Shown in pieces: positions 1 through 64,000 of a stretch of 64,000 nucleotides of DNA. The stretch spans positions 4,366 through 68,365 of the forward strand of contig CAIXRH010000045.1 in NCBI GenBank assembly GCA_903921785.1, in the 5' to 3' direction. The position numbers and the translations under genes were made by a program. Each line of letters starts with the position of its first letter. Position 1 is the stretch's first letter. The notes below the pieces were generated by a model. The model ran no database searches. It was not told where the DNA came from and was given only the letters and a program-made list of their open reading frames with translations. Source of the DNA: an uncultured Pseudomonadota bacterium. Lineage in GTDB: Bacteria > Myxococcota_A > UBA796 > SXON01.

Positions 1-343
1 GCACCACCTCGTCGGGCGCGGACGTACCGGGAAGCTCCACGATCACGTTTTTCGCGAGCCAGCCATCTTCGTCGGTCTCCTCGACCTCGGCGGCGAGACC
101 GAGCTCGGCGTAAAGATCGACGAGGCGCTCGGTTCCGGCGAGGTGCCGGTGAGGGAGCCCCCACGGCTCCACGATCACGGGCTCTTCCGTGGCGTGCGCG
201 GCGACCATGATGCCGATGGAGGTGAGCAGTCGGTCGGAATCGACGCCCGCCGCCACGTCCACCGCTGCGCCGATGGCCTCATCGGTGAGCGGGGCCTCGG
301 GCGTGACACAAGCCAGGAACAGCACGAGCATCAGAAGACCCAT
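1..343 (-). CDS. M28-family metallopeptidase-like lipoprotein, N-terminal fragment (gene continues past the left window edge)
   Basis: Absent from the track because it runs off the edge. My reverse-complement translation from the ATG at 343-341 gives MGLLMLVLFLACVTPEAPLTDEAIGAAVD...HLAGTERLVDLYAELGLAAEVEETDEDGWLAKNVIVELPGTSAPDEVV with no stop down to position 1. It has an LFLAC lipobox. The NVIxELPGTxxPDEVV block is typical of M28 peptidases just before the metal-binding region. Confidence 0.6.
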   Translation of the reverse strand, partial: MGLLMLVLFLACVTPEAPLTDEAIGAAVDVAAGVDSDRLLTSIGIMVAAHATEEPVIVEPWGLPHRHLAGTERLVDLYAELGLAAEVEETDEDGWLAKNVIVELPGTSAPDEVV

Positions 344-852
344 CCCGCATCGAGGAGGCCCACCTCGATGCGCACGGCCCGGCCCCAGTTCGGCAGGCTG
401 GAGCCGAACGAGAGCGAGCCCGCCGCCACGCTGACCGGCCCGAGGCGGAAGCGCAGCGGGGTGACGATGAACGCCGCGTACACCACGTCCCGCGTGCCGT
501 TCTTCACAAACTCCTGGTAGAAGAAGCTCTCTTCGATTGCGGGCCAGTCCTGCTGCAGCGCCCCCGTGACCCCGAGCTCCAGCCCGGCCGCCGGCGCCCA
601 ACAACCCACGCGCGGCCCCCCCTGCGCGCGGAGGAAGCCCTCCCAGGCCGTCGTTTTGGCGACCGTGGTGCCGAACAGGCGCCGGGCGCCGAGGCCGATC
701 TCGAACCCTGGCGGCAGCCGCACGGCGCCCGCGATCTCGACGGCGCCTCGGTCGGAGTCGCCCACGCTCTCCATCCAGAGCTGCGCGCGGTACGCGGCGG
801 TCACGGCCACCTCGTGCGCGGGTGGTGGAGAGGGCGAGAGGCAGAACGGCAT
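331..852 (-). CDS. hypothetical beta-strand-rich protein (possible outer-membrane barrel or remnant)
   Basis: C-terminal 173 aa of track ORF 331..1020, taken from the ATG at 852 (next ATG at 774). It shows an alternating hydrophobic pattern and ends ...RIEVGLLDAGWVF with a C-terminal Phe, as in OM beta-barrels. I see no signal peptide after either Met, so both the start and the reality of the gene are uncertain. Its stop overlaps the start region of the M28 gene. Confidence 0.35.
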   Translation of the reverse strand: MPFCLSPSPPPAHEVAVTAAYRAQLWMESVGDSDRGAVEIAGAVRLPPGFEIGLGARRLFGTTVAKTTAWEGFLRAQGGPRVGCWAPAAGLELGVTGALQQDWPAIEESFFYQEFVKNGTRDVVYAAFIVTPLRFRLGPVSVAAGSLSFGSSLPNWGRAVRIEVGLLDAGWVF

Positions 853-871
853 CGCCCTCCCTGGTATCCCG

Positions 872-1312
872 ATGCCGGAATACGGTCGCCCGATGCCCCG
901 CCCCTCCGCCAACGCCCCCTGCCCCTGTGGCTCCGGCCGCAAGGCGAAGGGGTGCTGCCTGCCCGTGCTCGAAGGAGCCCCTGCGGCCACGCCCGAGGCG
1001 CTGATGCGCAGCCGATACACGGCCTATGCATCAGGCGAGGTATCCCACCTCATCCGCACCACGGACCCGACCGGCCCTCACCACCAACCCGACGTTCGCG
1101 CCTGGGCGGAGGAGCTCCGTGCCTACTGCGCCGCCGTGCGCTTCACCGGGCTCGAGGTCCGCGCCGCAAGCGAGGACGGGGACACGGGTGCGGTGACCTT
1201 CTTCGCCCATCTCCGCCACGGCGACCGCGACCTCTCGTTCGGCGAAGCGAGCCGCTTCCGGCGAGCGGAGGGGCGGTGGTTGTACCTCGACGGTGAGCGG
1301 CTCGAGGGCTGA
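872..1312 (+). CDS. ychJ: YchJ/UPF0225-family SEC-C motif protein
   Basis: C-terminal part of track ORF 566..1312, from the ATG at 872 (alternative ATG at 893). It has the SEC-C metal-binding motif CPCGSGRKAKGCC followed by a YchJ-like body (EALMRSRYTAYASGEVSHLIRTT...GRWLYLDGE). The upstream 100 aa of that ORF are Pro/Arg/Ala-rich junk. Confidence 0.8.
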   Translation: MPEYGRPMPRPSANAPCPCGSGRKAKGCCLPVLEGAPAATPEALMRSRYTAYASGEVSHLIRTTDPTGPHHQPDVRAWAEELRAYCAAVRFTGLEVRAASEDGDTGAVTFFAHLRHGDRDLSFGEASRFRRAEGRWLYLDGERLEG

Positions 1313-2188
1313 CTACAGCCCCCGCGCCCACTCCGGCCGCAGCCGCACCTCGCCCGCGAGCGCCCCATCGAGCGCGTGGAGCATCCGCTCCCGGTCGCGC
1401 GGGAGGTCTCCAGCGAGGGGGAGGTAGTTGCTCGCGTGGTTCGTTCGGAACACCGCGTTGGTGGGCGAGGCGACGGCGAGGAAGTCGCGCAGCTCGACGA
1501 GGAGCCCCCGGACGTCCGGCAGCGTGAACCGCCCGCGATCCTGCAAGCGTGCGAGCGGGGTTCCGGGCACGACGGTGAGGGTGAGCGCGGAGAGGTAGGC
1601 CGGGTCCATCGCCGTGGCCAGCGCGCCCGACGCGGCGGCGTGCTCCGCCGAGCGCTCCACTCCGCCGGCCCCGAGGAGGAAGATGACGCTGAGCTCGATT
1701 CCCGCCGCTCGCGCTTTCGCCGCGGCCGCCGCGTGCTCCGCGAACGTGGCGCCCTTGGCGATGCGCCGGAGGGTCACGTCGTCTCCGGACTCCGGCCCGA
1801 TGTAGAGCCGGGTGAGGCCAGCGACGCGGAGCTCGGTGAGCGCCTCCGCCGACTTCTCCAGCAGGTTCCGCGCGGTGGCGTACGCGCTCACGCGGCGCAG
1901 GTTGGGGAAGTGCCGTTGAGCATCCCCCAGGATCACCCGCCAATGGTCCATCGGGAGCACGAGCGCGTCACCGTCCGCCACGAAGAGCTTCTCGACCCTC
2001 GACCCGAAGCGGCTCGCCGCCATCGCGAGGTCCTCACGGGTCTCCGCGACCGGGCGGGGCCGATACACCCGCTTGTCCTGATACATGTCGCAGTAGGTGC
2101 AGTGATTCCAGGAACAGCCGATCGAAGCCTGGAGAATGTATGCGTCGGCCTCGGAGGGGGGTCGATACAGTTTGCCGATGTATCGCAT
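1313..2188 (-). CDS. radical SAM domain protein
   Basis: Track ORF of 291 aa. It has the CxxxCxxC cluster motif near the N-terminus (IGCSWNHCTYCDMY), then GDALVLP, LYIGPESGDD and IFLLGAGG blocks. Its ATG shares 1 nt with the TGA of the upstream hydrolase gene. Confidence 0.85.
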   Translation of the reverse strand: MRYIGKLYRPPSEADAYILQASIGCSWNHCTYCDMYQDKRVYRPRPVAETREDLAMAASRFGSRVEKLFVADGDALVLPMDHWRVILGDAQRHFPNLRRVSAYATARNLLEKSAEALTELRVAGLTRLYIGPESGDDVTLRRIAKGATFAEHAAAAAKARAAGIELSVIFLLGAGGVERSAEHAAASGALATAMDPAYLSALTLTVVPGTPLARLQDRGRFTLPDVRGLLVELRDFLAVASPTNAVFRTNHASNYLPLAGDLPRDRERMLHALDGALAGEVRLRPEWARGL

Positions 2189-2682
2189 CAGGCCACGACC
2201 GGGGCGAGGCCGAAGCCCGCGAGCGCCCGCAGCAAGCTGCCGTCCTCGAGGATCTGGTTCAACCGGTGGTCGCCGCCAGGCAATACATGGAGCGATACCC
2301 CCGGCCCGGCGTCCGCGACCAGACGCCGCGAATCACCGACCGGGATCAGGTCGTCCGCCTCGCCGTGGAACACCACGACGCGCGAGCCGAAGGGGAGCGA
2401 GACATCGTCCCCGAGCCGCGCCTGCGCCGGGGCGATGAGCACCGTCGGGCCGGACCACGCGCCGTCGTGGAGGAGCCGGACGGCGATCGCGCCGCCGAAC
2501 GACGATGCGACGACGACCTTCGGTTGGACCTCCGCCAGCGCCGCGCGCGCCCCGTCGAGGGCGGCGGCGAAGGTGCGGGTGTCGAGCTGCGGGGTGACTG
2601 CCCCGAAGCGGGCCGCGAGCCACCGTGCCTTGGTGCCGAGCGGGCCGCTCTCCAGGCCGTGGAGGAAGAGGATCGGGGCCAT
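2188..2682 (-). CDS. YqiA/UPF0227-like alpha/beta hydrolase (esterase)
   Basis: Track ORF 2188..2823 trimmed to the ATG at 2682. The protein reads MAPILFLHGLESGP..., with the nucleophile elbow VVASSFGG, an acid in HGEADDLIP and a His in GGDHRLN. It is about 164 aa, the usual size for YqiA-type esterases. Confidence 0.7.
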   Translation of the reverse strand: MAPILFLHGLESGPLGTKARWLAARFGAVTPQLDTRTFAAALDGARAALAEVQPKVVVASSFGGAIAVRLLHDGAWSGPTVLIAPAQARLGDDVSLPFGSRVVVFHGEADDLIPVGDSRRLVADAGPGVSLHVLPGGDHRLNQILEDGSLLRALAGFGLAPVVA

Positions 2683-2758
2683 GTTCCGAAGAGGTACACC
2701 GGCAGACCGGCCGCGTCCACGGGCGCCACGCTCCGCCCCGGTTAGGGCGACCCGGTCG

Positions 2759-5215
2759 ATGATCGTCGCCCCCCCTGAGCTCCGGCGTTGGATCGTGCTC
2801 TCGGTGGCCGCGGCGGCAGCCATGTCCGTCGGGTGCGCCCAGTACAGGGCCTACCCCCTGCTCGCGCTGGAGTCGCCCGTTCGTGGGGATCCGCTCGAGC
2901 TCAGCGGCGTCGCCCGCCTCGACGACGGGCGGATCGTGGCGGTGGCCGAAGGCGTCGCCAAGGCGCTCTATGCGCCCGATCCCGATCAGCCGCTGCGGCC
3001 TGGAGGGCTCCTTGATCTCCTCCCGTTGCAGGACGGCCGGGAAGACTGTGTCGGCACCCGCCGCGCCACGCTCCGCTGCGCCCTCCGCCACTTCCGCGCC
3101 GAGGTGAAGCTCCAGGCGCAGCCGGTGGTGTGGCTGGACCGCGAACGCAGCCGGGACGCCGCCTTCGACGTCGAGGACCTCGCGCCGTTCGGGCCCGATC
3201 GGGTGCTGGGGGTCACCAAGTACTCCTCGATCGGGCGCCGCACCGGCTTCCGCAAGGAGCGGATGGCGCGATCCCGCCGCGAGACGGAGCGGCTGTTCGC
3301 GCTCCAGCGCGAGGGCACCCGGTGGGTCGAGCTCGACCTCCCAGAGGTCTCCCGGCTGCGCGACTCCTTGAGCGACTGGGGGCGCGCCAACTGCAACGAC
3401 GATCTCCTCGTGGAAGGCCTGGCGTGGCGGCCCGAGATCGGCGAGGTCGACGTGGGGCTGAGCCGCTGCAACGGCCCGGTGCTCCGGGTGCTCCGATACC
3501 CGCTCGACGACGCCCGAAAGGGGCTCTCGGCCACGCTCTCCGTGCTCGCCGATGGCACGGGAGACACTCCGACCGGCGTCGCGGAGTCGCTCTCAGGGCT
3601 GAGCGCTGCCAACGGGCAGCTCTACGCCACCTCTGCGTGGGACAGCTACGGTTACGACACGGAGCCGGCGTTCGGGGGGCGGCTCTGGCACGTCGAAGGC
3701 AGCCGACTCGCCCCGTTGGAGCTGGTCGAGACCTTCAAGGATCGCCCTTCGGCGCTGGCCGTCCTTCCCAGCTCGAACGCTGAGGATGGCGATGTCCAGG
3801 CCCTGGTTTTGTTCGACAACGACGCCGACGCCGGCTCGGCCTGGCGACCGAACGCGACCGTGCTCGTTTCCCCGACGGCCGCGCCGCGTGGCGGTGCGTG
3901 GATGGAGTTGGAGTCGGTCGAGCGGATGCCCACCGCCCTCCCGCTCGGCTTGAACGGCTTCGACCTCCGCTGGTTCGCCCGCGATCATCGCCTCAGCCAG
4001 ATCGCGTTCGGGCTCGCGGAGAATCAGGCCGGAGAGGCCGGCGCGTGGAGCCGCGCGATCGGCGGGCGCTGGCAGGTCGAGGTCGGTGGCTCGCTCGGCA
4101 TGTGGGGGCGTGCCCTGCTCCCCCGGAGCGCCATGGGCCGCAACCGACAGGCCGTCGCGCTCACGGACTACCGGTCCGTGCCAGGGCTCACGTTCACCCG
4201 ATACCGGGTGAAGCTCTCGGTGATCCCTCGCGATCGGGAGCGGGAGAACCCCTCCGTGGCCGAGCTGATGGAGGCGCTGCACGACGCCTACACGGTGGCC
4301 GTCCCCATCGACACCACCACGCCGGGCGCCGGCGTGATGCTCCAGGGCTTCTCGATCGACACCTCCAGCCGGGCCGAGGAGGGCATCTGCCTCGCCGGCC
4401 TCGACGTGAGCGCCAGCCTCACGGCCCCCGACGCCCTCTCCGTGCGCAGCACGATGATCGGCGGCATCTGCAACGACTTCGACAACCGCGGCCCCACCCT
4501 CCGCCACGGCCGCACCACCCGGCCGGACGGCGGCGTCTCGGTGATCCTGGATCTCGCGGTGGTCGAGGGCGACCACGCCGCCGAGGGGAGCGCCGCCGTT
4601 TGGGACCGCGCGCTCCCGGCCCCTGGCGTAGACCCGGCCGCCGACCGCGCCGCGGCTGCGCTCCGCGCCACCTCCGATCGCGAGGCCCGTGCCAGCCTTC
4701 ATTGCGCCTTCGCCGCCAACGATGGCACCGTGCGTCCCCTCCCCCGCCAGCCCCAGGCGCCGCCGCCCGACTGGCAGGTGCTCGGTCAGGCCACGTCGGG
4801 CACCCTGGCGGGGGTGGCCGGCAGCCTGCGGGGCTTCGCGCTCGCCTGGGACCCCGTCGGCTTCGATCCCGGCCTGGCCCGCCCCCACCTCACGGAGGCC
4901 GAGGCGCTCGCCCGAAACAACTACGTGTTTCGCTACCTGACCCGGGTGTTCGTGCGACCGGAGGGGACCTTCCTTGAGGCTGGGATCACCCATGGAATCC
5001 ACAAGTCTGGTCTCATGCGGGACAACGCCCGGCCAAGCGCGCTCTACACTCGGGTAGACCTCACGAGCTTCGGCGCGCTCCCGGCCGCGCCCGCCGCCTG
5101 GGACCTCGTGGCCCCCCCGGGAACGGACGACCCGAACCTGCTCCCCGAAGACGGCTTCGTCCGGTGGGCCACCCCCTTCCCGCTCGGAGTGCCGTCGTGC
5201 TCGCCGGGCTACTGA
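2759..5215 (+). CDS. large hypothetical lipoprotein (818 aa)
   Basis: Only the last 818 codons of the 1279-aa track ORF 1376..5215 look like protein. The ATG at 2759 gives MIVAPPELRRWIVLSVAAAAAMSVGCAQY, a signal peptide plus lipobox. Composition is balanced afterwards. I recognise no family. Confidence 0.75.
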   Translation: MIVAPPELRRWIVLSVAAAAAMSVGCAQYRAYPLLALESPVRGDPLELSGVARLDDGRIVAVAEGVAKALYAPDPDQPLRPGGLLDLLPLQDGREDCVGTRRATLRCALRHFRAEVKLQAQPVVWLDRERSRDAAFDVEDLAPFGPDRVLGVTKYSSIGRRTGFRKERMARSRRETERLFALQREGTRWVELDLPEVSRLRDSLSDWGRANCNDDLLVEGLAWRPEIGEVDVGLSRCNGPVLRVLRYPLDDARKGLSATLSVLADGTGDTPTGVAESLSGLSAANGQLYATSAWDSYGYDTEPAFGGRLWHVEGSRLAPLELVETFKDRPSALAVLPSSNAEDGDVQALVLFDNDADAGSAWRPNATVLVSPTAAPRGGAWMELESVERMPTALPLGLNGFDLRWFARDHRLSQIAFGLAENQAGEAGAWSRAIGGRWQVEVGGSLGMWGRALLPRSAMGRNRQAVALTDYRSVPGLTFTRYRVKLSVIPRDRERENPSVAELMEALHDAYTVAVPIDTTTPGAGVMLQGFSIDTSSRAEEGICLAGLDVSASLTAPDALSVRSTMIGGICNDFDNRGPTLRHGRTTRPDGGVSVILDLAVVEGDHAAEGSAAVWDRALPAPGVDPAADRAAAALRATSDREARASLHCAFAANDGTVRPLPRQPQAPPPDWQVLGQATSGTLAGVAGSLRGFALAWDPVGFDPGLARPHLTEAEALARNNYVFRYLTRVFVRPEGTFLEAGITHGIHKSGLMRDNARPSALYTRVDLTSFGALPAAPAAWDLVAPPGTDDPNLLPEDGFVRWATPFPLGVPSCSPGY

Positions 5216-6366
5216 TCGGCGCCGCGTTCGCCGCGGACCCCACCGGGGCACGGCCCGGCGCCGGGGCGCCCGAGCTCGTGTGGACGCCGGTCTTCGAGCT
5301 TCGCGCCGGCCTGGACGGCACGGGGACGGATGGCGTGAGCACCGACTTCGGCTGGTCCACGCGCACCCGCATCGGGCTGCAGCTCGATCGGAAGGTGCTC
5401 ACCGCGCGCGCCTCCGTGGCCGCGGGGCTCGGCGGCCCCGCGCTCCCCGACGTCGACGCCACATCCGCGAGGACCTACCTCACCTTGGGCGAGGCCTGGG
5501 CCCGGTACTCGCTCCCGTTGAGCAGCGCCATGGGCCTCGATGCGACGGTGGGGCGGCAGCTCGTGGACGTCGATGACGGCGTCCTGCTCGGCGACGATGA
5601 CCATCGGCTCCTCGCCCGGCTCCCGGTCGCGCTCCGCGTCCACGTGCGCGCCGCGCCATGGGATGTCGACTGGTTCAGCGGGCTCTACCCGGACTTCCCC
5701 GGCGCGCCGACCTCAACGGCGACGGGCTACGCCTTCCACGCGCTCCGGGTCGGGGCGGGTCGGGAGAACCCAGCCTGGACCTGGCATCTGTCGGGCCTCG
5801 GCTTGCTCACGGACTCCACCGGGGTGGACCCCCTGCGCGCCGAGCCGCTGCGGGCGACGGTGGGCCTCCGCGGCGACACCGACCTCGACCGCGTGCGCCT
5901 GCGCGCCGACGCGTGGACGCAGCCCGGCACCGACGGGCTGGCGTGGATGGCCGGTGGCCAGGGCGGCTACGCGCTGGGCGACGATGCCCGCGTGGAGCTC
6001 GCGCTCCGGTTCGATGTGCTCTCCGGCGGCGAGGATCCCCAGTTTCACCGCCCGCTCGCCGACACCCAATCGCGCTTCGGGTGGCTGGGCTGGTTCGACG
6101 AGGGGGCAGCGCCGACCGCCGATGGAGTGACCGACGTCGCCCTGGTCTGCGACGCGGTGATCGCCCCTCAGCTGCGCTTCTCCGCCGCTGCCCACCACTT
6201 CTGGCTCGGCGGAGGCGTCCCCTACGCCCCGGAGCTCGACGGGGATCTGCGTTGGTATTGGAGTCCGCTCGCGGCGCTCCATCTCCGCGGCGCGGCGATG
6301 CGGGGTTGGGCAGGGACCGACGGCTGGGCTATCGACACCGAGGCCTCTGTCGATGTCCACTTTTGA
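5164..6366 (+). CDS. putative outer-membrane beta-barrel protein
   Basis: Track ORF with a GTG start at 5164 (alternative GTG at 5197). It has a signal-like VVLAGLLIGAAFAADP and a Gly/Asp/Trp-rich amphipathic strand pattern, and ends ...EASVDVHF. It overlaps the end of the upstream lipoprotein gene (52 nt, or 19 nt with the alternative start). Confidence 0.7.
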   Translation: MGHPLPARSAVVLAGLLIGAAFAADPTGARPGAGAPELVWTPVFELRAGLDGTGTDGVSTDFGWSTRTRIGLQLDRKVLTARASVAAGLGGPALPDVDATSARTYLTLGEAWARYSLPLSSAMGLDATVGRQLVDVDDGVLLGDDDHRLLARLPVALRVHVRAAPWDVDWFSGLYPDFPGAPTSTATGYAFHALRVGAGRENPAWTWHLSGLGLLTDSTGVDPLRAEPLRATVGLRGDTDLDRVRLRADAWTQPGTDGLAWMAGGQGGYALGDDARVELALRFDVLSGGEDPQFHRPLADTQSRFGWLGWFDEGAAPTADGVTDVALVCDAVIAPQLRFSAAAHHFWLGGGVPYAPELDGDLRWYWSPLAALHLRGAAMRGWAGTDGWAIDTEASVDVHF

Positions 6367-7276
6367 CGATGACGCGGATCCCGACCACCTCGCGCCCGAG
6401 CGGCGGCGCCGAGGGTCACGCCGCGCCGCCCCCGTCCATGTAGACGGCGAGTGGGTGGAGATCGTGGAGATGGTCGGCCGGCGCGTGCGGATCCGTCGTG
6501 ATGACGGCCGCGAGGAGATCCTCCCCACGCGCGGCGCCCATGTGGTCGTGGCGGACCGGGCCCGGCTGGTAGAAGGTGTCGTGGTCGAGACCGCGCCGCG
6601 CCGCACCACCCTGGAACGGACGGTGGAGACAGCCGGCACGCGCCTGGTGGTGAGCAACGCCGATCGGCTGGCGATCGTCACCGCGGCCATCGACCCGCCG
6701 TTCCGTCCCGGCCTCGTGGACCGGATGATCGTGGCCGCTCAGCATGGCGGGCTGGAGTGCATGCTGGTGCTCAACAAGTGCGACCAGGGCATGCCGGAGG
6801 AGGTGCTCGAGTGGATCGCCCGCTACGAGGCGCTGGGGCTGGAGATCGCGCTGGTTTCGGCGACCGAGGAGCGCGGGCTGGCGCCGCTCCGAGAGGCGCT
6901 CAAGGGGCGCACGACGGTGCTCCTCGGCCATAGCGGCGTCGGGAAAAGTACGCTCATCCGGGCGCTGGTGCCCGGTGCGGAGCCGCTCATCGGCGAGCTC
7001 GACGCGTGGGGGCGCGGCCGCCACACCACCACCGCCGCGCGCCTATGGGATCTACCGGATGGCGGACGGATCATCGACGTGCCCGGGATCCGCGAATTCG
7101 GGGTCGGGCACGTGCCCCGTGAGGAGCTCCGGCACCACTTCCCGGAGCTCCTTGGGCTGGAATGCCGGTACCGCGACTGCCTCCACCTCGGCGATGACGG
7201 ATGTGTCGCCGACGCGGCGGTGAGCTGGGTGGAGCGGCTGGCGAGTTACCGAAAACTGGTGGAAGAGTGCGTCTGA
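6353..7276 (+). CDS. rsgA: ribosome small-subunit-dependent GTPase A
   Basis: Shows the circularly permuted GTPase motif order of RsgA/YjeQ: LVLNKCD (G4), then GHSGVGKSTLIRAL (G1), DxPG (IIDVPGIREF), and a C-terminal zinc knuckle CRYRDCLHLGDDGC. Confidence 0.9.
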   Translation: MSTFDDDADPDHLAPERRRRGSRRAAPVHVDGEWVEIVEMVGRRVRIRRDDGREEILPTRGAHVVVADRARLVEGVVVETAPRRTTLERTVETAGTRLVVSNADRLAIVTAAIDPPFRPGLVDRMIVAAQHGGLECMLVLNKCDQGMPEEVLEWIARYEALGLEIALVSATEERGLAPLREALKGRTTVLLGHSGVGKSTLIRALVPGAEPLIGELDAWGRGRHTTTAARLWDLPDGGRIIDVPGIREFGVGHVPREELRHHFPELLGLECRYRDCLHLGDDGCVADAAVSWVERLASYRKLVEECV

Positions 7277-7289
7277 ACCTGGAGCAATC

Positions 7290-7526
7290 ATGAAAAAAGT
7301 CGAGATCACCTACTGCACGAGTTGAGGGTACCTCCCTCGGGCCATCCGGGCGATGGGCACCCTGAGGGAGGAGCTGGACGTTGAAGCGACGCTGATCCCC
7401 GGGCACGGCGGGATCTTCACGGTGGCCGTCGACGGGGCCGTGGTGGCCCGCAAGACCTGGGATGGCTTCCCCGACACCGAGGAGATCGTCCGGGCGGTGG
7501 CCAAGGCGCTCGGTCCCGGGTTCTGA
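7290..7526 (+). CDS. selW: SelW/Rdx-family selenoprotein (78 aa) with in-frame TGA = Sec at 7323-7325
   Basis: Hand translation: GGAG at 7281-7284, ATG at 7290, then MKKVEITYCTS-U-GYLPRAIRAMGTLREELDVEATLIPGHGGIFTVAVDGAVVARKTWDGFPDTEEIVRAVAKALGPGF, stop at 7524-7526. This is the Rdx-fold signature: a beta1 strand ending in CxxU, then xxxRA, and GxFEV/TVxVDG...FP..EEI. The track has no plus-strand ORF here because of the TGA. Confidence 0.8.
7334..7368 (+). promoter_or_regulatory. candidate bacterial SECIS hairpin
   Basis: CCCTCGGGCCATC (7334-7346) pairs imperfectly with GATGGGCACCCTGAGGG (7352-7368) around the loop CGGGC (7347-7351). The stem starts 9 nt after the UGA and the G-containing apical loop lies about 24-28 nt downstream. 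That is within the usual bacterial SECIS geometry. Confidence 0.5.
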
Positions 7527-7527
7527 T

Positions 7528-7844
7528 ACGGTCCGTCCCTGATGAGGATCGTTCCCACCCACCGGAGCGAGTCCGTGCAGCAAGCAACAGCGGGCTTCCC
7601 GGCGTCACGCCAAAACCTTGTGCTTGTTCGCCGACGGTTCAGGGTGAGGTGACGGGCCCGGGAGTGGGCCATGCGGGTGACGTCACGGGCGAACCGGCCG
7701 AGCGCAGCGACGGCCGGGCGCCCGTGGCGGCAGGACCCAGCGCCAACCCTCACGTCCGCCGAGGCTACCGTTGCACATCTCGCGATGCCGGGAACCCCGC
7801 CCCCCGGCGCAGCGTCCTCGCCGGACGAGCCGTGATCACGGCCG
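7528..7844 (+). repeat. repeat family A, copy 1 (full length, about 317 nt)
   Basis: 7564-7844 aligns to the reverse complement of 44401-44684, and 7528-7704 aligns to 58561-58746. It contains the palindrome GTGACGTCAC (7677-7686) and long-range complementary arms at 7590-7609 and 7781-7800. It is intergenic, between selW and folE2. Confidence 0.85.
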
Positions 7845-7860
7845 ATGGGAATCAGTCACG

Positions 7861-7877
7861 AACATCTTGACGATGTT
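7861..7877. promoter_or_regulatory. inverted repeat AACATC-N5-GATGTT upstream of folE2 (candidate operator)
   Basis: A perfect 6-bp inverted repeat with a 5-bp spacer (TTGAC) lies in a locally AT-richer patch, flanked by direct GTCACG words. It ends 25 nt before the folE2 ATG. Confidence 0.25.
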
Positions 7878-7901
7878 GTCACGGGTCCTTAGCTCCCCGG
7901 C

Positions 7902-9032
7902 ATGAACTCCGTCCCGCTCCGCGAGCTGCTCCCCGACCACGCCAGCCACGCGGACGATCGGGGCGTGCCCATCGACCGCGTGGGGATCAAGGGGCTTCGC
8001 TGGCCGATCACGGTGTGGGACCGGGCGAACCGGGCGCAGCCCGTCGTGGCCGACATCACGGCAACGGTGGGCCTGCCGGCGGACGTGAAGGGCACCCACA
8101 TGTCGCGCTTCGTCGAGGTGCTCAACGGCGTTCGCGGCGAGCTCTCGCTGCATACGCTCCCCGATCTGTTGGCGCAGCTCCAGCGCCGCCTCGGCGCCCG
8201 AGACGTGCAGCTCGACGTACGTTTTCCCTACTTCATGGAGCGCTTCGCCCCGGTGAGCAAGGTCGCGTCGCTGATGGAGTACGGCGCCGTGTTCCACGCC
8301 ACGCTCTCGGGGACGGTGTTCGATTTTGTCCTCGAGGTTCGTGTTCCGGTCACGACGCTTTGCCCCTGTTCCAAGGCGGTGAGCGAACGCGGTGCCCACA
8401 ACCAGCGGTCCTGGGTCGACGTGTGGGTGCGGGGCCACGAGTTCTTGTGGATCGAGGACGTGGTGGAGGCCGTGGAGGCCTGCGCCAGCTCGCCGCTCTA
8501 CGCGCTGCTCAAGCGGGAGGACGAGAAGTACGTCACGGAGCATGCCTACGACCACCCACGTTTCGTAGAGGACCTCATCCGGGAGGTCACCCGCGCCCTG
8601 GAGCCCAAGGCGAAGTGGCTTCGGGTAAATGTGGAGAACCTGGAGAGCATCCACAACCACAGCGCCTGGGCCGAGCTGGAGTGGAATACGGAAACATCCG
8701 TAGTATTGGGGCAGGGGGGCGGAGCCCCCCCGCAACGCCCCCCCGAGGCCGCCGCGGCGCCGTCCGGGCTCGGGCCCTGGCTCCAGGCGAAGCGTCAGGC
8801 CTTCCACTGGTCACAGGCGCAGCTCGCGGCGCGGCTGGGGATGAGCGCCTCGCTCCTGAGCAAGATCGAGAGTGGGGAGCGCCACCTGAGCCCCGAGAAG
8901 TTCGCCGTCGTGGCAGACGTACTAGGTGAGTCTCCGGAGCGTGTATCACTTCGCGCGGGGGTCGTTCCGGCCGAGCTGCTCGCCCGCGTGCAGGCGGACC
9001 CAGAGGGGTTCTTGCGGTGGGCGGCGGGCTGA
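7902..9032 (+). CDS. folE2: GTP cyclohydrolase FolE2 (GCYH-IB) fused to a C-terminal XRE-type helix-turn-helix domain
   Basis: The first 265 aa or so carry FolE2/MptA blocks (VPIDRVGIKGLRWPI, KGTHMSRFVE, VPVTTLCPCSKAVSERGAHNQRS, YALLKREDEKYVTEHAYDHPRFVEDL). A Gly/Pro/Ala linker follows. The last 85 aa or so read as an HTH_3 domain (WSQAQLAARLGMSASLLSKIESGERHLSPEKFAVVADVLG). Confidence 0.85.
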   Translation: MNSVPLRELLPDHASHADDRGVPIDRVGIKGLRWPITVWDRANRAQPVVADITATVGLPADVKGTHMSRFVEVLNGVRGELSLHTLPDLLAQLQRRLGARDVQLDVRFPYFMERFAPVSKVASLMEYGAVFHATLSGTVFDFVLEVRVPVTTLCPCSKAVSERGAHNQRSWVDVWVRGHEFLWIEDVVEAVEACASSPLYALLKREDEKYVTEHAYDHPRFVEDLIREVTRALEPKAKWLRVNVENLESIHNHSAWAELEWNTETSVVLGQGGGAPPQRPPEAAAAPSGLGPWLQAKRQAFHWSQAQLAARLGMSASLLSKIESGERHLSPEKFAVVADVLGESPERVSLRAGVVPAELLARVQADPEGFLRWAAG

Positions 9033-9034
9033 GA

Positions 9035-11842
9035 TCACCCCTCGTCGAGGCGGAGGGCCGAGCCGTCGAGGCGCACGCCGAATCGGGCGGCCGCGTCGCT
9101 GAGGATCTCCTCCGGAGACACTCGGATCTCACTGAGGTCCCAGGCCTCGGCGCGTTGGTCTGAACCAAACACCAGCACTCGGTCCCCCGCGGGCGCAATA
9201 TCCGACACCCGGCCGTGCTCGAATTCCCGACGGAGCAGCTCCTTTCCGTGGTCATCGAGGACGGAGGAGTCGATCCGCGAAGCGACAAACCACCGGTCGG
9301 GGGTGAGCCACTCGATCCACTGTCGCCGCTCCGTGGGCGGCGCGACCTGCACTCCATCGATCCACGGCGCGCCGGCCGCGTCGATCCACGCGTGATGGCG
9401 GCCGTCCGCGCTCTCGGTACACCAGGCCACGTCGGGCGGGGCGTCCAGCGGCTCCGAGGAGCCATCCGGGTGCAGGCGCACCCATCCGCCCGACCCCCCG
9501 GGGACGAGCCATCCGCTGGCCCCCCGCGTCAGCCGCCCGTCCGTTCCCGGTCCTCCCACGTGTACCTGCCCCGCGCGAGTGAGGGCCGCCTGCTCGTGCA
9601 TGCCGCTGAGCAGGACCTCGCGCCGCTCCCGGTCCGCGAGCATGCCTCGCACGAGCGGTGCGTCGATCGGCGGGAGTGATCTTCCCTCCTTGGTAAAGGG
9701 CAGAACAACGCTGTCGGTGAGGGACCAGGCCTGGTCGTCGGCCCAGGCCAGCGCGCGCACGGGCCCTGAGGGACGCGCCCACCGCAGCCGCCGGTCCCAG
9801 CCCCAGCGGGAGACGTTGCCGTCTGCACCCACGATCCACGTTTCCTCCGCGGCCGCGGCGATCGCGGTCACGGTCCGGGGCCCGGGCACCGCTCCGAGGC
9901 GGGCCGGCGCGGCTTCGTATCGGAGTACCGCGCCGGGCGTCGTGACCTCGAAGCCGGTGCCGGCGGGACGCACGGCCGCGTCCCAGCCCGCCGTCCGGGG
10001 GAGGCGCAGGACCTCGTCGCCGAGGGCGTCCCACGCGCGGACCGTTCCGTCGGAGACTCGCCCGAAGAACGCGGCGCCGTCCGCAGCGCTCCGCATCCGG
10101 CCGCCGACCGGGACGTCGGAGGCTCCGGTCAGCTTGGCGGTGCAGGTCGCCGGATCGAGCACCTCCAGCGTCCCGTTGAAGGTGACCGCGAGGAGACGAT
10201 CGCCCGAGCCGCTGAACTCGGCGCTCGCCAGTCCCCGGCGTTCTTGACAGGACATCCCGGGCGAGTCCGCGTCTGTCCACACCTCTCCGCTGGCGGTGGC
10301 GAGGCACACGAGGGGTCCCGCCCACCCGACCGCCTTGATCAACGAGGCGTATTCGCGTTCACTCCGAACGCCGTGCTCAATGCGGACGAGGTGCCGGCCT
10401 TCGCTCCACGCGAAGCGCTCCGGGTCCGCGGGGTCCGGCCACACGTCCGTCGCTGCGGTGGCCGGGTAGGTCGCCACCACCTCTCCCGTGAGGACGTCTA
10501 CGCTCCGCACCTCCCGGGCCGAGGCGAGCAGCAGCCGCCCGGGCGCCTCCTGCGCCGCGACGATGGGCGCCGCCAGCGGGATGCGCCACCGACCGCCCCG
10601 CTCGGCGACCTCCCCGGCTCGGACACAGGCGTGCTCCGTGAGCAGGAGGCAGCCGCCGAGGGGGACGCGCTCGGCGAGCCGGTAGGGAAACGTGCCGCGG
10701 TGTCGGACCACGAAGCCGCGGGCGAGCGGTCGTTCGCCGCGGGAGAGCGCCGCGGCGGCGTAGACCAGAGCGCCGAGCCCGTCGCCATCGCGATCGGCCA
10801 CGGCCGCCTGTTGCTCCAGTGCCATCGCGAGCGCACGCTCGGCGACGTCGCGCTCGGCCCGCACCCGGAGAAAGCCGGTGACCGCCGAGAAGAGGGCGAG
10901 GACCAACCCGATCGCGAGGGCGGCCAGGGGCAGGCGATAGCGGCGTGCCAACAGCACAACCGCCTCCCCCGGCCGGTAGTGGTACGCGCTGACTGCGAGC
11001 CCCGTGCGCCACGCCTGCAGGTCGGCGACCATCGCGTCCGCCGTGGGGTACCGGTCTTCGCGGCGAAACGCCAACGCGCGGTCGGCGATGGCCGCGAGGG
11101 GCGGTGGCGCCTCCGGGGCGACGAGCCGGACCGGGGGGATGGGGTCGGTCGCCACTCTCCGGATCACCCCCCACGGATCGTCCCCCTCCGCCGGCGGATG
11201 CCCGGTGAGCACCTGGTGGAGGATCGCGCCGAGCGCCCATACGTCGCTACGTACGTCCAGCGGCTCCTCCCGGCATTGTTCGGGGCTCATGAAGCCGGGC
11301 GTCCCCGCGATCCCCGCCCGGGGATCCGTGAGGTGGAGCGCGATGCCCCAGTCCAGAAGCAGCGTCTCCCCCCGCGGCCCAAGCATGATGTTGGCCGGCT
11401 TCAGGTCCCGATGGAGCACCCCGCGGGCGTGGGCGTGGGCGACCGCGTGGACCACGTCGATGAGCCGGTCGAGGTGGGCGAGGCGCTCGGGAAGCGAGGC
11501 GCACCCGTCGAGCGCCTCCGCCAACGATTGCCCCTCCACGCGCTTCATCACGTAGAAGAGCGCCCCGTTCTCGCCTTCTCCCGCGTCGTGAACGGGGATG
11601 ATCGACGGGTGCTCCAGCCGGGCGGTGAGCCGCGCCTCCGCGAGGAACCGCGCCACCACCGCGGGGGAGGCCGCGACCGACACCTCCTTGATCGCCACCT
11701 CGCGGTCGAGGAGGCGGTCCCACGCCAGGAGCACCCGGCCCATCCCGCCGCGCCCGAGCTCCCCACGAACCACGTAGCGCGGCCCCACCTCGGGGGGCGC
11801 GGTGTCGGCGCTGGGGGTGTCCCAGGTGGTCCGGGCAGGCAC
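9035..11842 (-). CDS. receptor-like Ser/Thr protein kinase with one TM helix and a large repeat (beta-propeller-like) ectodomain
   Basis: Track ORF 9035..12220 trimmed to the GTG at 11842, because the upstream gene ends at 11863. Hanks motifs are present: GRGGMGRV, VAIKE, HRDLKPANIM, DWG, GTPGFMSPE. The TM segment is LPLAALAIGLVLALFSAVTGFL. About 570 aa of W/D/G-rich repeats follow. The start codon is uncertain. Confidence 0.85.
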   Translation of the reverse strand: MPARTTWDTPSADTAPPEVGPRYVVRGELGRGGMGRVLLAWDRLLDREVAIKEVSVAASPAVVARFLAEARLTARLEHPSIIPVHDAGEGENGALFYVMKRVEGQSLAEALDGCASLPERLAHLDRLIDVVHAVAHAHARGVLHRDLKPANIMLGPRGETLLLDWGIALHLTDPRAGIAGTPGFMSPEQCREEPLDVRSDVWALGAILHQVLTGHPPAEGDDPWGVIRRVATDPIPPVRLVAPEAPPPLAAIADRALAFRREDRYPTADAMVADLQAWRTGLAVSAYHYRPGEAVVLLARRYRLPLAALAIGLVLALFSAVTGFLRVRAERDVAERALAMALEQQAAVADRDGDGLGALVYAAAALSRGERPLARGFVVRHRGTFPYRLAERVPLGGCLLLTEHACVRAGEVAERGGRWRIPLAAPIVAAQEAPGRLLLASAREVRSVDVLTGEVVATYPATAATDVWPDPADPERFAWSEGRHLVRIEHGVRSEREYASLIKAVGWAGPLVCLATASGEVWTDADSPGMSCQERRGLASAEFSGSGDRLLAVTFNGTLEVLDPATCTAKLTGASDVPVGGRMRSAADGAAFFGRVSDGTVRAWDALGDEVLRLPRTAGWDAAVRPAGTGFEVTTPGAVLRYEAAPARLGAVPGPRTVTAIAAAAEETWIVGADGNVSRWGWDRRLRWARPSGPVRALAWADDQAWSLTDSVVLPFTKEGRSLPPIDAPLVRGMLADRERREVLLSGMHEQAALTRAGQVHVGGPGTDGRLTRGASGWLVPGGSGGWVRLHPDGSSEPLDAPPDVAWCTESADGRHHAWIDAAGAPWIDGVQVAPPTERRQWIEWLTPDRWFVASRIDSSVLDDHGKELLRREFEHGRVSDIAPAGDRVLVFGSDQRAEAWDLSEIRVSPEEILSDAAARFGVRLDGSALRLDEG

Positions 11843-11862
11843 CCCCTCTGGTATCTCCGCAC

Positions 11863-13158
11863 CTACGACGGGGCGAGCGTCCGCTCCCCGAGGGAGAACG
11901 CCGCGCCGTGCTGCCAGGCCCGGGCCACCCACCCCACATTCCCCATCGTGCGGTAGAGCCAGTCCGGCATGGTGGACGTGCCAAACTCGGCCGTGGCCTC
12001 GACCGGCACCGGCTCGCCGCGATCGAGCGCGGCCGCCGCGAGGTCGAGCCCGTGGACCACGTGGGTGGCGGGCCCGTTCGGTTCCGCGAGGCTCCGGCCC
12101 TCCAACGCCGGGCCGGCCCCGCACGCGAGGTGGCCGCCCCACGAAAGCCCACGCGCCTCGGCGGCGGCCGCGAGCACCTCCAGGGCGAGCACCGTGTGGC
12201 TGAGCTCGGGGAAGCCGCACTGCACGATGGGGAGCAGCACCGGCCGCCGCTCCCAGACCTCCGCGGCGCCGAGGCGGTCGAGCGCCGCGAGCACCAGGGC
12301 GGGCAGGCAGTCGACGTAGACCGGCGTGGCCAGGATGCAGAGGTCGACGGACTCCAGGAGCTCTTGGAGCTCCTGCACGTCAGCGCGGCCGAGCTTCACC
12401 AGCTCGGCGAGGTGCGCGGTGGCGGTGTCCCAGCCGAAGGCGGCGAGCCGCTCAAGCAACGCCTGCCCGATGGCCTCCGAGGTGCTCGTGCCGCGGGCCT
12501 TCGCGCTCCCCACCAGCAGCAGCGCGCGCCGCGGCCGAGCGCCCTCGAGGGCAAGGACGCCCACTCCCGGGGGGGGCGAGAAGGGTGGCAGGGTGGGGAA
12601 CGCCCGGAGGGTCGTGGCGCGCGCGGCCGCGATCGTGTCGGCCAGCTCGTCGGCCGTGGCGTCCGGCGCGACGAAGGCCACCCAGGGGGCCGGCTGGTGC
12701 AGGTTCAGCGCGTTGCGGGCCACGACACAGAGGAAGCGGGCGCGGTCGGCCTCGCTCACCTCCTCGTCCACGACCGCCACCACCCCGAGGCGGGGGTTCT
12801 GGTCGTACCGGGCCTTGTGGTGCGTCTCCCCGTCGACCGGCTCGAAGAACGGGTGGAGCAGCCCGAGGAACTTGTCCAGGGCCTGCTTGCTCGACGCATC
12901 CCAACAGCCGAACCGGGGTCGGAGCGCCCACACGACCTCCGACGACGCCACCGCGTCCTTGAGGACATCGTTGGTCGCGTCGCGGACCTTGCAGAGGCCC
13001 GGGTGCGCGATCCAGCACTCGAAGCAGCCCTGGCACGTGGCAAAACGCTCAGCTCGGAGGCGGTGGTGCACGCGAGGCCGACCTGTTCGGGACAACGCAG
13101 CGATCAGCGGCAGCGCGATCGGATCGGGGGAGAGCGCGTCCAGCAGCGTGACGTCCAT
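11863..13158 (-). CDS. iron-sulfur flavoprotein-like / flavodoxin-fold NAD(P)H-dependent reductase (two flavodoxin-like halves)
   Basis: C-terminal 431 aa of track ORF 11863..14607, from the ATG at 13158. It has the Isf-type cysteine motif CQGCFECWIAHPGLC (Cx2Cx2Cx7C). The second half has a flavodoxin-like LLLVGSAKARGTSTSE...ATPVYVDCLP. The upstream 480 aa of the ORF are Ser/Thr/Ala/Arg junk antisense to murJ. Confidence 0.7.
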   Translation of the reverse strand: MDVTLLDALSPDPIALPLIAALSRTGRPRVHHRLRAERFATCQGCFECWIAHPGLCKVRDATNDVLKDAVASSEVVWALRPRFGCWDASSKQALDKFLGLLHPFFEPVDGETHHKARYDQNPRLGVVAVVDEEVSEADRARFLCVVARNALNLHQPAPWVAFVAPDATADELADTIAAARATTLRAFPTLPPFSPPPGVGVLALEGARPRRALLLVGSAKARGTSTSEAIGQALLERLAAFGWDTATAHLAELVKLGRADVQELQELLESVDLCILATPVYVDCLPALVLAALDRLGAAEVWERRPVLLPIVQCGFPELSHTVLALEVLAAAAEARGLSWGGHLACGAGPALEGRSLAEPNGPATHVVHGLDLAAAALDRGEPVPVEATAEFGTSTMPDWLYRTMGNVGWVARAWQHGAAFSLGERTLAPS

Positions 13159-13240
13159 GTGGACCTCCGAAGGGGGGAGGAAGCAAACGACGTGCCCACC
13201 CGGGCCCCCGGCGGCCCTCCGGCTTGATACCCGGGCGGGC

Positions 13241-14710
13241 ATGTCCGTCGGCCGCACGGCGCTCTGGCTCGTCCCCCTCGCGCTCGTGGCGCGAGGCGCG
13301 GGCTTCGTCGTGCCCATCGTGATCGCGAGCTGGTTCGGCGTCCAGCCGGCCACCGACGCCTTCTTCTTCGCGCTGTCCGTGCCGTCGTTCCTCCTCGTGC
13401 TGGCCAGCAATGCCATGGGCACGGTGGCCGTACCCCCGCTGGCCGCGCTGCGCCTCAACCAGCCGGAGCGGCTGCCCATCGTGATCTCGGGCGCGGCCAT
13501 CGCGGGCGCCGCGCTCTCCTTGAGCGTCGGCGTGCTCTTCGCGATCGTCCTGCCGTTCGCGCTCCCGCACCTCGCGAAGTTCGACGAGGCGACGCAGGCC
13601 ATCGCCGTGCTCCACATGTGGATGCTCCTGCCCTTTGTCGCGGGGGTGGCCGCGATCGCGGTCGTGCGCGCGGCGTGCGAGGTGATGGGCGCCTTCCGGC
13701 TCAGCGCGCTCTCGCCCATCGCCCGCGCGGCCACGATGCTCGGGGTGGTGTGGACCCTCTTCCCCCTCGGCGCCAACGCCCTGCCGATCGGGATGGGCGC
13801 CGGAGCGGCGGCCGAGCTCGCGTGGTTGTTGTTCGTGCTCGGGCGGAGCGGAGTGAAGCTGGTGCGGCCCGAGTGGCCGGCGGAGCTCACGATCGCCACG
13901 GCGGCCGTCGGGCCGGTGCTCGCCGGCGAAGCGATGGTCGCGCTGAACCTCGTGGTGGACAAGGGCTTCGCCAGCCGGCTCTCCGAAGGGAGCGTCACGC
14001 TCCTGGAGTATGCGGACCGCGCTCGGGTCATCCCCCAGACGCTGTTGGAGGCCTCGCTGCTGGTCGTCGCGTTCAACACGTGGTCGGCGGCCCGGGCGCG
14101 CGGGGATCGTTCGGCGCAGCGCGAGGGCGTCGCGGAGGCGTTGCGCTGGGTTTTCCTGCTGGCCCCGCCGGCCCTGGCCGGAATGGTGGTGGCGCGGGAC
14201 CCCATCGTGCGCACGCTGTTCCTGCACGGCGCGTTCCCGGAGTCGGGGGTGCAAGCCTGCGCGGACGCGCTCGGCGCGTTCGTCCCGGGAATCTTCGCGT
14301 CGTTGGTGGGGGCGCTCCTGGTGAAGGCCCACATCGTGGACGGCCGTTTCAAGCTGGTGCTTGGGCTGGGACTGGTGTCCCTGGCGACCAACGCCACGCT
14401 CGACGCGCTGCTGGCGCCCGTCTGGGGGCTCCCCGGGCTCGCCACGGCGACCAGCATCACCACGGTCGTCGTGTCCGGGGTGAGCTGGGCGCTGCTGCGC
14501 ACTCCCGGAGAACGGCCGCCGCGGGTGGCGTTCGACGGGCTGTTCGTCGCGGTGGCGAGCGCGGTGGGCGCCGCCGGCCTCATGGGCCTCGGCATCACCT
14601 CGCTCACGGACGGGCGGTTGTGGGCCGCGGCTCTCCCCTTCGTGGGGCTCCTCGCGACGGGGATGTGGCGAGCGCGCGCAGCGGTTCGCGACGGCGCGCC
14701 CGGGCGGTAG
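13241..14710 (+). CDS. murJ: MurJ/MviN-family lipid II flippase-like membrane protein
   Basis: The ATG at 13241 lies within track ORF 12326..14710. The protein is polytopic and hydrophobic, with the MurJ N-terminal signature (ARGAGFVVPIVIASWFGVQPATDAFFFALSVPSFLL). It is about 489 aa. Confidence 0.75.
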   Translation: MSVGRTALWLVPLALVARGAGFVVPIVIASWFGVQPATDAFFFALSVPSFLLVLASNAMGTVAVPPLAALRLNQPERLPIVISGAAIAGAALSLSVGVLFAIVLPFALPHLAKFDEATQAIAVLHMWMLLPFVAGVAAIAVVRAACEVMGAFRLSALSPIARAATMLGVVWTLFPLGANALPIGMGAGAAAELAWLLFVLGRSGVKLVRPEWPAELTIATAAVGPVLAGEAMVALNLVVDKGFASRLSEGSVTLLEYADRARVIPQTLLEASLLVVAFNTWSAARARGDRSAQREGVAEALRWVFLLAPPALAGMVVARDPIVRTLFLHGAFPESGVQACADALGAFVPGIFASLVGALLVKAHIVDGRFKLVLGLGLVSLATNATLDALLAPVWGLPGLATATSITTVVVSGVSWALLRTPGERPPRVAFDGLFVAVASAVGAAGLMGLGITSLTDGRLWAAALPFVGLLATGMWRARAAVRDGAPGR

Positions 14711-14738
14711 CAGAGGATCCCGCGCGCTGGGGTTCAGT

Positions 14739-14758
14739 CATCGGTCGTTCGACCGATG
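14739..14758. promoter_or_regulatory. 20-bp palindrome CATCGGTCGTTCGACCGATG upstream of cheW
   Basis: A perfect 9+9 inverted repeat lying 154 nt upstream of the cheW ATG. A near-identical site lies at a matching distance upstream of mcp (19671-19692). Confidence 0.55.
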
Positions 14759-14892
14759 CCGGCGCTGGCGGTTGGACCTCCGCCGCGGACCCTGGCGCTT
14801 CGTCAGTGGGAGAGGTGCGTCCGCACGCCAAGTCTCCTCAAGCCGTCGCGCCGGCCGCCGATTCGTTGGCAGCGACCGCGAGGAGCCCGCTC

Positions 14893-15402
14893 ATGAACAC
14901 CGACACGCACACCAACGAAATCTCTGGCGAAGCCATGGCGCTCGCCGGCAAGTACATGACCTTCAAGGTGGCGTCTGAAGAGTATGGAGTCGCGATCCTC
15001 AAGGTGCGAGAGCTCATCGGGCTCATGGACATCACCCACGTCCCGCAGACGCCGCCGTGGGTCCGAGGCGTCATCAACCTGCGCGGCAAGGTGATCCCCG
15101 TCGCCGACCTGCGGGTGAAGTTCAGCATGGCGCCCACGGAGTCCACCGACCAGACGGTGATCATCGTGGTGCAGCTGGTCTCCTCAGCCGGCGTCAGCAT
15201 CATGGGCGTGCTCGTCGACGAGGTGCTCGAGGTGCTCGACATCCGCGCCCACCAGATCGAGCCGCCGCCCAGCTTCGGCTCCGCCTCGACCGACACCAAC
15301 TTCATCCTCGGTGTGGGCAAGTCGGAGAAGCGGGTGATCTTCCTCCTCGACATCGATGCCGTGCTCGCCCCCGAAGACGCCCTCCGCCTCGGCCGCATGT
15401 AG
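14893..15402 (+). CDS. cheW: chemotaxis coupling protein CheW
   Basis: ATG at 14893 preceded by AGGAG (14881-14885). CheW-domain blocks are present: YMTFKVASEEYGVAILKVRELI, VRGVINLRGKVIPVADLR, GVLVDEVLEVL, ILGVGK...VIFLLDID. Confidence 0.9.
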   Translation: MNTDTHTNEISGEAMALAGKYMTFKVASEEYGVAILKVRELIGLMDITHVPQTPPWVRGVINLRGKVIPVADLRVKFSMAPTESTDQTVIIVVQLVSSAGVSIMGVLVDEVLEVLDIRAHQIEPPPSFGSASTDTNFILGVGKSEKRVIFLLDIDAVLAPEDALRLGRM

Positions 15403-15435
15403 CTCGACGCCCAACCGAGACAGGGGGAAGAAGGC

Positions 15436-16242
15436 ATGCTCGCACCGGAGCTGTTTCGCCGCTTCAGCGATCTCGCCCACTCGCGGGCTGGGATCGCGCT
15501 GAAGGAAGGCAAGGAGACCCTCGTGGAGTCGAGGATCGCCAAACGGATCTCGGCGCTCGGCCTCGCCGATGCCGCGGCCTACGCGGACTACCTGGACAGC
15601 CACGACGGCGAGGAGATCGTCCAGTTCTTGGACGTGATCTCCACGAACTTCACCTCGTTCTTCCGCGAGCCGGATCACTTCGAGCGCCTGTCAGAAGAGG
15701 CGGCGCGGTGGCGGGCAGAGGGGCGTGAGCGAGTACGCGTGTGGTGCGCAGCCTCCTCCACGGGCGAGGAGCCCTACACCCTGGTCATGACCCTGCACGA
15801 GGTCCTCGGCGACAGCCTGGACTGGAAGCTGCTCGCCACGGACATCTCCACCCGGGTGCTCGACGCGGCGCGCCGCGGTCGCTTCGCCGAGGATCGCCTC
15901 CGCGGCCTCGATCCTGCGCTGCGCCAGCGCTACTTCACCGCGGCGCCGCAGGGCCCGGGGGAAACGCCCGAGTGGCAGTTCCGCTCCCCCCACCGGGAGC
16001 GCGCCTCCTTCGGCCGACTGAACCTCGCGAAGCCACCGTTCCCGCTGAGCGGCCCGCTGGACGCGATCTTCTGCCGCAACGTGATGATCTACTTCGATGC
16101 CGAGACCCGACAGGGCGTCGTCTCCGAAGCCGAACGCCTGCTCCGCCCCGGCGGGCTCCTGTTCATCGGCCATGCGGAGACGCTCAACGGGCTGCGCACC
16201 GGCCTTGTCCTTGAACGACCCTCCGTCTTCCGGAGGCGCTGA
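15436..16242 (+). CDS. cheR: chemotaxis protein methyltransferase CheR
   Basis: Contains TNFTSFFREPDHF, VWCAASSTGEEPYTLVM, ATDIS, and IFCRNVMIYFD of the SAM-dependent CheR fold. Confidence 0.9.
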   Translation: MLAPELFRRFSDLAHSRAGIALKEGKETLVESRIAKRISALGLADAAAYADYLDSHDGEEIVQFLDVISTNFTSFFREPDHFERLSEEAARWRAEGRERVRVWCAASSTGEEPYTLVMTLHEVLGDSLDWKLLATDISTRVLDAARRGRFAEDRLRGLDPALRQRYFTAAPQGPGETPEWQFRSPHRERASFGRLNLAKPPFPLSGPLDAIFCRNVMIYFDAETRQGVVSEAERLLRPGGLLFIGHAETLNGLRTGLVLERPSVFRRR

Positions 16243-16727
16243 TGGCTGAACGCCTCATCACGGTGGACATCGCCGACATCAAGGTGAGCAACGACCCCAC
16301 GGCCACGCTCATCACCTACGCCCTCGGCTCGTGCATCGCCGTGGCCTTGTACGAACCCACCCGCCACGTCGGGGGAATGATCCACTACATGCTTCCCCTC
16401 TCCACCGTGTCACCGGACAAAGCGAAGGAGTCCCCCGCGATGTTCGCCGACACCGGGATTCCCCTGCTCTTCGAGCGCATGTACGCGCTGGGCTGCAAAA
16501 AGTCCGACCTGGTGGTGAAAGTGATCGGTGGCGGCCAGATCTACGATGACAACAACACCTTCGAGATCGGCCAGCGCAACTACATGGTGCTCCGGAAGAT
16601 GTTCTGGAAGGTCGGCGTGCTCATCAGCGCCGAAGACGTGGGTGGGAAGAAGTCCCGGACGACCCGCCTGCACGTCGGGACCGGCCTGGTGACGGTGCGC
16701 TCGAGTGGGACGGAGGTGCCGCTATGA
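16242..16727 (+). CDS. cheD: chemoreceptor glutamine deamidase CheD
   Basis: CheD signature: TYALGSCIAVALYEP...GGMIHYMLP, IGQRNYMVLRKMF. Its start shares 1 nt with the cheR stop. Confidence 0.9.
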   Translation: MAERLITVDIADIKVSNDPTATLITYALGSCIAVALYEPTRHVGGMIHYMLPLSTVSPDKAKESPAMFADTGIPLLFERMYALGCKKSDLVVKVIGGGQIYDDNNTFEIGQRNYMVLRKMFWKVGVLISAEDVGGKKSRTTRLHVGTGLVTVRSSGTEVPL

Positions 16728-17590
16728 ACCCGAACCCGACCATCGGTGATCGGATCACCGCGCTACCTCCGCTCGACGCCTCGGTGGCGAAGCTCGCCCG
16801 GCTCGTCCAGGACCCCGACAGCAGCCTCGGCGCGTTCGAAAACGTGATCCGCCCCGACCCGGCGCTCACTGCCAACCTCCTGAAGCTCGCCAACTCCGCC
16901 CTGTATTCGAGCACCACCAAGGTGGTCTCCGTGCGCGACGCCATCGCTCGCGTCGGCACCCGTCGGGTGTGGGAGACGGCGACCGCCGGCGCGTTCGGGC
17001 GCACGCTTCCGAAGGTGCTCAGCGGCTACGACGTGGACGCTGTGGGCTTCTGGCGCCACTCGGTGGCGGTGGCGGTGTTCGCGGAGGCGATCGCCCGCGG
17101 CGCCCACCTCGCGGCCGCGCCGGCTGCGTTCACCGCCGGGCTGCTGCACGACATGGGCAAGCTGGTGATCGCCGACTTCCTCGCCCCGGAACGGGTGGAG
17201 CTGCTCGACCGCCTCGAACGCGGAAAGCTCTCCATGCTCGCGGCGGAGCAGGAGTTGCTCGGTACGGATCACGCGCAGGTCGGGGAGGCCGTGGCCACCC
17301 GATGGGGGCTCCCCGAGGAGCTGGTCGCGGCGGCCCGCTGGCATCACGAGCCCCTGATGGCTCCTGACGCCCGGCTCCAGGAGCTGGCCGGCGCGGTGCA
17401 CGTGGCCAACGGGTTGGCGCACGCCATGGGCTTCGGGTGCGACATCGGGGGGCTGCACCGGCGCACCGACCCGGCGATCCTGGCGCGGATGCAGCTTGAT
17501 CCCTCGAAGCTGGAACGGCTCGCCGCCAACAGCCTCACCGAGATCCTGGAATTGTCGCGCTCGCTGAAGGCGGCGGGAGGTCCATCGTGA
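16724..17590 (+). CDS. HDOD domain signalling protein
   Basis: HDOD pattern: LPPLDASVAKLARLVQDPDSS, DPALTANLLKLANSALY, AGLLHDMGKLVIA, HHEP. It overlaps the cheD stop in an ATGA arrangement. Confidence 0.85.
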   Translation: MNPNPTIGDRITALPPLDASVAKLARLVQDPDSSLGAFENVIRPDPALTANLLKLANSALYSSTTKVVSVRDAIARVGTRRVWETATAGAFGRTLPKVLSGYDVDAVGFWRHSVAVAVFAEAIARGAHLAAAPAAFTAGLLHDMGKLVIADFLAPERVELLDRLERGKLSMLAAEQELLGTDHAQVGEAVATRWGLPEELVAAARWHHEPLMAPDARLQELAGAVHVANGLAHAMGFGCDIGGLHRRTDPAILARMQLDPSKLERLAANSLTEILELSRSLKAAGGPS

Positions 17591-17967
17591 GCTACAGCAG
17601 CCTCATCGTCGATGACTCGGCGATCATCCGAAAAATGATCCGTCGCGCCTTGAGCCTCTCGGGGCTGGACCTCGGGGACATCCTGGAGGCCGGTGACGGG
17701 CGCCAGGCCCTCGCGGTGCTCGACGACCACTGGGTGGACGTGGTGCTCACCGACATCCACATGCCGGAGATGGACGGGATCGAGCTGGTGGAGCGCATGG
17801 CGCTCGACCCGCTGCTCTCGAAGATTCCAGTGCTGGTGGTGAGCACCGAGCGCAGCGAGGAGCGCATCGAGCGCCTGCGCCGCCTGGGGATCAAGGGGTA
17901 CCTCACCAAGCCCTTCACCCCCGAACAGATCCGCGATGCGGTGACCCGCGCCCTGGGAGGAGACTGA
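17587..17967 (+). CDS. cheY: chemotaxis response regulator CheY (single REC domain)
   Basis: The REC fold has SLIVDDS, a phospho-acceptor context VVLTDIHMPEMDG, VLVVST and GYLTKPF. Its GTG start overlaps the HDOD gene stop (GTGA). Confidence 0.9.
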   Translation: MSYSSLIVDDSAIIRKMIRRALSLSGLDLGDILEAGDGRQALAVLDDHWVDVVLTDIHMPEMDGIELVERMALDPLLSKIPVLVVSTERSEERIERLRRLGIKGYLTKPFTPEQIRDAVTRALGGD

Positions 17968-17968
17968 G

Positions 17969-19437
<1,469 letters not shown>

Positions 19438-19452
19438 GCCGCGCTGTACGAA

Positions 19453-19500
19453 GCCGCCCGACGAGGCGCCCCGAGGGCCTCGTCGGGCGGCGGCCGTTTT
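19453..19500 (+). terminator. Rho-independent-type terminator after cheB
   Basis: A perfect 15-bp stem GCCGCCCGACGAGGC (19453-19467) / GCCTCGTCGGGCGGC (19477-19491) has a 9-nt loop and is followed by GGCCGTTTT (T-run 19497-19500). It lies 16 nt after the cheB stop. Confidence 0.6.
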
Positions 19501-19518
19501 GGCTCCTCCCCGCGCGTC

Positions 19519-19609
19519 CGCGGCGCCCCCACCGGAGCGCTGAGGGTGGCTCGAAGCGCGAGCGCGCGCTTGCCGTCGGTCGCTCGAAGCGCCGGGGGTG
19601 GGGATGCGC
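19519..19609 (+). repeat. repeat family C, copy 1
   Basis: It shares CGCGGCGCCCNCCACCGGAGCGCTGA...CTCGAAGCGCGA...GAAGCGCCGRGGGTGGGGATGCGC with 32316-32408. It contains the hairpin AAGCGCG-AGCG-CGCGCTT. Confidence 0.6.
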
Positions 19610-19670
19610 ACTCGACGCGACATCGAAGGCGGCCGCCGATGGGAAGAGTGGCGACCATCGTGACCCGAAC

Positions 19671-19692
19671 GCCATCGGTCATTCGACCGATG
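19671..19692. promoter_or_regulatory. palindrome CCATCGGTCATTCGACCGATGG upstream of mcp
   Basis: A 10+10 inverted repeat about 158 nt upstream of the mcp ATG. It differs from the cheW-upstream site only at the central position and is followed by an unusually A-rich tract (aagaaacacaaaaag). Confidence 0.55.
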
Positions 19693-19829
19693 GGGATCGG
19701 CAAGAAACACAAAAAGCGCAATGTCGGCCCGGTTCCGCCGGGGGAAGCACACCACATTTCCTTCAGGTACCCCGCGTTGCGATCGATACCGGGTCCAGCC
19801 TCTGGCCTCACACAACGAAGGTGACGCAA

Positions 19830-21920
19830 ATGTCCTTCCTCGACCATTACCGACTCGCTCCGAAGCTCCTGTCCGTGCCGATCGTCCTGGTCGCGGCCAT
19901 GGCGGGCATGGGGTGGTACTCGCAGGCTCAGCTGCAAGCGACCGCGACGAGCACGGACGAGATGTACGCTCTGCAGCTCAAGCCCCTGGTGGACCTCGGC
20001 GAGATGGCCGAGTCCTTCCAGCGCGCTCGCGGCAACCTCATCGAGGCCGTGTACGTGAGCGACCCCGAGAAGGCGAAGGCGCTGCTCTCCAAGATCGCCG
20101 AGCGCGACGCCGAGGTGAAAGCCCGGGTCGAGTCCTACCAGAGCACGATCCGCACGGAGGAGGGCAAGAAGGCCTTCGCGGACCTCACCAGCGCGCTCGA
20201 CGAATTCACCGCCGCGCGCACCACGATGATGGCCGCGATCGATCGCGGCGATCAGGCCGCCGCCCTCACCATCTGGACCGAACAGTGTGAGCCCGCCCGG
20301 ACGAAGGTGCAGGACGCGATGGAGAAGGTCCAGAAGACCAAGATCGCCATCGCCGACGAGCGGGTGGCCGAGGCCGATTCCGCCGCCGTCACCGTGCGCG
20401 ACATCCTGCTCGGCAGCACCGTCCTCTCCGTGCTCTTCGGCCTCGGCCTGGGCATCACCGTCTCGCGAAACCTCGCCTCCCGCGCGGAGGCCCTCTCCGG
20501 GATGGCCAAGCGCGTCGCGCTCGGCGAGATCGTGACGGTGAACGTGGAAGGCGCGGACGAGCTCGCCGAGGTGAGCCGGGCGTTCGCCAGCGTGGTGCAG
20601 GCCCAGGCGACCCTCGCCGCCGCCGCCACCCGCGTCGCCGCTGGCGACCCGACCGTGGAGGTGAAGCCCCGCGGACCGGACGACGCCCTGAGCCACGCCT
20701 TCGTGAAGCTCATCGACACCACGCGCAACCTCACCACCGACTTGCAGCAGCTCGTGGCCGCCGCCCAGCGCGGCGCGCTCTCCGAGCGCGGGGACGCCGC
20801 CCGGTTCCAAGGGAGCTACGCCTCGATCGTCAAGGGCATCAACCAGATGCTCGACGCCATCGTGGCGCCGATCTCCGAAGCCGCCCAGGTGCTCGACCGG
20901 GTGGCCGCGCGTGACATGACCGCGCGGGTGCACGGCAGCTACGCCGGCGAGTACGATCGCATCAAGACGAGCCTGAACAGCGCGGTGGGGACGCTCGAAG
21001 AGAGCCTGCAGCAGGTGGCCCGGGGCGCCGAGCAGGTCTCCGCGGCGGCCAACCAGATCGCGTCGAGCGCGCAGGCCGTGGCCCAGGGCGCCTCGGAGCA
21101 GGCCAGCGCGCTGGAGGAGACCTCGGCCAGCCTCGAGACGATGTCCAGCGTGACCAGCCAGAACGCCCAGAACGCCAGCCAGGCCGATGGGCTCGCCCGC
21201 ACGGCGAAGGTGGCCTCCGACCAGGGTATCGAGGCGATGGCCGGGATGAACCAGGCGATGGAGCGCATCCGGATGTCCGCCGAGCGGACCGCCGCGATCA
21301 TCCGCGACATCAACGACATCGCCTTCCAGACGAACCTCCTCGCCCTGAACGCGGCGGTGGAAGCGGCCCGGGCGGGCGACGCGGGACGGGGCTTCGCGGT
21401 GGTCGCGGAGGAGGTCCGGAACCTCGCGATGCGCTCCAAGGAGGCCGCGAAGAAGACCGAGACGCTGATCCAGGAGTCGGTGGACCTCGCTCGGCAGGGC
21501 GAGGGCATGTCGCAGCAGGTGAACACCAACCTCGAAGAGATCGTGACGTCGGTGAGCAAGGTCAGCGCGATCGTCACCGAGATCGCCACGGCCAGCGCCG
21601 GACAGGCCCGGGGCATCCAGGAGGTGAACCGCGCGGTCGGGGAGATGGAGAAGGTCACCCAGCAGAACGCGGCGAACGCCGAAGAAGCGGCGAGCGCGGT
21701 CGAGGAGCTGTCGGGCCAGACCCGCGAGCTCACCGGCATGGTCAGCCGCTTCGAGCTCAGCGGCGAAGGCCGCCCCGTGGTCCGTGCTCCCGCGAAGCCG
21801 ATTCGCGCCCCGAGCCCCGCGCAGGCCGCGCCCATCCACAAGCGGGCCCCGCCGCCGCCCAAGCCCTCCGCAGAGTCCGTGTTCCCCCTCGACGACGAGC
21901 CCGCGTTCCGGGACTTCTAA
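19830..21920 (+). CDS. methyl-accepting chemotaxis protein (4-helix-bundle sensor, HAMP, MA domain)
   Basis: The ATG at 19830 lies within track ORF 18399..21920. It has an N-terminal TM, a helical periplasmic domain, a second TM ([20 protein letters not shown]) and the highly conserved signalling hairpin [37 protein letters not shown]. Confidence 0.9.
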
Positions 21921-21932
21921 GAGGTACCGCCC

Positions 21933-24293
21933 ATGTCCCCCTCTGAAGAAACCGCTGGTGACCTGCTCCTCGATGAGGCGGCAGCCACCGTGGTGATGGC
22001 CGACCCGAGTGACCTCGGGGGCGTGTCCGGTGTTTCCGCGCTCCTCACGGAGGCGGCGCAGAAGCTCCGCGAGGAGGGGGACGGGGAAGGCGCGCGCCAG
22101 GCCGACGCCCTCTCGGGCTGGTTGGCCGCGGCGCTCAGCAGCGGGGATGACGGCGGGGAGGTGCTCAACCGCCTCTCGGCCGGGATCACCGAGGTGCAGC
22201 GCTGGCGAGCCGGTCCGCGGGAGCTCCCGGCGGTCACGCCGGAAGCGAGCGGGGGTTCGACGGCGACGTCGTCGCCCTCGGCCGACGCGCCCCCCGAGTC
22301 GGCCCCGGCAGGCGGCAAGGCCTTCGACGCCGAGACCGTGGTCCTCATCGGAGAGTTCCTCGGCGAAGCCTCGGAAGGACTGGCCACGGCCGATGAGATC
22401 CTGCTCACCGTGGAGCAGGACGGGCAGGAGCCCGAGAAGGTCAACGCGTTGTTCCGGGTGTTCCACACGATCAAGGGGGTGTCGGGGTTCCTCGGCCTCC
22501 CCGACGTGACCACGTTGGCGCACACCACCGAAAACCTCATGAACCAGGTGCGCGAGGGGAAAGCACGCCTGGAAGGCCCGAACCTCGAGGCGATGTTCGC
22601 CGCCACCGGGGAGATGCGGAAGTACCTGGATGAGGTGCGCCGCGCCGTGGAGTCGGACTCGCCGGTGGGGAGGGTTCCGTCCGCGGACGCCGTGCTGGCC
22701 GAGCTCCGGGCCTGCATCGCCGCGGCATCGGACGGCGAAGCCGCGCCGGCGAAGGCGGCCCCCAAGGCGGTTCCCGCCGAGGAGGCCGAGCTCTTCGTGG
22801 ACGCGCCCGCCGTGGTCGAGGCCGCGCCGGTCGTCCCGCTGGCACCTTCGGCCGTGGACGTGCCCACCCCGAGCCTGGCGGTTCCCCCGCGAGCGGCGAC
22901 GCCGGTGACGACGGCACCCGTGCCCGTCGCGGCACCACCCGCGGCGATCGCGGCGCCGGAGCCCAAGGCAGCCCCCGCCCCCAAGCCTGCGCAGGGGGTC
23001 AACGAGTCCGCGGCGGCGGCCCGCGCACCGGCGGCCGCGCCCGCGCAAGCAGCCCCAGCCACTCCGACCAGCGGCGGCCCCGCCCGCCTACGGGAAACCC
23101 TGAAGATCGACCTCGAGCGGGTGGACTCGCTCATGGAGCTCATCGGGGAGCTGATCATCGTCGAGTCGATGGTGGTCTTCGCTCCCGAGATCCGCGAGAT
23201 CCCCTCCCTGCAGGTGCGAAAGCACCTCACCCAGCTCTCCAAGATCAGCCGCGACCTCCAGGACGTGGCGATGCGGATGCGCATGGTGCCGTTGCGCGGC
23301 GTCTTCCAGAAGATGCAGCGGCTCGTCCGTGAGCTCTCCCACAAGACCGGCAAGCGGGTAAGCCTCGCGATCTCCGGCGAAGGCACCGAGATGGACCGCT
23401 CCATGGTGGAGCGCATCGAAGACCCGCTGGTGCACATGCTCCGCAACGCGGTGGACCACGGCATCGAATCGGTGGAAGACCGCCTCCGCTCCGGAAAACC
23501 GGCCGAGGCGACGATCCGGCTCTGCGCCTACCACGAAGGCGGAAGCGTGGTGATCGAGGTCGGTGACGACGGCCGCGGCCTCAACCGCGAGGCCATCCTC
23601 CGCCGCGCGGTCGAACGCGGGCTCATCCGCGACGGCGAAGCCCGCGGCGACTCCGAGGTCTACGCGCTCATCTTCGCGCCGGGCTTCTCCACCGCCGCGG
23701 CGGTGACCGAGATCTCGGGCCGAGGCGTCGGCATGGACGTGGTGAAGCGCACGGTCGAGGACCTCCGCGGCCGGGTGATCATCCAGTCCACGCCGGGCAC
23801 GGGGAGCACGTTCCGGCTGGTGCTGCCGCTGACGCTGGCGATCATCGACGGCATGCTCGTGGCGGTCGGCAACGAACGCTACATCGTGCCCAGCCTCTCG
23901 ATCATCGAGTCGCTGCAGCCGCGGGAGGGGATGATCTCCACCTACCGCAACTCGGACGAGCTCATCAACGTACGCGGCGAGCTCCTCCCGCTGTTCCGCC
24001 TCGGAAAGATCTTCGACCTCCCGGCCGCGATCGAGGACCCCTGCCACGCCCTGGTGATGGTCGTGGAGAGCATGGGCCGGAAGGTCGGTTTGTTGGTCGA
24101 CGACGTCGTCTCCCAGCAGCAGGTGGTGATCAAGCCCGTCGGCACGGGTGTAGGCCAGCAGGACTCGTTCTCCGGCGCGGCGATCCTCTCCGACGGAAAG
24201 GTCGGGCTGATCCTGAACATCGACCGGATCTGCAACGCCGTGGGCGTACGCGCCCAACGCGCCGGATGGGGGAGCGGCGAGATGCGCGTGTAG
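21933..24293 (+). CDS. cheA: chemotaxis histidine kinase CheA
   Basis: The Hpt motif is FRVFHTIKGVSGFLG. It also has a long Ala/Pro linker, a dimerisation region, HATPase_c blocks (HMLRNAVDHGIE, DDGRGL, GRGVGMDVV, GTGSTF) and a C-terminal CheW-like domain. Confidence 0.9.
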   Translation: MSPSEETAGDLLLDEAAATVVMADPSDLGGVSGVSALLTEAAQKLREEGDGEGARQADALSGWLAAALSSGDDGGEVLNRLSAGITEVQRWRAGPRELPAVTPEASGGSTATSSPSADAPPESAPAGGKAFDAETVVLIGEFLGEASEGLATADEILLTVEQDGQEPEKVNALFRVFHTIKGVSGFLGLPDVTTLAHTTENLMNQVREGKARLEGPNLEAMFAATGEMRKYLDEVRRAVESDSPVGRVPSADAVLAELRACIAAASDGEAAPAKAAPKAVPAEEAELFVDAPAVVEAAPVVPLAPSAVDVPTPSLAVPPRAATPVTTAPVPVAAPPAAIAAPEPKAAPAPKPAQGVNESAAAARAPAAAPAQAAPATPTSGGPARLRETLKIDLERVDSLMELIGELIIVESMVVFAPEIREIPSLQVRKHLTQLSKISRDLQDVAMRMRMVPLRGVFQKMQRLVRELSHKTGKRVSLAISGEGTEMDRSMVERIEDPLVHMLRNAVDHGIESVEDRLRSGKPAEATIRLCAYHEGGSVVIEVGDDGRGLNREAILRRAVERGLIRDGEARGDSEVYALIFAPGFSTAAAVTEISGRGVGMDVVKRTVEDLRGRVIIQSTPGTGSTFRLVLPLTLAIIDGMLVAVGNERYIVPSLSIIESLQPREGMISTYRNSDELINVRGELLPLFRLGKIFDLPAAIEDPCHALVMVVESMGRKVGLLVDDVVSQQQVVIKPVGTGVGQQDSFSGAAILSDGKVGLILNIDRICNAVGVRAQRAGWGSGEMRV

Positions 24294-24316
24294 GTCGGGT
24301 GCCCTCGGGCGCCCCC

Positions 24317-25159
24317 TCACCCGTCGACGAACCGCACCCGCGCCATCGTTCCGACCCGGCGATACCCGATCTTCTCGTAGATCGCGTTGGAGACCGGGTT
24401 CGCGAGGTCGGTGAACAGGGTGCAGCCGCGACGACCGCTCGCGAGCGCCTGGCGACTCATCGCGGCGACGAGGGCCGTGGCGTAGCCGTGACCGCGGGCC
24501 TCCGGCGGCGTGTACACCGGCCCCACGCTCACGAACCCCTCGATCTCCCGCCCGAACGCCGCAAACGACACCGGGGTGCCCTCGGGGGACAGCCAGAGGT
24601 ACACCCGCCCGTTGGTGGCATAGCGGACGCCGGTGTCGGCGGTCGGCGGCGGATCGTGGGGGACGGCCTCGGCATGGAACGCTTCGCCCCACGCCCGGAG
24701 CAGGGGCGCATGGGCGCCGTCGGCGAGGCACATCCGACCTGGAACCTCGGGTACCGGGTTCACCTGGCGCAGCTCGAAGAGCCCCATGCGCCCTTCGACC
24801 TCCGCGTGCTGCCCGGAGCCGGTGACCGCCGCCTCGGCGAAGGCATGGGCCGCCTCCTCCTGCCCGAAGACCCCGAAGAGGTCGTGCGTCTCCGCGGCGT
24901 AGGCGCCCCCCATCAGCGCGGCCACGTCGGGGTCGGCGGCGCTGAGGGTGGGGTTCCACGGCGGTGTGTGGACGAGGACGCCGACGCACACGCCGTCGCG
25001 GCTGACGGACCGCAGGCGCACCACCGGGTACCGCGCGGGATCCGTGCGCAGCGTGGCGAGGACGCCGAGCGGCATCTGGTTGACGAGGGGGGCGGCGCGC
25101 AGGTGGGCCCCCGCGACCGCCTCGAATTCAACGGGATCGAGATGCACCAGCCAACGCAC
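24317..25159 (-). CDS. GNAT-family N-acetyltransferase
   Basis: The C-terminal acetyl-CoA binding pattern is VGPVYTPPEARGHGYATALVAAM...LFTDLANPVSNAIYEKIGY (R/Q-x-x-G-x-G/A motif). Confidence 0.8.
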   Translation of the reverse strand: MRWLVHLDPVEFEAVAGAHLRAAPLVNQMPLGVLATLRTDPARYPVVRLRSVSRDGVCVGVLVHTPPWNPTLSAADPDVAALMGGAYAAETHDLFGVFGQEEAAHAFAEAAVTGSGQHAEVEGRMGLFELRQVNPVPEVPGRMCLADGAHAPLLRAWGEAFHAEAVPHDPPPTADTGVRYATNGRVYLWLSPEGTPVSFAAFGREIEGFVSVGPVYTPPEARGHGYATALVAAMSRQALASGRRGCTLFTDLANPVSNAIYEKIGYRRVGTMARVRFVDG

Positions 25160-25266
25160 GCCGGCCGGCTAACCGCCTTCGGGCGGCCGCGACACGGGGT
25201 CAACGGACTCGGAGGTCCCAAGAAGAGGGGAGGCCCAACGTCCAGCCGACGCGTTAGCCGCGGCCG

Positions 25267-25929
25267 ATGGCCGACCGCCCGATGACGCGCAGCGAAGCGA
25301 CCCTCGCGATCACCACCTACGAACGCCCCGTCCACCGGCGCTACGTCGACCCGGTGGACCTGGTTTGGATCGCCACCGCCAAGCGCCTCGGCCTCCGGAT
25401 CCGGCGCAACCCCGCGATCTTCTCCGCCACCGATGGCACCGGGCTTTTGGAGCTTGGACCGCTGGCCACGCTCGATCCCGACGACTGCACCGCGCAGATG
25501 ATCTACCACGAGTTCTGCCACTGGGTCACCAACGGCCTGGAGACCGTTCACGAGCGCGACTGGGGCTTCGCGCTCGACGCCGAGCTCGACTGGCGAGAGC
25601 ACGCCTGCCTCCGGGTCCAGGCCGCGCTCGCCGACGAGTTCAACCTCCGCAACATCCTCGCCCCCACCAGCCAATTCCGGAAGTACTACGACGAGCTCCC
25701 GGCGGATGCGTTCGGGCCGATGCCCGGTTGGCACTGTGAAGAGCGCGTGGTGCCGCTCGCCCGAGAGGCCTTCGCCCGCGCTCACGAAGGCCGGTGGGGC
25801 GCCGCGCTCCGCGACGTCCTCCGCGCCCACGCCGCGATCCGCGACACCGTGGCTCCGTTCCTGCCCGACTACGCGACGGACGTTCCCGACGATCCGTACC
25901 CGAGCCTCTGGGCCGCCGACGCGGGGTAG
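25267..25929 (+). CDS. hypothetical protein with HExxH motif (possible zinc metallopeptidase-like)
   Basis: Track ORF of 220 aa with ordinary composition and the motif MIYHEFCHWV. I recognise no family. Confidence 0.6.
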   Translation: MADRPMTRSEATLAITTYERPVHRRYVDPVDLVWIATAKRLGLRIRRNPAIFSATDGTGLLELGPLATLDPDDCTAQMIYHEFCHWVTNGLETVHERDWGFALDAELDWREHACLRVQAALADEFNLRNILAPTSQFRKYYDELPADAFGPMPGWHCEERVVPLAREAFARAHEGRWGAALRDVLRAHAAIRDTVAPFLPDYATDVPDDPYPSLWAADAG

Positions 25930-25961
25930 CCGACCCGGCGAGAGATGTGTAGCTTCGTGCC

Positions 25962-26669
25962 GTGCCCGTCTACCGTCTCGTCCCCGACATCGTCTTCCCC
26001 CCGCCCGAACACGCGGAGCAGGGGCTGCTCGCCGTGGGTGGCGACCTCCGCCCCGAGCGGCTGATCGCGGGGTACCAGCAGGGGATCTTCCCCTGGTACA
26101 GCGAGGGGGAGCCGATCTGGTGGCACTCTCCCGATCCCCGCTTCGTCCTGGAGCCGGAGCGCTTCCACGTGCCGCGTTCGTTGGCGAAGGTGATGCGTCA
26201 CCGCCCGTTCGAGGTCCGGTTCGACACGGCGTTTCCCGAGGTGATCCAACGTTGCGGCCAGAAGCGCCGTCCCTCCCAGCGGGGCACCTGGATCACCCGG
26301 GACATGCGCAAGGCGTTCACCCAGCTGCACGAGCTGGGCGTGGCGCACAGCGCCGAAGCCTGGCGGGACGGCAAGCTCGTAGGCGGGCTCTACGGGGTGA
26401 GCCTGGGCGACATGTACTTCGGCGAGAGCATGTTCGCCGACGAAGACGACGCGTCCAAGGTGGCGTTCGTGGTGCTCATGCGCTGGATGGTAGACCGGGG
26501 CATCCGTCTCATCGACAGTCAGGTGCGCACGGAGCACCTCGCCCGGTTTGGCGCCGAAGACTGGCCGCGCGCCGACTACCTCGCGCGGCTCCGAGAGGTG
26601 GTGAAGGCCCCCACGCGGAAGGGCCCGTGGCAGCTGGAGCCGGAGGACGCGGAGCGGTTCGGGGGGTAG
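25962..26669 (+). CDS. aat: leucyl/phenylalanyl-tRNA--protein transferase
   Basis: GTG start. Conserved blocks: GLLAVGGDL, YQQGIFPWY, WWSPDPR, TWITxxM, HSxExW, LVGGLYGVxLGxxFFGESMF, SK.A..L. Confidence 0.9.
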   Translation: MPVYRLVPDIVFPPPEHAEQGLLAVGGDLRPERLIAGYQQGIFPWYSEGEPIWWHSPDPRFVLEPERFHVPRSLAKVMRHRPFEVRFDTAFPEVIQRCGQKRRPSQRGTWITRDMRKAFTQLHELGVAHSAEAWRDGKLVGGLYGVSLGDMYFGESMFADEDDASKVAFVVLMRWMVDRGIRLIDSQVRTEHLARFGAEDWPRADYLARLREVVKAPTRKGPWQLEPEDAERFGG

Positions 26670-26689
26670 CCCCGGGATACCCTCTCCCG

Positions 26690-27637
26690 ATGCACCCGAT
26701 CACCGAACCTCATGCCGAAGGCATGCTCCGCGTCTCCGCCCTCCACACACTCTACTGGGAGGTGTCGGGGAACCCTCAGGGCATCCCCGCCGTCTTCGTC
26801 CACGGCGGGCCCGGGGGCGGCACCGAGGCGGGCCACCGCGGCTTCTTCGACCCGGCGAAGTACCGGATCGTGCTCTTCGACCAGCGCGGCTGCGGACGCT
26901 CCACGCCCCACGCCGAGCTCCGCGAGAACACCACCTGGGACCTCGTCGCCGACATGGAGCGGCTGCGCGAACACCTCGGGATCGAGAAGTGGTTGGTCTT
27001 CGGGGGGAGCTGGGGCTCGACGCTCGGCCTCGCCTACGCCGAGACCCACCCCGAGCGGGTGCTGGCGCTGGTGCTCCGCGGGATCTTCCTGGTGCGGCAG
27101 TCGGAGATCGACTGGTTCTACCAGGGCGGCTGCGATCAGCTCTTCCCCGACGCGTGGGAGGACTACCTCGCCGCGATCCCCGCGGCGGAGCACGGCGATC
27201 TGGTGAGCGCCTACTACCGGCGTCTGACCTCCGACGACCCCGAGGTGCGGATCGCCGCGGCCCGGGCCTGGAGCGTGTGGGAGGCCCGCACGAGCAAGCT
27301 CCTGGTGAGCGAGGCGCTGGTGCAGCGCCACCAGGACGGGCACTACGCCGAGGCCTTCGCCCGGATCGAGTGCCACTACTTCAAGCACCGCTGCTGGTTC
27401 GTCCGGGACGACCAGCTCCTCGCGGACGCATGGAAGCTCCGCAACATCCCCGGCGCGATCGTGCAGGGGCGCTACGACGTGGTGTGCCCGATGCGCTCCG
27501 CGTGGGACCTGCACCGGGCGTGGCCCGAGGCCGAGCTGCACATCACGCCCGACGCCGGACACAGCGCCTTCGAGGAGGGCAACGCGAAGCGGCTGGTGGA
27601 GGTCACCGACCGGTTCGCGGCGCTGCTCGGGGGGTAG
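26690..27637 (+). CDS. pip: prolyl aminopeptidase (proline iminopeptidase)
   Basis: The ATG at 26690 lies within track ORF 25706..27637. It has HGGPGGG, DQRGCGRS and the nucleophile elbow GGSWGSTL, with a C-terminal GHSAFE. Confidence 0.9.
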   Translation: MHPITEPHAEGMLRVSALHTLYWEVSGNPQGIPAVFVHGGPGGGTEAGHRGFFDPAKYRIVLFDQRGCGRSTPHAELRENTTWDLVADMERLREHLGIEKWLVFGGSWGSTLGLAYAETHPERVLALVLRGIFLVRQSEIDWFYQGGCDQLFPDAWEDYLAAIPAAEHGDLVSAYYRRLTSDDPEVRIAAARAWSVWEARTSKLLVSEALVQRHQDGHYAEAFARIECHYFKHRCWFVRDDQLLADAWKLRNIPGAIVQGRYDVVCPMRSAWDLHRAWPEAELHITPDAGHSAFEEGNAKRLVEVTDRFAALLGG

Positions 27638-27638
27638 T

Positions 27639-27705
27639 CGCGCCGACGCCGATGCCGGCTCGCGAGGGTGTAGTCGGGCTGGGAGGGGGAACCAACCTTA
27701 GGCCC
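27639..27705 (+). repeat. repeat family B, copy 1
   Basis: CGCGCCGACGCCGATGCCGGCTCGCGAGGGTGTAGTCGGGCTGGGAGGGGGAACCAACCTTAGGCCC. It starts 2 nt after the pip stop and is the most diverged of the five copies. Confidence 0.65.
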
Positions 27706-27717
27706 GCCCTCACCCCT

Positions 27718-27745
27718 TGACGTGTCAACCTGTCGGGGTAGGCTG
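27718..27745 (+). promoter_or_regulatory. candidate sigma70-type promoter (TTGACG-N16-TAGGCT)
   Basis: The -35-like TTGACG is at 27718-27723 and the -10-like TAGGCT at 27740-27745. GGAG at 27752-27755 lies 7 nt before the ATG at 27763. Confidence 0.3.
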
Positions 27746-27762
27746 TAGCCGGAGCGCCTCGC

Positions 27763-28017
27763 ATGGACATCGACGACCTCGACTTCGACACCCTCCGGGC
27801 CCTCCACACCCGCCTCGCGGTGCCGTCCGGTCCCGAGGCGCCGCGTGAGCTCCTCCGCCAGCACGACGTCGGGGTGCACGTCGAGGTGCACCGGCAGGAG
27901 GGCGAATACACGCCGCTGCCGATGCCTGCGGCGCGTGAAGACGAAGACAGCCACCCCGCCGTACGGCGTTCAGGGCCGGTGATCGTGATGCGCTTCAAGG
28001 AAACGAAGGTCGCTTAG
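27763..28017 (+). CDS. small hypothetical protein (84 aa)
   Basis: A track ORF with a plausible promoter and SD upstream and mixed acidic composition (MDIDDLDFDTLRALHTRL...). I recognise no family. Confidence 0.45.
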   Translation: MDIDDLDFDTLRALHTRLAVPSGPEAPRELLRQHDVGVHVEVHRQEGEYTPLPMPAAREDEDSHPAVRRSGPVIVMRFKETKVA

Positions 28018-28024
28018 CGACGGT

Positions 28025-28073
28025 GTCGCGACGATAGATGCTACGTCGCGACGCGACGCAACACGTCGCGACG
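28025..28073. repeat. three copies of palindrome (C)GTCGCGACG at an exact 20-bp period
   Basis: GTCGCGACG occurs at 28025, 28045 and 28065, and a partial GTCGC at 28077. The array lies in the 85-nt gap between two convergent stop codons (28017 and 28103). Confidence 0.7.
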
Positions 28074-28102
28074 GATGTCGCAAGCGCAGGGCGAGAGGGC
28101 GG

Positions 28103-29440
28103 TCAATCGACCGCGACCAGCATCCCCTCTTCGCTCCACAACCACACCGATCCGCCGACCCGCGCCGCGCCATCCGCGGGGATGGCCAACGACCGGTCGT
28201 CGACGAGCGTGAGGCTTGATTCCTCGGGATCGCCCAGCCGCACCCCGGGGATCCGCCAGGATTCGGGACGAATGGCGCGACGATCGCGACGTCGCCAGCG
28301 CTCGGTCCCGTCGAGCGAGAAGGCCGCGGCCTGGCCGTCGAAGGTCTGGACGGTGACCCGATCCTCGTCCACGCGAACGAGATCGACGCCGTCCTCCCCG
28401 GCGACGAGGCCGTGGGCGAAGGTGGCGCCGTCGAGGACGTGGACGACGGTGTCATCCACGACGACGACGCGCACCCCGTCGGTGGCCGCGGTGCCTTCGC
28501 CAAGATCAGCACGGAGGACGACCCCGTCGGTGAGCCGGCGGACGGCGCCGCCCGGACCCGCGAGCCAACCGCCCCGGCAGCTCGGCGACGCCCCCGCAAA
28601 ACCCTGGGCCACCGCGGCCCCCTCGGCGTCCACCAGTCGCCCCGTGGTCCGTTCCCAACGGACCGGCCCGGGGGCGTAGCCGACCGGGACCGCGGCGCCG
28701 TCCCAGCGACGGAGCACCCGAGCCGTCGCGAGGTCCACCTCCACGACGCCGGCTTCATCCGCCGCGAGGGCGAGGCGGCCGTCGGGCGAGAACCGCGCGC
28801 CCTCCACGTCGATCTCCTGGCCGAGGCGCCGGACGATCCCGGGCGACGCGACGCAGAGCGTGTCGCTCTCGACCGCAGCGAGGACCACCCCGCTCGGGCC
28901 GATCGCGAGCGCCTCCACGCCGCCGGCCGGCCCCAACGGGCACGGCGCGCCGCCCTCGGCCTGTCGGAACAGGCGCTCCCGATCGATCCACACGAGCCCC
29001 GCACCCTGGGAGAACGGCGCCGCAAACCGCGCCCGCGTGGCTGCGAAAGGCAGCTCGATCGCCGCGCCGTCCCCGACGCGTATGTAGGCGGACTCGGGCA
29101 CGGCGACGACCAGCGCTGTCCCCTCCCCTGGCAGCACCTCCAGCGGATCCCCGGCGTCTACGCTCAGCAGATGGCGGACGGCGCGGGTGGAGAGGTCGAC
29201 CTCCGCGACGCCAAGCGCCATCGCCACGGTCCAGGTGGAGGGGCCGGGGCAGACGTCGGTGATCACATCCGGGAGCTGGAGCGTGAAAACCTCACCCCCT
29301 TCGAGCCAGAACAGCACGTCGCGGAGCGCCCAGCCGATCCGCAGGCCGTCCGCGCCGAGCCAGTCCGGGACGCCGGCGGCGAGGAGGCGCGTAGGGACGT
29401 CGGCGGCGAGGTGCAGGCGCATCCCGCCCTCGTAGCTCAC
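28103..29440 (-). CDS. hypothetical repeat protein (beta-propeller-like)
   Basis: Track ORF of 445 aa with recurring short strand-turn units rich in G/D/V/A (e.g. FSPDGRLALAADEAGVVEVDLATARVLRRW). It overlaps the upstream gene by 4 nt. Confidence 0.65.
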   Translation of the reverse strand: MSYEGGMRLHLAADVPTRLLAAGVPDWLGADGLRIGWALRDVLFWLEGGEVFTLQLPDVITDVCPGPSTWTVAMALGVAEVDLSTRAVRHLLSVDAGDPLEVLPGEGTALVVAVPESAYIRVGDGAAIELPFAATRARFAAPFSQGAGLVWIDRERLFRQAEGGAPCPLGPAGGVEALAIGPSGVVLAAVESDTLCVASPGIVRRLGQEIDVEGARFSPDGRLALAADEAGVVEVDLATARVLRRWDGAAVPVGYAPGPVRWERTTGRLVDAEGAAVAQGFAGASPSCRGGWLAGPGGAVRRLTDGVVLRADLGEGTAATDGVRVVVVDDTVVHVLDGATFAHGLVAGEDGVDLVRVDEDRVTVQTFDGQAAAFSLDGTERWRRRDRRAIRPESWRIPGVRLGDPEESSLTLVDDRSLAIPADGAARVGGSVWLWSEEGMLVAVD

Positions 29441-30582
29441 CCCGGGTCGAGCAGCGTCCCCCCGACCCGGCGCGGGGTGCCCATCATCGCGAAGAGGATC
29501 GCGTCCGCGAGCGGGGCGCTCCCGAGGGCCTTCCCTGTCTTCCAGTGAGTCGCACCGTCCACCGTCTCCGGCTGGCCGATGAGCGCGGCGCTCGACTCAA
29601 GCTGTCGCGCCGTGCGCTCATCCCCGGCGGCGCGGGCCGCGCCGATGGCGAAGCCGGTAGCGCTGACGCCCATCCCCGCCACGATCGGGCCGGAGTCGAT
29701 GTCCCCGCGGCCGTCCACGCCCGGCGCATACTCACGCATCGCGACGAGCGGCCCCATGGAGACCAGGAGCTGGTCCCGCCCGGAGAAGTAGAGGTCCTTC
29801 GCGAGGTCTGGGGCCCAGAAGGAGAGGAACCACGAAGCGAGGAAGGTGCCCGAGCCGCGGGCGACCCCGGGGGAGCCGTCGGCGCGGGCGGTCTGAGCGA
29901 GCATCCCGTCGACGATCCAGCGGTCCCGGAGCGCGGTGCGCCACCGCGCGAGCACGTCAGGTTCGGGACGGCCGGTGGCCTTCGCCCACAAACCAACGCT
30001 CGCGACGCCCGCGGCGACGTCCACCGGGTAGCGCTGCCCCGGGTAGGTCTCGGGGAGCAGGTCGGCTTCGAGGCGCCGGACGATCGCCTCGCTGAGCTGA
30101 TCGTTGAGCGCCGCCCAGCGGCCTTCCGGCTCCAGGGCGCGGCGGGCGCTCAGGTCCAGGTTGGTGTAGCCGAGCCAGGCGGCGTGCCCGGTGGTGCCAT
30201 CGAGCGCCTGGAGGGGGTCGACGCCCCACTGGCCGGTGTCGAAGGCGCGGCCACGGTCGGAGACGACCCGCTCAAGACAGAGGTCCATGCTCGCGAGATC
30301 GCTGGTGCGGGCGTCGGGGTGGGTGGTGGCGTGCTGCGCGAAGCCGAGGGCGGCCATCTGCCAGGCGCCGAAGGTCCACTCGTCGTCGAACAGGTCGCTG
30401 CCGGTGTCCGGGGCGCCGCCAGGCAGCGCCGGGTCGAGCCACTGGGCGACGCCCGCGGCCTGGGCCGTGATCGGATCGGCGGCGGCCGGCTCCCGCTCAA
30501 GCACGGCCGGAACGCCCGCCATCGCCACGCCGAAGCCAAGGAGGAGGAGCCCCATGAGGGCACGATAGCGCCAGTTCTTCAT
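29437..30582 (-). CDS. hypothetical secreted or membrane-anchored protein
   Basis: Track ORF of 381 aa with the signal/anchor MKNWRYRALMGLLLLGFGVAMAG and balanced, Trp-rich composition. I recognise no family. Confidence 0.65.
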   Translation of the reverse strand: MKNWRYRALMGLLLLGFGVAMAGVPAVLEREPAAADPITAQAAGVAQWLDPALPGGAPDTGSDLFDDEWTFGAWQMAALGFAQHATTHPDARTSDLASMDLCLERVVSDRGRAFDTGQWGVDPLQALDGTTGHAAWLGYTNLDLSARRALEPEGRWAALNDQLSEAIVRRLEADLLPETYPGQRYPVDVAAGVASVGLWAKATGRPEPDVLARWRTALRDRWIVDGMLAQTARADGSPGVARGSGTFLASWFLSFWAPDLAKDLYFSGRDQLLVSMGPLVAMREYAPGVDGRGDIDSGPIVAGMGVSATGFAIGAARAAGDERTARQLESSAALIGQPETVDGATHWKTGKALGSAPLADAILFAMMGTPRRVGGTLLDPG

Positions 30583-30672
30583 GGTCGCTGGCGTAGCCGC
30601 GACGCTCGGACGGCGAGTGCGGCGGAACGGGCGACGATGTGCAAGCCCGGTGCAACGCGGCTACGCGGCCGC

Positions 30673-32280
30673 ATGCCCGCCTGCGTCGCCGATCTCATCG
30701 TGCATCACGCCCACGTCGTCACCCTGGACACCGCGGCACCGTCGGTCGAGGCGTTGGCGATCCGCGGCGAAACGATCGTGGCGGTGGGCACGGACGCGGA
30801 GATCGCCACGTGCACCGCCCCGCGCACCCTCGATCTGCACGGCGCCACCGTGCTCCCCGGGTTCATCGACGCCCACGCCCACCCGGGCGAGAGCGGCATG
30901 GAACGGGGCCTGGTGAACCTGGAGGACGTGGCCACGATCGACGAGGCCGTCGCCCGGGCGCGAGCGTGGCGGGCGGCCAACCCCGACCCGACGTGGATCG
31001 AGGGGGGCGGCTGGGACACCACCTCGTTCCCCGACGCCGTCCCCCTCCCGGCCCTGGACGCCGCCTTCGGGGACACGCCGGTGTACTTCGCCTCGGCCGA
31101 CGGCCACTCCGGCTGGGCGAACTCCGCCGCGCTCCGCGCCGCGCATCTGCTCACCGGGCCGGACCCGGCCGGTGGCGCGGTCTTGCGGGGGCCGGACGGC
31201 GCGCCGACCGGCGTGGTTCGGGAGACCGCGACGGACGTCGTGACCGCCGCGATCCCCACGCCGCCCCGGGCCACGATCGACGCCGGGCTGCGCGTCGCCC
31301 TCGGCGAGCTCGCCCGCTTCGGGATCACGTCCGTCGTCGAGGCGGCCAGCGACCCGGACCTGCTCGCGGGCTGGCGGCGGCTGGAGCGGTCCGGCGCGCT
31401 CACCGCCCGGATCTTCGCGGCGGTCCCGGTGGAGCCGGGCGAGGGGGCCGCGGGCGTGACGCGCGTGGCCCGCCTCGCCCGCCGCTACCACAGCGATCGC
31501 CTGCGGGTGGACGCGGTGAAGCTCTTCTTCGACGGGGTGGTCGAGACCGAGACCGCCACCCTGGTGGCGCCCTACCTCGACGGCACCAACGCTCCGCCGC
31601 AGTTCACCGACGCGGAGCTGGACAGCATCCTCCCCGCGGCCGCGCGCGCCGGCCTCGCCGTCCACGGGCACGCGTTGGGGGACGGCGCCGTGCGCCAGGC
31701 GTTGGACGCGGCGGCACGGGCGGCGGTGCGTCCGAGGATGATCCTCGCCCACCTCGAGCTGGTGGACCCCGCGGACGTGCCGCGCTTCGCCTCGCTCGGC
31801 GTCGTCGCGGACCTCCAGCCGTTCTGGGCGTACCCCGATCCGTACGTGACCACCGGGACCGTGCCCGTGCTCGGCCCCGAGCGCGTCGCGCGGCTGTACC
31901 CGTTCGGCGACCTCCTGGGCGCGAGGGCGCTGCTCGCGGCCGGCAGCGACTGGTCGGTCACGACGCTCGATCCCTGGCCGGCCATCGAGGTGGCGGTCAC
32001 CCGCCGCGATCCCGAGACGCCCGGCGAGGCGCTCGCCCCGGATCAGGCGCTCCCGCTCTCGGCGATCCTCGCCGCGTACACCACCGGCGGCGCCCACGCG
32101 GTGGCGATGGACGGTCGCCTCGGCGTGCTCCGCCCCGGCGCCTACGCCGACTTCGTCGTGCTCAACCGCGACCCGCTGACGACGCCACCGGCGGACCTCT
32201 CGACCGTGAAGGTGACGCAGACGTGGATGGGCGGGCGGATGGTGTGGGACGCGGCCCCGCCGGACGGGCTCGAGCGCTGA
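30673..32280 (+). CDS. amidohydrolase-family metallohydrolase (YtcJ/Amidohydro_3-like)
   Basis: The ATG at 30673 (alternative at 30637) lies within track ORF 29545..32280. It has LPGFIDAHAHP near the N-terminus, VHGHALGDGAV, and a C-terminal AGSDWSV...GxxADFVVL pattern. Confidence 0.85.
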   Translation: MPACVADLIVHHAHVVTLDTAAPSVEALAIRGETIVAVGTDAEIATCTAPRTLDLHGATVLPGFIDAHAHPGESGMERGLVNLEDVATIDEAVARARAWRAANPDPTWIEGGGWDTTSFPDAVPLPALDAAFGDTPVYFASADGHSGWANSAALRAAHLLTGPDPAGGAVLRGPDGAPTGVVRETATDVVTAAIPTPPRATIDAGLRVALGELARFGITSVVEAASDPDLLAGWRRLERSGALTARIFAAVPVEPGEGAAGVTRVARLARRYHSDRLRVDAVKLFFDGVVETETATLVAPYLDGTNAPPQFTDAELDSILPAAARAGLAVHGHALGDGAVRQALDAAARAAVRPRMILAHLELVDPADVPRFASLGVVADLQPFWAYPDPYVTTGTVPVLGPERVARLYPFGDLLGARALLAAGSDWSVTTLDPWPAIEVAVTRRDPETPGEALAPDQALPLSAILAAYTTGGAHAVAMDGRLGVLRPGAYADFVVLNRDPLTTPPADLSTVKVTQTWMGGRMVWDAAPPDGLER

Positions 32281-32315
32281 AGGTCGGCGCGCCGCGGGCC
32301 CCCGTCGGAGCGCCG

Positions 32316-32417
32316 CCGCGGCGCCCGCCACCGGAGCGCTGACCGCCTCTCGAAGCGCGACCGTGCGCTAGAAAACCGTGGATTGAAGCGCCGAGGGTGG
32401 GGATGCGCCCCACCCGT
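32316..32417 (+). repeat. repeat family C, copy 2
   Basis: It aligns with 19519-19609 and ends in a perfect hairpin GGGTGGGG-ATGCG-CCCCACCC (32397-32417). It lies between convergent genes. Confidence 0.6.
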
Positions 32418-32449
32418 GACCGTGGCGGGGCCGGCCCCAACCCGCAGCC

Positions 32450-34174
32450 TCAGCGCTCCTTCACCCGCTTCACCGCCTCCGCCACGCTCGTCGCGAAGCT
32501 GATGGCCTCGGACTCGACGATCTCCGCCTTGTCGAGCAGCTTCCGCGGCTGCACCTGCACACCGGCGAGGATCACGTGGGTGTGCGCGCCCTCGAGCCGC
32601 TCCAGCGCGGATTCCAGGCCGACGAGGCCGGTTGCGTCCATCGCGGGGACGGACTCCATGTCGAGGATGACGATGCGCTTGTGGTCCGCGACCGTGCCGA
32701 GCGCGCCCATCGCCTTCTCGGCCGCGCCGAAGAAGAGCGGGCCGGCGATCTGGTAGAGGATCACGCCCTCGGGCAGCGGCTCCCGCAGAACCGGGTCGTC
32801 GTCTCCGACCACGCGCGCCCCGGAGATCTCCGCCATGCGCCGCATGAACAGCAGCGCAGCGAGCATGATCCCGGTGGTGACGGCGATCACCATGTCGAAC
32901 ATCACCGTGAGGCCGAAGCAGGTGAGCAGCACCGACACGTCGGACTTCGGGGCGACCCGGAGCACGTGACGGAAGTGCTTGATGTCGGACATGTTCCAGG
33001 CGACGAGCATGAGCAGGGCCGCCAACGCCGCCATGGGCAGGTAGGCGAGGAGCGGCGCCAGCACGAGCATCGCGGCGAGCACGAAGACCGCGTGCACCGC
33101 CGCGGCGACGGGAGACCGGCCGCCCGCGCGGATGTTCGTGGCCGTGCGCGCGATGGCCCCGGTGGAGGCGAACCCGCCGAGGAACGGCCCGACCACGTTG
33201 GAGACCCCCTGGGCGAGCAGCTCCGCGTCGGGATCGTGGCGGGTGCCCGCCATGCCGTCGGCCACCACCGCGCTCAGCAGCGACTCGATGGCGCCGAGCA
33301 TGGCGATGGCGAACGCCGCGGGGAAGAGCTCCTCGATCAAGTCAAAACTGAGGCCCAGGGGCTGACCATCGCCGCCCGCATAGGACCAGGGCGCCTGGAA
33401 CGCCGGGAGCGCCGACGGGATGCCGTGGCCCCCGTCGTAGCTGAACTTCGTCCCGATCGTCTGGATGGGCAGGTGCAGGACCGCCGCGACGACCGCCGCG
33501 AGGGCGAGCGCGATGAGCGGCGCGGGGACGCGGGTGGTGATCCGCGGCCAGGTGAAGAGCACGGTGAGGGTGAGCGCGCCGATCCCGAAGTCTGCCGGGG
33601 AGACGGTGGGCAACGCCTGCACGATGGTGGCGATGCGCTCGACGAAGTGGTCGGGCATCTTGTCGATCGTCAGGCCGAGGAAGTCCTTCACTTGCAGCGT
33701 GGCGATGACGACGCCGATGCCCGCCGTGAACCCGGTGGTGACCGGGTGGGGAATCCACTGGATGAGCCGCCCCATCCGCGCGAGGCCAAGAATGAGCAGG
33801 ATGAAGCCCGCCAACATCGTGGCGACCATCAGCCCGCCGGGCCCATGCTTGGACGCGATGGGCGCGAGGATGACGACGAACGCCGCGGTGGGGCCGCTGA
33901 CCTGGGTGCGCGAGCCGCCAAGGACGGCGCTGAGGAACCCGGCGACGATCGCGGTGTAGAGCCCGTGCTGCGGGGGCATGCCGCTGGCGATGGCGAGCGC
34001 CATGGACAGCGGCAGCGCCACGATGCCCACCGTGATCCCGGCCATCACGTCGGCGCGGAACTTCGCCTTGGAGTAACCTTCCTTCCAGGCCTCTCGGAGC
34101 GCGGCAGCGGGGCGGGCCCCGACATCGAGCGCGGAGAGGGTCGATTCGTATCGAACCCGCAGTCGCCGTAGCAC
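32450..34174 (-). CDS. SulP-family anion (sulfate/bicarbonate) transporter with C-terminal STAS domain
   Basis: SulP blocks are present: DVMAGITVGIVALPLSMALAIASG, GLYTAIVAGFLSAVLGGSRTQVSGPTAAF, TTGFTAGIGVVI. The C-terminal STAS-like part reads VILDMESVPAMDATG. Confidence 0.9.
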   Translation of the reverse strand: MLRRLRVRYESTLSALDVGARPAAALREAWKEGYSKAKFRADVMAGITVGIVALPLSMALAIASGMPPQHGLYTAIVAGFLSAVLGGSRTQVSGPTAAFVVILAPIASKHGPGGLMVATMLAGFILLILGLARMGRLIQWIPHPVTTGFTAGIGVVIATLQVKDFLGLTIDKMPDHFVERIATIVQALPTVSPADFGIGALTLTVLFTWPRITTRVPAPLIALALAAVVAAVLHLPIQTIGTKFSYDGGHGIPSALPAFQAPWSYAGGDGQPLGLSFDLIEELFPAAFAIAMLGAIESLLSAVVADGMAGTRHDPDAELLAQGVSNVVGPFLGGFASTGAIARTATNIRAGGRSPVAAAVHAVFVLAAMLVLAPLLAYLPMAALAALLMLVAWNMSDIKHFRHVLRVAPKSDVSVLLTCFGLTVMFDMVIAVTTGIMLAALLFMRRMAEISGARVVGDDDPVLREPLPEGVILYQIAGPLFFGAAEKAMGALGTVADHKRIVILDMESVPAMDATGLVGLESALERLEGAHTHVILAGVQVQPRKLLDKAEIVESEAISFATSVAEAVKRVKER

Positions 34175-34194
34175 GGACGACGGCTAACCCGATC

Positions 34195-35706
34195 TCAGCT
34201 GATCGTCCCCAGCGACTTGACCCACCGGCCGTACCAGGCGATCCCGAGCGCCGAGAACACCCCGATCCCCGCCATCACCCACCAGATGACGCCGGGATTG
34301 TGGTGTTGAAGGAGCATCGCGGTGACGTCGTGCGAAGGGAGGTGCAGACTGTCGACCAGCTTCTGGAAGGCTTCGCCGTTGGGGATCTTGTCGGCGTCGG
34401 CCTGGCTCATGCCGTTCTGGACGAGCATCTCGCGAGAGAACAGGTCCTTGCTGGCGAACGTACCGTAGAGCTTCATCCCGAGCTTGCCTTCGAGCGTCCA
34501 CCCCAGCGCGATGGGAAACTGCGCGAAGCCAAGGTACATCGCCTTCTTGTCGGGCGGGGCAAAGTTGCCCACGTACTCGGAGAACTTGGGGCTCGACATC
34601 ATCTCGCCCACCGAGAAGATGCAGATCGCGGCGAGGGACACCCAGCCGAGCGTGGAGAACCCGGAGAGGATCATCGCGACGCTCGCCAGGAGCGTGCCGA
34701 GCACCATCGAGTGGATCGCCTTCATCAACCCGGACAACCACGCGAAAAAGAAGCACGTGATCATGATGATCATCGAATTGATGTTCATCATCCCCTCGGG
34801 GAGGATTTCCGTGCCGTCCTTGTTCATGATCACGAAGAAGTTCACGATCGGGCTGTGGGCGGCGCCGCCGCCGAAGAGCGTGATGACGATGTCGCGGGTG
34901 TCGACCCAGTCGTCGATGTGGGCGGGGAGCACATCGAACAGGGCGTTGAACATGAACCAGAAGCCCGAGAAGATGAGGAGGTACGGCCACACGTGGGGGC
35001 GGGAGATCTCCTTGAACGTCTCGGCGAGGTAGTTCGGCCGCGCCACCCCGTTGGCGTTCCGCGCCAGCCGCGCCTCCTTGCCCGGCTCCTTGTACAGGAG
35101 CAGAAAGAGGAAGTTAAACGCGATGATCCCGGCGCAGGCCAGGAAGACATAGCGCCACTCCATCTTGCGCATGTACCCGGCGACCAGCGGCCCGAGGAAG
35201 CCGCCGATGTTCACCGTCTGGTAGAAGATACCCCAGGCCAACGAGGAGTTCTCACGCCTGGTGGCGTTGACCAGCGTGCCCTGGATGCCCGGCTTGAAGA
35301 TGGCCGTGCCCGCCGCGAGGATGATCGCGCCCACGAAGAAGCCCCAGTAAGTCGGGAACGCGGCCATCGTGAGGTAGCCGCAGATCTTGACCACGGTCGA
35401 GGCGGCGATCGTCTCCTTGTAGCCGAAGCGGTCGCTGAGCCCGCCGGTGAAGATCGGCAGCCCGGCCTGCACCATGGCCCAGAACATCAGCAGGGTCCCG
35501 AACTCGTCCATCGTCACGCCGAGCCCGCCCTTGGACACCGGGTCCTTGGCGTACAACGTCGCGACGGCCTTGACCCCGTAGTAGGCGAGGCGCTCGACCA
35601 TCTCCATCCCGCCGACGATCCAGAAGACGTACCCGAGGGAGGCGACGCCGGCGGCGAGGCCAAGCTGTTTGACGTCGTCGGTCGCGGACTGGGGCTGGGT
35701 CGCCAT
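34195..35706 (-). CDS. POT/PTR2-family proton-dependent oligopeptide transporter (MFS)
   Basis: Track ORF trimmed to the ATG at 35706. It has the ERLAYYG motif (MEMVERLAYYGVKA), GGLSDRFGYK and FKPGIQGT (compare FKPN of POT). The protein is polytopic. Confidence 0.85.
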   Translation of the reverse strand: MATQPQSATDDVKQLGLAAGVASLGYVFWIVGGMEMVERLAYYGVKAVATLYAKDPVSKGGLGVTMDEFGTLLMFWAMVQAGLPIFTGGLSDRFGYKETIAASTVVKICGYLTMAAFPTYWGFFVGAIILAAGTAIFKPGIQGTLVNATRRENSSLAWGIFYQTVNIGGFLGPLVAGYMRKMEWRYVFLACAGIIAFNFLFLLLYKEPGKEARLARNANGVARPNYLAETFKEISRPHVWPYLLIFSGFWFMFNALFDVLPAHIDDWVDTRDIVITLFGGGAAHSPIVNFFVIMNKDGTEILPEGMMNINSMIIMITCFFFAWLSGLMKAIHSMVLGTLLASVAMILSGFSTLGWVSLAAICIFSVGEMMSSPKFSEYVGNFAPPDKKAMYLGFAQFPIALGWTLEGKLGMKLYGTFASKDLFSREMLVQNGMSQADADKIPNGEAFQKLVDSLHLPSHDVTAMLLQHHNPGVIWWVMAGIGVFSALGIAWYGRWVKSLGTIS

Positions 35707-35836
35707 CGTTCCTCGGGAGGGAACCGGAGCGTACCCCGATTCGTGAACCAGGGCGCCATACACCCTCCGCGCACCGTGCCAACCCTCTCAGGCGCAACGA
35801 CCGTCAGCCCTCCGCGGGAGCGCCGAGCCGCCGTAG

Positions 35837-35870
35837 CCGTGGCCGCCCATAGCGGCTATCGGGGCCACGG
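35837..35870. promoter_or_regulatory. nested palindrome abutting the start codon of the sulfatase-like gene
   Basis: The outer arms are CCGTGGCC (35837-35844) and GGCCACGG (35863-35870). The inner arms are ATAGC (35849-35853) and GCTAT (35855-35859). The ATG is at 35871 and no obvious SD is present. Confidence 0.3.
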
Positions 35871-37751
35871 ATGACGTCCCTGCCCAGCCGCCTCGAGCTC
35901 GTGGTCGCGCGCGTGGGCTTCGCCGCGGCGGGGGCCGCGGCGTTCGGGGTGTTCGAGGCCGCCCGCTCCCTCCGACAATGGCCGTTGGGGCTGCACTTCG
36001 GCGGCGGCGCGTTGGTGATCGCCCTGGGCGCGCTCACGTCGGGCGCGGTGGGCGCCGGGGTGGGCCTGCTGCTCGCGCCGTTGCCCAACCGGCCGCTCGG
36101 GCGCTCCCGCTGGCTCGCGTTCCTCGTGGGCGTCGCCGTGCCCGTGGCGATGTACCTGTACGTGCTTTTGTTCACCGACCCGCCGCCGTTCCAGGCGCCG
36201 GCGCCCGGCCACGGCAGCGTCCCCGTGTTCGCCGGGGTGCTGGTGGCGCTCGCTGCGGCGGTGATCGGCCTGTACCAGGGGGTCCGCGGCGCGAACAGCG
36301 TCTCGACCGCCGCGCTCGTGCTCGCGTCCGCGGGCGGCGCCTGGGCGTGGACGGGCGGCTCCCCGGCCCCCGCGCCGGCCAAGACCGCGCCCAGCAGCCG
36401 CCCCAACATCCTCCTGGTCACCCTCGACACCACGCGCGCCGACCGGATGGGCGCGTACGGCAACACCAGCGTGGACACCCGCCACTTCGACGCGGTGGCG
36501 GCCGCGGGCGTCCGCTTCGCCAACGCCACCGCGGTCGCCGCGGTGACCGGCCCCAGCCACACCGCCATGCTCACGGGCACCGGCCCGTGGGACAACGGGG
36601 TGCTGCTCAACGGAATCCCCATCCCGGCGACGACGCCGCTTTTGAGCGAGCGCCTCCGGGCGTCCGGCTGGCACACCGGCGCGTTCGTCAGCGCCTACGT
36701 GCTCGACGGAACCCTTGGTTTTTCCAGGGGCTTCGAGGTCTACGACGACGACTTCGGGCTGGTCCCCGGGCTCTCCGAGCTGCTGGTGCCCCGGGCGATC
36801 ACCATGGCCCACCGCCACGCCGACCCCGACTGGATCCTCGAGCGCCGCGGCGCCGACACCGTCGACCACGCGATGTCGTGGATCGGCGACCAGGACGGCC
36901 CGTGGTTCGCCTGGGTCCACCTCTTCGACGCGCACGGGCCCTACGCGCCTCCCCCCCCGTTCGACACCCGCTACTACGCCGGCGACCCGCGGGACCCCGC
37001 CCACACCTCCATGGCCAAGGTCAGCGGGATCGCCAGCTACCTTCTGCCGTCCCTCAAGGGCATCACCGACCTCGACTACGTGCTGGCCCAGTACGACGGC
37101 GAGGTGAGCTACGCCGACAGTCAGCTCGGGCGGCTGCTCGAAGCGGTCCCGAAGGACACGCTTCTGGTGGTGGTGGGCGACCACGGCGAGGCGCTCGGGG
37201 AGCACGGCGTGTGGTTCAACCACGGGGACGACCTCTACGAGACCTCGCTGCACGTGCCCTTCGCCGTCCGCTGGTCCGGCCATCTGGAGCCGCAGGTGAT
37301 CGACCACCCGGTCTCCGGGGAGGACGTGGCGCCGACGGTGCTCGCGCGGGTCGGCCTCCCGCTCACCGGGATGACCGGGGTGGACGCGATCGACACCGCC
37401 CGCGCCGCCGCGCCGTCGATGTGTTTTGACCGGGACACCAACCTCGCCGAGCGGAAGGCGGGGCGGATCACCCAGCCGAAGTGGCGGCTCGCCGCCGACC
37501 GCACCGAAGCCGGGCGCTTCGTGGAGCGGGAGATCGACCACCGCCACGAGGCGTTCGACCTCGCGCTCGATCCCCTCGGCCTGCAAGACGTGAACGCGGC
37601 CTGGGCCGCCGACCCCGCTCGCGCCGAGGCGCTCGCCGCCCAGGGCAAACGCACCGCCAGCCTGCTGGAGCGGGACACCAGCCGCTCCGCCGTGGAGCTC
37701 TCCGACGACGAGACCGAGAAGCTCAGGGCGCTCGGCTACCTGGAGCAATGA
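35871..37751 (+). CDS. membrane-anchored sulfatase-like hydrolase/transferase (alkaline-phosphatase superfamily)
   Basis: The N-terminal 160 aa or so hold several TM helices. The sulfatase-fold blocks follow: PNILLVTLDTTRAD, VVVGDHGEALGEHG. At the formylglycine position the motif reads VTGPSHTAMLTG, i.e. Thr replaces Cys/Ser and His replaces Arg. Confidence 0.85.
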   Translation: MTSLPSRLELVVARVGFAAAGAAAFGVFEAARSLRQWPLGLHFGGGALVIALGALTSGAVGAGVGLLLAPLPNRPLGRSRWLAFLVGVAVPVAMYLYVLLFTDPPPFQAPAPGHGSVPVFAGVLVALAAAVIGLYQGVRGANSVSTAALVLASAGGAWAWTGGSPAPAPAKTAPSSRPNILLVTLDTTRADRMGAYGNTSVDTRHFDAVAAAGVRFANATAVAAVTGPSHTAMLTGTGPWDNGVLLNGIPIPATTPLLSERLRASGWHTGAFVSAYVLDGTLGFSRGFEVYDDDFGLVPGLSELLVPRAITMAHRHADPDWILERRGADTVDHAMSWIGDQDGPWFAWVHLFDAHGPYAPPPPFDTRYYAGDPRDPAHTSMAKVSGIASYLLPSLKGITDLDYVLAQYDGEVSYADSQLGRLLEAVPKDTLLVVVGDHGEALGEHGVWFNHGDDLYETSLHVPFAVRWSGHLEPQVIDHPVSGEDVAPTVLARVGLPLTGMTGVDAIDTARAAAPSMCFDRDTNLAERKAGRITQPKWRLAADRTEAGRFVEREIDHRHEAFDLALDPLGLQDVNAAWAADPARAEALAAQGKRTASLLERDTSRSAVELSDDETEKLRALGYLEQ

Positions 37752-37752
37752 C

Positions 37753-38688
37753 GTGATCATCGGCGAGTCCCCGCTGAAGGACGCGTACCGACGGGTCATC
37801 TGGGGCCCGTGGCGGCAGGCGCTGGAGGCCGCGCCGCCGGGCTGGGACTACCGGGCAAGCCGCCGACTCGGCCGCCTCGCCGGGCGCTTCTCGGCGAGTA
37901 AGCGGGCGGAGGTGGTGGCGAACCTCGCCCGCGCCTTCCCCGGCCGCGGCGACCTCGACCGCATCGCCGTGGAGGCGTTCGGCGCCCACTTCGAGAACCA
38001 GTACGCGTCGTTCGCCTTCGGGCGCCTCGACGCGCGGACGTGGCCGCAGTGGCTGCGCTTCGAGGGGCTGGAGCACCTCGACCGCGCCGCGGCGGCCGGT
38101 GTGGGCGTGGTGCTCATGCACCCGCACATGGGCCCCGCGCAGCTGCCGCTGGCGGCGCTCGGCGCGATGGGGCGGCCGGTGCATCAGGTCGGCGGCGGGC
38201 ACGTGGAGGTGGAGCGGTCCGAGGTCGGCGAGTGGGCCCGGGCCGAACGCACCCGCCTCGAAGCCCGGATGAAGGCCACGCTCCACGACGGCACAGGCTT
38301 TCTCCGCGGCCTCGTCCGTGCGGCGACCCGGGGCGGCATCGTGCTCACCGCGTGCGACGGCACGGGGGGCGGGAAGGAGCTGGGGCGGCGCCTGCCTCGG
38401 CGAGTGCTCGGGCAGCCGATGGGCGTGCCCGTCACCGCGTTCTGGCTCGCGCGCCAGAGCGGCGCCCGGCTGCACACGCTCTACACCTCCCGGGATCCGC
38501 TGGATCCGCGGCGGCACGTGAGCGTGATCGGCGCCGAAGTCCCGGTGCTGCGCACCGGCCCGGTCGACGACGCGCTCGACGCCGGCGCCAGCTTCACCGC
38601 TGACTGGCTCACCCTGCTGCTCCAGCGGCACCCCGAAGCGTGGTTGTTCTGGGACGAATTCCGTCCCGGCGGGCTCATCGAGCCATGA
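37753..38688 (+). CDS. LpxL/HtrB-like lipid A biosynthesis (lysophospholipid) acyltransferase family protein
   Basis: Its overall pattern resembles late lipid A acyltransferases (NLARAFP, EGLEHLD, GVVLMHPHMGPAQL, LTACDGTGG). The GTG start lies 1 nt after the upstream stop. The catalytic HX4D/E is not clear-cut. Confidence 0.6.
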   Translation: MIIGESPLKDAYRRVIWGPWRQALEAAPPGWDYRASRRLGRLAGRFSASKRAEVVANLARAFPGRGDLDRIAVEAFGAHFENQYASFAFGRLDARTWPQWLRFEGLEHLDRAAAAGVGVVLMHPHMGPAQLPLAALGAMGRPVHQVGGGHVEVERSEVGEWARAERTRLEARMKATLHDGTGFLRGLVRAATRGGIVLTACDGTGGGKELGRRLPRRVLGQPMGVPVTAFWLARQSGARLHTLYTSRDPLDPRRHVSVIGAEVPVLRTGPVDDALDAGASFTADWLTLLLQRHPEAWLFWDEFRPGGLIEP

Positions 38689-40520
38689 AGCGAGTCCTCA
38701 CCGCGCTCGGGGTCTCGGCGGCCGCGCTCACGCTGCTCGCGGCGCTGGCGGTCGCCGCCGTGGACCAAGCCCACCCGATGTTCAACGACGTGCCGCTCGT
38801 AGGGGCGGTGATCGCGGGAATCGGGGCGATCCACATGCGGCTCCTCCGCGCCGGACGGGTGTGGATCGGCGTGGTCGGCGCGTGGTTCCTGGCCGCCCTC
38901 ATCTGGACGGCCACCTCAGGGGACCGGCTCGGCCCGCTCCCCGCGCGCATGGTGGTCTTCGGCGTGGACGGCGCCACCTGGGACGTGATCGACGCCGAGC
39001 GCTTGCCCAACTTCCACGCGGCGAAGGCGGAAGGCGCCTCAGGTCACCTCCTCTCCATGGAGCCGATGTTCTCGCCGCTGCTCTGGACGACGATGGCGTC
39101 CGGACGCACGGTCTCCGAACACGGGGTGCGGGGGTTCCACGTCCACAGCGACGACTGCAAGGTCGCGCGGTGGTGGGACATCGCCGAAGAAGAAGGCGAG
39201 CCGGTCGGGCTGTACAAGTGGCTGGTCGACTACCCGCCGCGGCAGCTCAAGAACGGCGGGTTCTGGGTGCCGAGCTGGCTGGCGCCCGCCACCGACACCT
39301 GGCCCGAGCGGCTGGAGGTGGTGAAGGAGGTCGAGCTGGCGAACCGGCTTCGTCGGAAGGCGGTCGGGGAGCGCGGCGGCAACGTCGACGAAGCGAAGCG
39401 GCTGGTGGCGGTGGGCGTGCGGCTCTCCACGCTGCTCCGCGCGGGCGCGTGGACCCTCGAAGACCGGCTCTTCCACCCCAGCGACGAGCGCCGCAACACG
39501 GTGATGCAGCTCATCCGCGGCGACATCGACCGGGACGTTTTCATCGCGCAGCTCTACGAAGAGCGCCCCTCCGTCGCGAGCATGAACTACTACGCAACCG
39601 ACGGGCTCGCGCACCTCTACTGGGACCACTACGCGGCGGGGGGGCCGGAGCTGCGCGCCGCCTACACCCAAGCGGACGGGATCCTCGGCGAGCTCCGCCG
39701 GCGGATGGCGCCCGGCGCGCGGCTGCTCGTGGTGAGCGACCACGGGTTCAAGGCCATGGACGGCTCCGGGGTGGCCGGTCAGTTCCTCCCGCTCACCGAG
39801 CGCCTCGCCGCGCGGCTCCGCGCCGAGGTCGGCCCCGCGGACGTGACCCGCATCGGCCACAAGCTGGTGGTCGGCACGCCCTCGGCGGAGCAGGCCGCGA
39901 AGGTGCGGGCGTGGGTGGCCACGATCACCGACTCCCGCGGCGAGCGGTTCTACAAGGACGGCGACTTCCCGGACGATCCGGGCAGCGTAGCCCTGACCCT
40001 GGTCGACGAAGAGATCTCCACGGAGCGCTTCGCGAGCGACACCGTCGGCGGGGAGCCAATCCGCGACTACGTGACCTTGACCGCCAGCTACACCGGCACC
40101 CACGACGCCCGCGGCGTGATCCTCGCCCTCGGTTCGGGAGTGACAGCGGGGGCCGACCTCGGTGACGTGCCCCTGCTCGACGTGGCGCCGACGCTGCTCG
40201 CGGGCGCGGGGCTCCCCGCCGCCGACAACATGCCCGGCAAGGCGCACGTGTGGTCCGAGCGGCCGCGGGTGGCGACCTGGGACGGGCTCATCCCCGGCCT
40301 CCACTTTCTCAACCAGGACACCGAGGGCGTCAACGACGAGGCGCTCAAGGCGCTCGGCTACGTGGATGATGGGAGCGGCAGCGCGGCGCCCGGCAGCCCG
40401 GCGCCCGGCGCGACGCCGAGCCCGACACCCGCGACCCCGGCGCCGACCCCGGCCCCGGCCCCGGTGGCCCCCGAACCAACGCCGACCACCCCGTCCGCGC
40501 CGGCCCAGACCCCTCCGTGA
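38685..40520 (+). CDS. membrane-anchored alkaline-phosphatase-family (type I phosphodiesterase/nucleotide pyrophosphatase-like) protein
   Basis: The ATG at 38685 overlaps the upstream stop (ATGA). It has N-terminal TM helices, then VVFGVDGATWDVI, MFSPLLWTTMASG and VVSDHGF. The tail is Pro/Thr/Ala-rich. Confidence 0.7.
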   Translation: MKRVLTALGVSAAALTLLAALAVAAVDQAHPMFNDVPLVGAVIAGIGAIHMRLLRAGRVWIGVVGAWFLAALIWTATSGDRLGPLPARMVVFGVDGATWDVIDAERLPNFHAAKAEGASGHLLSMEPMFSPLLWTTMASGRTVSEHGVRGFHVHSDDCKVARWWDIAEEEGEPVGLYKWLVDYPPRQLKNGGFWVPSWLAPATDTWPERLEVVKEVELANRLRRKAVGERGGNVDEAKRLVAVGVRLSTLLRAGAWTLEDRLFHPSDERRNTVMQLIRGDIDRDVFIAQLYEERPSVASMNYYATDGLAHLYWDHYAAGGPELRAAYTQADGILGELRRRMAPGARLLVVSDHGFKAMDGSGVAGQFLPLTERLAARLRAEVGPADVTRIGHKLVVGTPSAEQAAKVRAWVATITDSRGERFYKDGDFPDDPGSVALTLVDEEISTERFASDTVGGEPIRDYVTLTASYTGTHDARGVILALGSGVTAGADLGDVPLLDVAPTLLAGAGLPAADNMPGKAHVWSERPRVATWDGLIPGLHFLNQDTEGVNDEALKALGYVDDGSGSAAPGSPAPGATPSPTPATPAPTPAPAPVAPEPTPTTPSAPAQTPP

Positions 40521-41593
40521 AGCTCCTCTTCGTCGCGCGACGGTTCCCACCCGACGTGGTGAGCGGCACCGAGACGGTCTTCGCGCGGCTGCGCGAAGAG
40601 GCGCGGGCGGCCGGCCACGACGTCCACCTCGTCGCCGGCTTCCGTCGTGAGCGGGCGTACCTGCCGGCGGACGCCACCGCGGTGGACCTGCGCGGCAAGG
40701 GCGCCAGCGCGTGGGCGGCCATGGCGTTCGCGGCGGCGAAGGCGGCCCGCCGCTTCCGCCCCGACGTGGTGCTCAGCAACTCGATCGAGGTGCGGGTGCC
40801 GGGCGTGCCGACGGTCACGATCGTGCACGACCTGAACTTCGGGGGCGCGGGCGCGGGCCTGGGCGCGTTCGCGAAGCGGCAGTTCTACCTGCTGCAAGGT
40901 CGCGGACTGGCGCGAATCGTCGCAGTGAGCGAGGTCACTCGGCAGGCGCTGCTCGGCGCGGGCGTGCCAGCCGGGAAGGTCGTCGCCATCCCCAACGGGG
41001 TGGACCTCGCCCGGTTCGTGCCGGCGCCGCGGCCGGCGGACGGGAAGGTGCGGCTGGTGCAGGTGAGCCGGATCCTCCCGGGGAAGGGTCAACACTGCGC
41101 GCTCGACGCCCTCGGCCGCATGCGCCCGGACCAACGCCGCAACGTGCGCCTCGCGATCGTCGGCACCGTCGCCGACGCGGTGTACGCGGAGCAGCTGAGG
41201 GTCCAGGCGTGGAACCTCCCGGTGGACCTGCACTTCGACGTGCCGGACGTGGTGCCGCACTACCAGTCGGCGGACATCGCCCTGTTCCCCACGCGGATGC
41301 CCGAAGGGTTCGGCTACGCGGCGGTGGAGGCGATGGCGTGCGGGCTCCCGGTCGTCGGCTTCGCGGACCCGGCCGTGGCGGAAGCGACGGGCGGGCTCGC
41401 CGAGTTGGTCCCCCGGGACGACGTGCCCGCGCTCCGGGACGCGCTCTTGCGGCTCATCGCGGACCCCGCCGAGCGAGCGCGACGCGGCGCGGCAGGTCGG
41501 GCGTTCGTCGAGCGGTATCGGTGGGCGGAGACCTGGCGGCGGTATGAGGATTGCCTCCGGTCTTCAAAAGATGAGGCCAGGTTCAGCTCCTGA
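40517..41593 (+). CDS. GT4-family (GT-B) glycosyltransferase
   Basis: It begins MKLLFVARRFPPDVVSGTE and has the C-terminal E-x7-E region MPEGFGYAAVEAMACGLPVV. The GTG start overlaps the upstream stop (GTGA). Confidence 0.85.
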   Translation: MKLLFVARRFPPDVVSGTETVFARLREEARAAGHDVHLVAGFRRERAYLPADATAVDLRGKGASAWAAMAFAAAKAARRFRPDVVLSNSIEVRVPGVPTVTIVHDLNFGGAGAGLGAFAKRQFYLLQGRGLARIVAVSEVTRQALLGAGVPAGKVVAIPNGVDLARFVPAPRPADGKVRLVQVSRILPGKGQHCALDALGRMRPDQRRNVRLAIVGTVADAVYAEQLRVQAWNLPVDLHFDVPDVVPHYQSADIALFPTRMPEGFGYAAVEAMACGLPVVGFADPAVAEATGGLAELVPRDDVPALRDALLRLIADPAERARRGAAGRAFVERYRWAETWRRYEDCLRSSKDEARFSS

Positions 41594-41650
41594 GGGTGGG
41601 TTCACCTCCCGGCCCGGCCCCACCCTCGCGAGCCAGGACCGGCGTCGGCG
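41594..41650 (-). repeat. repeat family B, copy 2 (inverted)
   Basis: The reverse complement reads CGCCGACGCCGGTCCTGGCTCGCGAGGGTGGGGCCGGGCCGGGAGGTGAACCCACCC. It begins immediately after the GT4 stop codon. Confidence 0.7.
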
Positions 41651-41681
41651 TGGTCCGTGATTCCGTGCTTAGCAATGCGGG

Positions 41682-43283
41682 ATGCACGAGGCACACACCC
41701 GGCGGACGTACACCATCCTGGCCGTGATCGGGCAGGGGGGCTGCGGTCGGGTGTACCGCGCGAACATGGACGGCGCGGACGGCTTCCGGAAGGAAGTGGC
41801 GGTCAAGCTGATGCGCGAGGACACGATGGACGGGGACGCGTTGATGCGCTTTCGCGACGAAGCCCGCATCCTCGGGCTCGTCCGCGACCGGGCGATCGTG
41901 AGCGCGGACCCGCCGACCCGCCTCAACGGTCGGCTGGCGATCGTGATGGAGTACGTGGAAGGCGCCTCCGCCGCCACCTTGTTGAAGTCCCAGGCGTTCC
42001 CGCCGACGGTCGCCCTGGAGCTGATCCAGGAGGTGGCCCGGGTGCTCGACAAGGTGGTGAAACACCCCGGCCCCGACGGTCACCCCCTCAACCTGCTTCA
42101 TCGAGACCTAAAACCAGCCAACCTCCAGATCACGCCCGGCGGCGAGCTGAAGGTGCTCGACTTCGGGATCGCCCGGGCCACCTTCGACGCGCGCGAGGCG
42201 CTCACGACGGCGAACGTGGCCGGGACCATCGGCTACATGGCGCCGGAGCGGCTTTCGGGCGTCGAGGCGCCGGCCGGCGACATCTACTCCCTTGGCGTGG
42301 TGCTGCGGGTGCTGGTCACGCGCGACAAGGTGGTCACCCACGGCGTATTTCGGGAGCGCGGGCCCCCCGTTGAGCGTACGGCCGCCGTCGAGGCGGTCCT
42401 GGCCCTGGCGGCCGAGATGTCCCACGTGGATCCCGCCTCGCGGCCGACGGCGCGTCAGGTCGAGGACCGCTGCCAGGAGCTCCGCGTCCGGTTCGCCGGG
42501 ATCACGCTGCGAACGTGGGCGGAGGCCCACGCGCCGGCGTCCTCCACCCTCGAGCCAGACGACCTCGTCGGGGCGACGCTCTCCGAGACCATCGCCACCT
42601 CGAGCAAGATCGCGCCCGGCGCGGCGCCTCCGCCGCATCGTGGGGCGGGCGGGACGTGGCGCACGTTCTTCCTGCTCGCCGCGTCCGCAGCGCTGGTCAC
42701 CGCCGCGACGGCGGCCGCCGTCGTGATGGTCGTCCCCCTGGGGTCCGCCCCCGCGGCAGCGCCCACGGGGACGGTGCCACTCCCGAACCACCCGCCTGGG
42801 GCGGAGACCGTCCCGCGGATCGAACCTCCACCCGCACCGGCGCCGGCGCCGCCCGTAGCCCCGGCCGCGGCGGCACCCGCCCCGATCGAGCCGCGCAGGG
42901 CCAAGGCAATCCCGGCTGGGCCGCCCGCGGAGCAGCCGGTGCGGATCCCGGTCATCCCCCCGGTCGCGGCCGCGGTCCCGGTCACCGCGGCGGTGGAGCC
43001 GCCGTCGGTGCCGGTCGCGGAAGCGCCGAAGGTCCCCGCGGCGGCCGGACCGCAGTGGAAGGTCACGTTCGCCTCGGTGCCGGGCGGCGCGGAGGTGTTC
43101 GTCGATGGCGTCCGGCTCGGCACCGCGCCGGTGCTGAACCACGCTTTCCCGGCTGGATCCTTCGAAGTGAGGATGCGGTACCCCGACGGCCAGAGCATCA
43201 TCCGCACCATTGAAACCGGCGATCATTCACCCCGACGCTACGTCTGGGATCAACTCGGGGGCGGCACGTGGAACTCGTTCTGA
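41682..43283 (+). CDS. Ser/Thr protein kinase with TM segment, Pro/Ala-rich linker and C-terminal PEGA domain
   Basis: Hanks motifs are present: GQGGCGRVY, VAVKL, HRDLKPANL, DFG, GTIGYMAPE. The TM segment is FFLLAASAALVTAATAAAVVMVV. The PEGA-like end reads FASVPGGAEVFVDGVRLGTAPV. Confidence 0.85.
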   Translation: MHEAHTRRTYTILAVIGQGGCGRVYRANMDGADGFRKEVAVKLMREDTMDGDALMRFRDEARILGLVRDRAIVSADPPTRLNGRLAIVMEYVEGASAATLLKSQAFPPTVALELIQEVARVLDKVVKHPGPDGHPLNLLHRDLKPANLQITPGGELKVLDFGIARATFDAREALTTANVAGTIGYMAPERLSGVEAPAGDIYSLGVVLRVLVTRDKVVTHGVFRERGPPVERTAAVEAVLALAAEMSHVDPASRPTARQVEDRCQELRVRFAGITLRTWAEAHAPASSTLEPDDLVGATLSETIATSSKIAPGAAPPPHRGAGGTWRTFFLLAASAALVTAATAAAVVMVVPLGSAPAAAPTGTVPLPNHPPGAETVPRIEPPPAPAPAPPVAPAAAAPAPIEPRRAKAIPAGPPAEQPVRIPVIPPVAAAVPVTAAVEPPSVPVAEAPKVPAAAGPQWKVTFASVPGGAEVFVDGVRLGTAPVLNHAFPAGSFEVRMRYPDGQSIIRTIETGDHSPRRYVWDQLGGGTWNSF

Positions 43284-44374
43284 ATTGTCCGGACGCGGCC
43301 GAGGCCGTAGACGCGGCGGAGCGGCTCGTCCTGTTCGCTGACCTCGAGCGAGGAAAGGAGGCGCTCGTCCTGGTTGAAGCGGCCTTCGCCTGCGGCCCGC
43401 CCGCGGACGCGGCCACCCTGGCGCGGATGTGGATCGTCGAAGGTGCGCTTTTGACCGACGCCGGGGACCCTGCCGGAGGCTCCGCGCTCTACGCTTCCGC
43501 GCGCCGGACCGGTCCGGGGGTGTGGATCGCCGCGTTCGGCCCGGAGAAGCAAGCCCAATACGAGGCGGCGGCGCTGCCGCGCGGCGCCGGGACCCTGACC
43601 CTCGACGGGACGGCGGGCACCCGCGGCACCACCTGGGTGGACGGCGGTGTGGTGGAGGTTCCAAGCCTGATTTCGGCGGGCGCGCACCTGGTCCAGTACG
43701 GCGCCGACGGCCACGTACGGTTCGCGCAGGTCGTCGTCGTGTCCGACGCCCAGGTCCTTCACGTCCTGGTTCCCCCGGACCCGCACCCGACGCCACTCGC
43801 GCCGACACCCGTGACCCCGGAGGTGCCGCTCGCCCGACCGCCGATCGTACTGGCTCCGCCGAGTGTTCCCACGGGGACGCACCCGTACGTCCACCTCGGC
43901 GTGGGCACCGACCTGTCGTTCGGCGGCGGGCTCGACGGACCGATGGAGTTCGGCATGAACGACGCCGGGATGACCGTGAGGCTGCCTCTGGAGCTCGGCG
44001 GCGGCGCCGCCGGCAGGCATGGCTGGGTCCGGGCCGCGGTCTCTGCCGCGCCCGTGCTCAGCGGCGCGGCGACCTCCCCGTTCGAAGCGGGGGGGCACCT
44101 CGCCGGGGGGGTGTGCGTCGGCCCCGTCGATATCGGCCTGCTCGGCGGCTATTCCTGGTCGGAGGTCCTCACGACACGGGTCGTGCTCGGGGTGGTCCTC
44201 CCGGGGGCCCCGATCGAGCTGGAGGTGAGGGCCGGGCTGAACGTCGGCGCGGACGCGACGCTCGAACGGGCGGCGAGCGTGGTGATCGCGTTCCCCGGCA
44301 CGCGCCGCATCCAACGACGGCACCCGGCCGTCGGGGGTCCGCCCAAAATACCGCCGGTCGCCGCTCAACCCTGA
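43268..44374 (+). CDS. hypothetical protein
   Basis: Track ORF of 368 aa with a GTG start overlapping the kinase gene by 16 nt. Composition is plausible. The N-terminal half is helical-looking and the C-terminal half is Gly/Val-rich and strand-like. I recognise no family. Confidence 0.5.
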   Translation: MELVLNCPDAAEAVDAAERLVLFADLERGKEALVLVEAAFACGPPADAATLARMWIVEGALLTDAGDPAGGSALYASARRTGPGVWIAAFGPEKQAQYEAAALPRGAGTLTLDGTAGTRGTTWVDGGVVEVPSLISAGAHLVQYGADGHVRFAQVVVVSDAQVLHVLVPPDPHPTPLAPTPVTPEVPLARPPIVLAPPSVPTGTHPYVHLGVGTDLSFGGGLDGPMEFGMNDAGMTVRLPLELGGGAAGRHGWVRAAVSAAPVLSGAATSPFEAGGHLAGGVCVGPVDIGLLGGYSWSEVLTTRVVLGVVLPGAPIELEVRAGLNVGADATLERAASVVIAFPGTRRIQRRHPAVGGPPKIPPVAAQP

Positions 44375-44400
44375 CCGGTCCGGGCGGAGGGGCCATACCG

Positions 44401-44684
44401 ACCGGCCGTGATCACCGCTCGCCCGGCGAGGACGCGGCGCCGGGGGAGCGGGATTCCCGGCGTCGCGAGTTGCGCCACTGTTGCCTCGGCGAGCATGAGG
44501 GTTGGCGCTGGGTCCTGCCGCCACGAGCGCCCGGCCCTCGCTGCGCTCGGCCGGTTCGCCCGTGACGTCACACGCATGGCCCACTTCCGGGCCCGTCGCC
44601 TCACCCTGAACCGTCGGCGAACAACGGAAAGGTTTTCACGCGACGCCGGGAAGCCCGCTGTTGCTGGCTGCACGGGCTCGCTCC
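44401..44684 (-). repeat. repeat family A, copy 2 (inverted, long form)
   Basis: The reverse complement aligns with 7564-7844 along its whole length, including the GTGACGTCAC palindrome (44563-44572 region) and both 20-nt complementary arms. Confidence 0.85.
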
Positions 44685-44700
44685 GCGTCGCCGCTCGGGC

Positions 44701-44836
44701 GGAGGGGTCAGGCCGATCGTATTCGATTTCGGCGGGCACCTCCCCGCCGGAAGCCTGCGACGGCGGCATCCGGTCGCCGATCCGGGGTGAAAATGAAACG
44801 CGATCGGCCTGACCCCCTCGGTTGACCCCCTCGGTT
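44701..44836. repeat. 19-bp inverted repeat pair bracketing 81 nt, plus a perfect 13-bp tandem duplication
   Basis: GGAGGGGTCAGGCCGATCG (44701-44719) faces CGATCGGCCTGACCCCCTC (44801-44819), with 16 contiguous perfect pairs. GACCCCCTCGGTT is repeated in tandem at 44811-44823 and 44824-44836. Confidence 0.7.
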
Positions 44837-44876
44837 GGGGGAGCTACGCTCTCGCTGATCCAGGCGGTCCGACCTC

Positions 44877-45281
44877 GTGACCACGGCCCCCTCCCCTCGC
44901 CGTCGCCCGTCCCGCCGCGCGTTTGCGCTGGCCGCGCTGGCGCTGGTGACGCTCGCGGCCGCCGGGGCGTGGGCCGCACGCCAGCCCGCGAAGACCATCG
45001 CCGGCTGCGGCGACCCCTGGCGCGCGGAGAACGCCGGCGACTGCCAGGTGCGGCTTGTGATGGAGGCCTGGGACAGGGACCCCCTCGAGGGGGAGGCCAC
45101 GCTGAACAGGCTGACGCCGGGCGACGAGAAGGACCGGGTCGTCTGGATCGTCGCGCGTGCGACGACCAAACAAACCTCAGCCATCTGCCGGCAGATTGGC
45201 GACCCCCAGCTGCGCCGGGAGTGTGATGCCCTCTGGCGCCCCTGGCTCCTCCGTCCCGCCAACAGCCAGCCGAGCCCCTGA
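44877..45281 (+). CDS. small hypothetical exported or anchored protein (134 aa)
   Basis: GTG start. It has an Arg-rich N-terminus, then the hydrophobic FALAALALVTLAAAGAWA, and four Cys in the mature part. Confidence 0.5.
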   Translation: MTTAPSPRRRPSRRAFALAALALVTLAAAGAWAARQPAKTIAGCGDPWRAENAGDCQVRLVMEAWDRDPLEGEATLNRLTPGDEKDRVVWIVARATTKQTSAICRQIGDPQLRRECDALWRPWLLRPANSQPSP

Positions 45282-45576
45282 CCTCCCCCTCGCCCACCGC
45301 GCACGGGACCTCACGCGCACCGCCGTGCCCGCCCCATCCATGAAGAGCGGGGTTCACCTCGTCTCCGACGAGACCGGCGATCGCGCGCTGACCGGGTACG
45401 TCGATCGGACAATCCGCACGTTCCACTTCCCGAGTCCGCGCACGGCCACCGCGACGGGGTACGCCTGGGCCGTGGCTCCATGGGGCTGAACGCCTCGCCC
45501 GGCTCTTGGTCGACCGTCGGCCCCCGCCGAAGCGGGCGCTACGCTAACGCTCGCGCCCGGCTCGGCTCACTTTTCT

Positions 45577-45646
45577 GCCGGTTGTAGTTCGGCTTCGGTC
45601 GGGGGCGGGTCGGTAACCCGCGCCCTCGGTCAGCCGTACAACCGGC
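45577..45646. other. 70-nt extended hairpin (possible sRNA or terminator-like structure)
   Basis: A perfect 10-bp outer stem GCCGGTTGTA (45577-45586) / TACAACCGGC (45637-45646) encloses further pairings (GGCT..AGCC, GGGCGGGT..ACCCGCGCCC). It lies in a gene-free 410-nt gap. Confidence 0.4.
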
Positions 45647-45900
45647 GACGCGGGGTGGGCCAGCCCGGCTTGCGGTGAACGATTCCAGCCACTTGGGTGA
45701 CGCCTGTTTGCGCAGCGCCCGGGCTGGCCCCCCGGACTCCGCCCCGGCGGCCACGACCGGGGGGCGTTGCGGGGGGCCCCCGGCCCCCCGCCCCAAGATC
45801 AACGGCTGGAAATCGCGGACCCTACGCGCCACCGGACCGCACGCCGACCGCGCGACCGCGCCGCCTGGATGCTATCGTCCACCTCGGTCCCGGAGCTCCG

Positions 45901-46482
45901 ATGCGCCTCTTCCCCGCCTTCGCCCTCGTCGCGTGCACGACGCCCACGACCTCCGACAACACCGCCACGGACACCGCGGACACCGCGTCGGGCGACACCG
46001 CCGTCACCGACACGGCCGACTCTGGCGACACCGCCGACACAGCGGACACCTCCGACACCGGGGACACTGCCGACACCTCGGACACCGGAGCGGTCAACTA
46101 CCTAGCTGGAAACTGGTCCGGGACGCTCCACCTCGACGTGACCGAGGGCGGGTTCGCCGTGCTCACCGGGAGCTGCGAGGGGGCGCTCGCGGTGTCCATT
46201 CCGGAGGACGAGACCCAGGTGCCGCCGGGCACCGGCGCCCTCACCTGCACCACCGGCACGACCAGCGAGTCCACCTGGACCCTGGTCGGCGAGGCGCTCT
46301 CCGGGGCCACCTGGAGCGGCACCGCCACCGTGGCCGTGAGCGGATGGCCCAGCGGCACCGCCCACTTCTCCGGACGGTCCGAGCGGGGCACCCTCGCCCT
46401 GGACGTGGACGCCGGCGGCATGACCCAGGGCGACTGGTCCTACGGCTGGGCGGCCAGCAGCGTGTCGCTCTTCCACGAGTGA
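45901..46482 (+). CDS. lipoprotein with Asp/Thr-rich repeat linker
   Basis: The ATG at 45901 lies within track ORF 45697..46482 and gives MRLFPAFALVACTTP (lipobox). DTADT/DTSDTG repeats follow (DNA GACACC-type hexamer repeats, about 45957-46090), then a Trp/Gly/Thr-rich globular part. Confidence 0.7.
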   Translation: MRLFPAFALVACTTPTTSDNTATDTADTASGDTAVTDTADSGDTADTADTSDTGDTADTSDTGAVNYLAGNWSGTLHLDVTEGGFAVLTGSCEGALAVSIPEDETQVPPGTGALTCTTGTTSESTWTLVGEALSGATWSGTATVAVSGWPSGTAHFSGRSERGTLALDVDAGGMTQGDWSYGWAASSVSLFHE

Positions 46483-46509
46483 GCGGGCCGGCGCCCGACC
46501 CTGCGTCGG

Positions 46510-47349
46510 CTACGCTGGCTCGGTGTCGTGGAACGCGTCCAGGTTCAAGGTGAACACCCCGTCGGCGCCCTCCGTGAGGATGTCGCGGTGGCGGACGCCG
46601 AACTGGATGTCCCCGTCGGCGTAGACGTGGGTGGCGTGCACCGGCTGGAGCGTGAGGTCGTCGACGCCGGTGACGAAGAGGTGGAGCTCCACCTCCTCGG
46701 CCGCCAGCCGGGCGGCATCGTAGCCGACGAGCGGACTATCGGCGGTGATCGGGTGTAAGAGCGTGAACGAGCGGGTGAGCGCGGCGGTCCACTCGCGGGC
46801 CAGCGGCAGGTCGATCATCCGGTAGAAGACCCCGCCCTCCGGGAGCTGCTCCGTGCGCACCATCGCCAGCCGGAAGCGGGCGTCGGCGATGCGGTTCTCC
46901 CGCTCGTTGCCGACCCGGATCATCAGGGTGGTGACCCCATTGTGCCCCGCGATCACCGCCTGGCGCGAGAACATCACCCGGGCGACCGTGCGCCCGAACT
47001 TGGTGAAGACCAGCCCCGTCGCGACCGCGGTCACGACCAGCCCGGTCACGGACTCGGCGACCACGAGGAGGTGCGCCGCATCGGTAGCGGGGGCCATCCC
47101 GCCGTACCCGATGGTGCCCATGGTCTGCACGCTGAAGTAGAACGCGTCCCGCCAGACGCCCGGCCGCAAGCCGCTGACGCCGCCCACGAGCCAGTACGCA
47201 GTGCCGAAGAGCGCGTTGAGCGACAGGTATCCGCCGACGATGGCGCCAAGCGCCTGCGCCCAGGACGCGCGGAGGAACCAGTGCAGTAGATCGTGGGCCG
47301 ACGCGCGCGGCGCGCCGAGCACCCGCACGGTGAAGGGAGGCTGGGCCAT
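46510..47349 (-). CDS. inward-rectifier-type K+ channel (KirBac-like)
   Basis: It has two TM helices flanking a pore helix with the selectivity filter SVQTMGTIGYGGM. The beta-rich cytoplasmic Kir domain follows (LMIRVGNERENRIADARFRL...). Confidence 0.85.
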   Translation of the reverse strand: MAQPPFTVRVLGAPRASAHDLLHWFLRASWAQALGAIVGGYLSLNALFGTAYWLVGGVSGLRPGVWRDAFYFSVQTMGTIGYGGMAPATDAAHLLVVAESVTGLVVTAVATGLVFTKFGRTVARVMFSRQAVIAGHNGVTTLMIRVGNERENRIADARFRLAMVRTEQLPEGGVFYRMIDLPLAREWTAALTRSFTLLHPITADSPLVGYDAARLAAEEVELHLFVTGVDDLTLQPVHATHVYADGDIQFGVRHRDILTEGADGVFTLNLDAFHDTEPA

Positions 47350-47444
47350 GGGGCCAGGGCGTATCCGACGCGCCCCTCGAAAAGCACCCTCCCCTCCACC
47401 GCCCGCTCCGTACGGGCTACGTACCCGGACTCCCCGCGCTCCCC

Positions 47445-49055
47445 ATGCTCCTGCTGCTCCTCGCCGCCTGCGACAGCCCTGCTCCGCCGGTCACGCCCCC
47501 TGCGCCTGCTGCGTCGCCCCCGGCCGCGGTGCAGACCACGGCGCCCGCGTCGTGCACCCTCCTCGCGGTGAACGACACCTACCGGATCGAGCCGAACGCG
47601 GACGGAAGCGGCGGAATGGCCCGCCTCGCCGCGCTGCGCGCCGACCTCGCGAAACAGGGGGACGTGGTGCTGCTGCACGCCGGCGACTTCCTCTACCCCT
47701 CGCTGATGAGCCGCCTGTACAAGGGCGCCCAGATGGTCGAAGTGCTCAACGTGCTCGACGGCAACGCCGCGGCCGCCGACCCCAAGATGTTCGTGACCTT
47801 CGGCAACCACGAGTTCGACGCCTCCAAGCAGAAGGACGCGGCAGCCCTCGCCGAGCGCATCACCGGCTCCCAGTTCACCTGGCTCGGCAGCAACGTCCGG
47901 TTCAAGGCCGACGCGGGCCTGCCCGCCCGAGGCACCGGCAACCTCGCCGACACCGCCACCGTGGCCTGTGGCGACCTCAAGCTCGGCATCTTCAGCGTGA
48001 CTACCGAGAAGAAGTCCGCCGAGTACCTGGATGGTTTCGACGATGCGGCGACGACTGCCCGCCGCGCCGCCGCCGAACTGCGCGCCGCCGGCGCCGACGT
48101 GGTCGTCGCGCTGACCCACCAGTCCGTGGACGAAGACAAGGCGATGCTCGCCGCGCTGGGGGAGGCCGGCCCCGATCTGGTGATCGGAGGTCATGAGCAC
48201 AACCACGTACAGGTGGCCGTCGACGGGCGCCCGATCTACAAGGCGGACGCCGACGCGGAGAGCGCTTGGCGGGTGGTCGTGCAGCGCGGCAACGGGGGGG
48301 GCGCGGTGCGGGAGGCGGAGCTCCTCGAGCTGTCCGCCTCGCTGCCCGAGAACCCGATGGTGCGGGAGATCGTGGACGCGCGCATCCGCAAACACGACGC
48401 CGACTTCTGCGCCGCGCGCAGCGAAGCGCCGGGGTGCCTCTCCGCTGAGCTCGGCAGCAGCACCGTGCCCCTTGTGGCCTCCGAGCTGGAGATCCGCCGC
48501 TTCGAGACCAACCTCGGCGACTGGATCGCCGACCGCGCCCGCGACGCCTTCCCCGACGCCCAGATCGCGATGATCAACAGCGGCTCGCTCCGGTTGAACC
48601 ATGACCTCGCCGCCGGTCCGATCCCCCGCCAGGCCGTCGAGGAGCTCTTCGCGTACCCCACACCGCTTGTTCGCATCGAGATCGACGGCGCCACCCTGGA
48701 GAAGGTCTTGGCTCGCTCCGCCGAGGATTGGACGGGGAACGGCAACTGGCTGCAGGTCTCTGGCCTGGCGTTCGTGCATGACCCGGCGACGACGAGCGGG
48801 AGCCGGCTCACGCTCCTGTCCACCCGCAAGACGATCGCGCCCACCGACAAGCTGGTGGCCGTCGTGCCCGGCTACCTCGTGGACCCCTCGGGCGACCGCG
48901 ACGGCTACACCATGCTGCCCAACATCGCCGCCCCGACCGGTCCGGACCTCAAGGACCTAGTGGTGAAGGCGCTGGCCGCGGGACCGATCGCGCCGGTGTT
49001 GGAGGGGCGGATCTGCAACCCGGAGCGTCCGGGTCCGTGCCTCGCGGCGCCGTGA
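47445..49055 (+). CDS. 5'-nucleotidase/UshA-like bifunctional metallophosphatase lipoprotein
   Basis: It begins MLLLLLAAC (lipobox). The calcineurin-like motifs are AVNDTY, HAGDFL, GNHEFD and GGHEH. A C-terminal 5'-nucleotidase substrate-binding-like domain follows. Confidence 0.85.
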   Translation: MLLLLLAACDSPAPPVTPPAPAASPPAAVQTTAPASCTLLAVNDTYRIEPNADGSGGMARLAALRADLAKQGDVVLLHAGDFLYPSLMSRLYKGAQMVEVLNVLDGNAAAADPKMFVTFGNHEFDASKQKDAAALAERITGSQFTWLGSNVRFKADAGLPARGTGNLADTATVACGDLKLGIFSVTTEKKSAEYLDGFDDAATTARRAAAELRAAGADVVVALTHQSVDEDKAMLAALGEAGPDLVIGGHEHNHVQVAVDGRPIYKADADAESAWRVVVQRGNGGGAVREAELLELSASLPENPMVREIVDARIRKHDADFCAARSEAPGCLSAELGSSTVPLVASELEIRRFETNLGDWIADRARDAFPDAQIAMINSGSLRLNHDLAAGPIPRQAVEELFAYPTPLVRIEIDGATLEKVLARSAEDWTGNGNWLQVSGLAFVHDPATTSGSRLTLLSTRKTIAPTDKLVAVVPGYLVDPSGDRDGYTMLPNIAAPTGPDLKDLVVKALAAGPIAPVLEGRICNPERPGPCLAAP

Positions 49056-49061
49056 GCCGGC

Positions 49062-51095
49062 TCAGTGCACCAGCTCCCGGAAAACCTCCGGGAGCCGCGC
49101 CGGGAGCTGATCCGGGTCGTCCAACTCCAGGAAGCGGCCCGCGCCGAAGATCTCCGTGAGGTAGCGGCTCGCGCCGGCCTCGGCGTCCAGCGACACGCAG
49201 TAGACGTGAACGCCGAGCCGACGCGCTTCGGCGACGGCCATCGCGGTGTCCCGGATGCCCTTGCGCCCGCGGTAGTCCCCACGATCCTCGGGTTTTCCGT
49301 CGGAGACGACCATGAGAATCCGCCGGGACTCCGCGCGCTGGTCGAGCAGCCAGGCCGCGTGGCGGATGAACGCCCCCATCCGGGTGGCGCCGTTGGGGCG
49401 GAGGTTCGCCATACGCTTGTGGACGGGCTCGCCGTAGCCTTCGTCGAACCCCTTGAGCCGCCAGAGCTGGCAGTCCTGGGGGTGGGTGTTGCCGAAGCCG
49501 TAGAAGGCGTGCGGGAAGCCGAGGGTGCGGAGGCCCTCGGCAAAGAGCACGATCGACGTCTGTTCCAGGTGGATCACGTGCCCCTGGGTGCTCCCCGAGA
49601 GGTCGACCATCGTGAGGATCGCCACCGACTGCTTCGCGCGGATGTACCGGCGGAAGATGCGCTCGTCGGGGGACTGGCCGCCGGCGACGTCGGTCAGCGC
49701 GAGGATGGCGCGGTTGAGGTCCACCTCGGGGCCGTCCGGCTGGCCGCCAACCCAACGTTCTTCCACCCGTAAGGCGGCGAAGCGGCGGCGGATCTGCTTG
49801 ATCTGGGTGGCGTTGGCCTCCACGATGCGCTCGTACGTGCCGAGCGGGCCCGTGGGCGCCTCCGGGGTGAAGACCCGCGTGGCGTCGAGCTGGTAGACCC
49901 CGGCGGCGTCGTCCCACTCGTCCCAGGACTTCCCGCCGTCCTCCGACGGCTTCTCGGGCGTGTCGCTGGTGAGGGCGGCGGGGTCGGCGCCGGCGGACCA
50001 CTGCGCGGCGCCGTAGCGCACCTCCCGGGAGGCTTCCTGGGCTTCGTCGCGGAGCTTGCCGTAGGCGGGCGCGTTGTTCGCCGGGGCGGGCGGGCCGCTG
50101 AGCTTGGCGAACAGCCGGGCGCGGAGGCCCTGGCGGGGTGCATCGGGGGCGGGCGGGGCGTCGGCGACCGGGCCGCGGCGGGCCACCGCGTCGAGGAGCT
50201 GCCGAAGCGGCTTGTTCCCCTTCTTCCACTCGTTCTCCGCGACGAAGTCGCGGGCGAGGTCGGCGAGGATCCACTCGGGGCGGAGGATGCCCACGAAGAA
50301 AGGCAGCGGCGGCGGGCCGAGGCGGAGGCGGCGGAAGGTCTCGCGGAGCCGCTGCGCCTGGCCGAGGAGCACCGGCACCGCGCCGCGTTCGCCGATGCGG
50401 TCCACCGCCTGGATCGCCTCCCGCGCGGGATCCCCTTCCGGGCCAGGCGTGCGCCAGTTCAGGCACACGGTGAGGCCGTCGTAGAGCGGGATGAACGCCG
50501 GAGGCAGGCCGTCCCGGGGGACCTCGGTGAGGTTCACCCGCAGGGTGCCGGCCTTCTCCAGGTAGGGCACGCGGGCGAGGTCTTCGCGGAGGCCGGGCCA
50601 CTGCTCCACCCACCGGCGAAGCACGTAGCGGGCAGCGAGGAGGTGGAAGGCGCTGCGGAGCACCCAGTCACGGTAGAGCTCGCCGAGCACATGCCGCTCG
50701 TCGAGCAGGCCGAACCGGGAGAACCCGAGCTGCACGAGGCCGGCGGCGCGGAAGACCAGCAGGTCGTCGGGCGACTCGGGCGCGGGCATCGCCTTCGGGA
50801 GGTAGATCGTCTCGTTATCGGTACACGCCGGGTCGCTGTGGCCGATGCGCACCGGCCGGCCCGAGAACATCGTGAACAGGGCGGCGAGCTGGCGATTCAC
50901 CCGGTCCAGCCGCAGCCCGTGGCGCTCGCCCGAGGTGAGCTGGCGCTCCGGCGGGGCGAAGAGGAAGCGGCGGAGGAGCGCGAGCTCGGCCTCCTCGTCG
51001 GTCTCCGCGGCGAGGCCGAGCGCGGCCTCGTCCACGTCGTACTCCTCCATCGTCTCGCGGAGGAGGTCCTCGGGGCGGACGGTGGGGGCGGGCAT
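49062..51095 (-). CDS. CbbO/NorD-type von Willebrand factor A domain protein
   Basis: 677 aa. The C-terminal VWA domain has the MIDAS motif (ILTMVDLSGST...VVSDGKPED...VYCVSLD). The long helical N-terminal region is as in NorD/CbbO. Its start lies 1 nt downstream of the AAA+ gene stop. Confidence 0.85.
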   Translation of the reverse strand: MPAPTVRPEDLLRETMEEYDVDEAALGLAAETDEEAELALLRRFLFAPPERQLTSGERHGLRLDRVNRQLAALFTMFSGRPVRIGHSDPACTDNETIYLPKAMPAPESPDDLLVFRAAGLVQLGFSRFGLLDERHVLGELYRDWVLRSAFHLLAARYVLRRWVEQWPGLREDLARVPYLEKAGTLRVNLTEVPRDGLPPAFIPLYDGLTVCLNWRTPGPEGDPAREAIQAVDRIGERGAVPVLLGQAQRLRETFRRLRLGPPPLPFFVGILRPEWILADLARDFVAENEWKKGNKPLRQLLDAVARRGPVADAPPAPDAPRQGLRARLFAKLSGPPAPANNAPAYGKLRDEAQEASREVRYGAAQWSAGADPAALTSDTPEKPSEDGGKSWDEWDDAAGVYQLDATRVFTPEAPTGPLGTYERIVEANATQIKQIRRRFAALRVEERWVGGQPDGPEVDLNRAILALTDVAGGQSPDERIFRRYIRAKQSVAILTMVDLSGSTQGHVIHLEQTSIVLFAEGLRTLGFPHAFYGFGNTHPQDCQLWRLKGFDEGYGEPVHKRMANLRPNGATRMGAFIRHAAWLLDQRAESRRILMVVSDGKPEDRGDYRGRKGIRDTAMAVAEARRLGVHVYCVSLDAEAGASRYLTEIFGAGRFLELDDPDQLPARLPEVFRELVH

Positions 51096-51096
51096 G

Positions 51097-51867
51097 CTAG
51101 CCGAGCACGCTCTTCACGAGCTCACGGAGCGCCTTGGTCATCTCAGCGTCGTCCGTGAGCGAGCCGACCAGCGTGGCCTCCGCGGCCTCCTTCAGGCTCA
51201 GCCCGGCGACCACGAGCTCCCCGGCGTACACCAGCATGCGGGTGCTCGCGCCCTCGCCGAGCCCGTGGCTCCGGAGGTTGCGCGAGCCGCGCCCCAGCTT
51301 CACCAATTGCGCCGCCACCTCGGGCGAACACGCGCTCTCGGCCACCACGATCTCCGCCTCGATCTCCGGCGACGGGTAGTCGAACGTGAGCGACACGAAG
51401 CGCTGCCGGGTGCTCTCCTTCAGCTCCTTGCTGATCGCCTGGTACCCGGGGTTGTAGCTGATCACCACCAGGAAGTCATCCGGCGCGTGGAGCTCCTCGC
51501 CGAGGCGGTCGAGCGGCAGGGAGCGCCGGTCGTCGGTGAGCGGGTGGAGCACGGTCATCACGTCGGCGCGCGCCTCCACCACCTCGTCCAGGTAGCAGAT
51601 GGCGCCCTGGCGCACGGCGCGGGTGAGCGGGCCGTCCCGCCACACGGTGCTGCCGCCTTCGAGGAGGAACCGGCCGGTGAGGTCGGCCGCCGCGAGGTCC
51701 TCCTGGCAGGCCACGGTGATGAGCGGGCGGCCGAGCTTCTCCGCCATGTGGCGCACGAAGCGGGTCTTCCCGCAGCCGGTCGGCCCCTTGAGCAGCACCG
51801 GCAGCTTCCGCCGGGCCGCGGTCTCGAATACGGCGACCTCGTTGCCGTGCGGTCGGTAGTACACCAT
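51097..51867 (-). CDS. CbbQ/NorQ/NirQ-type MoxR-class AAA+ ATPase
   Basis: Track ORF 51097..52683 trimmed to the ATG at 51867 (256 aa). It has Walker [11 protein letters not shown], Walker B ICYLDEV and the CbbQ-like C-terminal region. Confidence 0.9.
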
Positions 51868-51966
51868 GGGTCGCAGGTAGCGCGGCGGCCGGGCCGGGGC
51901 GAGGGCGGGCGTCGGGCCGGGCGACCGCGGGTAGCGACGCACACGGTTCGCAGCTACAGTCGCCCT

Positions 51967-52833
51967 GTGCCGCCTCCGACGCCGATGACCACGCTCCGCC
52001 ACCCGCTGCCGTGGCTGGCCGCGGCGCTCATCGCCGGCAACGACTTCGTGCTCCGCGGGGTCGCGCCGGGGTGGCTCACCGGGAAGCTCTCCGACGTGGG
52101 CTGGCTGGTCGTCGTGCCGGTGCTCGCGGCCGCAGCGCTCTCCGGGCTCGGCGTCCATGCCCGCCGGGCCGAACGGGCGGCGCTCGCGGCGACGGCTGCG
52201 TTCTACGCGGTGCTGCAGCTCTGGCCGCCGCTTGGCGCCTGGTTCTCCGCGGCGCACGTGGCCGACGTGGGCGATCTCGTCGCGCTCCCGGCGCTCCTCC
52301 TCGCCGTCGTCGCCTGGCGCACGCCCGGATGGCGCCTCCCGGTTCCCGCCCTCCTCGCCGCCCCCGTCTTCGCCAGCGTGCTCCTGGCCGACGGCCTCAC
52401 GTCTCCGTCCGAGGGGAGCGCGCCCTGCGAGGCCACGCCCGTCTGGCCCACCGCTGCCCCGTTCCGCGTGGAGCTCGACGCCGCCTACGATCCCCAGGGC
52501 GACCGGTTCCGGCGTGGGCTCCACCTCGTGGACGGCGAGGGGAACGAGCTCGCCCTCGTGGTGGCGGACGACACCTGGCCCACCGCAGTCTGTGCACGTG
52601 AGGGGCTCGAGCCCAACACGACGTACTCCCTCGCCATCGGCCCCTGGGACGAAGGATCGGCGAACGACGCCCCGATCGACCACCCCGGCCTGGGCACGGT
52701 GACCTTCACCACCGACGACAGCGCAGGGGCGCCGGCCGACGACTCCGATGCCTGCTTCGCGCTATCGGAAGATTACGAGCTCTCCGAGGAGGACGAGGAT
52801 CTCTGCTGGTTCGCCCCGGGCGTGCCCGGGTGA
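51967..52833 (+). CDS. duplicated module gene A1: five-TM inner-membrane protein with periplasmic Ig-like domain and acidic Cys-containing tail
   Basis: The GTG at 51967 is conserved in the paralog. There are five predicted TM helices with positive loops ([15 protein letters not shown]) on one side. The soluble domain has an [13 protein letters not shown]-type Ig-like strand pattern. The tail reads [22 protein letters not shown]. Confidence 0.7.
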
Positions 52834-53666
52834 CCTTTTTCGTGCTCCCCGTGCTCCCGACGCTGGCCAGCCTCGCCTGGGCAGACGACCCGGCTCCGCC
52901 CAGCCCGCTCCCGCTCCCCGAGGACCCGGCGCTGCACGAAGAGCCAATCCTCAACCGCATCCGGTTCACGCCGCATGCGCGCCTCTCGTTCTCCGGGTTC
53001 CGTCTCCAGCTCCCGGCCGGCCGCCCGGCGCTCTCCGCGCGCCTCGCGCTCGTCGCCGACCCCATCGGACTCGGCATCGGCGAGCTCACCCTCCGCGGCC
53101 AGGCCGGGTGGACGTGGTTCGCGGTCGACGCCGAGGTGGTCGTCGCCGGTGCAGTGGCGGACGAATGGAGCCGGAAGGGGTTCGGGAACGCAAGGTTCAA
53201 CGCGGCGATCGTCTTCGGGCCCGCCGAGGCCACCAACACGCTCGGCGTTCAGGTGACGGTGCCTCGCCCGTGGTACGAAGGCGCCGACACGATCAGCTTC
53301 TGGGGGAGCGTGCCGGAGGCGACGATCGGCGCACCGGGCGCCTCGATCGTCTACTCCGGCACCACGGGCGCGCTCGGCTGGCATCTGCAGACGGGCCTGC
53401 GCGACGCCAGGAGCGGGAACTCCGCCGCGTTCACCCCCATTGACCTGGAGGCGATGATCGCCTACGAAGCGCCGCTCGTGCCGGGATGGGCGCTGGTCAC
53501 CGAGGCGGAGGCCGCCCTCGGCGCGAGCCCGTTCCAGCTCCGGGTGCTGGCCCGGGGCACGCCCGGCCGCGGCTGGACCGCGGACGTGGGCCTGGTCGCG
53601 CCGATCCCGTCGATCTTCACGGCGCCTTCACTGCAGGTGGTCTCCCAGGTGGCCCGGCGGTTCTGA
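52830..53666 (+). CDS. duplicated module gene B1: putative outer-membrane beta-barrel protein
   Basis: The GTG start overlaps the A1 stop (GTGA). It has the signal peptide [18 protein letters not shown] and an amphipathic strand pattern, and ends ...SLQVVSQVARRF. Confidence 0.7.
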   Translation: MTFFVLPVLPTLASLAWADDPAPPSPLPLPEDPALHEEPILNRIRFTPHARLSFSGFRLQLPAGRPALSARLALVADPIGLGIGELTLRGQAGWTWFAVDAEVVVAGAVADEWSRKGFGNARFNAAIVFGPAEATNTLGVQVTVPRPWYEGADTISFWGSVPEATIGAPGASIVYSGTTGALGWHLQTGLRDARSGNSAAFTPIDLEAMIAYEAPLVPGWALVTEAEAALGASPFQLRVLARGTPGRGWTADVGLVAPIPSIFTAPSLQVVSQVARRF

Positions 53667-53677
53667 CGGGGCGAGGC

Positions 53678-53744
53678 AGGGTTTCACGGTTGTTCCCCCT
53701 CCCGGCCCCCCTCCAACCTCGCGAGCCAGGACCGACGTCGGCGC
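53678..53744 (-). repeat. repeat family B, copy 3 (inverted)
   Basis: The reverse complement reads GGCGCCGACGTCGGTCCTGGCTCGCGAGGTTGGAGGGGGGCCGGGAGGGGGAACAACCGTGAAACCC. It lies 11 nt after the B1 stop, between the two duplicated modules. Confidence 0.75.
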
Positions 53745-53859
53745 CGGAGCCGGAGAACCCCCGGAACCGGCGGCGCCGCGGCCGCCGCGCCAACGGCTCC
53801 ATCCCCGGGTCGGGCGTCCCGCTATGGCGACAAGTCAGGTTCGCGGCTACAGTCGCCCT

Positions 53860-54723
53860 GTGCCGCCTCCGACGCCGATCACCGCGCTCCGCCACCCGCT
53901 GCCGTGGCTGGCCGCGGTGCTCATCGTGGGCAACGACTTCGTGCTCCGCGGGGTCGCGCCGGGGTGGCTCACCGGGAAGCTCGCCGACGTGGGCTGGCTG
54001 GTCGTCGTGCCGGTGCTCGCCGCCGCCGCGCTCTCCGGGCTCGGCGTCGGCGCCCGCCGGGCGGAGCGGGCGGCGCTCGTGGCGACGGCGGTGTTCTACA
54101 CGGCGCTGCAGCTCTGGCCGCCGCTGGGCGCGTGGTTCTCCGCGTCGCACGTAGCCGACTTGGGCGATCTCCTCGCGCTGCCAGCGCTCCTCCTGGCCGT
54201 CGTCGCCTGGCGCACGCCCCGACTCGCCCTGCCCGTGCCCGCGGCTCCCGCGTTGCCCGCCTTCACCGCCGTGCTCCTTGCGGATACGCCGGCTGAGCCG
54301 ATGGACGCGAGCTGGCCCTGCGAGGCGACGCCGACCTGGCCGACGGCCGCCCCGCTGCGCTTCGAGCTCGACGCGATCTACGACATCTACGGCGACCGTT
54401 TTCATCGCGGAGTCCACCTCGTGGACGAGGACGGCGTGGAGGTCCCGCTGGTGATCTCGGCCGACGCCTGGCCCGATGCGCTCTGCGCGAGAGACGGGCT
54501 GGAGCCCAACACCAGCTACACCCTCACCATCGGCCCCTGGAGCGAAGGGTCGGCGAACGACACCCCGATTGACCATCCGGGGCTTCCCGCGGTCACCTTC
54601 ACCACCGACGACAGCCCGGGGGAGCCGGCCGCGGACGCGGACGCCTGCGCGGCGCTGGCAGAGGACTTCCCACTTCCGGAGGAAGACGAGGAGCTCTGCG
54701 CGGAGCCCGAGGAAGCCGCTTGA
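53860..54723 (+). CDS. duplicated module gene A2 (paralog of A1)
   Basis: Track ORF 53824..54723. I prefer the GTG at 53860 because the upstream DNA (GGTTCGCRGCTACAGTCGCCCTGTGCCGCC) is conserved with the A1 start. Most residues are identical to A1 by eye, especially in the TM region. Confidence 0.7.
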   Translation: MPPPTPITALRHPLPWLAAVLIVGNDFVLRGVAPGWLTGKLADVGWLVVVPVLAAAALSGLGVGARRAERAALVATAVFYTALQLWPPLGAWFSASHVADLGDLLALPALLLAVVAWRTPRLALPVPAAPALPAFTAVLLADTPAEPMDASWPCEATPTWPTAAPLRFELDAIYDIYGDRFHRGVHLVDEDGVEVPLVISADAWPDALCARDGLEPNTSYTLTIGPWSEGSANDTPIDHPGLPAVTFTTDDSPGEPAADADACAALAEDFPLPEEDEELCAEPEEAA

Positions 54724-55562
54724 CGACGCTCTCGCCGCTCGGCTGGATGCTCGCTGGGGGAATGACCGTGGCCCGCGCCGACGAGCCCGCACCGCCCGGC
54801 CCGCTCCCGCTCCCCGACGATCCGGCGCTGCGCGAGGAGCCGGTCCTCAACCGGATCCGCTTCGTTCCCCACGCCCGGCTGTCGTTCTCGGGCTTCCGGC
54901 TCCAACTGCCCACCGGCCGCCCGGCGCTCTCCGCGCGCCTCGCGCTCGTGGCGGACCCCATCGGCCTCGGCATCGGCGAGCTGACCCTCCGCGGCCAGGC
55001 CGGCTGGACGTGGTTCGCCCTCGACGCCGAGGTCGTCGTCGCGGGGGCCGTGGCGGACGGCTGGAGTCGTAAGGGGCTCGGGAACGCGAAGCTCAACGCG
55101 GCGGTCGTCTTCGGGCCCGCCGCGGTCACCAACACCCTCGGCCTCCAGGTGACGTTGCCGAAGCCGGAGTACTCGGGGGCGGAGATGCTCAGCTTCTGGG
55201 GTACGGTTCCGGCGGCGACGGTGCGAGCAGGGGGGCTCGCGATCGCCTACACGGGCACCACCGGCGCGCTCGCGTGGCACCTCCAGACGGGGCTCTGGTA
55301 CTTCCCCATCGTCAACGGATCCGCGCTCAGCGCGGTGGACCTCGAGGCCATGGTCGCCTACGAGGCGCCGCTCGCGCCGGGCTGGGCGCTGGTCACCGAG
55401 GCGGAGGCCGCCCTCGGCGCCAGCCCGTTCCAGGTCCGCGTGCTGGCCCGGGGCACGCCCGGCCGCGGCTGGACCGCGGACGTGGGCCTGGTCGCCCCGA
55501 TCCCGTCGATCTTCACGGCGCCTTCGCTGCAGGTGGTGTCCCAGGTGGGCCGGCGGTTCTGA
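54720..55562 (+). CDS. duplicated module gene B2 (paralog of B1)
   Basis: The TTG start called by the track overlaps the A2 stop. Long stretches are identical to B1, e.g. the last 70 aa or so including APIPSIFTAPSLQVVSQVxRRF. Confidence 0.7.
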   Translation: MTTLSPLGWMLAGGMTVARADEPAPPGPLPLPDDPALREEPVLNRIRFVPHARLSFSGFRLQLPTGRPALSARLALVADPIGLGIGELTLRGQAGWTWFALDAEVVVAGAVADGWSRKGLGNAKLNAAVVFGPAAVTNTLGLQVTLPKPEYSGAEMLSFWGTVPAATVRAGGLAIAYTGTTGALAWHLQTGLWYFPIVNGSALSAVDLEAMVAYEAPLAPGWALVTEAEAALGASPFQVRVLARGTPGRGWTADVGLVAPIPSIFTAPSLQVVSQVGRRF

Positions 55563-55582
55563 CGCTGGAGGACGAGGCGGAC

Positions 55583-55614
55583 GGCGGCGGCCTCCCTACC
55601 GGAGGCCCGCCGCC
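55583..55614 (+). terminator. GC-rich hairpin after the second module (terminator-like, no U-tract)
   Basis: GGCGGCGGCCTCC (55583-55595), loop CTACC, GGAGGCCCGCCGCC (55601-55614), with one bulged C. It lies 20 nt after the stop at 55562. Confidence 0.35.
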
Positions 55615-55857
55615 GCGTGCGCCATGGCTGGCAGCAGCGGTGCGAGCGTTCCGGACCTACACGGTCCTGCGGACCGCCGGGACGCGCCACCCGGCGCTTC
55701 CACCCCCTGCCGTTGCGCCGCCGGGCGGTCGAGTTGCACACGGAGAACCACGGACCCGGGCCGCGCCATACTCTCCGGGAGGAGGCCCGTAACATCCCAG
55801 AGAACCCGGAGGTTGGATGGATGTGGTAGGCTGCGCCCGACCCCGGGGAACGAGCCG

Positions 55858-57522
55858 ATGTTGGAGCGATTCAAGCGCGCCGTGATCGCGAGTGTGGGCC
55901 GCGGCGCCGGTCTGGCTGCGGGAGCCGCATCCGTCGCGGTCCTCAGCCTGGGGATTCTCTTCTGCCTCACGACGCTTGGCGCCGAGTGGCTGGCGGCAGC
56001 CCTCGAAAACGAACAACGCCAGCAGTGGTCGGAGGTGCTCGCCTGTCTGGCCTCGCCCTCCCCGGTCTTGTTCGCGGCGCCCGTCCTCTTGCTGGGTCCT
56101 TCCGCCTCGCTGTGCGTACTCGCGTCGATGAACGAGTCCCGCCGCTCCCGGATCGACCAGTTGCTGCGGCAGGCCGCCGGGGGCGGGCAAGACGCGGACG
56201 AAGGAAGCAACGTTCTCCGCCTCGCCGCGAACAACACCCGGAACCAGCTCCTGGTGGCGGCGGCGGCGGTGTTCATGAACTGCGCGATCGGGTTCATGCT
56301 CCTGGAGCTGCAGCAGGGAACTCGGGTTTTCGACTCCCTGAAGGTCCCGCAGGACGTGTGGAGGCTCGCCGCGATGTCGTTCATCGGAGGCTGGTTCTTC
56401 GCGATGGGGAGGTTGCTCCGCCGCATCGTCGAGCGGGACCCGACCTCCGCCGCCGGCTGGACCGTCCTCCGCGGGATCACCGTCGCGCCGCTGCTGGGCG
56501 CGCTCGTCCACTTCATGCCGACCAGTGAGGGCTCCCAGACACCGGAGATCGTCGCGTTCCTCGTGGGCGCGTTCCCGACCATGGCCGACCGGTTCATCGT
56601 CCAGTTCGCGCGACAGTCGTTCAAGGATGAACGGAACTCCACCGCGCTGCGACCGCTGGCGAACCTCGCCGGAATGACCCTCGAGTGTGCGGAGCGGCTG
56701 GGGGAGGAGGGCATCTACGACGCCCATCATCTCGCGAACTCCAACCCACAGACCCTGATGCTGCGGACGCCGTTCGGCTTGCGTCGCCTCCTGGACTGGA
56801 TGGACGAGGCGCTGCTCTACCGGTACCTGCAGGACGCCGCCTTCACCCGACGCGCCGAAGCGGGGATCACCGGCTCGCTCGACCTGGTCGCCCGGTGGCG
56901 CGGCGCGACGCCCGACGACGCCGACAACGAGGCCACCGGCTTCGGCATGCTGGCGGAGACCCTCGGCGTGGACGGCGTGACCCTCTGGTGGATCTGCCAT
57001 CACATCAGCAGTGACGCCCAGTACACGGTGCTCGCCGGGCTGTACAACGCCGAACGCGCGGATGACCCGCCCGGGCTCCTGAAGCGTGGCGAATACGCCG
57101 ACGCCGAAGCGGCATACGAGCGCGCGCGAAACGTCGCGGACTTCGGTCGTTGGGAGGCGCGGTGGCGAATGCCGGGCGGTGAGGAGGCGCCGCTCGCGCT
57201 GGACCTCGCCCGCACCCGCCCCCACGCGTGGCGAAAGCTGGCGGCGCACAAGGTGGAGAACCACGAGATCGACGCGGCGGTGGCCATCCTCGACGCGTAC
57301 CTGGAAGCCTACCCGGATTCCCCCGATGCCGACGAGGCGTGGGCGCTGCTCCACCCTGCAGGGGCGGCCGCGGTCATCCGGGCGTGGCTCGCGCTCATCC
57401 AGCGGCGCCCCGGGGCCAGGGCCCGACTGGCGGCGCTGCCCGAACAAGCCGAGAGGTTCCCGAAGCCCGTCGACGGGACAGCCCACGAAGCGGCGGTCGC
57501 CGAGCTGAGCGCGGCCCTGTAG
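55858..57522 (+). CDS. hypothetical polytopic membrane protein with helical soluble C-terminal half
   Basis: The ATG at 55858 lies within track ORF 55624..57522. The first 260 aa or so hold several TM helices. A helix-hairpin-helix-like segment follows (GMTLECAERLGEEGIYDAHHLANSNPQTL), then a TPR-like helical tail. I recognise no family. Confidence 0.65.
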   Translation: MLERFKRAVIASVGRGAGLAAGAASVAVLSLGILFCLTTLGAEWLAAALENEQRQQWSEVLACLASPSPVLFAAPVLLLGPSASLCVLASMNESRRSRIDQLLRQAAGGGQDADEGSNVLRLAANNTRNQLLVAAAAVFMNCAIGFMLLELQQGTRVFDSLKVPQDVWRLAAMSFIGGWFFAMGRLLRRIVERDPTSAAGWTVLRGITVAPLLGALVHFMPTSEGSQTPEIVAFLVGAFPTMADRFIVQFARQSFKDERNSTALRPLANLAGMTLECAERLGEEGIYDAHHLANSNPQTLMLRTPFGLRRLLDWMDEALLYRYLQDAAFTRRAEAGITGSLDLVARWRGATPDDADNEATGFGMLAETLGVDGVTLWWICHHISSDAQYTVLAGLYNAERADDPPGLLKRGEYADAEAAYERARNVADFGRWEARWRMPGGEEAPLALDLARTRPHAWRKLAAHKVENHEIDAAVAILDAYLEAYPDSPDADEAWALLHPAGAAAVIRAWLALIQRRPGARARLAALPEQAERFPKPVDGTAHEAAVAELSAAL

Positions 57523-57543
57523 CCGCCAGTGGCCGCCTGGCGG

Positions 57544-57611
57544 CGCGCCGACGCTGGTCCTGGCTCGCGACGATGGAGGAGGGCCGGGAGGGGGAACTAC
57601 CTTGAATCCCC
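57544..57611 (+). repeat. repeat family B, copy 4
   Basis: GCGCGCCGACGCTGGTCCTGGCTCGCGACGATGGAGGAGGGCCGGGAGGGGGAACTACCTTGAATCCCC. It lies between two convergent stop codons (57522 and 57611). Confidence 0.75.
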
Positions 57612-58534
57612 TATGGACCGCTGGGTCGCCCCAACGCGCCCGCCAGCGCGTCTATCTGCGCCTGCACGAACGCGCGGCTCACCGGCGCGTCCGGCGCCAC
57701 GGTCTCGAAGCCGTGGAAGGCGCCGGGCACCACCTCGACCACGACCGAAACACCTGCTTCGCGCAACCGCTCGGCGTAGGCGAGGTCCTCGTCGTGGAAC
57801 AGGTCGTTGGTGCCGACGCCGATCCACGCGGGGGGCAGGCCGCGCATGTCGGAGCGCCGCGCGGGAACCGTGTAGTCCGGGACGGACTCGGCGCCGGGCG
57901 GGCAGCCGAGGTAAGCGGTCCAGCCAAGGCGGTTGCTGGCGGGGCTCCACACGCGCACATCGCGGTCACCGGTGTCGCGGAGCACGGTGCGGTCGTCGAG
58001 CATCGGGTAGATGAGGAGCTGAAAGACGGGCGCGGGAAGCTCGGAATCGCGGACCCGCTGCGCGAGAGCGGCGGCGAGTCCCCCACCGGCGCTCTGCCCG
58101 GCGAGCGCGACACGCGTGGGATCAATCCCCAGGACGGCGGCTTCGTGATGGAGCAGTACAAAGGCGGCGAAGCAGTCGTCGAGCGGCGCGGGGAAGGGCG
58201 CCTCCGGGGCGAGGCGGTAGTCCACGGAGATCACCACGGCGCCGAGCTCCGTCGCGAGGCGTCCGCAGAAGGCGTCGTCCTGTCGCGCATGGCCGATCAC
58301 GTAGCCGCCGCCGTGGATCCACACGACCGCCGGCCGCGGCGCCGAGTGCTCCGCCGGGCTGAGGACGCGTACCCGGGCGCCGGAGGGCAGCGCCCGTTCG
58401 TTGACGGTCACGCCGGGCGGGAGCTTTCCCCCTGGGGAAGGGAGAAGCCGCATCAGCTTCACCGTCCAGGAATTCACGAGGGTGCGCGGGAGCCAGCGGG
58501 CAGCGGCGCGGAGATCGGGGTGGAACGGGGGCAT
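57611..58534 (-). CDS. alpha/beta-hydrolase fold-3 esterase/lipase (hormone-sensitive-lipase family)
   Basis: Track ORF trimmed to the ATG at 58534. It has the HGGG oxyanion motif (VVWIHGGGYVIG), the nucleophile GQSAGG, and C-terminal DxxxD...HGF. Confidence 0.85.
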   Translation of the reverse strand: MPPFHPDLRAAARWLPRTLVNSWTVKLMRLLPSPGGKLPPGVTVNERALPSGARVRVLSPAEHSAPRPAVVWIHGGGYVIGHARQDDAFCGRLATELGAVVISVDYRLAPEAPFPAPLDDCFAAFVLLHHEAAVLGIDPTRVALAGQSAGGGLAAALAQRVRDSELPAPVFQLLIYPMLDDRTVLRDTGDRDVRVWSPASNRLGWTAYLGCPPGAESVPDYTVPARRSDMRGLPPAWIGVGTNDLFHDEDLAYAERLREAGVSVVVEVVPGAFHGFETVAPDAPVSRAFVQAQIDALAGALGRPSGP

Positions 58535-58560
58535 GGCGTGAAGCAGGCTTAGCCGGTGAA

Positions 58561-58746
58561 ACGGTCTGACCCTGATGAAGATCGTTCGCTCGTCGCGGCG
58601 GCGCTGAGCGAGTCCGTGCAGCAAGCATCGGCGGGCTTCCCGGCGTAGCGCGAAAACCTTGTCCTCGTTCGCCGACGGTTCAGAGTGAGGTGACGGGCCC
58701 GGAAGTGGGCCATGCGTGTGACGTCACGGGCGAACCGGGCGAGCGG
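58561..58746 (+). repeat. repeat family A, copy 3 (short form, 5' part only)
   Basis: It aligns with 7528-7704 and includes GAGCGAGTCCGTGCAGCAAGCA and GTGACGTCACGGGCGAACCGG. Similarity stops where the long copies continue. It lies in the divergent esterase/P450 intergenic region. Confidence 0.8.
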
Positions 58747-58831
58747 AAATCAGGGGCAGACCGTACGAGGCATCCGGCGCACGGCCACGCCGCCCCTCCC
58801 CCGAATTAGGGCCCCCCCCACGAGAGGACCC

Positions 58832-60160
58832 ATGGACCTGGTGTCGACGAAGGCGCAGCTGCGCGAGGGCATGCCCGTGGCGGGCGGGCGGTGGCCGGTG
58901 CTCGGGCACATGCCCACGGTGCTTCGCCGGTTGACGGCGTTTCACCTGGAAGCCCGCGAGCGGTACGGCGCGCTCTACTGGATGGACGCGGGCTTCGGCA
59001 ACTTCCAGCTCATGTACTCGAGCGCCGAGGCCGTCGCGCTGTTTCGCTCCAAGGCGGCCGACTCCTCCTACATGCGCAATGTCGCCGGCGATCTCCTCGG
59101 GGAATCCCTGATCGTGATGGACGGCGCGCCGCACACCAAGGTGCGCAACACGCTCAACCCCTCGTTCAGCCCGAAGGGGCTCTCCACCGCCAATATCGGC
59201 GAGATCGTGGGCCGGGTGATGACCCGCCACGTGGGGCCGTGGGCGGGCGAGTCCGAGGTCTCGATCGTCCCGGCCACCCGGGAGATCGCGCTCGACATCA
59301 TCTTCCAGATGATCGGCATCCCCGCGACGGACCTCTCCGCCTGGCGCAAAGCCTACGAAGAGTTCCTCTTCACCGCGATCAACCTCCCCATCGACCTCCC
59401 CGGGTTCCCCAAGTGGCGCGGGCGCAAGGCGAGCCGGTGGCTCCAGGCGCGCCTCGGCGAGCTGGTGCGGCAGGCGCGCACGAAGGACACGGCGGAGGGG
59501 CTCCTCGAACGCATGGCGCAGGCGCGCGACGCAGACGGCGAGCTCGTAGAAGAAGGCCAGCTCATCGACAACCTCCGCCTCCTCGCCCTCGCCGGCCACG
59601 AGACGACGGCCTCCACCATGGCGTGGATGGCGATCCACCTCGCCCAGGAGCCGAAGTGGTGGGAGGCGCTGGTGGAGGAGGCCACGCGCAACGGTCAGCC
59701 GCCGCAGAGCCCCATGGAGCTGCGAAACTTCCCTGTCGCGGAGTCGATCTTCCGTGAGGCGCTGCGCCTGCATCCCCCCGTGGCCGCGGACGCCCGGGTG
59801 GTGATCGGCGACCTCGAGCTCGAGGGCCACTCGATCCCGAAAGGCACCATCGTCGGCATCCCCATCGTCGCGATGCTTCGGGACCCAGACGCGTTCCCCG
59901 ACCCCCACACCTTCCGCCCCGAACGATGGCACGGAAAGGACCGGCAGACCCCGCTGGAGACCATCGCGTTCGGCAGCGGTCCGCACTTCTGCCTGGGGTA
60001 CCACGTGGCGTGGATGGAGTCGGTGTGCTTCGGGGCGCAGCTCGCGCTCACGCTGGGGAAGGCGGGCAAACGCCTGAAGGCGCCGGCGAAGGTGCCGGAG
60101 CGCTACGTGCCGTTCATCCAGCCCAGCCCGAAGATCGTGCTTGAGGTGGTCGGAGCCTGA
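58832..60160 (+). CDS. cytochrome P450 monooxygenase
   Basis: The ATG at 58832 lies within track ORF 58712..60160. It has the I-helix AGHETTAS, ExxR (ESIFREALRL) and the heme-binding loop FGSGPHFCLG. Confidence 0.9.
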   Translation: MDLVSTKAQLREGMPVAGGRWPVLGHMPTVLRRLTAFHLEARERYGALYWMDAGFGNFQLMYSSAEAVALFRSKAADSSYMRNVAGDLLGESLIVMDGAPHTKVRNTLNPSFSPKGLSTANIGEIVGRVMTRHVGPWAGESEVSIVPATREIALDIIFQMIGIPATDLSAWRKAYEEFLFTAINLPIDLPGFPKWRGRKASRWLQARLGELVRQARTKDTAEGLLERMAQARDADGELVEEGQLIDNLRLLALAGHETTASTMAWMAIHLAQEPKWWEALVEEATRNGQPPQSPMELRNFPVAESIFREALRLHPPVAADARVVIGDLELEGHSIPKGTIVGIPIVAMLRDPDAFPDPHTFRPERWHGKDRQTPLETIAFGSGPHFCLGYHVAWMESVCFGAQLALTLGKAGKRLKAPAKVPERYVPFIQPSPKIVLEVVGA

Positions 60161-60206
60161 GGGAAACCGCCGACGGTGGCTACCGGGCGCTCCCCGCGCG
60201 TGGACC

Positions 60207-60289
60207 GGCGCCGACGCCGGTCATGGCTGGCCCACTTCGGGCGCGCTCGGGTGGAGAAGGGCCGGGAGAGGGAACTACCTTGAATCCCC
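60207..60289 (+). repeat. repeat family B, copy 5 (with about 20-nt internal insertion)
   Basis: GGCGCCGACGCCGGTCATGGCTGG...GGTGGAGAAGGGCCGGGAGAGGGAACTACCTTGAATCCCC. It contains the TAG stop (60277-60275, minus strand) of the GH25 gene. Confidence 0.7.
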
Positions 60290-61765
60290 GATTGAGGAGC
60301 GAGCGGACCCGCGCGACCGGGACGTCTCGCCCCGGCGCCGCCGCAGCACCGCCCCGGCCATCGCCACCGAAGCCGCCCACAGGGCGCCGACGCCGCCCGG
60401 CTCTCCGCCGACCGCGCACGCACAGCCCCCCTCGGGGGAAACCACGCTCGCGTGCCCTTCGCACGCGGACCACTCCGACCAGTCGCAGGTGTCGCAGGTG
60501 CGGGTTCGGACGGTGCCGTCGGAGCAGTCCTGCTCTTCGCTGTCGCCGTCGGTGCACTCACACTCCCCGTCGTCCGCGAGGGTGAAGCGGAGGGCGTCGA
60601 TCACCACGGTGGCGCCGGCGTTCGCGGCGTTGTCGTAGGCGTCGCCGAGGACGACGGCCTGGGTTCCGGCGGTGGCGAAGTGGAACGCGCCCACGTAGGC
60701 CCAGCCCTCCGACACGGCGGACTGGTCCACCGGGGCAACGTCCGTGACCCCGTCGTGGGTCACGGTGACGACGGCGCCGGCGGACAGGCCGCCGAGGGCG
60801 GGAACGTACACCGACACGTCGTAGGTACCGGCGCGTTCGAAGCGCAGCGGCCAGCTCACCGAGTCGTCCACGGACGGGGCCGCCATGTCGGCGCTCACGG
60901 TGTAGGCGTGGCCGCCATGGCCGCTCGTCGTCGCGAGCTGCCCGGCCGCACAGGCGCAGGTGGCGTCCTCCTCTACGACGCTCTCCCCTTCCCGCGCGAT
61001 CGTGCAGGTGCCGCTGCAGTCCGGCGCCGGGTGGTAGGCAAACGCGTCGAGCGCGGCGGCGTCCCCGTTGAACACGTCGAGATCGACGCCGGTGCTGATC
61101 CCGCCGACCGAGCCGGTCGAGCTGTGCTGCCAGAACGTCCAGTCGCTCCAGGGGTTCGGGACGAGCGGACAATCCACCTCCCAGTTGGCGGTCCACAGCG
61201 GGCTGTCGGTGAAGTCGGCGTCGCCGGTGAGGTCGGTCCAGCCGTACGCGCCGGTGTAGATCATCGGGGTGCGGCCGGTGGCGGCGGAGACCACGTCCAT
61301 CCAGGTGGCGATGTTCGCGTTCATCTGGGAGACGGGGATGCCCTCGTTGTCGCCGCCCTCCACGTCGAGCGTGGGCGGAAGATCGCCGTCTTGCAGCTCG
61401 CCCATCTCGTCGAGGAGGAGCTGGGCCTGGGCCGTGGGATCGTCGCTGCCCGAGAAGTACTGGTACACGCCGCGACGCACCCCGTGCGCCTTCGAGCCGG
61501 ACCAATTCTCCTGGAAGCGGCTGTCGTAGGTGCCAAGCCCGTGCGAGACGCGCATGATCGCGAACGCCACGCCATCGTTCGCCACGCCACCCCAGTCGAT
61601 GCTCGACTGCCAGTAGGACACGTCGATCCCGGGGACGGTGGCGCCGTCCGCGCAGGGGCTGGCGTACTTGGCGGCGAAGAGGTCGTCGGCGCCGGGGCGG
61701 AGCGACACGGCTCCGTCCGGGTGCTCCGGGACACATCCGGCGAGGAGGAAGACGAGGACGCGCAC
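60275..61765 (-). CDS. GH25 muramidase (lysozyme) lipoprotein with Cys-rich C-terminal region and MYXO-CTERM-like tail
   Basis: The GTG start gives MRVLVFLLAGC (lipobox). The GH25 blocks are GIDVSYWQ, FAIMRVSHG, LPPTLDVE and FWQHSS. The C-terminus reads GGCACAVGGEPGGVGALWAASVAMAGAVLRRRR, i.e. Gly/Cys, a hydrophobic stretch and an Arg cluster, followed by 18 extra codons. Confidence 0.85.
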   Translation of the reverse strand: MRVLVFLLAGCVPEHPDGAVSLRPGADDLFAAKYASPCADGATVPGIDVSYWQSSIDWGGVANDGVAFAIMRVSHGLGTYDSRFQENWSGSKAHGVRRGVYQYFSGSDDPTAQAQLLLDEMGELQDGDLPPTLDVEGGDNEGIPVSQMNANIATWMDVVSAATGRTPMIYTGAYGWTDLTGDADFTDSPLWTANWEVDCPLVPNPWSDWTFWQHSSTGSVGGISTGVDLDVFNGDAAALDAFAYHPAPDCSGTCTIAREGESVVEEDATCACAAGQLATTSGHGGHAYTVSADMAAPSVDDSVSWPLRFERAGTYDVSVYVPALGGLSAGAVVTVTHDGVTDVAPVDQSAVSEGWAYVGAFHFATAGTQAVVLGDAYDNAANAGATVVIDALRFTLADDGECECTDGDSEEQDCSDGTVRTRTCDTCDWSEWSACEGHASVVSPEGGCACAVGGEPGGVGALWAASVAMAGAVLRRRRGETSRSRGSARSSIGDSR

Positions 61766-61824
61766 GGCGGCGAGCTAACCGGCGCCCCGCGGGTCGGCGC
61801 GCGCGCGAGTTACCTTCCCGTCAC

Positions 61825-62649
61825 ATGGACATCATCCATTCCGTAGACACGATGCACGCCCTCGCGCTGGGCTGGCGGGCGCGCGGCAAGAAGGTCGGCT
61901 TCGTGCCCACGATGGGGTACCTCCACCGCGGCCACACCACGCTCATCGAGCTGATGCGCCGCCGTTGCGAGATCCTCGTGGTGAGCATCTACGTCAACCC
62001 GCTCCAGTTCGCCCCTACCGAGGACCTCACCCGCTACCCGCGGGACCCCGAGGGCGACGCGCGCAAGTGCGAGGCTGCCGGCGCCGACATCCTCTTCATG
62101 CCGGAGAACCTGTATCCTCCGGACTTCCGCACCACCGTGAACATCGCTCATCTCACGACGCGGTGGGAAGGTGCCGCGCGGCCCACGCACTTCCAGGGCG
62201 TGGCCACGGTCGTGTGCCGCCTCTTCGGGCTGGTGCAGCCCACGGTGGCGATGTTCGGCGAGAAAGACTTCCAGCAGTTCACCGTGCTCAAGTCCATGGC
62301 GCGGGACCTCGCGATGGGCATCGAGATCGTCCCCGGGCCGCTGGTGCGCGACCACGACGGACTCGCCCTCTCCAGCCGAAACGTGTACCTGAGCCCCGAG
62401 CAGCGGCAGCGGGCGTTGTCCCTGCACCGCGCCCTGTTCGCGATGCGCGACAGCCCCTCCCGCTCCGGCGCCGAGCGCGTCGCGCTCGGCCGCGGCATGG
62501 TCGATTGCGACGAGCTGGACTACCTCCAGATCGTCGACCCCGACACGTTGGATCCCGTGGAAGTCGTGGACCGCCCCCTGCGCGCCATCGCCACCGCCCG
62601 CTTCGGGCGCACCCGCCTGCTCGACAACGTGGCGTTGGGGCCGGCGTGA
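61825..62649 (+). CDS. panC: pantoate--beta-alanine ligase
   Basis: Contains VPTMGYLHRGH, VSIYVNPLQF, HFQGVATVV, MFGEKDFQQ and SSRN. Confidence 0.9.
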   Translation: MDIIHSVDTMHALALGWRARGKKVGFVPTMGYLHRGHTTLIELMRRRCEILVVSIYVNPLQFAPTEDLTRYPRDPEGDARKCEAAGADILFMPENLYPPDFRTTVNIAHLTTRWEGAARPTHFQGVATVVCRLFGLVQPTVAMFGEKDFQQFTVLKSMARDLAMGIEIVPGPLVRDHDGLALSSRNVYLSPEQRQRALSLHRALFAMRDSPSRSGAERVALGRGMVDCDELDYLQIVDPDTLDPVEVVDRPLRAIATARFGRTRLLDNVALGPA

Positions 62650-62900
62650 GCGCTCCCCCCTGGGACTTCGGCCTCCTGGTGATGGTGCTCCTCGCCAACC
62701 GCACCATCGTGCCGTCGCTCAAGGCCGCACCGATGTTCTGGGCGTTCCAGGCGGTCACCGTCGCCACGGCGGGCTGGTTCATCTGGAACGGGATCGACGG
62801 CCTGGACCGCGTGCCCATCGCGAAGTGGGTGGTCGCGGGGCTGCTGGTGTTTCACGCCGTGCAGAACTTCGTCGACCGCCAGGGCGGGAGGAAGATCTGA
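62646..62900 (+). CDS. small hypothetical membrane protein (84 aa)
   Basis: The GTG at 62646 overlaps the panC stop (GTGA), inside track ORF 61965..62900. It has three hydrophobic segments (FGLLVMVLLA, MFWAFQAVTVATAGWFIW, VVAGLLVFHAV). Confidence 0.5.
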   Translation: MSAPPWDFGLLVMVLLANRTIVPSLKAAPMFWAFQAVTVATAGWFIWNGIDGLDRVPIAKWVVAGLLVFHAVQNFVDRQGGRKI

Positions 62901-63493
62901 TGCTCCTCTTGCTGCAGCTCGCGTTCGCAGAGCCGGCCTCGGAGGTGGATGTCCCCGCCAGCGTCCCGCCCACGGTGGCGCCGGAGACCGTGCCGGCGAG
63001 CCCCCCGCCCGCCGACGCCGTCCCCGGCAACCTCACCGTGCCGTCCGCCGCGAACAACCCGCTCACGATGAAGATCGCCGGCATCCAGGAGGTCCCCGCG
63101 GAGTTCCGCATCGGCCCTGGACCGAAGACCGAGCGCCGCTACCAGGTGGTCGATCGCACGGGGCCGCTGTCCGTCACCGAGATCGCGGCCCGGCTCGGCG
63201 ACACGTCGGTCCAGGCGAAGCGGAAGAAGGAGGTCACCGTGGGCGCCGTCATCGGCAGCATCGGCCTCGCCACCGCCGCGTCCATGCTCGCCGCCCACTC
63301 CGTCGAGAGCATCAACAGCGATCCGGTCGCCGAGCCGGTCACCGCGATCACCGGGGTGCTCGGCTTCGTGGTCGGGGTCGGGGCGTTCGGGAGCGTGCTC
63401 CAGGCCGACCATCGGCCCTGGGCGTATTGGTCGCCGGAAGAGCTCCAGCCGAAGGTCGACGCCGCGAACGCGAAGCTGCCGCCCGTTCAGTAG
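62900..63493 (+). CDS. hypothetical membrane protein
   Basis: The ATG at 62900 shares 1 nt with the upstream stop. It has a signal-like MLLLLQLAFA, a Pro-rich segment and two TM helices (VGAVIGSIGLATAASMLAA, ITGVLGFVVGVGAFGSVL). Confidence 0.55.
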   Translation: MLLLLQLAFAEPASEVDVPASVPPTVAPETVPASPPPADAVPGNLTVPSAANNPLTMKIAGIQEVPAEFRIGPGPKTERRYQVVDRTGPLSVTEIAARLGDTSVQAKRKKEVTVGAVIGSIGLATAASMLAAHSVESINSDPVAEPVTAITGVLGFVVGVGAFGSVLQADHRPWAYWSPEELQPKVDAANAKLPPVQ

Positions 63494-63542
63494 CGCTCCG
63501 AGCCCGAGGGGGCGCTGCGCACCGGCCGCCCGGGCTGGCCGC

Positions 63543-64000
63543 TCAGAACCGCGCCCCAACCTCCGCCCGCATGCCGGTGACCACGCCCATGGAGTGCAGG
63601 TCGGCGCGGGCGATGAGGTGCGGGCCTTCGTACTGCCATCCGACGCCGGGGGCCGCGCTGAACGTGCCCACCCGGAGGCTGTGTCCGTGGCCCATGGCGA
63701 ACGCCACGTGGGCCTCGGTGAACAACCACGGCAGGAAGATCGGGGTCTCTTCTCCCGGGTCGTTGACCACGAACAGGGGAACGCTCACATCGAGCGCCAC
63801 CTTCGGCCAGGTGGCGGCCAGGGTGAAGCCGCCGCCGAAGAGCCCGTCCATCCCGCTGAAGTCCGACCACGCGTGCCCGGCCACGCCGAGGTAGCCGCCG
63901 AGGCGGACGACCTTGGACACCGCCCCCGACGCGCTCACCGCTCCGGTGCCGATGACCTCGCCGTCCGTCGAGTAGCCGAGGTTCGTCTCCAGCCGTACAT
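63543..64000 (-). CDS. putative outer-membrane beta-barrel protein, C-terminal fragment (gene continues past the right window edge)
   Basis: Track ORF 63543..63938 stays open in frame up to position 64000 (my translation: ...RLETNLGYSTDGEVIGTGAVSASGA...). It has an amphipathic strand pattern and ends ...GMRAEVGARF. Confidence 0.6.
   Translation of the reverse strand, partial: VRLETNLGYSTDGEVIGTGAVSASGAVSKVVRLGGYLGVAGHAWSDFSGMDGLFGGGFTLAATWPKVALDVSVPLFVVNDPGEETPIFLPWLFTEAHVAFAMGHGHSLRVGTFSAAPGVGWQYEGPHLIARADLHSMGVVTGMRAEVGARF

Follow-up and report, generated by a model that had tools for sequence, protein, structure and literature searches.

SelW-like proteins with a CxxU motif have been recognized as bacterial selenoproteins since 2005; they constitute the top selenoprotein family in the Sargasso Sea data, with 48 genes, and the SelW family is suspected to have a redox role linked to glutathione or thiols (PMC1088965). 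Surveys of bacterial genomes list SelW-like selenoproteins (PMC1794560), NCBI provides family models for them (TIGR02174 and NF041051), and annotation reportedly tends to shorten or miss SelW genes (PMC4607533). Bacterial SECIS elements are described as stem-loops lying right behind the UGA, with a conserved G in their small apical loop (PMC1088965), and a 5/6-bp apical hairpin is common among bacterial SECIS elements (PMC4607533); fossil SECIS elements have also been documented (PMC1794560). The solved bacterial Rdx proteins, such as 3dex, are described as adopting thioredoxin-like folds and carrying a conserved CXXC/CXXU motif (PMC3527542).

Here we analyzed a locus of this kind in a 64-kb stretch of DNA, referred to below as the window. 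Positions 7290–7526 very probably encode a 78-residue SelW-like Rdx selenoprotein in which the UGA at codon 12 would be decoded as selenocysteine (Sec). The reading frame comprises 77 sense codons plus this UGA and stops at the TGA at 7524–7526. Translation yielded MKKVEITYCTS, then the internal TGA at 7323–7325, then GYLPRA...GPGF over 66 open codons up to the terminal TGA. This is how the original prediction had read the frame, and the GGAG that it placed 5 nt before the ATG is likewise present. The same prediction held that ORF callers miss the gene, which proved correct for the 78-aa product, absent from public collections, but not for its C-terminal part: the 57-aa fragment beginning at Met-22 (P0001) is present there, on at least 16 contigs. 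The gene is a real but ordinary member of the SelW/Rdx family, and it was shortened by the callers because its candidate Sec codon, TGA, looks like a stop. The features of the locus are collected in Table 1.

Table 1. Features of the selW-like locus, in window coordinates.
Feature	Position	Strand	Basis or remark
rsgA, ribosome small-subunit GTPase, 307 aa	6353..7276	+	Pfam RsgA_GTPase; ordinary TGA stop
SD-like GGAG	7281..7284	+	5 nt 5' of the ATG at 7290; read from sequence
SelW-like/Rdx selenoprotein CDS (probable), 78 residues	7290..7526	+	translation, Pfam/NCBIfam, PDB matches, full-length conservation in 35 homologs
Redox motif C9-T-S-U12 (TGC ACG AGT TGA)	7314..7325	+	aligned with CxxC of Rdx proteins; candidate Sec codon 7323-7325
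Putative SECIS hairpin inside the CDS	7331..7371	+	MFE fold, covariation, RNAalifold
57-aa ORF from Met-22 (P0001)	7353..7526	+	public protein collections; without beta1 and the CxxU motif

Membership of the SelW/Rdx family, as originally proposed, was supported by profile scans of the product, in which C stood in for U. The 78-aa product scored 53.3 bits on Pfam Rdx (PF10262; cut-off 22.6), with residues 3–71 aligned to positions 1–73 of the 74-position profile, and it passed the NCBIfam model TIGR02174 (CXXU_selWTH) with 41.8 bits against a cut-off of 34.2. The top-scoring NCBIfam model was NF041051 (SelTWH_Campy), with 64.5 bits over profile positions 1–69 of 70; this score lies below the curated equivalog cut-off of 88, and the window protein is therefore placed in subfamily TIGR02174, outside the Campylobacter equivalog. 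The fragment starting at Met-22 scored 26.3 bits on Pfam Rdx, over the C-terminal half, which is just above the cut-off.

A phmmer search of PDB sequences returned 3dex (E = 6e-10), 2fa8, 2oka, 2ojl, 2obk, 2p0g, and mouse SelW 2npb (E = 2.6e-4). The best of these alignments to solved Rdx structures spans residues 3–76 and, at the level of sequence alignment, supports a predicted thioredoxin-like fold. The second Cys of the CTQC motif in 3dex, 2fa8, and 2oka falls on the window TGA, and C9-T-S-U12 matches this CTQC residue for residue, as it does the CKPC, CNPC, and CTQC motifs of Cys-type homologs.

Homologs were drawn from a 5.8-billion-protein collection, species-representative genomes, and metagenomes, with genome and metagenome scans adding 36 loci. 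In the protein collection the window gene is present only as the 57-aa P0001, and all close relatives are 44–62 aa long. In relatives with 70–78% identity, the DNA 5' of the short calls shows the same layout as the window, each relative having its own ATG and upstream stop, as in the frames MNDVEITYCMS-TGA-GYLPRA and MADITITYCLS-TGA-NYLPRA. The nearest species-representative records are metagenome-assembled genomes (MAGs) labeled Alphaproteobacteria (73%) and Archangium (55–64%). An in-frame TGA occupies the last position of the motif in 26 distinct sequences, namely the window and 25 others, originating from Archangium/Myxococcota MAGs, a Candidatus Eisenbacteria MAG, a Desulfobacter MAG, two MAGs labeled Alphaproteobacteria, and metagenomic contigs; the 25 others also retain the N-terminal ITYCxxU segment. 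At the same column, nine homologs (Xanthobacter, Rhizobiales, Methylocystis, Nitratireductor, and Methylophaga) have a Cys codon, within the motifs CNPC, CKPC, or CTQC. The expectation that Cys-containing homologs would align at the TGA was thus borne out by the solved proteins, by these nine genomic homologs, and by full-length database representatives, which read ITYCKPCGY...RA.

A single base separates a Cys codon from TGA and the source is metagenomic, which are the grounds for suspecting that TGC or TGT was misread or misassembled as TGA. The window's exact sequence, TGA included, nevertheless occurs in four contigs (L001–L004) that come from different samples and were assembled independently, and the TGA stands at the same column in the 25 other distinct homologs. 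A sequencing error is therefore excluded for practical purposes, its probability being negligible.

The segment ahead of the TGA bears on a further alternative, in which translation genuinely stops at the TGA at 7323 and the product is either the 57-aa protein from Met-22 or a remnant of a decaying CxxC Rdx pseudogene. This alternative accords with the behavior of callers, which in several public sources yield exactly the 57-aa ORF; with the score of that ORF on Pfam Rdx, still above the cut-off; and with the use of TGA as an ordinary stop here, where it ends both rsgA (7274–7276) and the selW-like gene itself. The homologs argue against it. An ATG 11 codons 5' of the TGA (10 in L030) is common to all 23 Sec-type homologs examined, and 19 of these 23 have an SD-like purine motif at the same place. 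Codons 2–11 partly differ synonymously, as with the Ser codon ahead of Sec, which is AGT in the window but TCC in L014, and the 11 pre-TGA codons are conserved as protein. Conservation ends sharply upstream: over the 30 nt 5' of the ATG, nucleotide identity to the window is 0.13–0.33, which is chance level, in all relatives except the closest one (L033, 88% identical), where it is 0.86. An ATG at codon 22, by contrast, is found only in the window and in L023 (2 of 23), and in most homologs the frame contains no ATG beyond the TGA.

Since Met-22 is not conserved, the 57-aa database ORF is an annotation artefact; its product would also be devoid of residues 3–21, the N-terminal part of Rdx that includes the catalytic motif. 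Moreover, the TGA is kept in the 26 distinct sequences, across several phyla, without other disruption. It had been set out beforehand that conservation confined to the part after Met-22, with the first 11 codons left unconserved, would speak against a selenoprotein; the homologs display the opposite pattern. Protein conservation on both sides of the in-frame UGA, together with the alignment of Cys to it, is one mark of a bacterial selenoprotein gene. We accordingly consider a true stop at 7323 very improbable and retain the selenoprotein reading.

The shortened call extends beyond the window. An exhaustive phmmer search with the 57-aa fragment as query found 72 relatives among 1.84 billion cluster representatives (P0013–P0084). 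Forty-seven of them are N-terminally shortened, being at most 67 aa long or starting inside helix alpha1 as P0016 does, and the shortened calls start just 3' of the CxxU motif. Genes of this clade are therefore as a rule mis-called in the way seen in the window, and its Sec-type members are systematically mis-annotated in public protein collections.

Downstream of the TGA, the minimum-free-energy (MFE) fold gave a 16-bp hairpin consisting of a lower stem (7331–7341/7361–7371), a 4-nt bulge (7357–7360), an upper stem CCAUC/GAUGG (7342–7346/7352–7356), and an apical loop CGGGC (7347–7351) whose invariant G is position 7348. The ATG of Met-22 falls within the 3' arm of the upper stem. The original prediction had described a 13-bp hairpin at 7334–7368; the hairpin is real and its loop is CGGGC as proposed, but its size was underestimated, the 13 bp being the inner part of the larger structure. 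Judged from its sequence, the putative element matches the published description of a bacterial SECIS. Its folding energy is −31.9 kcal/mol (z = −2.17 versus shuffles). As a stability control, the 49 nt following all 1112 TGA triplets on both strands of the window, which is 72% GC, were folded: 23 of the 1112 segments fold as well or better, placing the hairpin in the top 2%. Given this rank in a GC-rich window, stability by itself was rejected as decisive proof. Rfam returned no match for the whole window at the gathering threshold, nor for 7250–7950 at E ≤ 1, a result that is uninformative on SECIS elements.

Covariation was assessed on 23 distinct Sec-type segments, each starting one codon ahead of the TGA and extending to +60, which aligned without gaps. 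RNAalifold, unprompted, returned a single consensus element with a 5-bp stem (columns 23–27/33–37) and a 5-nt loop, and four of the five pairs of this stem show compensatory double changes. When the stem is widened to 7 bp, 87% of cells are paired and five pairs have double-sided changes. The covariation score was 0.360, a value reached by none of 500 shuffles, with slid controls at or below 0.178. The core 5-bp stem is paired in 112 of 115 cells (97%) among Sec-type sequences versus 26 of 45 (58%) at the same columns of Cys-type sequences, the Sec-type cell counts being inflated by the many close kin (Archangium) in the set. Nine arm combinations occur, including CUGCC/GGCAG, CCAUC/GAUGG, CCACC/GGUGG, CCGCC/GGCGG, and CGGUC/GGCCG. 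The loops among Sec-type sequences are CGUGC, CGGGC, GGUCU, and AGUCU, and their second base is G in 23 of 23. GGUCU is found in a subset (L024, L030, and L042–L044), and its likeness to the fdhF loop is a possible lead. The lower stem is specific to the window's lineage, and its register shifts in other clades.

The upper stem overlaps codons of helix alpha1, which in the window are Ile-19 (AUC) and Met-22 (AUG). These two residues change from I19/M22 in the window to T19/V22 in L033 (ACC, GUG) and to A19/A22 in Archangium, while the RNA pairs change from AUC/GAU to ACC/GGU to GCC/GGC: residues 19 and 22 of the protein changed together, with the base pairs of the RNA preserved. Between the window and L033, the compensatory change from CCAUC/GAUGG to CCACC/GGUGG was made through paired non-synonymous substitutions, an indirect sign that selection continues to act on the putative SECIS within this lineage.

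Part of the pairing could nevertheless stem from protein-coding constraint, as Ala runs (GCN GCC ... GCG GCN) are intrinsically palindromic. An Ala-codon palindrome was rejected as the full explanation of the stem: the window's lineage uses Ile/Met or Thr/Val codons at these positions, and in Cys-type genes whose helices are comparably rich in Ala, pairing reaches only the 58% of cells given above.

Some Cys-type homologs carry a stem of their own. In the Xanthobacter group (L015, L016, and L018; Rhizobiales/Xanthobacter), a perfect 5-bp stem is found at the SECIS position, 19–33 nt after the TGC (L015 3053–3067), with the sequence CGGCC GAAGC GGCCG, or CAGCC...GGCUG with a compensatory synonymous change. 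In more distant Cys forms the stem is lost. The Xanthobacter-group stem could be a fossil SECIS left after a Sec-to-Cys conversion, in keeping with the documented fossil elements (PMC1794560), or a by-product of self-complementary Ala codons.

To place the gene in its genomic context, the Sec machinery was searched for. ARAGORN detected no tRNA of any kind, and so no tRNA-Sec, in the 64-kb window, and likewise no tRNA of any kind and no tRNA-Sec in 39 related loci (about 170 kb). SelA, SelB, and SelD were not found among about 55 window ORFs in Pfam scans, and no selA, selB, or selD was present in the about 170 kb of related loci. A screen of the window for a second coding frame interrupted by TGA found none; the screen is crude, with thresholds that miss even the selW-like gene on account of its short pre-TGA part. 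It gave four TGA-crossing hits, none with redox-motif context, and all four look like gene ends or antisense shadows. A literature search combining Myxococcota with selenocysteine and selenoprotein found nothing. On the selenoprotein reading, selA, selB, selC, and selD would lie elsewhere in the genome, as the original prediction implied.

These searches bear on a third alternative, according to which the UGA is read through with an amino acid other than Sec (near-cognate Cys or Trp), the Sec machinery has been lost, and the hairpin is a fossil. Such a reading fits the 64-kb window, in which the machinery was not found, and the SECIS-like stems that persist in some Cys-type homologs, which indicate that a stem can outlast Sec use, as fossil SECIS elements do (PMC1794560). 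It is harder to reconcile with the recent compensatory change that separates the window from L033, which points to ongoing selection on the RNA, and a lineage without Sec would be expected to fix TGA to TGC or TGT, as the alphaproteobacterial members did. We regard non-Sec read-through as quite improbable.

Under the preferred reading, that of a selenoprotein gene, expression would proceed as follows. Translation would begin at the ATG at 7290 behind the GGAG, probably on the rsgA transcript. At the UGA, the hairpin would recruit SelB-GTP-Sec-tRNA(Sec), with the 5-bp upper stem and the 5-nt apical loop with its invariant G as its key parts. Sec would then be inserted in place of termination, and translation would run on to 7526. 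The predicted product would have a C9-x-x-U12 center at the CxxC position of solved Rdx proteins, and it would most likely act as a thiol-dependent oxidoreductase cycling via an intramolecular selenenylsulfide.

The genes around the locus were compared across lineages. In the window, rsgA ends 13 nt 5' of the selW-like ATG, no promoter-like or terminator-like site was found between the two genes, and they are probably co-transcribed; a folE2-HTH gene lies downstream. In Archangium-type loci, a TauE/SafE permease gene precedes the selW-like gene and an esterase gene follows it; in the L005/L008 lineage, DUF4350 precedes it and methyltransferase, epimerase, and VKOR genes follow. No neighbor is common across the lineages compared, and the adjacency to rsgA is not conserved elsewhere. 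An assignment of function from conserved gene neighborhood failed, as the neighbors differ between lineages.

Two of these neighborhoods have features of their own. In 14 Archangium-type loci (within L010–L032), the selW-like gene directly follows a same-strand TauE/SafE (sulfite exporter/TSUP) permease gene that ends about 12 nt before the selW-like ATG (for example, L026 2213–2989). The L005/L009 lineage has a VKOR-domain gene some 2 kb downstream. These neighbors may hint at a connection with sulfur or selenium anions or with disulfides; neither is shared by the window.

Directly 3' of the selW-like gene lies one copy of a repeated intergenic element of about 190–290 nt, present in three copies with 85–94% identity at 7563–7852 (+), 44395–44685 (−), and 58557–58745 (+); the element also occurs downstream of the gene in L033. 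It holds a hairpin (7681–7729) of −39.3 kcal/mol over 49 nt, the most stable of the 1112 segments folded. The element matches no Rfam family at E ≤ 1 and does not fit the terminator consensus; possible identities are a MITE/REP-like element and a small RNA.

Other parts of the window were also annotated. At 7902–9032 (+), a FolE2 GTP cyclohydrolase domain (PF02649, 278 bits) is joined to a C-terminal XRE-type HTH_3 domain, an unusual enzyme-regulator fusion. A complete chemosensory cluster occupies 15403–24293 (+) and encodes CheR, CheD, an HDOD protein, a response regulator, a CheX-like protein, CheB, an MCP (4HB_MCP/HAMP), and a CheA-CheW fusion. Two Hanks-type Ser/Thr kinases are encoded at 9035–12220 (−) and, with a PEGA domain, at 41673–43283. 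This cluster and these kinases together give the gene content a myxobacterial look, despite the Alphaproteobacteria label of the nearest MAG records. At 49062–52761 (−), a CbbQ/NorQ-type AAA+ ATPase (AAA_5 + CbbQ_C) adjoins a VWA-containing CobT_C-like protein; the two genes are a putative chaperone pair of the MoxR/NorQ-NorD-like type. The window also contains genes for MurJ, transporters, sulfatases, a P450, and PanC.

The findings on this clade can be joined in one broader reading, which we offer tentatively and with less than even confidence: the short (73–90 aa) clade would form an Rdx subfamily in which Sec predominates, belonging to high-GC bacteria of soil and freshwater (Myxococcota-like, Eisenbacteria) and distinguished by three properties. 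First, the SECIS stem may be written in the codons of helix alpha1, with residues 19 and 22 co-varying as I/M, T/V, and A/A. Second, the stems of alphaproteobacterial Cys-type members may be fossils marking recent Sec-to-Cys conversions. Third, roughly two-thirds of the clade's database entries may be shortened mis-calls. If this reading is true, Sec use is systematically under-counted in these largely aerobic lineages.

For the window gene itself, the practical consequence is an annotation fix: public collections hold the 57-aa fragment without the catalytic motif, and most relatives share the error. The full 78-aa selenoprotein would mark the organism as a probable Sec user and could serve to trace Sec use among uncultured bacteria of high GC content. 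The 23 covarying SECIS sequences could in turn sharpen bacterial SECIS models.

Comparison with described systems places the locus close to several of them. The E. coli fdhF SECIS, whose minimal upper stem-loop is bound by SelB, shares with the window hairpin a stem of 5–6 bp, a small loop bearing a G, and a fixed short distance from the UGA. Its sequence differs, the window loop being CGGGC; in addition, the window's lower stem is lineage-specific and SelB binding here is putative. Mammalian SelW (2npb) and its relatives SelT, SelH, SelV, and MIEN1 resemble the window protein in belonging to the Rdx fold family and in the CxxU motif. They differ in using a 3'-UTR SECIS with SBP2/eEFSec, whereas the window SECIS would lie within the ORF and be of the bacterial SelB type. 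The Campylobacter model NF041051 describes proteins to which the window protein is related without being a member.

The solved Cys-type Rdx proteins, namely SAV_2001 (3dex), Atu0228 (2fa8), and those of P. aeruginosa (2oka), P. fluorescens (2obk), and V. cholerae (2p0g), can be aligned with residues 3–76 of the window protein at E = 6e-10 to 1e-3. They share the N-terminus (I/V)xYCxxC(x)(Y/W)LxRA and, in the second half, GGxFxV...GFP. In contrast to the window protein, they have Cys rather than Sec at the second redox position of the motif, are about 25 residues longer, and need no SECIS.

The closest counterparts are the bacterial SelW-like selenoproteins. The window gene shares with them the whole-length domain, the N-terminal CxxU, the small size, and a bacterial SECIS, here putative, that follows the UGA and has a G in its loop; in both, Cys-type homologs coexist and pipelines habitually shorten or omit the genes. 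No qualitative difference separates the two. The window clade lies at the short end of the family (73–90 aa versus about 100–108 aa for solved bacterial Cys forms), carries the motif C-T/G/M/L/V-S/A/Q/P-U, and comes from high-GC uncultured bacteria. The window gene adds a mis-annotated member to a long-known and abundant family and leaves what is known of that family unchanged.

What the first reader, a model, noticed from the sequence alone, without database searches (positions are those of the whole stretch)
7528..7844. Repeat family A: long GC-rich, internally palindromic intergenic element present three times in 64 kb
Seen directly: 7564-7844 aligns along its whole length, with scattered substitutions only, to the reverse complement of 44401-44684. 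7528-7704 aligns to 58561-58746. All three share a core of about 140 nt: GAGCGAGTCCGTGCAGCAAGCA..GCGGGCTTCCCGGCGT..GAAAACCTT..GTTCGCCGACGGTTCAGRGTGAGGYGACGGGCCCGGRAGTGGGCCATGCGKGTGACGTCACGGGCGAACCGG. The core includes the perfect palindrome GTGACGTCAC (7677-7686). In the two long copies a 20-nt arm (7590-7609) is complementary to 7781-7800, about 170 nt downstream. Copy 1 has 18/20 pairs including one G-T, and copy 2 has 19/20. GTTCGCC (7626-7632) / GGCGAAC (7688-7694) and a CGGCCG-N10-CGGCCG hairpin (7695-7716) nest inside, so the unit can fold into one long multi-stem structure. Every reading frame across it is Arg/Pro/Gly junk, and differences between copies ignore codon phase, so it is not coding. 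No transposase, reverse transcriptase or Cas gene adjoins any copy. It could be a MITE-like non-autonomous element, a family of structured sRNAs or cis-leaders, or a protein-binding intergenic repeat. Copies 1 and 3 are upstream of and co-oriented with folE2-HTH and a P450. I cannot match it to any RNA family I know.
Basis: seen in the sequence. Interest (0 to 1): 0.7.

Follow-up and report, generated by a model that had tools for sequence, protein, structure and literature searches.

The report
New miniature transposon (MITE) family
The three GC-rich repeats are copies of a small mobile DNA element with no gene of its own (a MITE), scattered through the genome of an uncultured freshwater bacterium, often right next to gene stop codons; this is a new family of a well-known kind, not a new RNA.

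Summary
The window holds three copies: c1 7527-7851 (+), c2 44396-44721 (-) and c3 58560-58765 (+), which is a short form. I recovered about 22 more copies from metagenomes.

The aligned copies have defined ends with terminal inverted repeats (TACGGTCYG..CCTGAT). They are flanked by T-[C/G]-A on both sides, probably a 3-bp target duplication. Long (~325 bp) and short (~206 bp) forms both keep the two ends. There is no ORF. Neighbouring genes are unrelated, copies lie in both orientations, and assembly contigs break inside the element. A related strain has an empty site exactly where c3 sits.

No Rfam family matches. No transposase, reverse transcriptase or Cas gene lies within 10 kb of any copy. 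The best explanation is a non-autonomous DNA transposon (MITE) moved in trans by a transposase I could not identify.

Two features go beyond the ordinary:
- The flanking triplet is often the TGA stop codon of the adjacent gene.
- A 49-nt central hairpin stays fully paired in all 17 copies examined, with compensatory changes, while the other helices decay.

Verdict: a new member of a known kind, of modest interest. The cis-leader/sRNA option is not.

The parts
7527..7851 (+). Copy 1, long form (325 bp), between the Rdx-like gene and folE2-HTH
   Evidence: Profile HMM hit over model positions 1-325, E=1.9e-88. Ends defined by the alignment of 25 copies.
7524..7526 (+). Left flanking triplet TGA of copy 1. 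It is also the stop codon of the Rdx-like gene.
   Evidence: The called gene ends at 7526.
7852..7854 (+). Right flanking triplet TCA of copy 1 (discordant with the left TGA)
7527..7547 (+). Left terminal inverted repeat of copy 1 (TACGGTCCGTCCCTGATGAGG)
   Evidence: Conserved at the left end of about 17 copies. Matches the reverse complement of the right end at about 16/21 positions in the consensus (main-type) copies and 16-17/17 in the variant subfamily.
7528..7552 (+). Left-terminal hairpin ACGGTCC-N11-GGATCGT. Copy 3 has the compensated version ACGGTCT...AGATCGT.
   Evidence: Read directly
7590..7609 (+). 5' arm of the 20-nt long-range inverted repeat
   Evidence: Pairs with 7781-7800.
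7781..7800 (+). 3' arm of the 20-nt long-range inverted repeat
7656..7671 (+). 16-nt mini-hairpin insert GCCCGGGAGTGGGCCA. It is present in this genome's copies and absent from most metagenome copies.
7681..7729 (+). Central hairpin (16 pairs plus a 2-pair cap), the only helix under evident pairing constraint
   Evidence: 100% of cells paired in 17 copies, 4 pairs with compensatory changes. 28 deviating cells, none broken.
7831..7851 (+). Right terminal inverted repeat of copy 1 (CGTGATCACGGCCGATGGGAA)
44396..44721 (-). Copy 2, long form, antisense to both flanking genes. Its left end is rearranged.
   Evidence: HMM positions 18-323, E=1.4e-86. Local repeats. Gene table.
58560..58765 (+). Copy 3, short form (206 bp) with both termini, in the divergent hydrolase/P450 intergenic region. 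It is absent in a related strain.
   Evidence: Empty site in L057.
58557..58559 (+). Left flanking triplet TGA of copy 3
58766..58768 (+). Right flanking triplet CGA of copy 3, a degenerate copy of TGA

Best explanation
[quoted passage not shown] Each copy is a 206-388 bp piece of non-coding DNA with no gene of its own. It is bounded by about 17-21 bp terminal inverted repeats (consensus TACGGTCYGNNCCTGAT ... ATCAGG..ACCGTA, or a more degenerate right end).

**Inferred mechanism.** A transposase encoded elsewhere in the genome binds the two ends and cuts and pastes the element into T-[C/G]-A sites, duplicating those 3 bp. In a genome of 72% G+C, harmless TGA/TCA triplets are largely stop codons. 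Surviving insertions therefore pile up immediately after genes and between convergent genes, and the duplicated TGA keeps the gene's stop.

**Variants.** Internal deletion between CGAGCG repeats gave a short subfamily. A 16-nt mini-hairpin was gained in this genome's lineage and amplified fivefold in one copy.

**Shown:** ends, inverted repeats, dispersal, lack of coding capacity, filled/empty polymorphism, and the stop-codon association.

**Inferred:** the cut-and-paste chemistry, the 3-bp duplication, and the identity of the helper transposase (an IS5/IS1031-like guess).

**Central hairpin.** The 49-nt central hairpin is kept paired by selection. I infer it is needed either for mobilisation or as an RNA hairpin in read-through transcripts.
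For: - **Copies and ends.** About 25 copies from the window, the same genome in other assemblies (L035) and three JGI metagenomes align end to end. They share left and right termini that are inverted repeats of each other.
- **Flanking triplets.** T-S-A flanks most ends. In 5 of 11 complete copies the two triplets are identical (TGA/TGA or TCA/TCA).
- **Filled/empty polymorphism.** A related strain (L057) has a 92-bp hydrolase-P450 spacer with no element. The break points coincide with the termini of c3, and the length difference fits the element plus 3 bp.
- **Assembly behaviour.** Contigs from independent assemblies end inside the element, as expected of a dispersed repeat.
- **Neighbours.** Flanking genes are unrelated housekeeping genes. 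No transposase, reverse transcriptase or Cas gene lies within 10 kb of any window copy, or among the 20 flanking ORFs scanned from the JGI loci.
- **No coding capacity.** Frames are broken by stops and by 1-, 8-, 15- and 16-nt indels between copies.
- **Stop codons.** The flank triplet is the stop codon of the adjacent gene at 6 independent sites and abuts a TAG stop at 2 more.
- **Short forms.** c3 and probably L048 are short forms. c3 retains both termini; L048 retains its right terminus, and its left end is lost at the contig end.
- **No RNA family.** Rfam gives no match even at E<=10.
- **Age.** Pairwise identity is 76-94% with recognisable subfamilies.
- **Definition.** The features fit the published prokaryotic MITE definition: 50-800 bp, terminal inverted repeats of at least 10-15 bp, target duplication of 2-10 bp, no transposase (PMC11602168).
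Against: - No autonomous partner element with the same ends was found. There are none in the window or in any fetched locus, and no similar ends occur in 72,556 plasmid records.
- The 3-bp duplication is not proven. Concordance of 5/11 is only slightly above the roughly 3 expected from the flank composition. Two copies (c1, L049) have TGA on one side and TCA on the other. The empty site reads TGG, not TGA.
- The right terminal repeat of the main subfamily matches the left one at only about 16 of 21 positions.
- G-T but not A-C mismatches are tolerated (43 against 5 cells), and the + strand folds better in 9 of 12 copies. This hints at a single-stranded role that a plain double-strand cut-and-paste model does not need.
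Confidence: 0.82

Rival explanations
1. The element moves as single-stranded DNA through an HUH/Y1 enzyme, either as a REP/REPIN-type element served by a RAYT or as a palindrome-associated derivative of an IS200/IS605 element. On this view the terminal and central hairpins on one strand, not the inverted repeats, are what the enzyme recognises.
For: - The left end forms a hairpin with a compensatory change between copies.
- The central hairpin is strictly maintained with compensatory changes, and G-T is tolerated far more than A-C.
- The + strand is more stable in 9 of 12 copies.
- The location is extragenic, at gene 3' ends and between convergent genes, as is typical for REPs.
- The T-S-A on the left could be a left-flank target of the IS200/IS605 type.
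Against: - The variant subfamily has near-perfect 16-17-nt terminal inverted repeats, which IS200/IS605 derivatives lack.
- The right end has no hairpin equivalent to the left one.
- T-S-A is found on both sides and is often identical on the two sides.
- At 206-388 bp the element is several times longer than a REP or REPIN. No GTAG/CTAC motif occurs at the ends.
- No HUH gene appears in any gene table.
Confidence: 0.07
2. It is a family of structured small RNAs or cis-regulatory leaders. Each copy would be transcribed on its + strand and act on the downstream gene, for example folE2-HTH or the P450.
For: - Copies 1 and 3 are upstream of and co-oriented with a gene.
- The + strand of c1 folds somewhat better than shuffles (z=-1.95) whereas the - strand does not (z=-0.14).
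- The central hairpin covaries.
Against: - There is no Rfam match at E<=10.
- Copy 2 is antisense to both neighbours.
- In the wider set most copies abut the 3' ends of genes, in either orientation, next to unrelated functions.
- The P450 gene exists without the element in a related strain.
- No promoter-like or intrinsic-terminator-like site lies in or around c1.
- Helices other than the central one decay as expected without constraint.
Confidence: 0.04
3. The copies are leftover fragments (joined ends or solo ends) of a known, larger insertion sequence rather than a self-standing MITE family. They would be dead relics produced by repeated internal deletion of full-length copies.
For: Both termini are kept while the interior varies through deletions, a 16-nt insert and tandem amplification. 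A solo terminal-repeat-like sequence lies 70 nt from copy 2.
Against: - About 20 independent copies share the same 300-bp interior at 76-94% identity. This means the short unit itself was copied; it did not arise repeatedly by deletion.
- No full-length relative exists in about 190 kb of held sequence from this lineage.
- Plasmid records show no similarity.
Confidence: 0.05

Closest known systems
Correia elements (Neisseria MITEs)
   Same: Both are small and non-coding. Both have terminal inverted repeats of about 20-26 bp, many intergenic copies, and long and short forms that differ by an internal deletion. The whole unit folds back on itself, so transcripts that contain it form a long hairpin (for Correia, RNase III cleavage at the repeats is described in PMC10969869).
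   Different: Correia elements are 100-155 bp and AT-richer, duplicate TA, and carry IHF sites and promoters. This family is 206-388 bp and about 72% G+C, is flanked by T-S-A, has no detectable promoter, and shares no sequence with them. RNA processing was not tested here.
IS5-family (IS1031-group) insertion sequences and their MITE derivatives; the eukaryotic parallel is Tourist MITEs of PIF/Harbinger transposons
   Same: Insertion into a three-nucleotide site is described as a common feature of the IS1031 group (PMC2516522). From my own knowledge, the site is T-N-A and is duplicated. That matches the T-[C/G]-A triplets here.
   Different: No partner IS was found. The termini could not be compared with ISfinder entries. 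The duplication itself is only probable. Assignment to this family is a guess.
REP / BIME / REPIN extragenic palindromes and ERIC elements
   Same: These are GC-rich extragenic palindromes that accumulate after genes and between convergent genes. The hairpin is maintained. ERIC at gene 3' ends affects transcript levels (PMC10969869).
   Different: REPs are 20-40 nt units without terminal inverted repeats or target duplication and depend on a RAYT gene. The present unit is about 10 times longer and has distinct ends. The 16-nt mini-hairpin inside it is the more REP-like object.
IS200/IS605-derived palindrome-associated transposable elements
   Same: Structured ends and strand asymmetry of pairing.
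   Different: Those elements have no terminal inverted repeats and make no target duplication. Both features are present or probable here.

Membership tests
Prokaryotic MITE | Small size (50-800 bp) and no transposase or other ORF | tested here: met
   Copies are 206-388 bp. All frames are interrupted by stops or by indels between copies. Definition from PMC11602168.
Prokaryotic MITE | Terminal inverted repeats of at least 10-15 bp | tested here: met
   In the variant subfamily and c3 the ends match at 15-17 of 16-17 positions. In the main subfamily they match at about 16/21.
Prokaryotic MITE | Target-site duplication of 2-10 bp | tested here: inconclusive
   T-S-A lies on both sides of most copies and is identical on both sides in 5/11, where about 3 would be expected from the flank composition. 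The empty-site length fits the element plus 3 bp, but the triplet there reads TGG.
Prokaryotic MITE | Many dispersed copies in unrelated contexts, both orientations | tested here: met
   3 copies in 64 kb, 1 in L035, and 21 matches on 20 metagenome contigs. Neighbours are unrelated.
Prokaryotic MITE | Evidence of mobility (presence/absence at orthologous sites) | tested here: met
   c3 is absent from strain L057, with break points at the termini. c1 is present in all strains seen.
Prokaryotic MITE | A cognate autonomous element with matching termini in the same or related genomes | not testable with these tools
   None in the held sequence or in plasmid records. The complete genome and ISfinder could not be searched.
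IS5 family, IS1031 group (as source of the helper transposase) | 3-bp target (T-N-A) and matching inverted-repeat sequence | tested here: inconclusive
   The triplet pattern fits (PMC2516522). The terminal sequence could not be compared with known members.
Any Rfam RNA family (riboswitch, sRNA, ribozyme, retron or omega RNA) | Covariance-model match | tested here: not met
   0 matches at gathering score in the whole window and 0 at E<=10 over 7450-7950.
Hammerhead ribozyme (prompted by CUGAUGA in the left end) | Conserved CUGANGA...GAAA core with stems I-III | tested here: not met
   The motif varies between copies (CTGAACT, CGGATGA, CCGATGC). No Rfam hit.
REP/REPIN (RAYT-mobilised) | Unit of 20-40 nt imperfect palindromes with a conserved GTAG-type tetranucleotide; no inverted termini and no duplication | tested here: not met
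   The unit is over 200 bp with distinct inverted termini and no GTAG at the ends. Presence of a RAYT gene could not be tested.
IS200/IS605-derived palindromic element | No terminal inverted repeats; similar sub-terminal hairpins at both ends on one strand; conserved target on the left flank only | tested here: not met
   Inverted termini are present. The right end lacks a hairpin like the left one. T-S-A occurs on both flanks.
Retron non-coding RNA | Adjacent reverse-transcriptase gene | tested here: not met
   No reverse-transcriptase domain within 10 kb of any copy.

The most novel reading that the evidence does not exclude
The family may be more than a passive MITE. Its 49-nt central hairpin with the conserved loop GAGCGNAGCGA could be a functional single-stranded module. 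It might be an RNA hairpin that stop-codon-directed insertion delivers to the 3' ends of genes, acting as a barrier, stabiliser or processing site between convergent genes. Alternatively it might be a DNA hairpin that an unidentified, possibly non-DDE, enzyme needs to move the element. In either case selection acts on the structure of one strand, which is unusual for a bacterial MITE interior.
Probability: 0.2. Interest if true: 0.55.

Novelty: new member of a known kind. Interest (0 to 1): 0.3.

Why it matters
For annotation, these 200-390 bp blocks should be masked as mobile repeats. They should not be reported as candidate riboswitches or sRNAs.

They break short-read assemblies of this lineage. 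They may also mediate rearrangements: one copy has different right-hand neighbours in two populations.

Biologically, the family shows how a transposon survives in a very GC-rich, gene-dense genome by landing on T-S-A triplets that are mostly stop codons. It also offers a small, testable case of structural selection inside a MITE. The lineage is uncultured, so this is one of its first described mobile elements.

Tried and rejected
- **Known RNA family.** Rfam scans of the whole window and a sensitive scan of c1 found nothing.
- **Genome-contig scan.** The scan with GTGACGTCACGGGCGAAC returned 30 loci. BLAST of c1 against them matched nothing beyond 20-33 nt around the probe, and the three I read are coding sequence.
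- **Viral-contig scan.** 0 hits.
- **Protein search with translations of the element.** The aim was to catch spurious ORF calls on other copies. It gave only one (P0001 -> L035).
- **Hammerhead ribozyme** (CUGAUGA in the left end). The motif is not conserved.
- **GTTCGCC/GGCGAAC stem.** It is not in the consensus fold and is missing from one subfamily.
- **Duplications longer than 3 bp, or IS3-type TG...CA ends with an outer duplication.** The flanks do not match.
- **Tn3-like ends** (shared GGTCTGAC). There is no GGGG terminus and no 5-bp duplication.
- **Helper IS.** A fuzzy search for solo or paired termini around a transposase in all held DNA, and BLAST of the element and of its 40-nt end against plasmids, gave nothing useful.
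- **Other strains.**
  - Two P450 variants have no DNA on file. Their gene tables imply a filled site.
  - The strain that is empty at c3 is filled at c1.
- **Organism name.** The sample accessions appear in no paper. The best named RsgA relative, at 64% identity, is 'Deltaproteobacteria bacterium'.
- **Relatives.** Two relatives with 74-80% RsgA identity hold no copy in 35 kb. That is too little sequence to call the family lineage-restricted.

Full report
**1. The observation**

The three repeats are real and far beyond chance.
- 7563-7805 matches the reverse complement of 44443-44685 over 243 nt at 90%. The match continues in 7790-7852 / 44395-44457.
- 7565-7704 matches 58606-58745 at 92%.
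- A 19-nt core probe hits only these three places; 0.38 hits are expected by chance.
- The palindrome at 7677-7686, the 20-nt long-range arms and the CGGCCG hairpin are all as described.
- A profile HMM built later from 20-odd copies finds no further copy in the window.

**2. Getting more copies**

Rfam gives nothing, either at gathering score over the window or at E<=10 over 7450-7950.

A species-representative genome scan with an 18-mer from the core returned only chance hits. The lineage is therefore not among those genomes, at least not with that word.

An exact look-up of the folE2-HTH protein showed the same locus in several ENA and Logan metagenome assemblies. Three Logan contigs start inside the element, which is the signature of a dispersed repeat.

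Searching the protein database with conceptual translations of the element caught one spurious ORF call. It led to a fourth copy in the same organism (L035).

A JGI metagenome scan with GTTCGCCGACGGTTCAGNGTGAGG returned 21 matches on 20 contigs from three samples. Many sit at contig ends.

**3. Anatomy from the alignment**

*Ends.*
- The left end is T[G/C]A | TACGGTCCGTGCCTGATGAGGATCGTTCG...
- The main right end is ...GAGCGGTGATCACGGCCGGTCGGTA | T[C/G]A.
- A variant right end is ...GAGCGGAAATCAGGGTCAAACCGTA | TCA.
- The variant right end is the near-perfect reverse complement of the variant left end TACGGTCTGACCCTGAT.
- The main pair matches at about 16/21.
- These are terminal inverted repeats.

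*Coordinates.* In window coordinates the copies are c1 7527-7851 (+), c2 44396-44721 (-) and c3 58560-58765 (+).

*Short form.* Copy 3 is not truncated. It has both termini and lacks the interior between two CGAGCG repeats. L048 is probably the same kind of short form with the main right end, but its left end is lost at the contig end.

*Other variation.* There is an 8-nt deletion in c1/L055 and a 15-nt deletion in L035. A 16-nt insert GCCCGGAAGTGGGCCA is found only in this genome's lineage and occurs five times in tandem in L035.

*No coding capacity.* Every frame is broken by stops or by these indels.

*Divergence.* Pairwise identity is 76-94% (median 87%) with clear subfamilies.

**4. Mobility**

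The P450 protein cluster contains a variant from another strain (L057).
- In that strain the hydrolase-P450 spacer is 92 bp instead of 297 bp.
- It reads GCCGGTG-GC-GCATCC, where the window has GCCGG-TGA-[206 bp]-CGA-GGCATCC.
- The break points are the termini of c3, and the lengths fit the element plus 3 bp.

Copy 1 is older. It is present in every strain seen (L056, L058) and in the JGI population (L055).

**5. Flanks and target**

Most left and right flanks are T-S-A. This triplet has a frequency of roughly 1.4% in a genome of 72% G+C.

Among 11 complete copies:
- 5 have identical triplets on both sides (TGA/TGA three times, TCA/TCA twice);
- 2 have TGA on the left and TCA on the right;
- none has the reverse arrangement.

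Given the flank composition, about 3 concordant pairs would be expected. Concordance alone is therefore not significant.

The central base flips between G and C far more often than the 7% per-site divergence would allow if the triplet were part of the element. Together with the empty-site length, I read this as a probable 3-bp duplication of a T-S-A target.

Insertion into three nucleotides is described as typical of the IS1031 group of the IS5 family (PMC2516522). From my own knowledge those targets are T-N-A. This is a lead, not an assignment.

**6. Where the copies sit**

I used ORFs with strong third-position G+C as gene proxies.
- The left TGA is the stop codon of the upstream gene in c1/L055, L043 and L049.
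- The right TCA is the stop codon (TGA on the other strand) of a convergent downstream gene in L040, L042 and L052.
- A TAG stop abuts the triplet in L039b and L043.
- L043 is wedged exactly between two convergent genes.

Neighbouring genes include a leucyl aminopeptidase, gamma-glutamyltranspeptidase, aldo-keto reductase, CoA transferase, EAL protein, Lgt, TrmD, an ABC-F protein and a histidine kinase. They have nothing in common, and none is a transposase.

Within 10 kb of the three window copies there is no transposase, reverse transcriptase or Cas domain.

Copy 2 is antisense to both of its neighbours. This pattern argues against a cis-regulatory leader. It fits a transposon whose tolerated landing sites in a dense, GC-rich genome are mostly stop codons, with the duplicated TGA preserving the stop.

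**7. Structure**

The consensus fold is one long imperfect fold-back. The 20-nt arms and several shorter helices enclose a central hairpin.

Counting pairs on 17 copies gives the following.
- The central helix (c1 7681-7699 with 7712-7729) is paired in 100% of cells.
- Four of its pairs have changes on both sides. These come from a four-copy subfamily whose stem sequence differs at many positions, plus an independent G-C to C-G swap in L045.
- Of 28 cells in that helix that depart from the majority, none is unpaired. In the other helices 13 of 24 are broken.
- Paired columns of the central helix vary at 7% and unpaired columns at 12%.
- G-T mismatches outnumber A-C by 43 to 5 cells, at 9 against 3 positions. 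The structure was predicted on this strand, which inflates that contrast.
- The + strand has the lower folding energy in 9 of 12 copies.
- For c1 the z-scores are -1.95 (+) and -0.14 (-).

So the central hairpin is under real pairing constraint, probably as a single strand. The rest of the fold-back looks inherited rather than selected.

There is no promoter-like or intrinsic-terminator-like site.

**8. Interpretation**

The defining features of a prokaryotic MITE (PMC11602168) are met for size, lack of ORF, inverted termini, dispersal and mobility. The target duplication is probable. The partner transposase is unknown.

The closest described analogue in behaviour is the Correia element: long and short forms, a fold-back, and effects through RNA structure (PMC10969869). 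There is no sequence relationship, and the target differs.

Rivals:
- A single-strand (HUH) mobilised element is kept at low probability because of the strand asymmetry.
- A structured sRNA or leader family is contradicted by context and polymorphism.
- Relics of a larger IS are contradicted by about 20 copies sharing the same interior.

**9. Host**

The window has 71.8% G+C. It carries many Ser/Thr kinases and a che cluster; a sigma-54 activator and an outer-membrane efflux gene lie in L035, from the same organism. The best named RsgA relative is a 'Deltaproteobacteria bacterium' MAG at 64% identity. I infer an uncultured deltaproteobacterium-like (probably Myxococcota-type) freshwater organism. 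This is inference, not a placement.

**10. Verdict**

This is a previously undescribed MITE family, a new member of a known kind. The RNA-leader option is not supported. Interest is modest and rests on the stop-codon association and the constrained central hairpin.

Noticed in passing
window 7656-7671, 44577-44592, 58697-58712, 60230-60244; L035:10240-10317; L044:403-415; L049:1873-1885: A 15-16-nt mini-hairpin, GCCCG(G)AAGTGGGCCA, sits inside all MITE copies of this genome's lineage but is absent from most metagenome copies. It is amplified to five tandem units in L035. The same 15 nt is also inserted in two copies of an unrelated repeat family (window 60230 and L049), while four other copies of that family lack it. 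It behaves like a tiny mobile or slippage-prone palindrome.
   Followed up: partly
window 27639-27716, 41589-41650, 53668-53747, 57544-57610, 60205-60288; L049:1830-1930: A second repeat family of about 70-85 nt (core CGCCGACGCYGGTCCTGGCTCGCGA..GGGCCGGGAGGGGGAAC). At least two copies fill the gap between convergent gene ends (57523-57610, 60161-60274). In L049 the MITE appears to be inserted at a TGA at the end of one such copy.
   Followed up: partly
window 44381-44404 / 44696-44719; 44704-44729 / 44791-44816; 44810-44835: The left end of copy 2 is rearranged. A 24-nt direct repeat (83%) joins its right end plus flank to its left-end region. A 26-nt inverted repeat (85%) places a second, outward-facing copy of the left terminus about 70 nt away. 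A 13-nt unit, TGACCCCCTCGGT, is tandemly duplicated next to it. No explanation was found.
   Followed up: partly
L055:263-578 versus window 7527-7851 and L042:1933-2165: L055 shares copy 1's left flank (the Rdx-like gene) but has the right flank of L042 (a convergent aldo-keto reductase) instead of folE2-HTH. Either the genome rearranged by recombination between MITE copies, or the metagenome assembly is chimeric across the repeat.
   Followed up: partly
L039:1728-2051 and 2542-2763: Two MITE copies in the same orientation, about 490 bp apart, bracket a short gene-sized segment like a composite element. The right flank TCA of the upstream copy looks like the stop codon of a small convergent ORF.
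   Followed up: no
window 19526-19609 and 32325-32408: An 84-nt direct repeat (79% identity) with internal CTCGAAGCGC motifs, possibly a third intergenic repeat family.
   Followed up: no
window 51913-55070: A tandem duplication with a period of about 1893-1896 nt (75-89% identity). It corresponds to two adjacent pairs of paralogous genes without Pfam hits.
   Followed up: no
window 7902-9032 and 7856-7885: folE2 (GTP cyclohydrolase I type 2) is fused to a C-terminal HTH_3 domain through a Gly/Pro/Ala-rich linker. Just upstream, outside the MITE, lies an imperfect palindrome (GTCACGAACATCTTGACGATGTTGTCAC) that could be an operator for that HTH.
   Followed up: no
window 8706-8762 and 45740-45796: A 57-nt G/C-run inverted pair (79%). 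The first arm lies in the low-complexity linker coding region of folE2-HTH, so this is probably compositional.
   Followed up: no

Follow-up and report, generated by a model that had tools for sequence, protein, structure and literature searches.

A tandemly duplicated two-gene module encoding a five-helix Ig-like membrane protein and a probable outer-membrane barrel, with a synonymous-divergence mosaic pointing to gene conversion at the unit ends

We observed that a two-gene unit, gene A followed by gene B, occurs in two tandem copies within the window (the whole 64-kb stretch of DNA that was analysed). A encodes a membrane protein with five helices and an Ig-like domain and B encodes what is probably an outer-membrane beta-barrel; the two genes are inherited together, and synonymous divergence between the copies is distributed as a mosaic. 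The best explanation as a whole, to which we give about an even chance, is that the locus carries two paralogous, autonomous A-B operons, each for a cognate inner-/outer-membrane pair, with ends homogenised by gene conversion. The features of the locus are as follows.

51945-51984, plus strand: shared leader of ~40 nt, 5′ of the A1 ATG (GGTTCGCAGCTACAGTCGCCCTGTGCCGCCTCCGACGCCG)
51985-52833, plus strand: A1, 282 aa (ORF; AF2 model; family alignment; 282 aa in public assemblies)
52830-53666, plus strand: B1, 278 aa (ORF; GTG start)
53667-53823, plus strand: spacer between the units (blastn against the window; alignment of five repeat copies)
53824-54723, plus strand: A2, 299 aa as called (ORF from ATG 53824; public assemblies)
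54720-55562, plus strand: B2, 280 aa (ORF; TTG start)

Unit 1 extends over ~51913-53666 and unit 2 over ~53806-55562, with a repeat period of 1893/1896 nt. Direct repeats pair 51913-52212 with 53806-54105 (89%, spacing 1893), 52411-52710 with 54304-54603 (75%) and 52875-53174 with 54771-55070 (85%, spacing 1896). The protein products are 74% (A2 versus A1) and 78% (B2 versus B1) identical. In each unit the start codon of B overlaps the stop codon of A by 4 nt (GTGA in unit 1, TTGA in unit 2). An earlier note, made from the sequence alone, had described a tandem duplication of a two-gene unit with translationally coupled genes and had included an upstream stretch in the repeat; all of this agrees with what we found, the upstream part being the leader, identical at 97.6% between 51945-51986 and 53838-53879 in a self-comparison of the window. 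The leader of A1 may be a 5′ UTR, or it may be coding if A starts at an alternative GTG at 51967; its A2 counterpart falls within the called A2 ORF, which has an alternative GTG start at 53860. Within the spacer, 53683-53744 is a copy of an intergenic repeat of ~65 nt that is dispersed through the window, with four further copies there; the sequence that follows B2 is not similar to the spacer. A search of the whole window against Rfam gave no match at the gathering threshold and a promoter scan gave no sigma-70-like site; a terminator scan returned one terminator-like hairpin, at the A1/B1 junction, which is not above chance expectation.

That the duplication is an assembly artefact is extremely improbable. 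The same A-B-A-B order (282/278/299/280 aa) was seen on contigs of three separate assemblies (ERZ1426593, ERZ27313441 and ERZ1426536) and B1 is present on 14 contigs, which argues that the duplication is real. Moreover, with differences of 10-40% along most of the unit, the copies cannot have arisen in assembly by collapse or expansion of one identical repeat. The sole point in favour of an artefact is a Logan contig (L006) from a relative, with a single unit.

Divergence between the copies is far from uniform. In sliding windows, the comparison that the earlier note had proposed, nucleotide identity between the units reached 90-98% in the TM part of A (51970-52300) and 93-98% at the end of B (53437-53640), with 58-85% between these conserved ends and ~40% outside the units. 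Two tracts of low synonymous divergence, putative gene-conversion tracts, stand out.

51985-52310, plus strand: left tract, A codons ~1-110, homologous to 53878-54203 (low synonymous divergence)
53445-53666, plus strand: right tract, B codons ~206-278, homologous to 55341-55562 (dS)

In the left tract pS was 0.04-0.07 for the codons of TM1-TM2. The dS value was 0.15 for codons 19-128 of the A ORF (numbered from 51931/53824) against 0.62-1.67 further 3′ in A, and 0.16 for codons 206-278 of B against 0.49-0.55 in the remaining part of B. An independent tandem pair, in locus L012, has pS of 0.35-0.68 almost throughout, which shows what purifying selection alone leaves behind. In the relative with the single unit (L006), the unit lies between the upstream flank of unit 1 and the downstream flank of unit 2 and is a hybrid, A1-like to ~52560 and A2/B2-like from ~52590, suggestive of ongoing recombination between the copies.

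The earlier note had offered two explanations for the mosaic, conversion at the ends and diversifying selection. Since dS differs 4- to 10-fold along the units, the first fits best, and judging from the sequences the mosaic appears to be mainly, though perhaps not wholly, a result of gene conversion at the unit ends. The second, in which selection would diversify exposed surfaces (those of a polymorphic receptor, say, of a target of phages or bacteriocins, or of a pair for kin recognition), leaving two specificities, is improbable. It could draw on the repeated duplication of the module (two independent tandem events, up to three units per MAG) and on the fact that the most diverged protein segments, TM5 with the linker and the Ig domain in A and residues 130-205 in B, have the highest dN/dS (0.58 and 0.56). 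However, dN/dS was 0.12-0.58 in the main coding segments and nowhere above 1, the top value (0.98) being that of the first 18 codons of A, which are doubtful as coding. The contrast between conserved and diverged parts is equally strong at synonymous sites, so protein-level selection cannot explain it. Also, the variable domain of A is probably periplasmic and hence would not be surface exposed, PADLOC gave no match, and the hybrid unit mixes both supposed specificities. Under gene conversion, the duplication would be older than the split from the nearest sampled relative; after that split, recombination would have made the copies alike again in the 5′ third of A and in the 3′ quarter of B, while the middle (in A, TM5, linker, Ig-like domain and tail; in B, the first three quarters) would have retained its older divergence under purifying to relaxed selection.

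A1 consists of a conserved 4-TM core, a fifth TM helix, an Ig-like domain and a short acidic tail. The AF2 model of A has five helices and a beta-sandwich (pLDDT 82 overall, >90 in the sandwich), and Foldseek matched this model to Ig-like structures only; the sandwich spans residues 144-243 (Foldseek probability 0.9-1.0, ~100 aligned columns, rmsd 3.5-6 Å). We have moderate confidence that the C-terminal domain is periplasmic, as the positive-inside rule indicates: K/R residues are enriched in loops 2-3 and 4-5 and at the N-terminus, although the periplasmic loop 1-2 has two conserved basic residues. The C-terminal domain has 27 D/E versus 8 K/R, and its part of the family alignment contains exactly four Cys in 25 of 25 homologues. 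It also counts for this topology that relatives of the TM core bearing extracytoplasmic-type beta-propeller domains likewise carry a fifth helix, while stand-alone forms have only four. A would thus be an inner-membrane protein with a cytoplasmic N-terminus, whose fifth helix is followed, on the periplasmic side, by an Ig-like domain stapled by disulfides and by the acidic tail. The five helices and the periplasmic Ig-like domain had been read from the sequence in the earlier note, as had the barrel-like features of B (signal peptide, strands of period 2, terminal Phe), and both readings gained support here.

B is probably an outer-membrane beta-barrel. B1 starts with a Sec signal peptide (..LAWA/DD), contains a Pro-rich LPLP segment and ~12-14 amphipathic beta strands, and finishes with ..RRF; B1 and B2 both end in ..VSQV(A/G)RRF. 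In the family, a hydrophobic stretch of 8 residues or more, free of charges, lies among the first 35 residues of 30 of the 36 members, and the aligned terminal column is F, W or Y in 26 of 36 sequences. Column-averaged hydropathy alternates with period 2 in ~12-14 segments, matching the DSSP strands of the AF2 model, itself of low confidence (pLDDT 42, pTM 0.36, from a shallow alignment of 6 sequences). With this model nearly all Foldseek matches were outer-membrane barrels of 10-14 strands, at TM-scores of just 0.3-0.58, among them invasin, KdgM, NanC, PcoB, FapF and OMPLA. The family has conserved motifs WSxAGLGN, WWGTVPxATVP, VGExE and RxLxR and a conserved (D/E)xLPLPxxRP-type segment at the mature N-terminus. 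B would be exported via its signal peptide and would most likely fold as a small barrel of roughly 12 strands.

The pair had not been recognised as a described system, and our searches bear this out. Neither A nor its TM-core relatives, nor B with its distant relatives, matched any family at or near threshold in Pfam (Pfam-A), NCBIfam or PADLOC; neither A nor B had a hit among PDB sequences, profile searches of the PDB with A, B and relatives gave a best E-value of only 0.7, and generic search terms brought up no relevant literature.

B lies directly after A in 22 units at 20 distinct loci, usually with a 4-nt overlap, and this order is kept even for A proteins just 30-37% identical to A1; at one locus (L016) A occurs without B. 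Neighbour-joining trees of A and B contain the same clades and the other neighbours are not conserved, thus A-B is an autonomous, co-inherited pair. The related MAGs are labelled Myxococcota, Deltaproteobacteria or proteobacterium. The linkage to an adjacent CbbQ/CbbO-like gene pair, to which the earlier note had drawn attention, turned out to be limited to the closest relatives: the CbbQ/VWA (AAA+ and VWA) pair adjoins A-B only in the window lineage (L001) and probably in L006, which has the same 118-nt gap to the upstream minus-strand gene, and is absent at ~18 other loci (L002, L004, L005, L007, the P0018 locus, L111 and a 15-locus neighbour census). With genomic linkage not conserved, we rejected a functional link to CbbQ/VWA (CbbQ/CbbO, NorQ/NorD). 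A role in anti-phage defence was also rejected, as PADLOC matched none of A, B, the VWA protein and the downstream protein of 554 aa.

The first four helices of A are part of an uncurated membrane family of >1,100 clusters at 90% identity, spread over Myxococcota, Actinomycetota and Chloroflexota. Its invariant motifs are ND, TGKLSD and DxxDL (N19-D20, T32-G33-K34-L35-S36-D37 and D94..D97-L98), and these polar residues would be placed at the periplasmic ends of TM1, TM2 and TM4. In Myxococcaceae, Actinomycetota and Chloroflexota, monoderms among them, the core occurs without a B-like gene, paired or fused with other extracytoplasmic beta-rich proteins; its activity therefore does not need an outer membrane. 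A partner of ~195 aa accompanies the stand-alone TM-core genes in Myxococcaceae, and BLASTP gave nothing for homology between this partner and the Ig domain of A. D-x-x-x-K and x-A-D motifs at the membrane ends prompted the idea of an LspA-like aspartyl peptidase (peptidase A8). We dropped this candidate: a profile of 34 TM sequences aligned with E. coli LspA gave an hhalign probability of 0.14% over 15 columns, and Pfam scans showed no match to Peptidase_A8 at E-values up to 10, or up to 1.

As to function, each A would work with the B encoded next to it. We infer an outer-membrane location for B, a physical contact between A and B, and an activity of the pair: through its periplasmic domain or its tail, A would touch the periplasmic face or the N-terminal segment of B, and in this way the polar site of the 4-TM core would be linked to an outer-membrane channel or enzyme. 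The hybrid unit of L006, if real, joins an A1-type Ig domain to a B2-type barrel, which argues against strict copy-specific recognition. A wider form of this reading, possible though rather doubtful, is that A-B is an undescribed two-membrane system built on the 4-TM module, with the periplasm-facing residues as a catalytic or ion-coupling site and with lineage-specific partners: the Ig-like domain and the barrel in this locus, beta-propellers among soil bacteria and, in Myxococcaceae, a small lipoprotein. If this is true, study of the pair would establish both a membrane protein superfamily and a type of envelope module that are new.

Two other functions were weighed against the cognate pair. 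It is unlikely, if less so than the metal-handling role considered below, that A is a membrane enzyme (a hydrolase or transferase) acting on an envelope lipid or protein, with B as substrate, product carrier or periplasmic cofactor. Every invariant residue of the 4-TM core is polar, and together they gather on one side of the membrane, a pattern known from small membrane enzymes, the periplasm-facing cluster being Asn/Asp/Lys/Ser; the core does occur without B, and the barrel model of B is of low confidence. Against this, we saw no similarity to any known membrane enzyme family, the LspA-like candidate failed, and B has the sequence hallmarks of outer-membrane barrels.

A module for copper or other metals like CopC-CopD with PcoB/CopB, in which A would combine a transporter with a CopC-like sandwich and B would be a PcoB-like channel, appears improbable. 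Weak fold matches link the domain of A to apo-CopC (1m42; E 0.048, TMt 0.55) and the low-confidence model of B to PcoB (7pge; E 4e-3), but better matches to the A domain are generic bacterial Ig domains (LdtMt2, SbsC), and neither protein has sequence similarity to the CopC, CopD or CopB families. Among the recurring neighbours the commonest are proteins carrying the Pfam ‘Cu-binding_MopE / putative metal-binding motif’ (5 of 73 neighbour proteins), and a motif search placed one within 5 kb at 7 of 15 loci, three of them within 1 kb, in counts that cover the surroundings of A-B only; a further such protein is directly upstream at the P0018 locus. Still, the window holds no MopE-motif protein, and A-B is not next to a multicopper oxidase gene. 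Metal might be bound by the four invariant Cys and the acidic tail of A; however, CopC sites use both His and Met and neither is conserved in the periplasmic domain of A, where no column is invariant or near-invariant for them (His 0-5, Met 0-3 per sequence), and we rejected the identification of this domain as CopC.

While the duplication by itself is ordinary genome evolution, a real inner-/outer-membrane couple would add an unclassified envelope module for poorly known, uncultured freshwater Myxococcota-like bacteria. It would also offer, through an obligate partner, a topology and a handful of invariant residues, a first way into the function of the far more extensive family of small polytopic membrane proteins for which neither Pfam nor NCBIfam has a model. 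The locus would be a clean natural example of segmental gene conversion within a two-gene tandem repeat, with the hybrid unit acting as a natural domain swap.

Among known systems, CopC/CopD with PcoB (CopB) likewise combines a polytopic inner-membrane protein, a periplasmic Ig-like/cupredoxin-like sandwich and a small outer-membrane barrel encoded alongside, and YcnJ-type proteins are CopC-CopD fusions; CopD, however, has 8 helices against 5 in A, and the His/Met ligands and a nearby multicopper oxidase gene are absent from A-B. The small 12-stranded barrels (KdgM/NanC porins, the invasin/intimin beta-domain, OMPLA) resemble B in size (~220-260 mature residues), in the up-and-down beta meander, in the signal peptide and in the C-terminal aromatic residue, and they gave the best Foldseek matches to its low-confidence model, whereas B has no Pfam or PDB sequence match to those families and carries its own conserved motifs. 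Bacterial Ig-like (BIg) domains, as in M. tuberculosis LdtMt2 (domains A/B) and the S-layer protein SbsC, share the beta-sandwich fold with residues 144-243 of A, at E-values of just 3e-3 to 5e-2 and identity of 10-20%; unlike these proteins, A lacks a catalytic Ldt domain, contains two Cys pairs of its own and includes a 5-TM anchor. A-B is not homologous to TamB-TamA or to TonB with its receptors, A, unlike TamB, is much too short to cross the periplasm, and no ExbBD-like motor is linked. The general logic is nevertheless alike, an inner-membrane-anchored protein reaching a cognate barrel, and the Pro-rich LPLP segment of B and the acidic DTG-type tails of A have the look of periplasm-spanning linkers.

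The duplication of a two-gene trans-envelope module proposed in the earlier note was confirmed. Two tandem units were found in the window (G+C 71.8%), each with two plus-strand ORFs, A being a protein with five TM helices and an Ig-like domain and B its barrel-like partner:

51985-52833, plus strand, A1 ORF
52830-53666, plus strand, B1 ORF
53824-54723, plus strand, A2 ORF
54720-55562, plus strand, B2 ORF

In both units the last 4 nt of A, with its stop codon, are also the first 4 nt of B. Direct repeats connect 51913-52212 with 53806-54105 (89%, spacing 1893), 52411-52710 with 54304-54603 (75%) and 52875-53174 with 54771-55070 (85%, spacing 1896). Between-unit nucleotide identity, determined in 60-nt windows, was 90-98% over 51970-52300 and 93-98% over 53437-53640, with 58-85% between these two stretches and ∼40% past both ends. 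The same gene order (282/278/299/280 aa) was seen again on contigs of three different assemblies and B1 was present on 14 contigs; the duplication is therefore real, and in itself ordinary. The ∼40 nt 5′ of the A1 ATG are 97.6% identical to their counterpart in unit 2, which falls within the called A2 ORF; both A genes may in fact begin at a GTG common to the two copies (51967 and 53860).

Most of the B1-A2 spacer is taken by one copy of a dispersed intergenic repeat of ∼65 nt (consensus GGGnTTCAnGGTnGTTCCCCCTCCCGGCCCnnCTCCACCCTCGCGAGCCAGGACCGGCGTCGGCGC; no Rfam match), which is probably the 'repeat B' that the earlier note placed between the units. Its copies are located at:

53683-53744, plus strand
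57545-57606, minus strand
41605-41650, plus strand
27640-27692, minus strand
60205-60284, minus strand

At 52815-52840 (plus strand), exactly on the A1 stop and B1 start, a GC-rich hairpin, CCCGGGCGTGCCCGGG, precedes a T-run; this sole terminator-like match in the region is no more than expected by chance.

Neither A nor B had a match in Pfam, NCBIfam or PADLOC, or in a profile search of PDB sequences. The AF2 model of A, built from a 25-sequence alignment (mean pLDDT 82), contains five helices (7-21, 29-54, 59-87, 95-112 and 122-134), then a beta-sandwich (144-243, pLDDT above 90) and finally two short helices at the C-terminus. Foldseek comparison with the PDB returned Ig-like matches only (LdtMt2 BIg domains, SbsC and CopC; E-value 3e-3 or weaker) and none for the membrane part. 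Four cysteines, C148, C203, C257 and C274, are invariant in 25 homologues and are the only ones in the C-terminal part, which is strongly acidic (27 D/E versus 8 K/R). Basic residues are concentrated in the N-terminus, loop 2-3 and loop 4-5, suggesting a topology with the N-terminus inside and the Ig-like domain in the periplasm; because loop 1-2 also bears two conserved basic residues, the support for this topology is only moderate. The structural reading made earlier was largely right. All A homologues outside the clade of the window end in acidic DTGDTGDS-type repeats (tails of L002-L023; L numbers, L001-L111, denote loci with relatives of A, B or the TM core of A, L001 being the window lineage). 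Since a neighbouring lipoprotein at L111 (2003-3052) has the same type of repeat as a linker, the tail appears to be a disordered linker typical of the lineage and not a specific motif.

Members of the B family have a short signal peptide, a hydrophobicity pattern of period 2 in ∼12-14 segments and a conserved N-terminal segment, (D/E)xLPLPxxRP; the C-terminal residue is aromatic in 26 of 36. The AF2 model of B is poor (pLDDT 42, six-sequence alignment only); nearly all of its Foldseek matches (TM-scores 0.3-0.58) were 10- to 14-stranded outer-membrane barrels, among them invasin 4e1t, KdgM, NanC, PcoB, FapF and OMPLA. Thus, the barrel-like sequence features described earlier are present, and B is probably, but not demonstrably, a small outer-membrane barrel.

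Both families are rare. Full-length A, annotated 'hypothetical' throughout, was represented by 26 clusters (90% identity) in a set of 5.8 billion proteins, and a profile search among 1.84 billion proteins gave 46 representatives of B. In genome and metagenome scans the hosts were MAGs labelled Myxococcota, Deltaproteobacteria or 'uncultured proteobacterium', many of them apparently from freshwater-lake metagenome projects. At all loci but one whose DNA runs on beyond A, B directly follows A, usually with the 4-nt overlap (22 units at 20 distinct loci), even where A is just 30-37% identical to A1 (L021, L023, L035). The A and B neighbour-joining trees have the same clades, and the genes around the pair vary between loci; we therefore characterized A-B as an autonomous, co-inherited two-gene module. 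The pairing fails only at L016 (5990-9654, CAIQVJ010000033), where a MoxR-type AAA gene (AAA_3) comes immediately after A, and then a DUF58-like gene; these recall the AAA+/VWA pair next to A1, which may be a coincidence. The latter pair is transcribed divergently from A1 across a gap of 118 nt:

51097-51867, minus strand, CbbQ/NorQ-type AAA+ gene (AAA_5 and CbbQ_C)
49062-51095, minus strand, VWA/CobT_C-like gene, 677 aa

The linkage to a CbbQ/CbbO-like pair pointed out earlier is not general: it is restricted to the window lineage and probably L006, which has the same 118-nt gap to a minus-strand gene upstream of A, and is absent at all other A-B loci. For a 554-aa protein encoded 3′ of B2 (55858-57522, plus strand), the sole family match was a weak TPR_14 signal; L006 has its gene in the corresponding place.

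The module tends to multiply. L012 (5983-9456, JAZKFH010000027) is a second, phylogenetically independent A-B-A-B duplication, the same MAG has a third, unlinked unit (L015), and MAG CAIQVJ01 contains two unlinked A genes (L014, L016). L111, a more distant relative than L006, has one unit in another neighbourhood, with B 74% identical.

The mosaic conservation of the two copies was attributed in the earlier note to gene conversion at the ends or to diversifying selection on the exposed parts; the comparison by sliding identity and dN/dS proposed there recovered the mosaic and separated the two explanations.

Divergence between the two copies (Nei-Gojobori estimates)
A ORF codons 19-128 (TM1-TM4 and most of TM5): dS 0.15; pS just 0.04-0.07 across TM1-TM2
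A ORF codons 129-160 (end of TM5 and linker): dS 0.82
A Ig-like domain: dS 0.62
A tail: dS 1.67
B codons 21-129: dS 0.49, dN 0.06
B codons 130-205: dS 0.55, dN 0.31
B codons 206-278: dS 0.16

Synonymous divergence is 4- to 10-fold lower at both ends of the unit. As selection on the proteins cannot explain such a drop, it indicates that both ends were recently homogenised by gene conversion or unequal exchange; we consider gene conversion the main cause of the mosaic. This dS pattern contradicts diversifying selection on a receptor pair; also, the main coding segments gave dN/dS values of 0.12-0.58 and no segment exceeded 1 (0.98 in the doubtful first 18 codons of A), so that average positive selection is not supported. 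The most diverged parts (TM5/linker of A, residues 130-205 of B) look relaxed rather than driven. The L012 tandem pair, from a different clade, was used as a control: pS was 0.35-0.68 almost throughout, the exception being A codons 1-40, where it fell to 0.2. L006 (1-2263, Logan ERR12084960; ∼90% nucleotide identity to the window) has a single unit with the same upstream and downstream flanks, unit-1-like to about 52560 and unit-2-like from about 52590, with a crossover near window position 52575. Either two copies that already existed underwent an unequal crossover, with deletion, or the contig is an assembly chimera; should the hybrid be genuine, the duplication is older than the split from L006 and recombination between copies is ongoing.

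A profile of the first ∼135 residues of A, with two distant relatives, found 1161 clusters sharing the TM core (the first four helices). Many of the best matches were stand-alone 4-TM proteins of 150-200 aa in Myxococcaceae; others came from Actinomycetota and Chloroflexota, with extra C-terminal TM helices in Lentzea and other actinomycetes. Among the 80 loci kept, the commonest soil/sediment metagenome form was a protein of 520-570 aa whose N-terminal 4-TM module is joined through a fifth helix to a ∼370-400-aa beta-rich domain (L058 5944-7527, L026 5941-7563 and about 40 further metagenome loci within L045-L110). In L058 this domain is a PQQ_2/BamB-like beta-propeller (E-value 4e-23); other such forms gave weak BNR/Sortilin signals and BNR/Asp-box traces. 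The predicted topology would place the invariant residues N19, D20, P28, T32-G33-K34-L35-S36-D37, P45, D94, D97, L101 and P102 at the periplasmic ends of TM1, TM2 and TM4. A relationship of the core to LspA was tested and rejected. In three genomes of cultured Myxococcaceae a secreted or lipoprotein-like gene (∼195-202 aa, two conserved Cys) precedes the stand-alone 4-TM gene by a 3-nt gap, a second conserved pairing of the module:

L025, 5383-6498
L028, 5413-6510
L030, 5389-6495

No similarity was detected between this partner and the Ig domain of A, and the 4-TM family had no match in Pfam, NCBIfam or the PDB in any of its forms. Throughout, the conserved polar 4-TM module recurs, whereas the extracytoplasmic beta-rich partner varies.

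A-B is a co-inherited, translationally coupled pair: A is an inner-membrane protein that bears a periplasmic Ig-like domain, and B is an exported all-beta protein with outer-membrane-barrel hallmarks. Each A may be paired functionally with its own B across the periplasm; its domain or tail would touch the periplasmic face of B or the (D/E)xLPLPxxRP segment, thereby coupling the polar site of the TM core to an outer-membrane channel or enzyme. We give this overall cognate picture roughly an even chance, the pairing and the conversion being more probable than the whole and the physical docking less so. Alternatively, A could act as a membrane enzyme, for which B would be a substrate or cofactor.

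A further alternative is a copper- or metal-handling module resembling the copper resistance operon proteins CopC/CopD and PcoB. The weak fold matches are consistent with it, as are MopE-motif proteins (Pfam Cu-binding_MopE, 'putative metal-binding motif'). About half of the loci encode one no more than 5 kb from A-B, and at four the distance is at most 1 kb:

L004, 9853-11790
L007, 7559-9979
L015, 8415-10265
L021, 1892-4090
L005, 3773-4999
L011, 60-1826
L012, 1-1099
P0018, another A-B locus

However, conserved ligand residues are absent, and no MopE-motif protein is encoded anywhere in the 64-kb window. The A-B pair and, above all, the uncurated 4-TM family behind it represent new families with familiar folds and a familiar operon logic.
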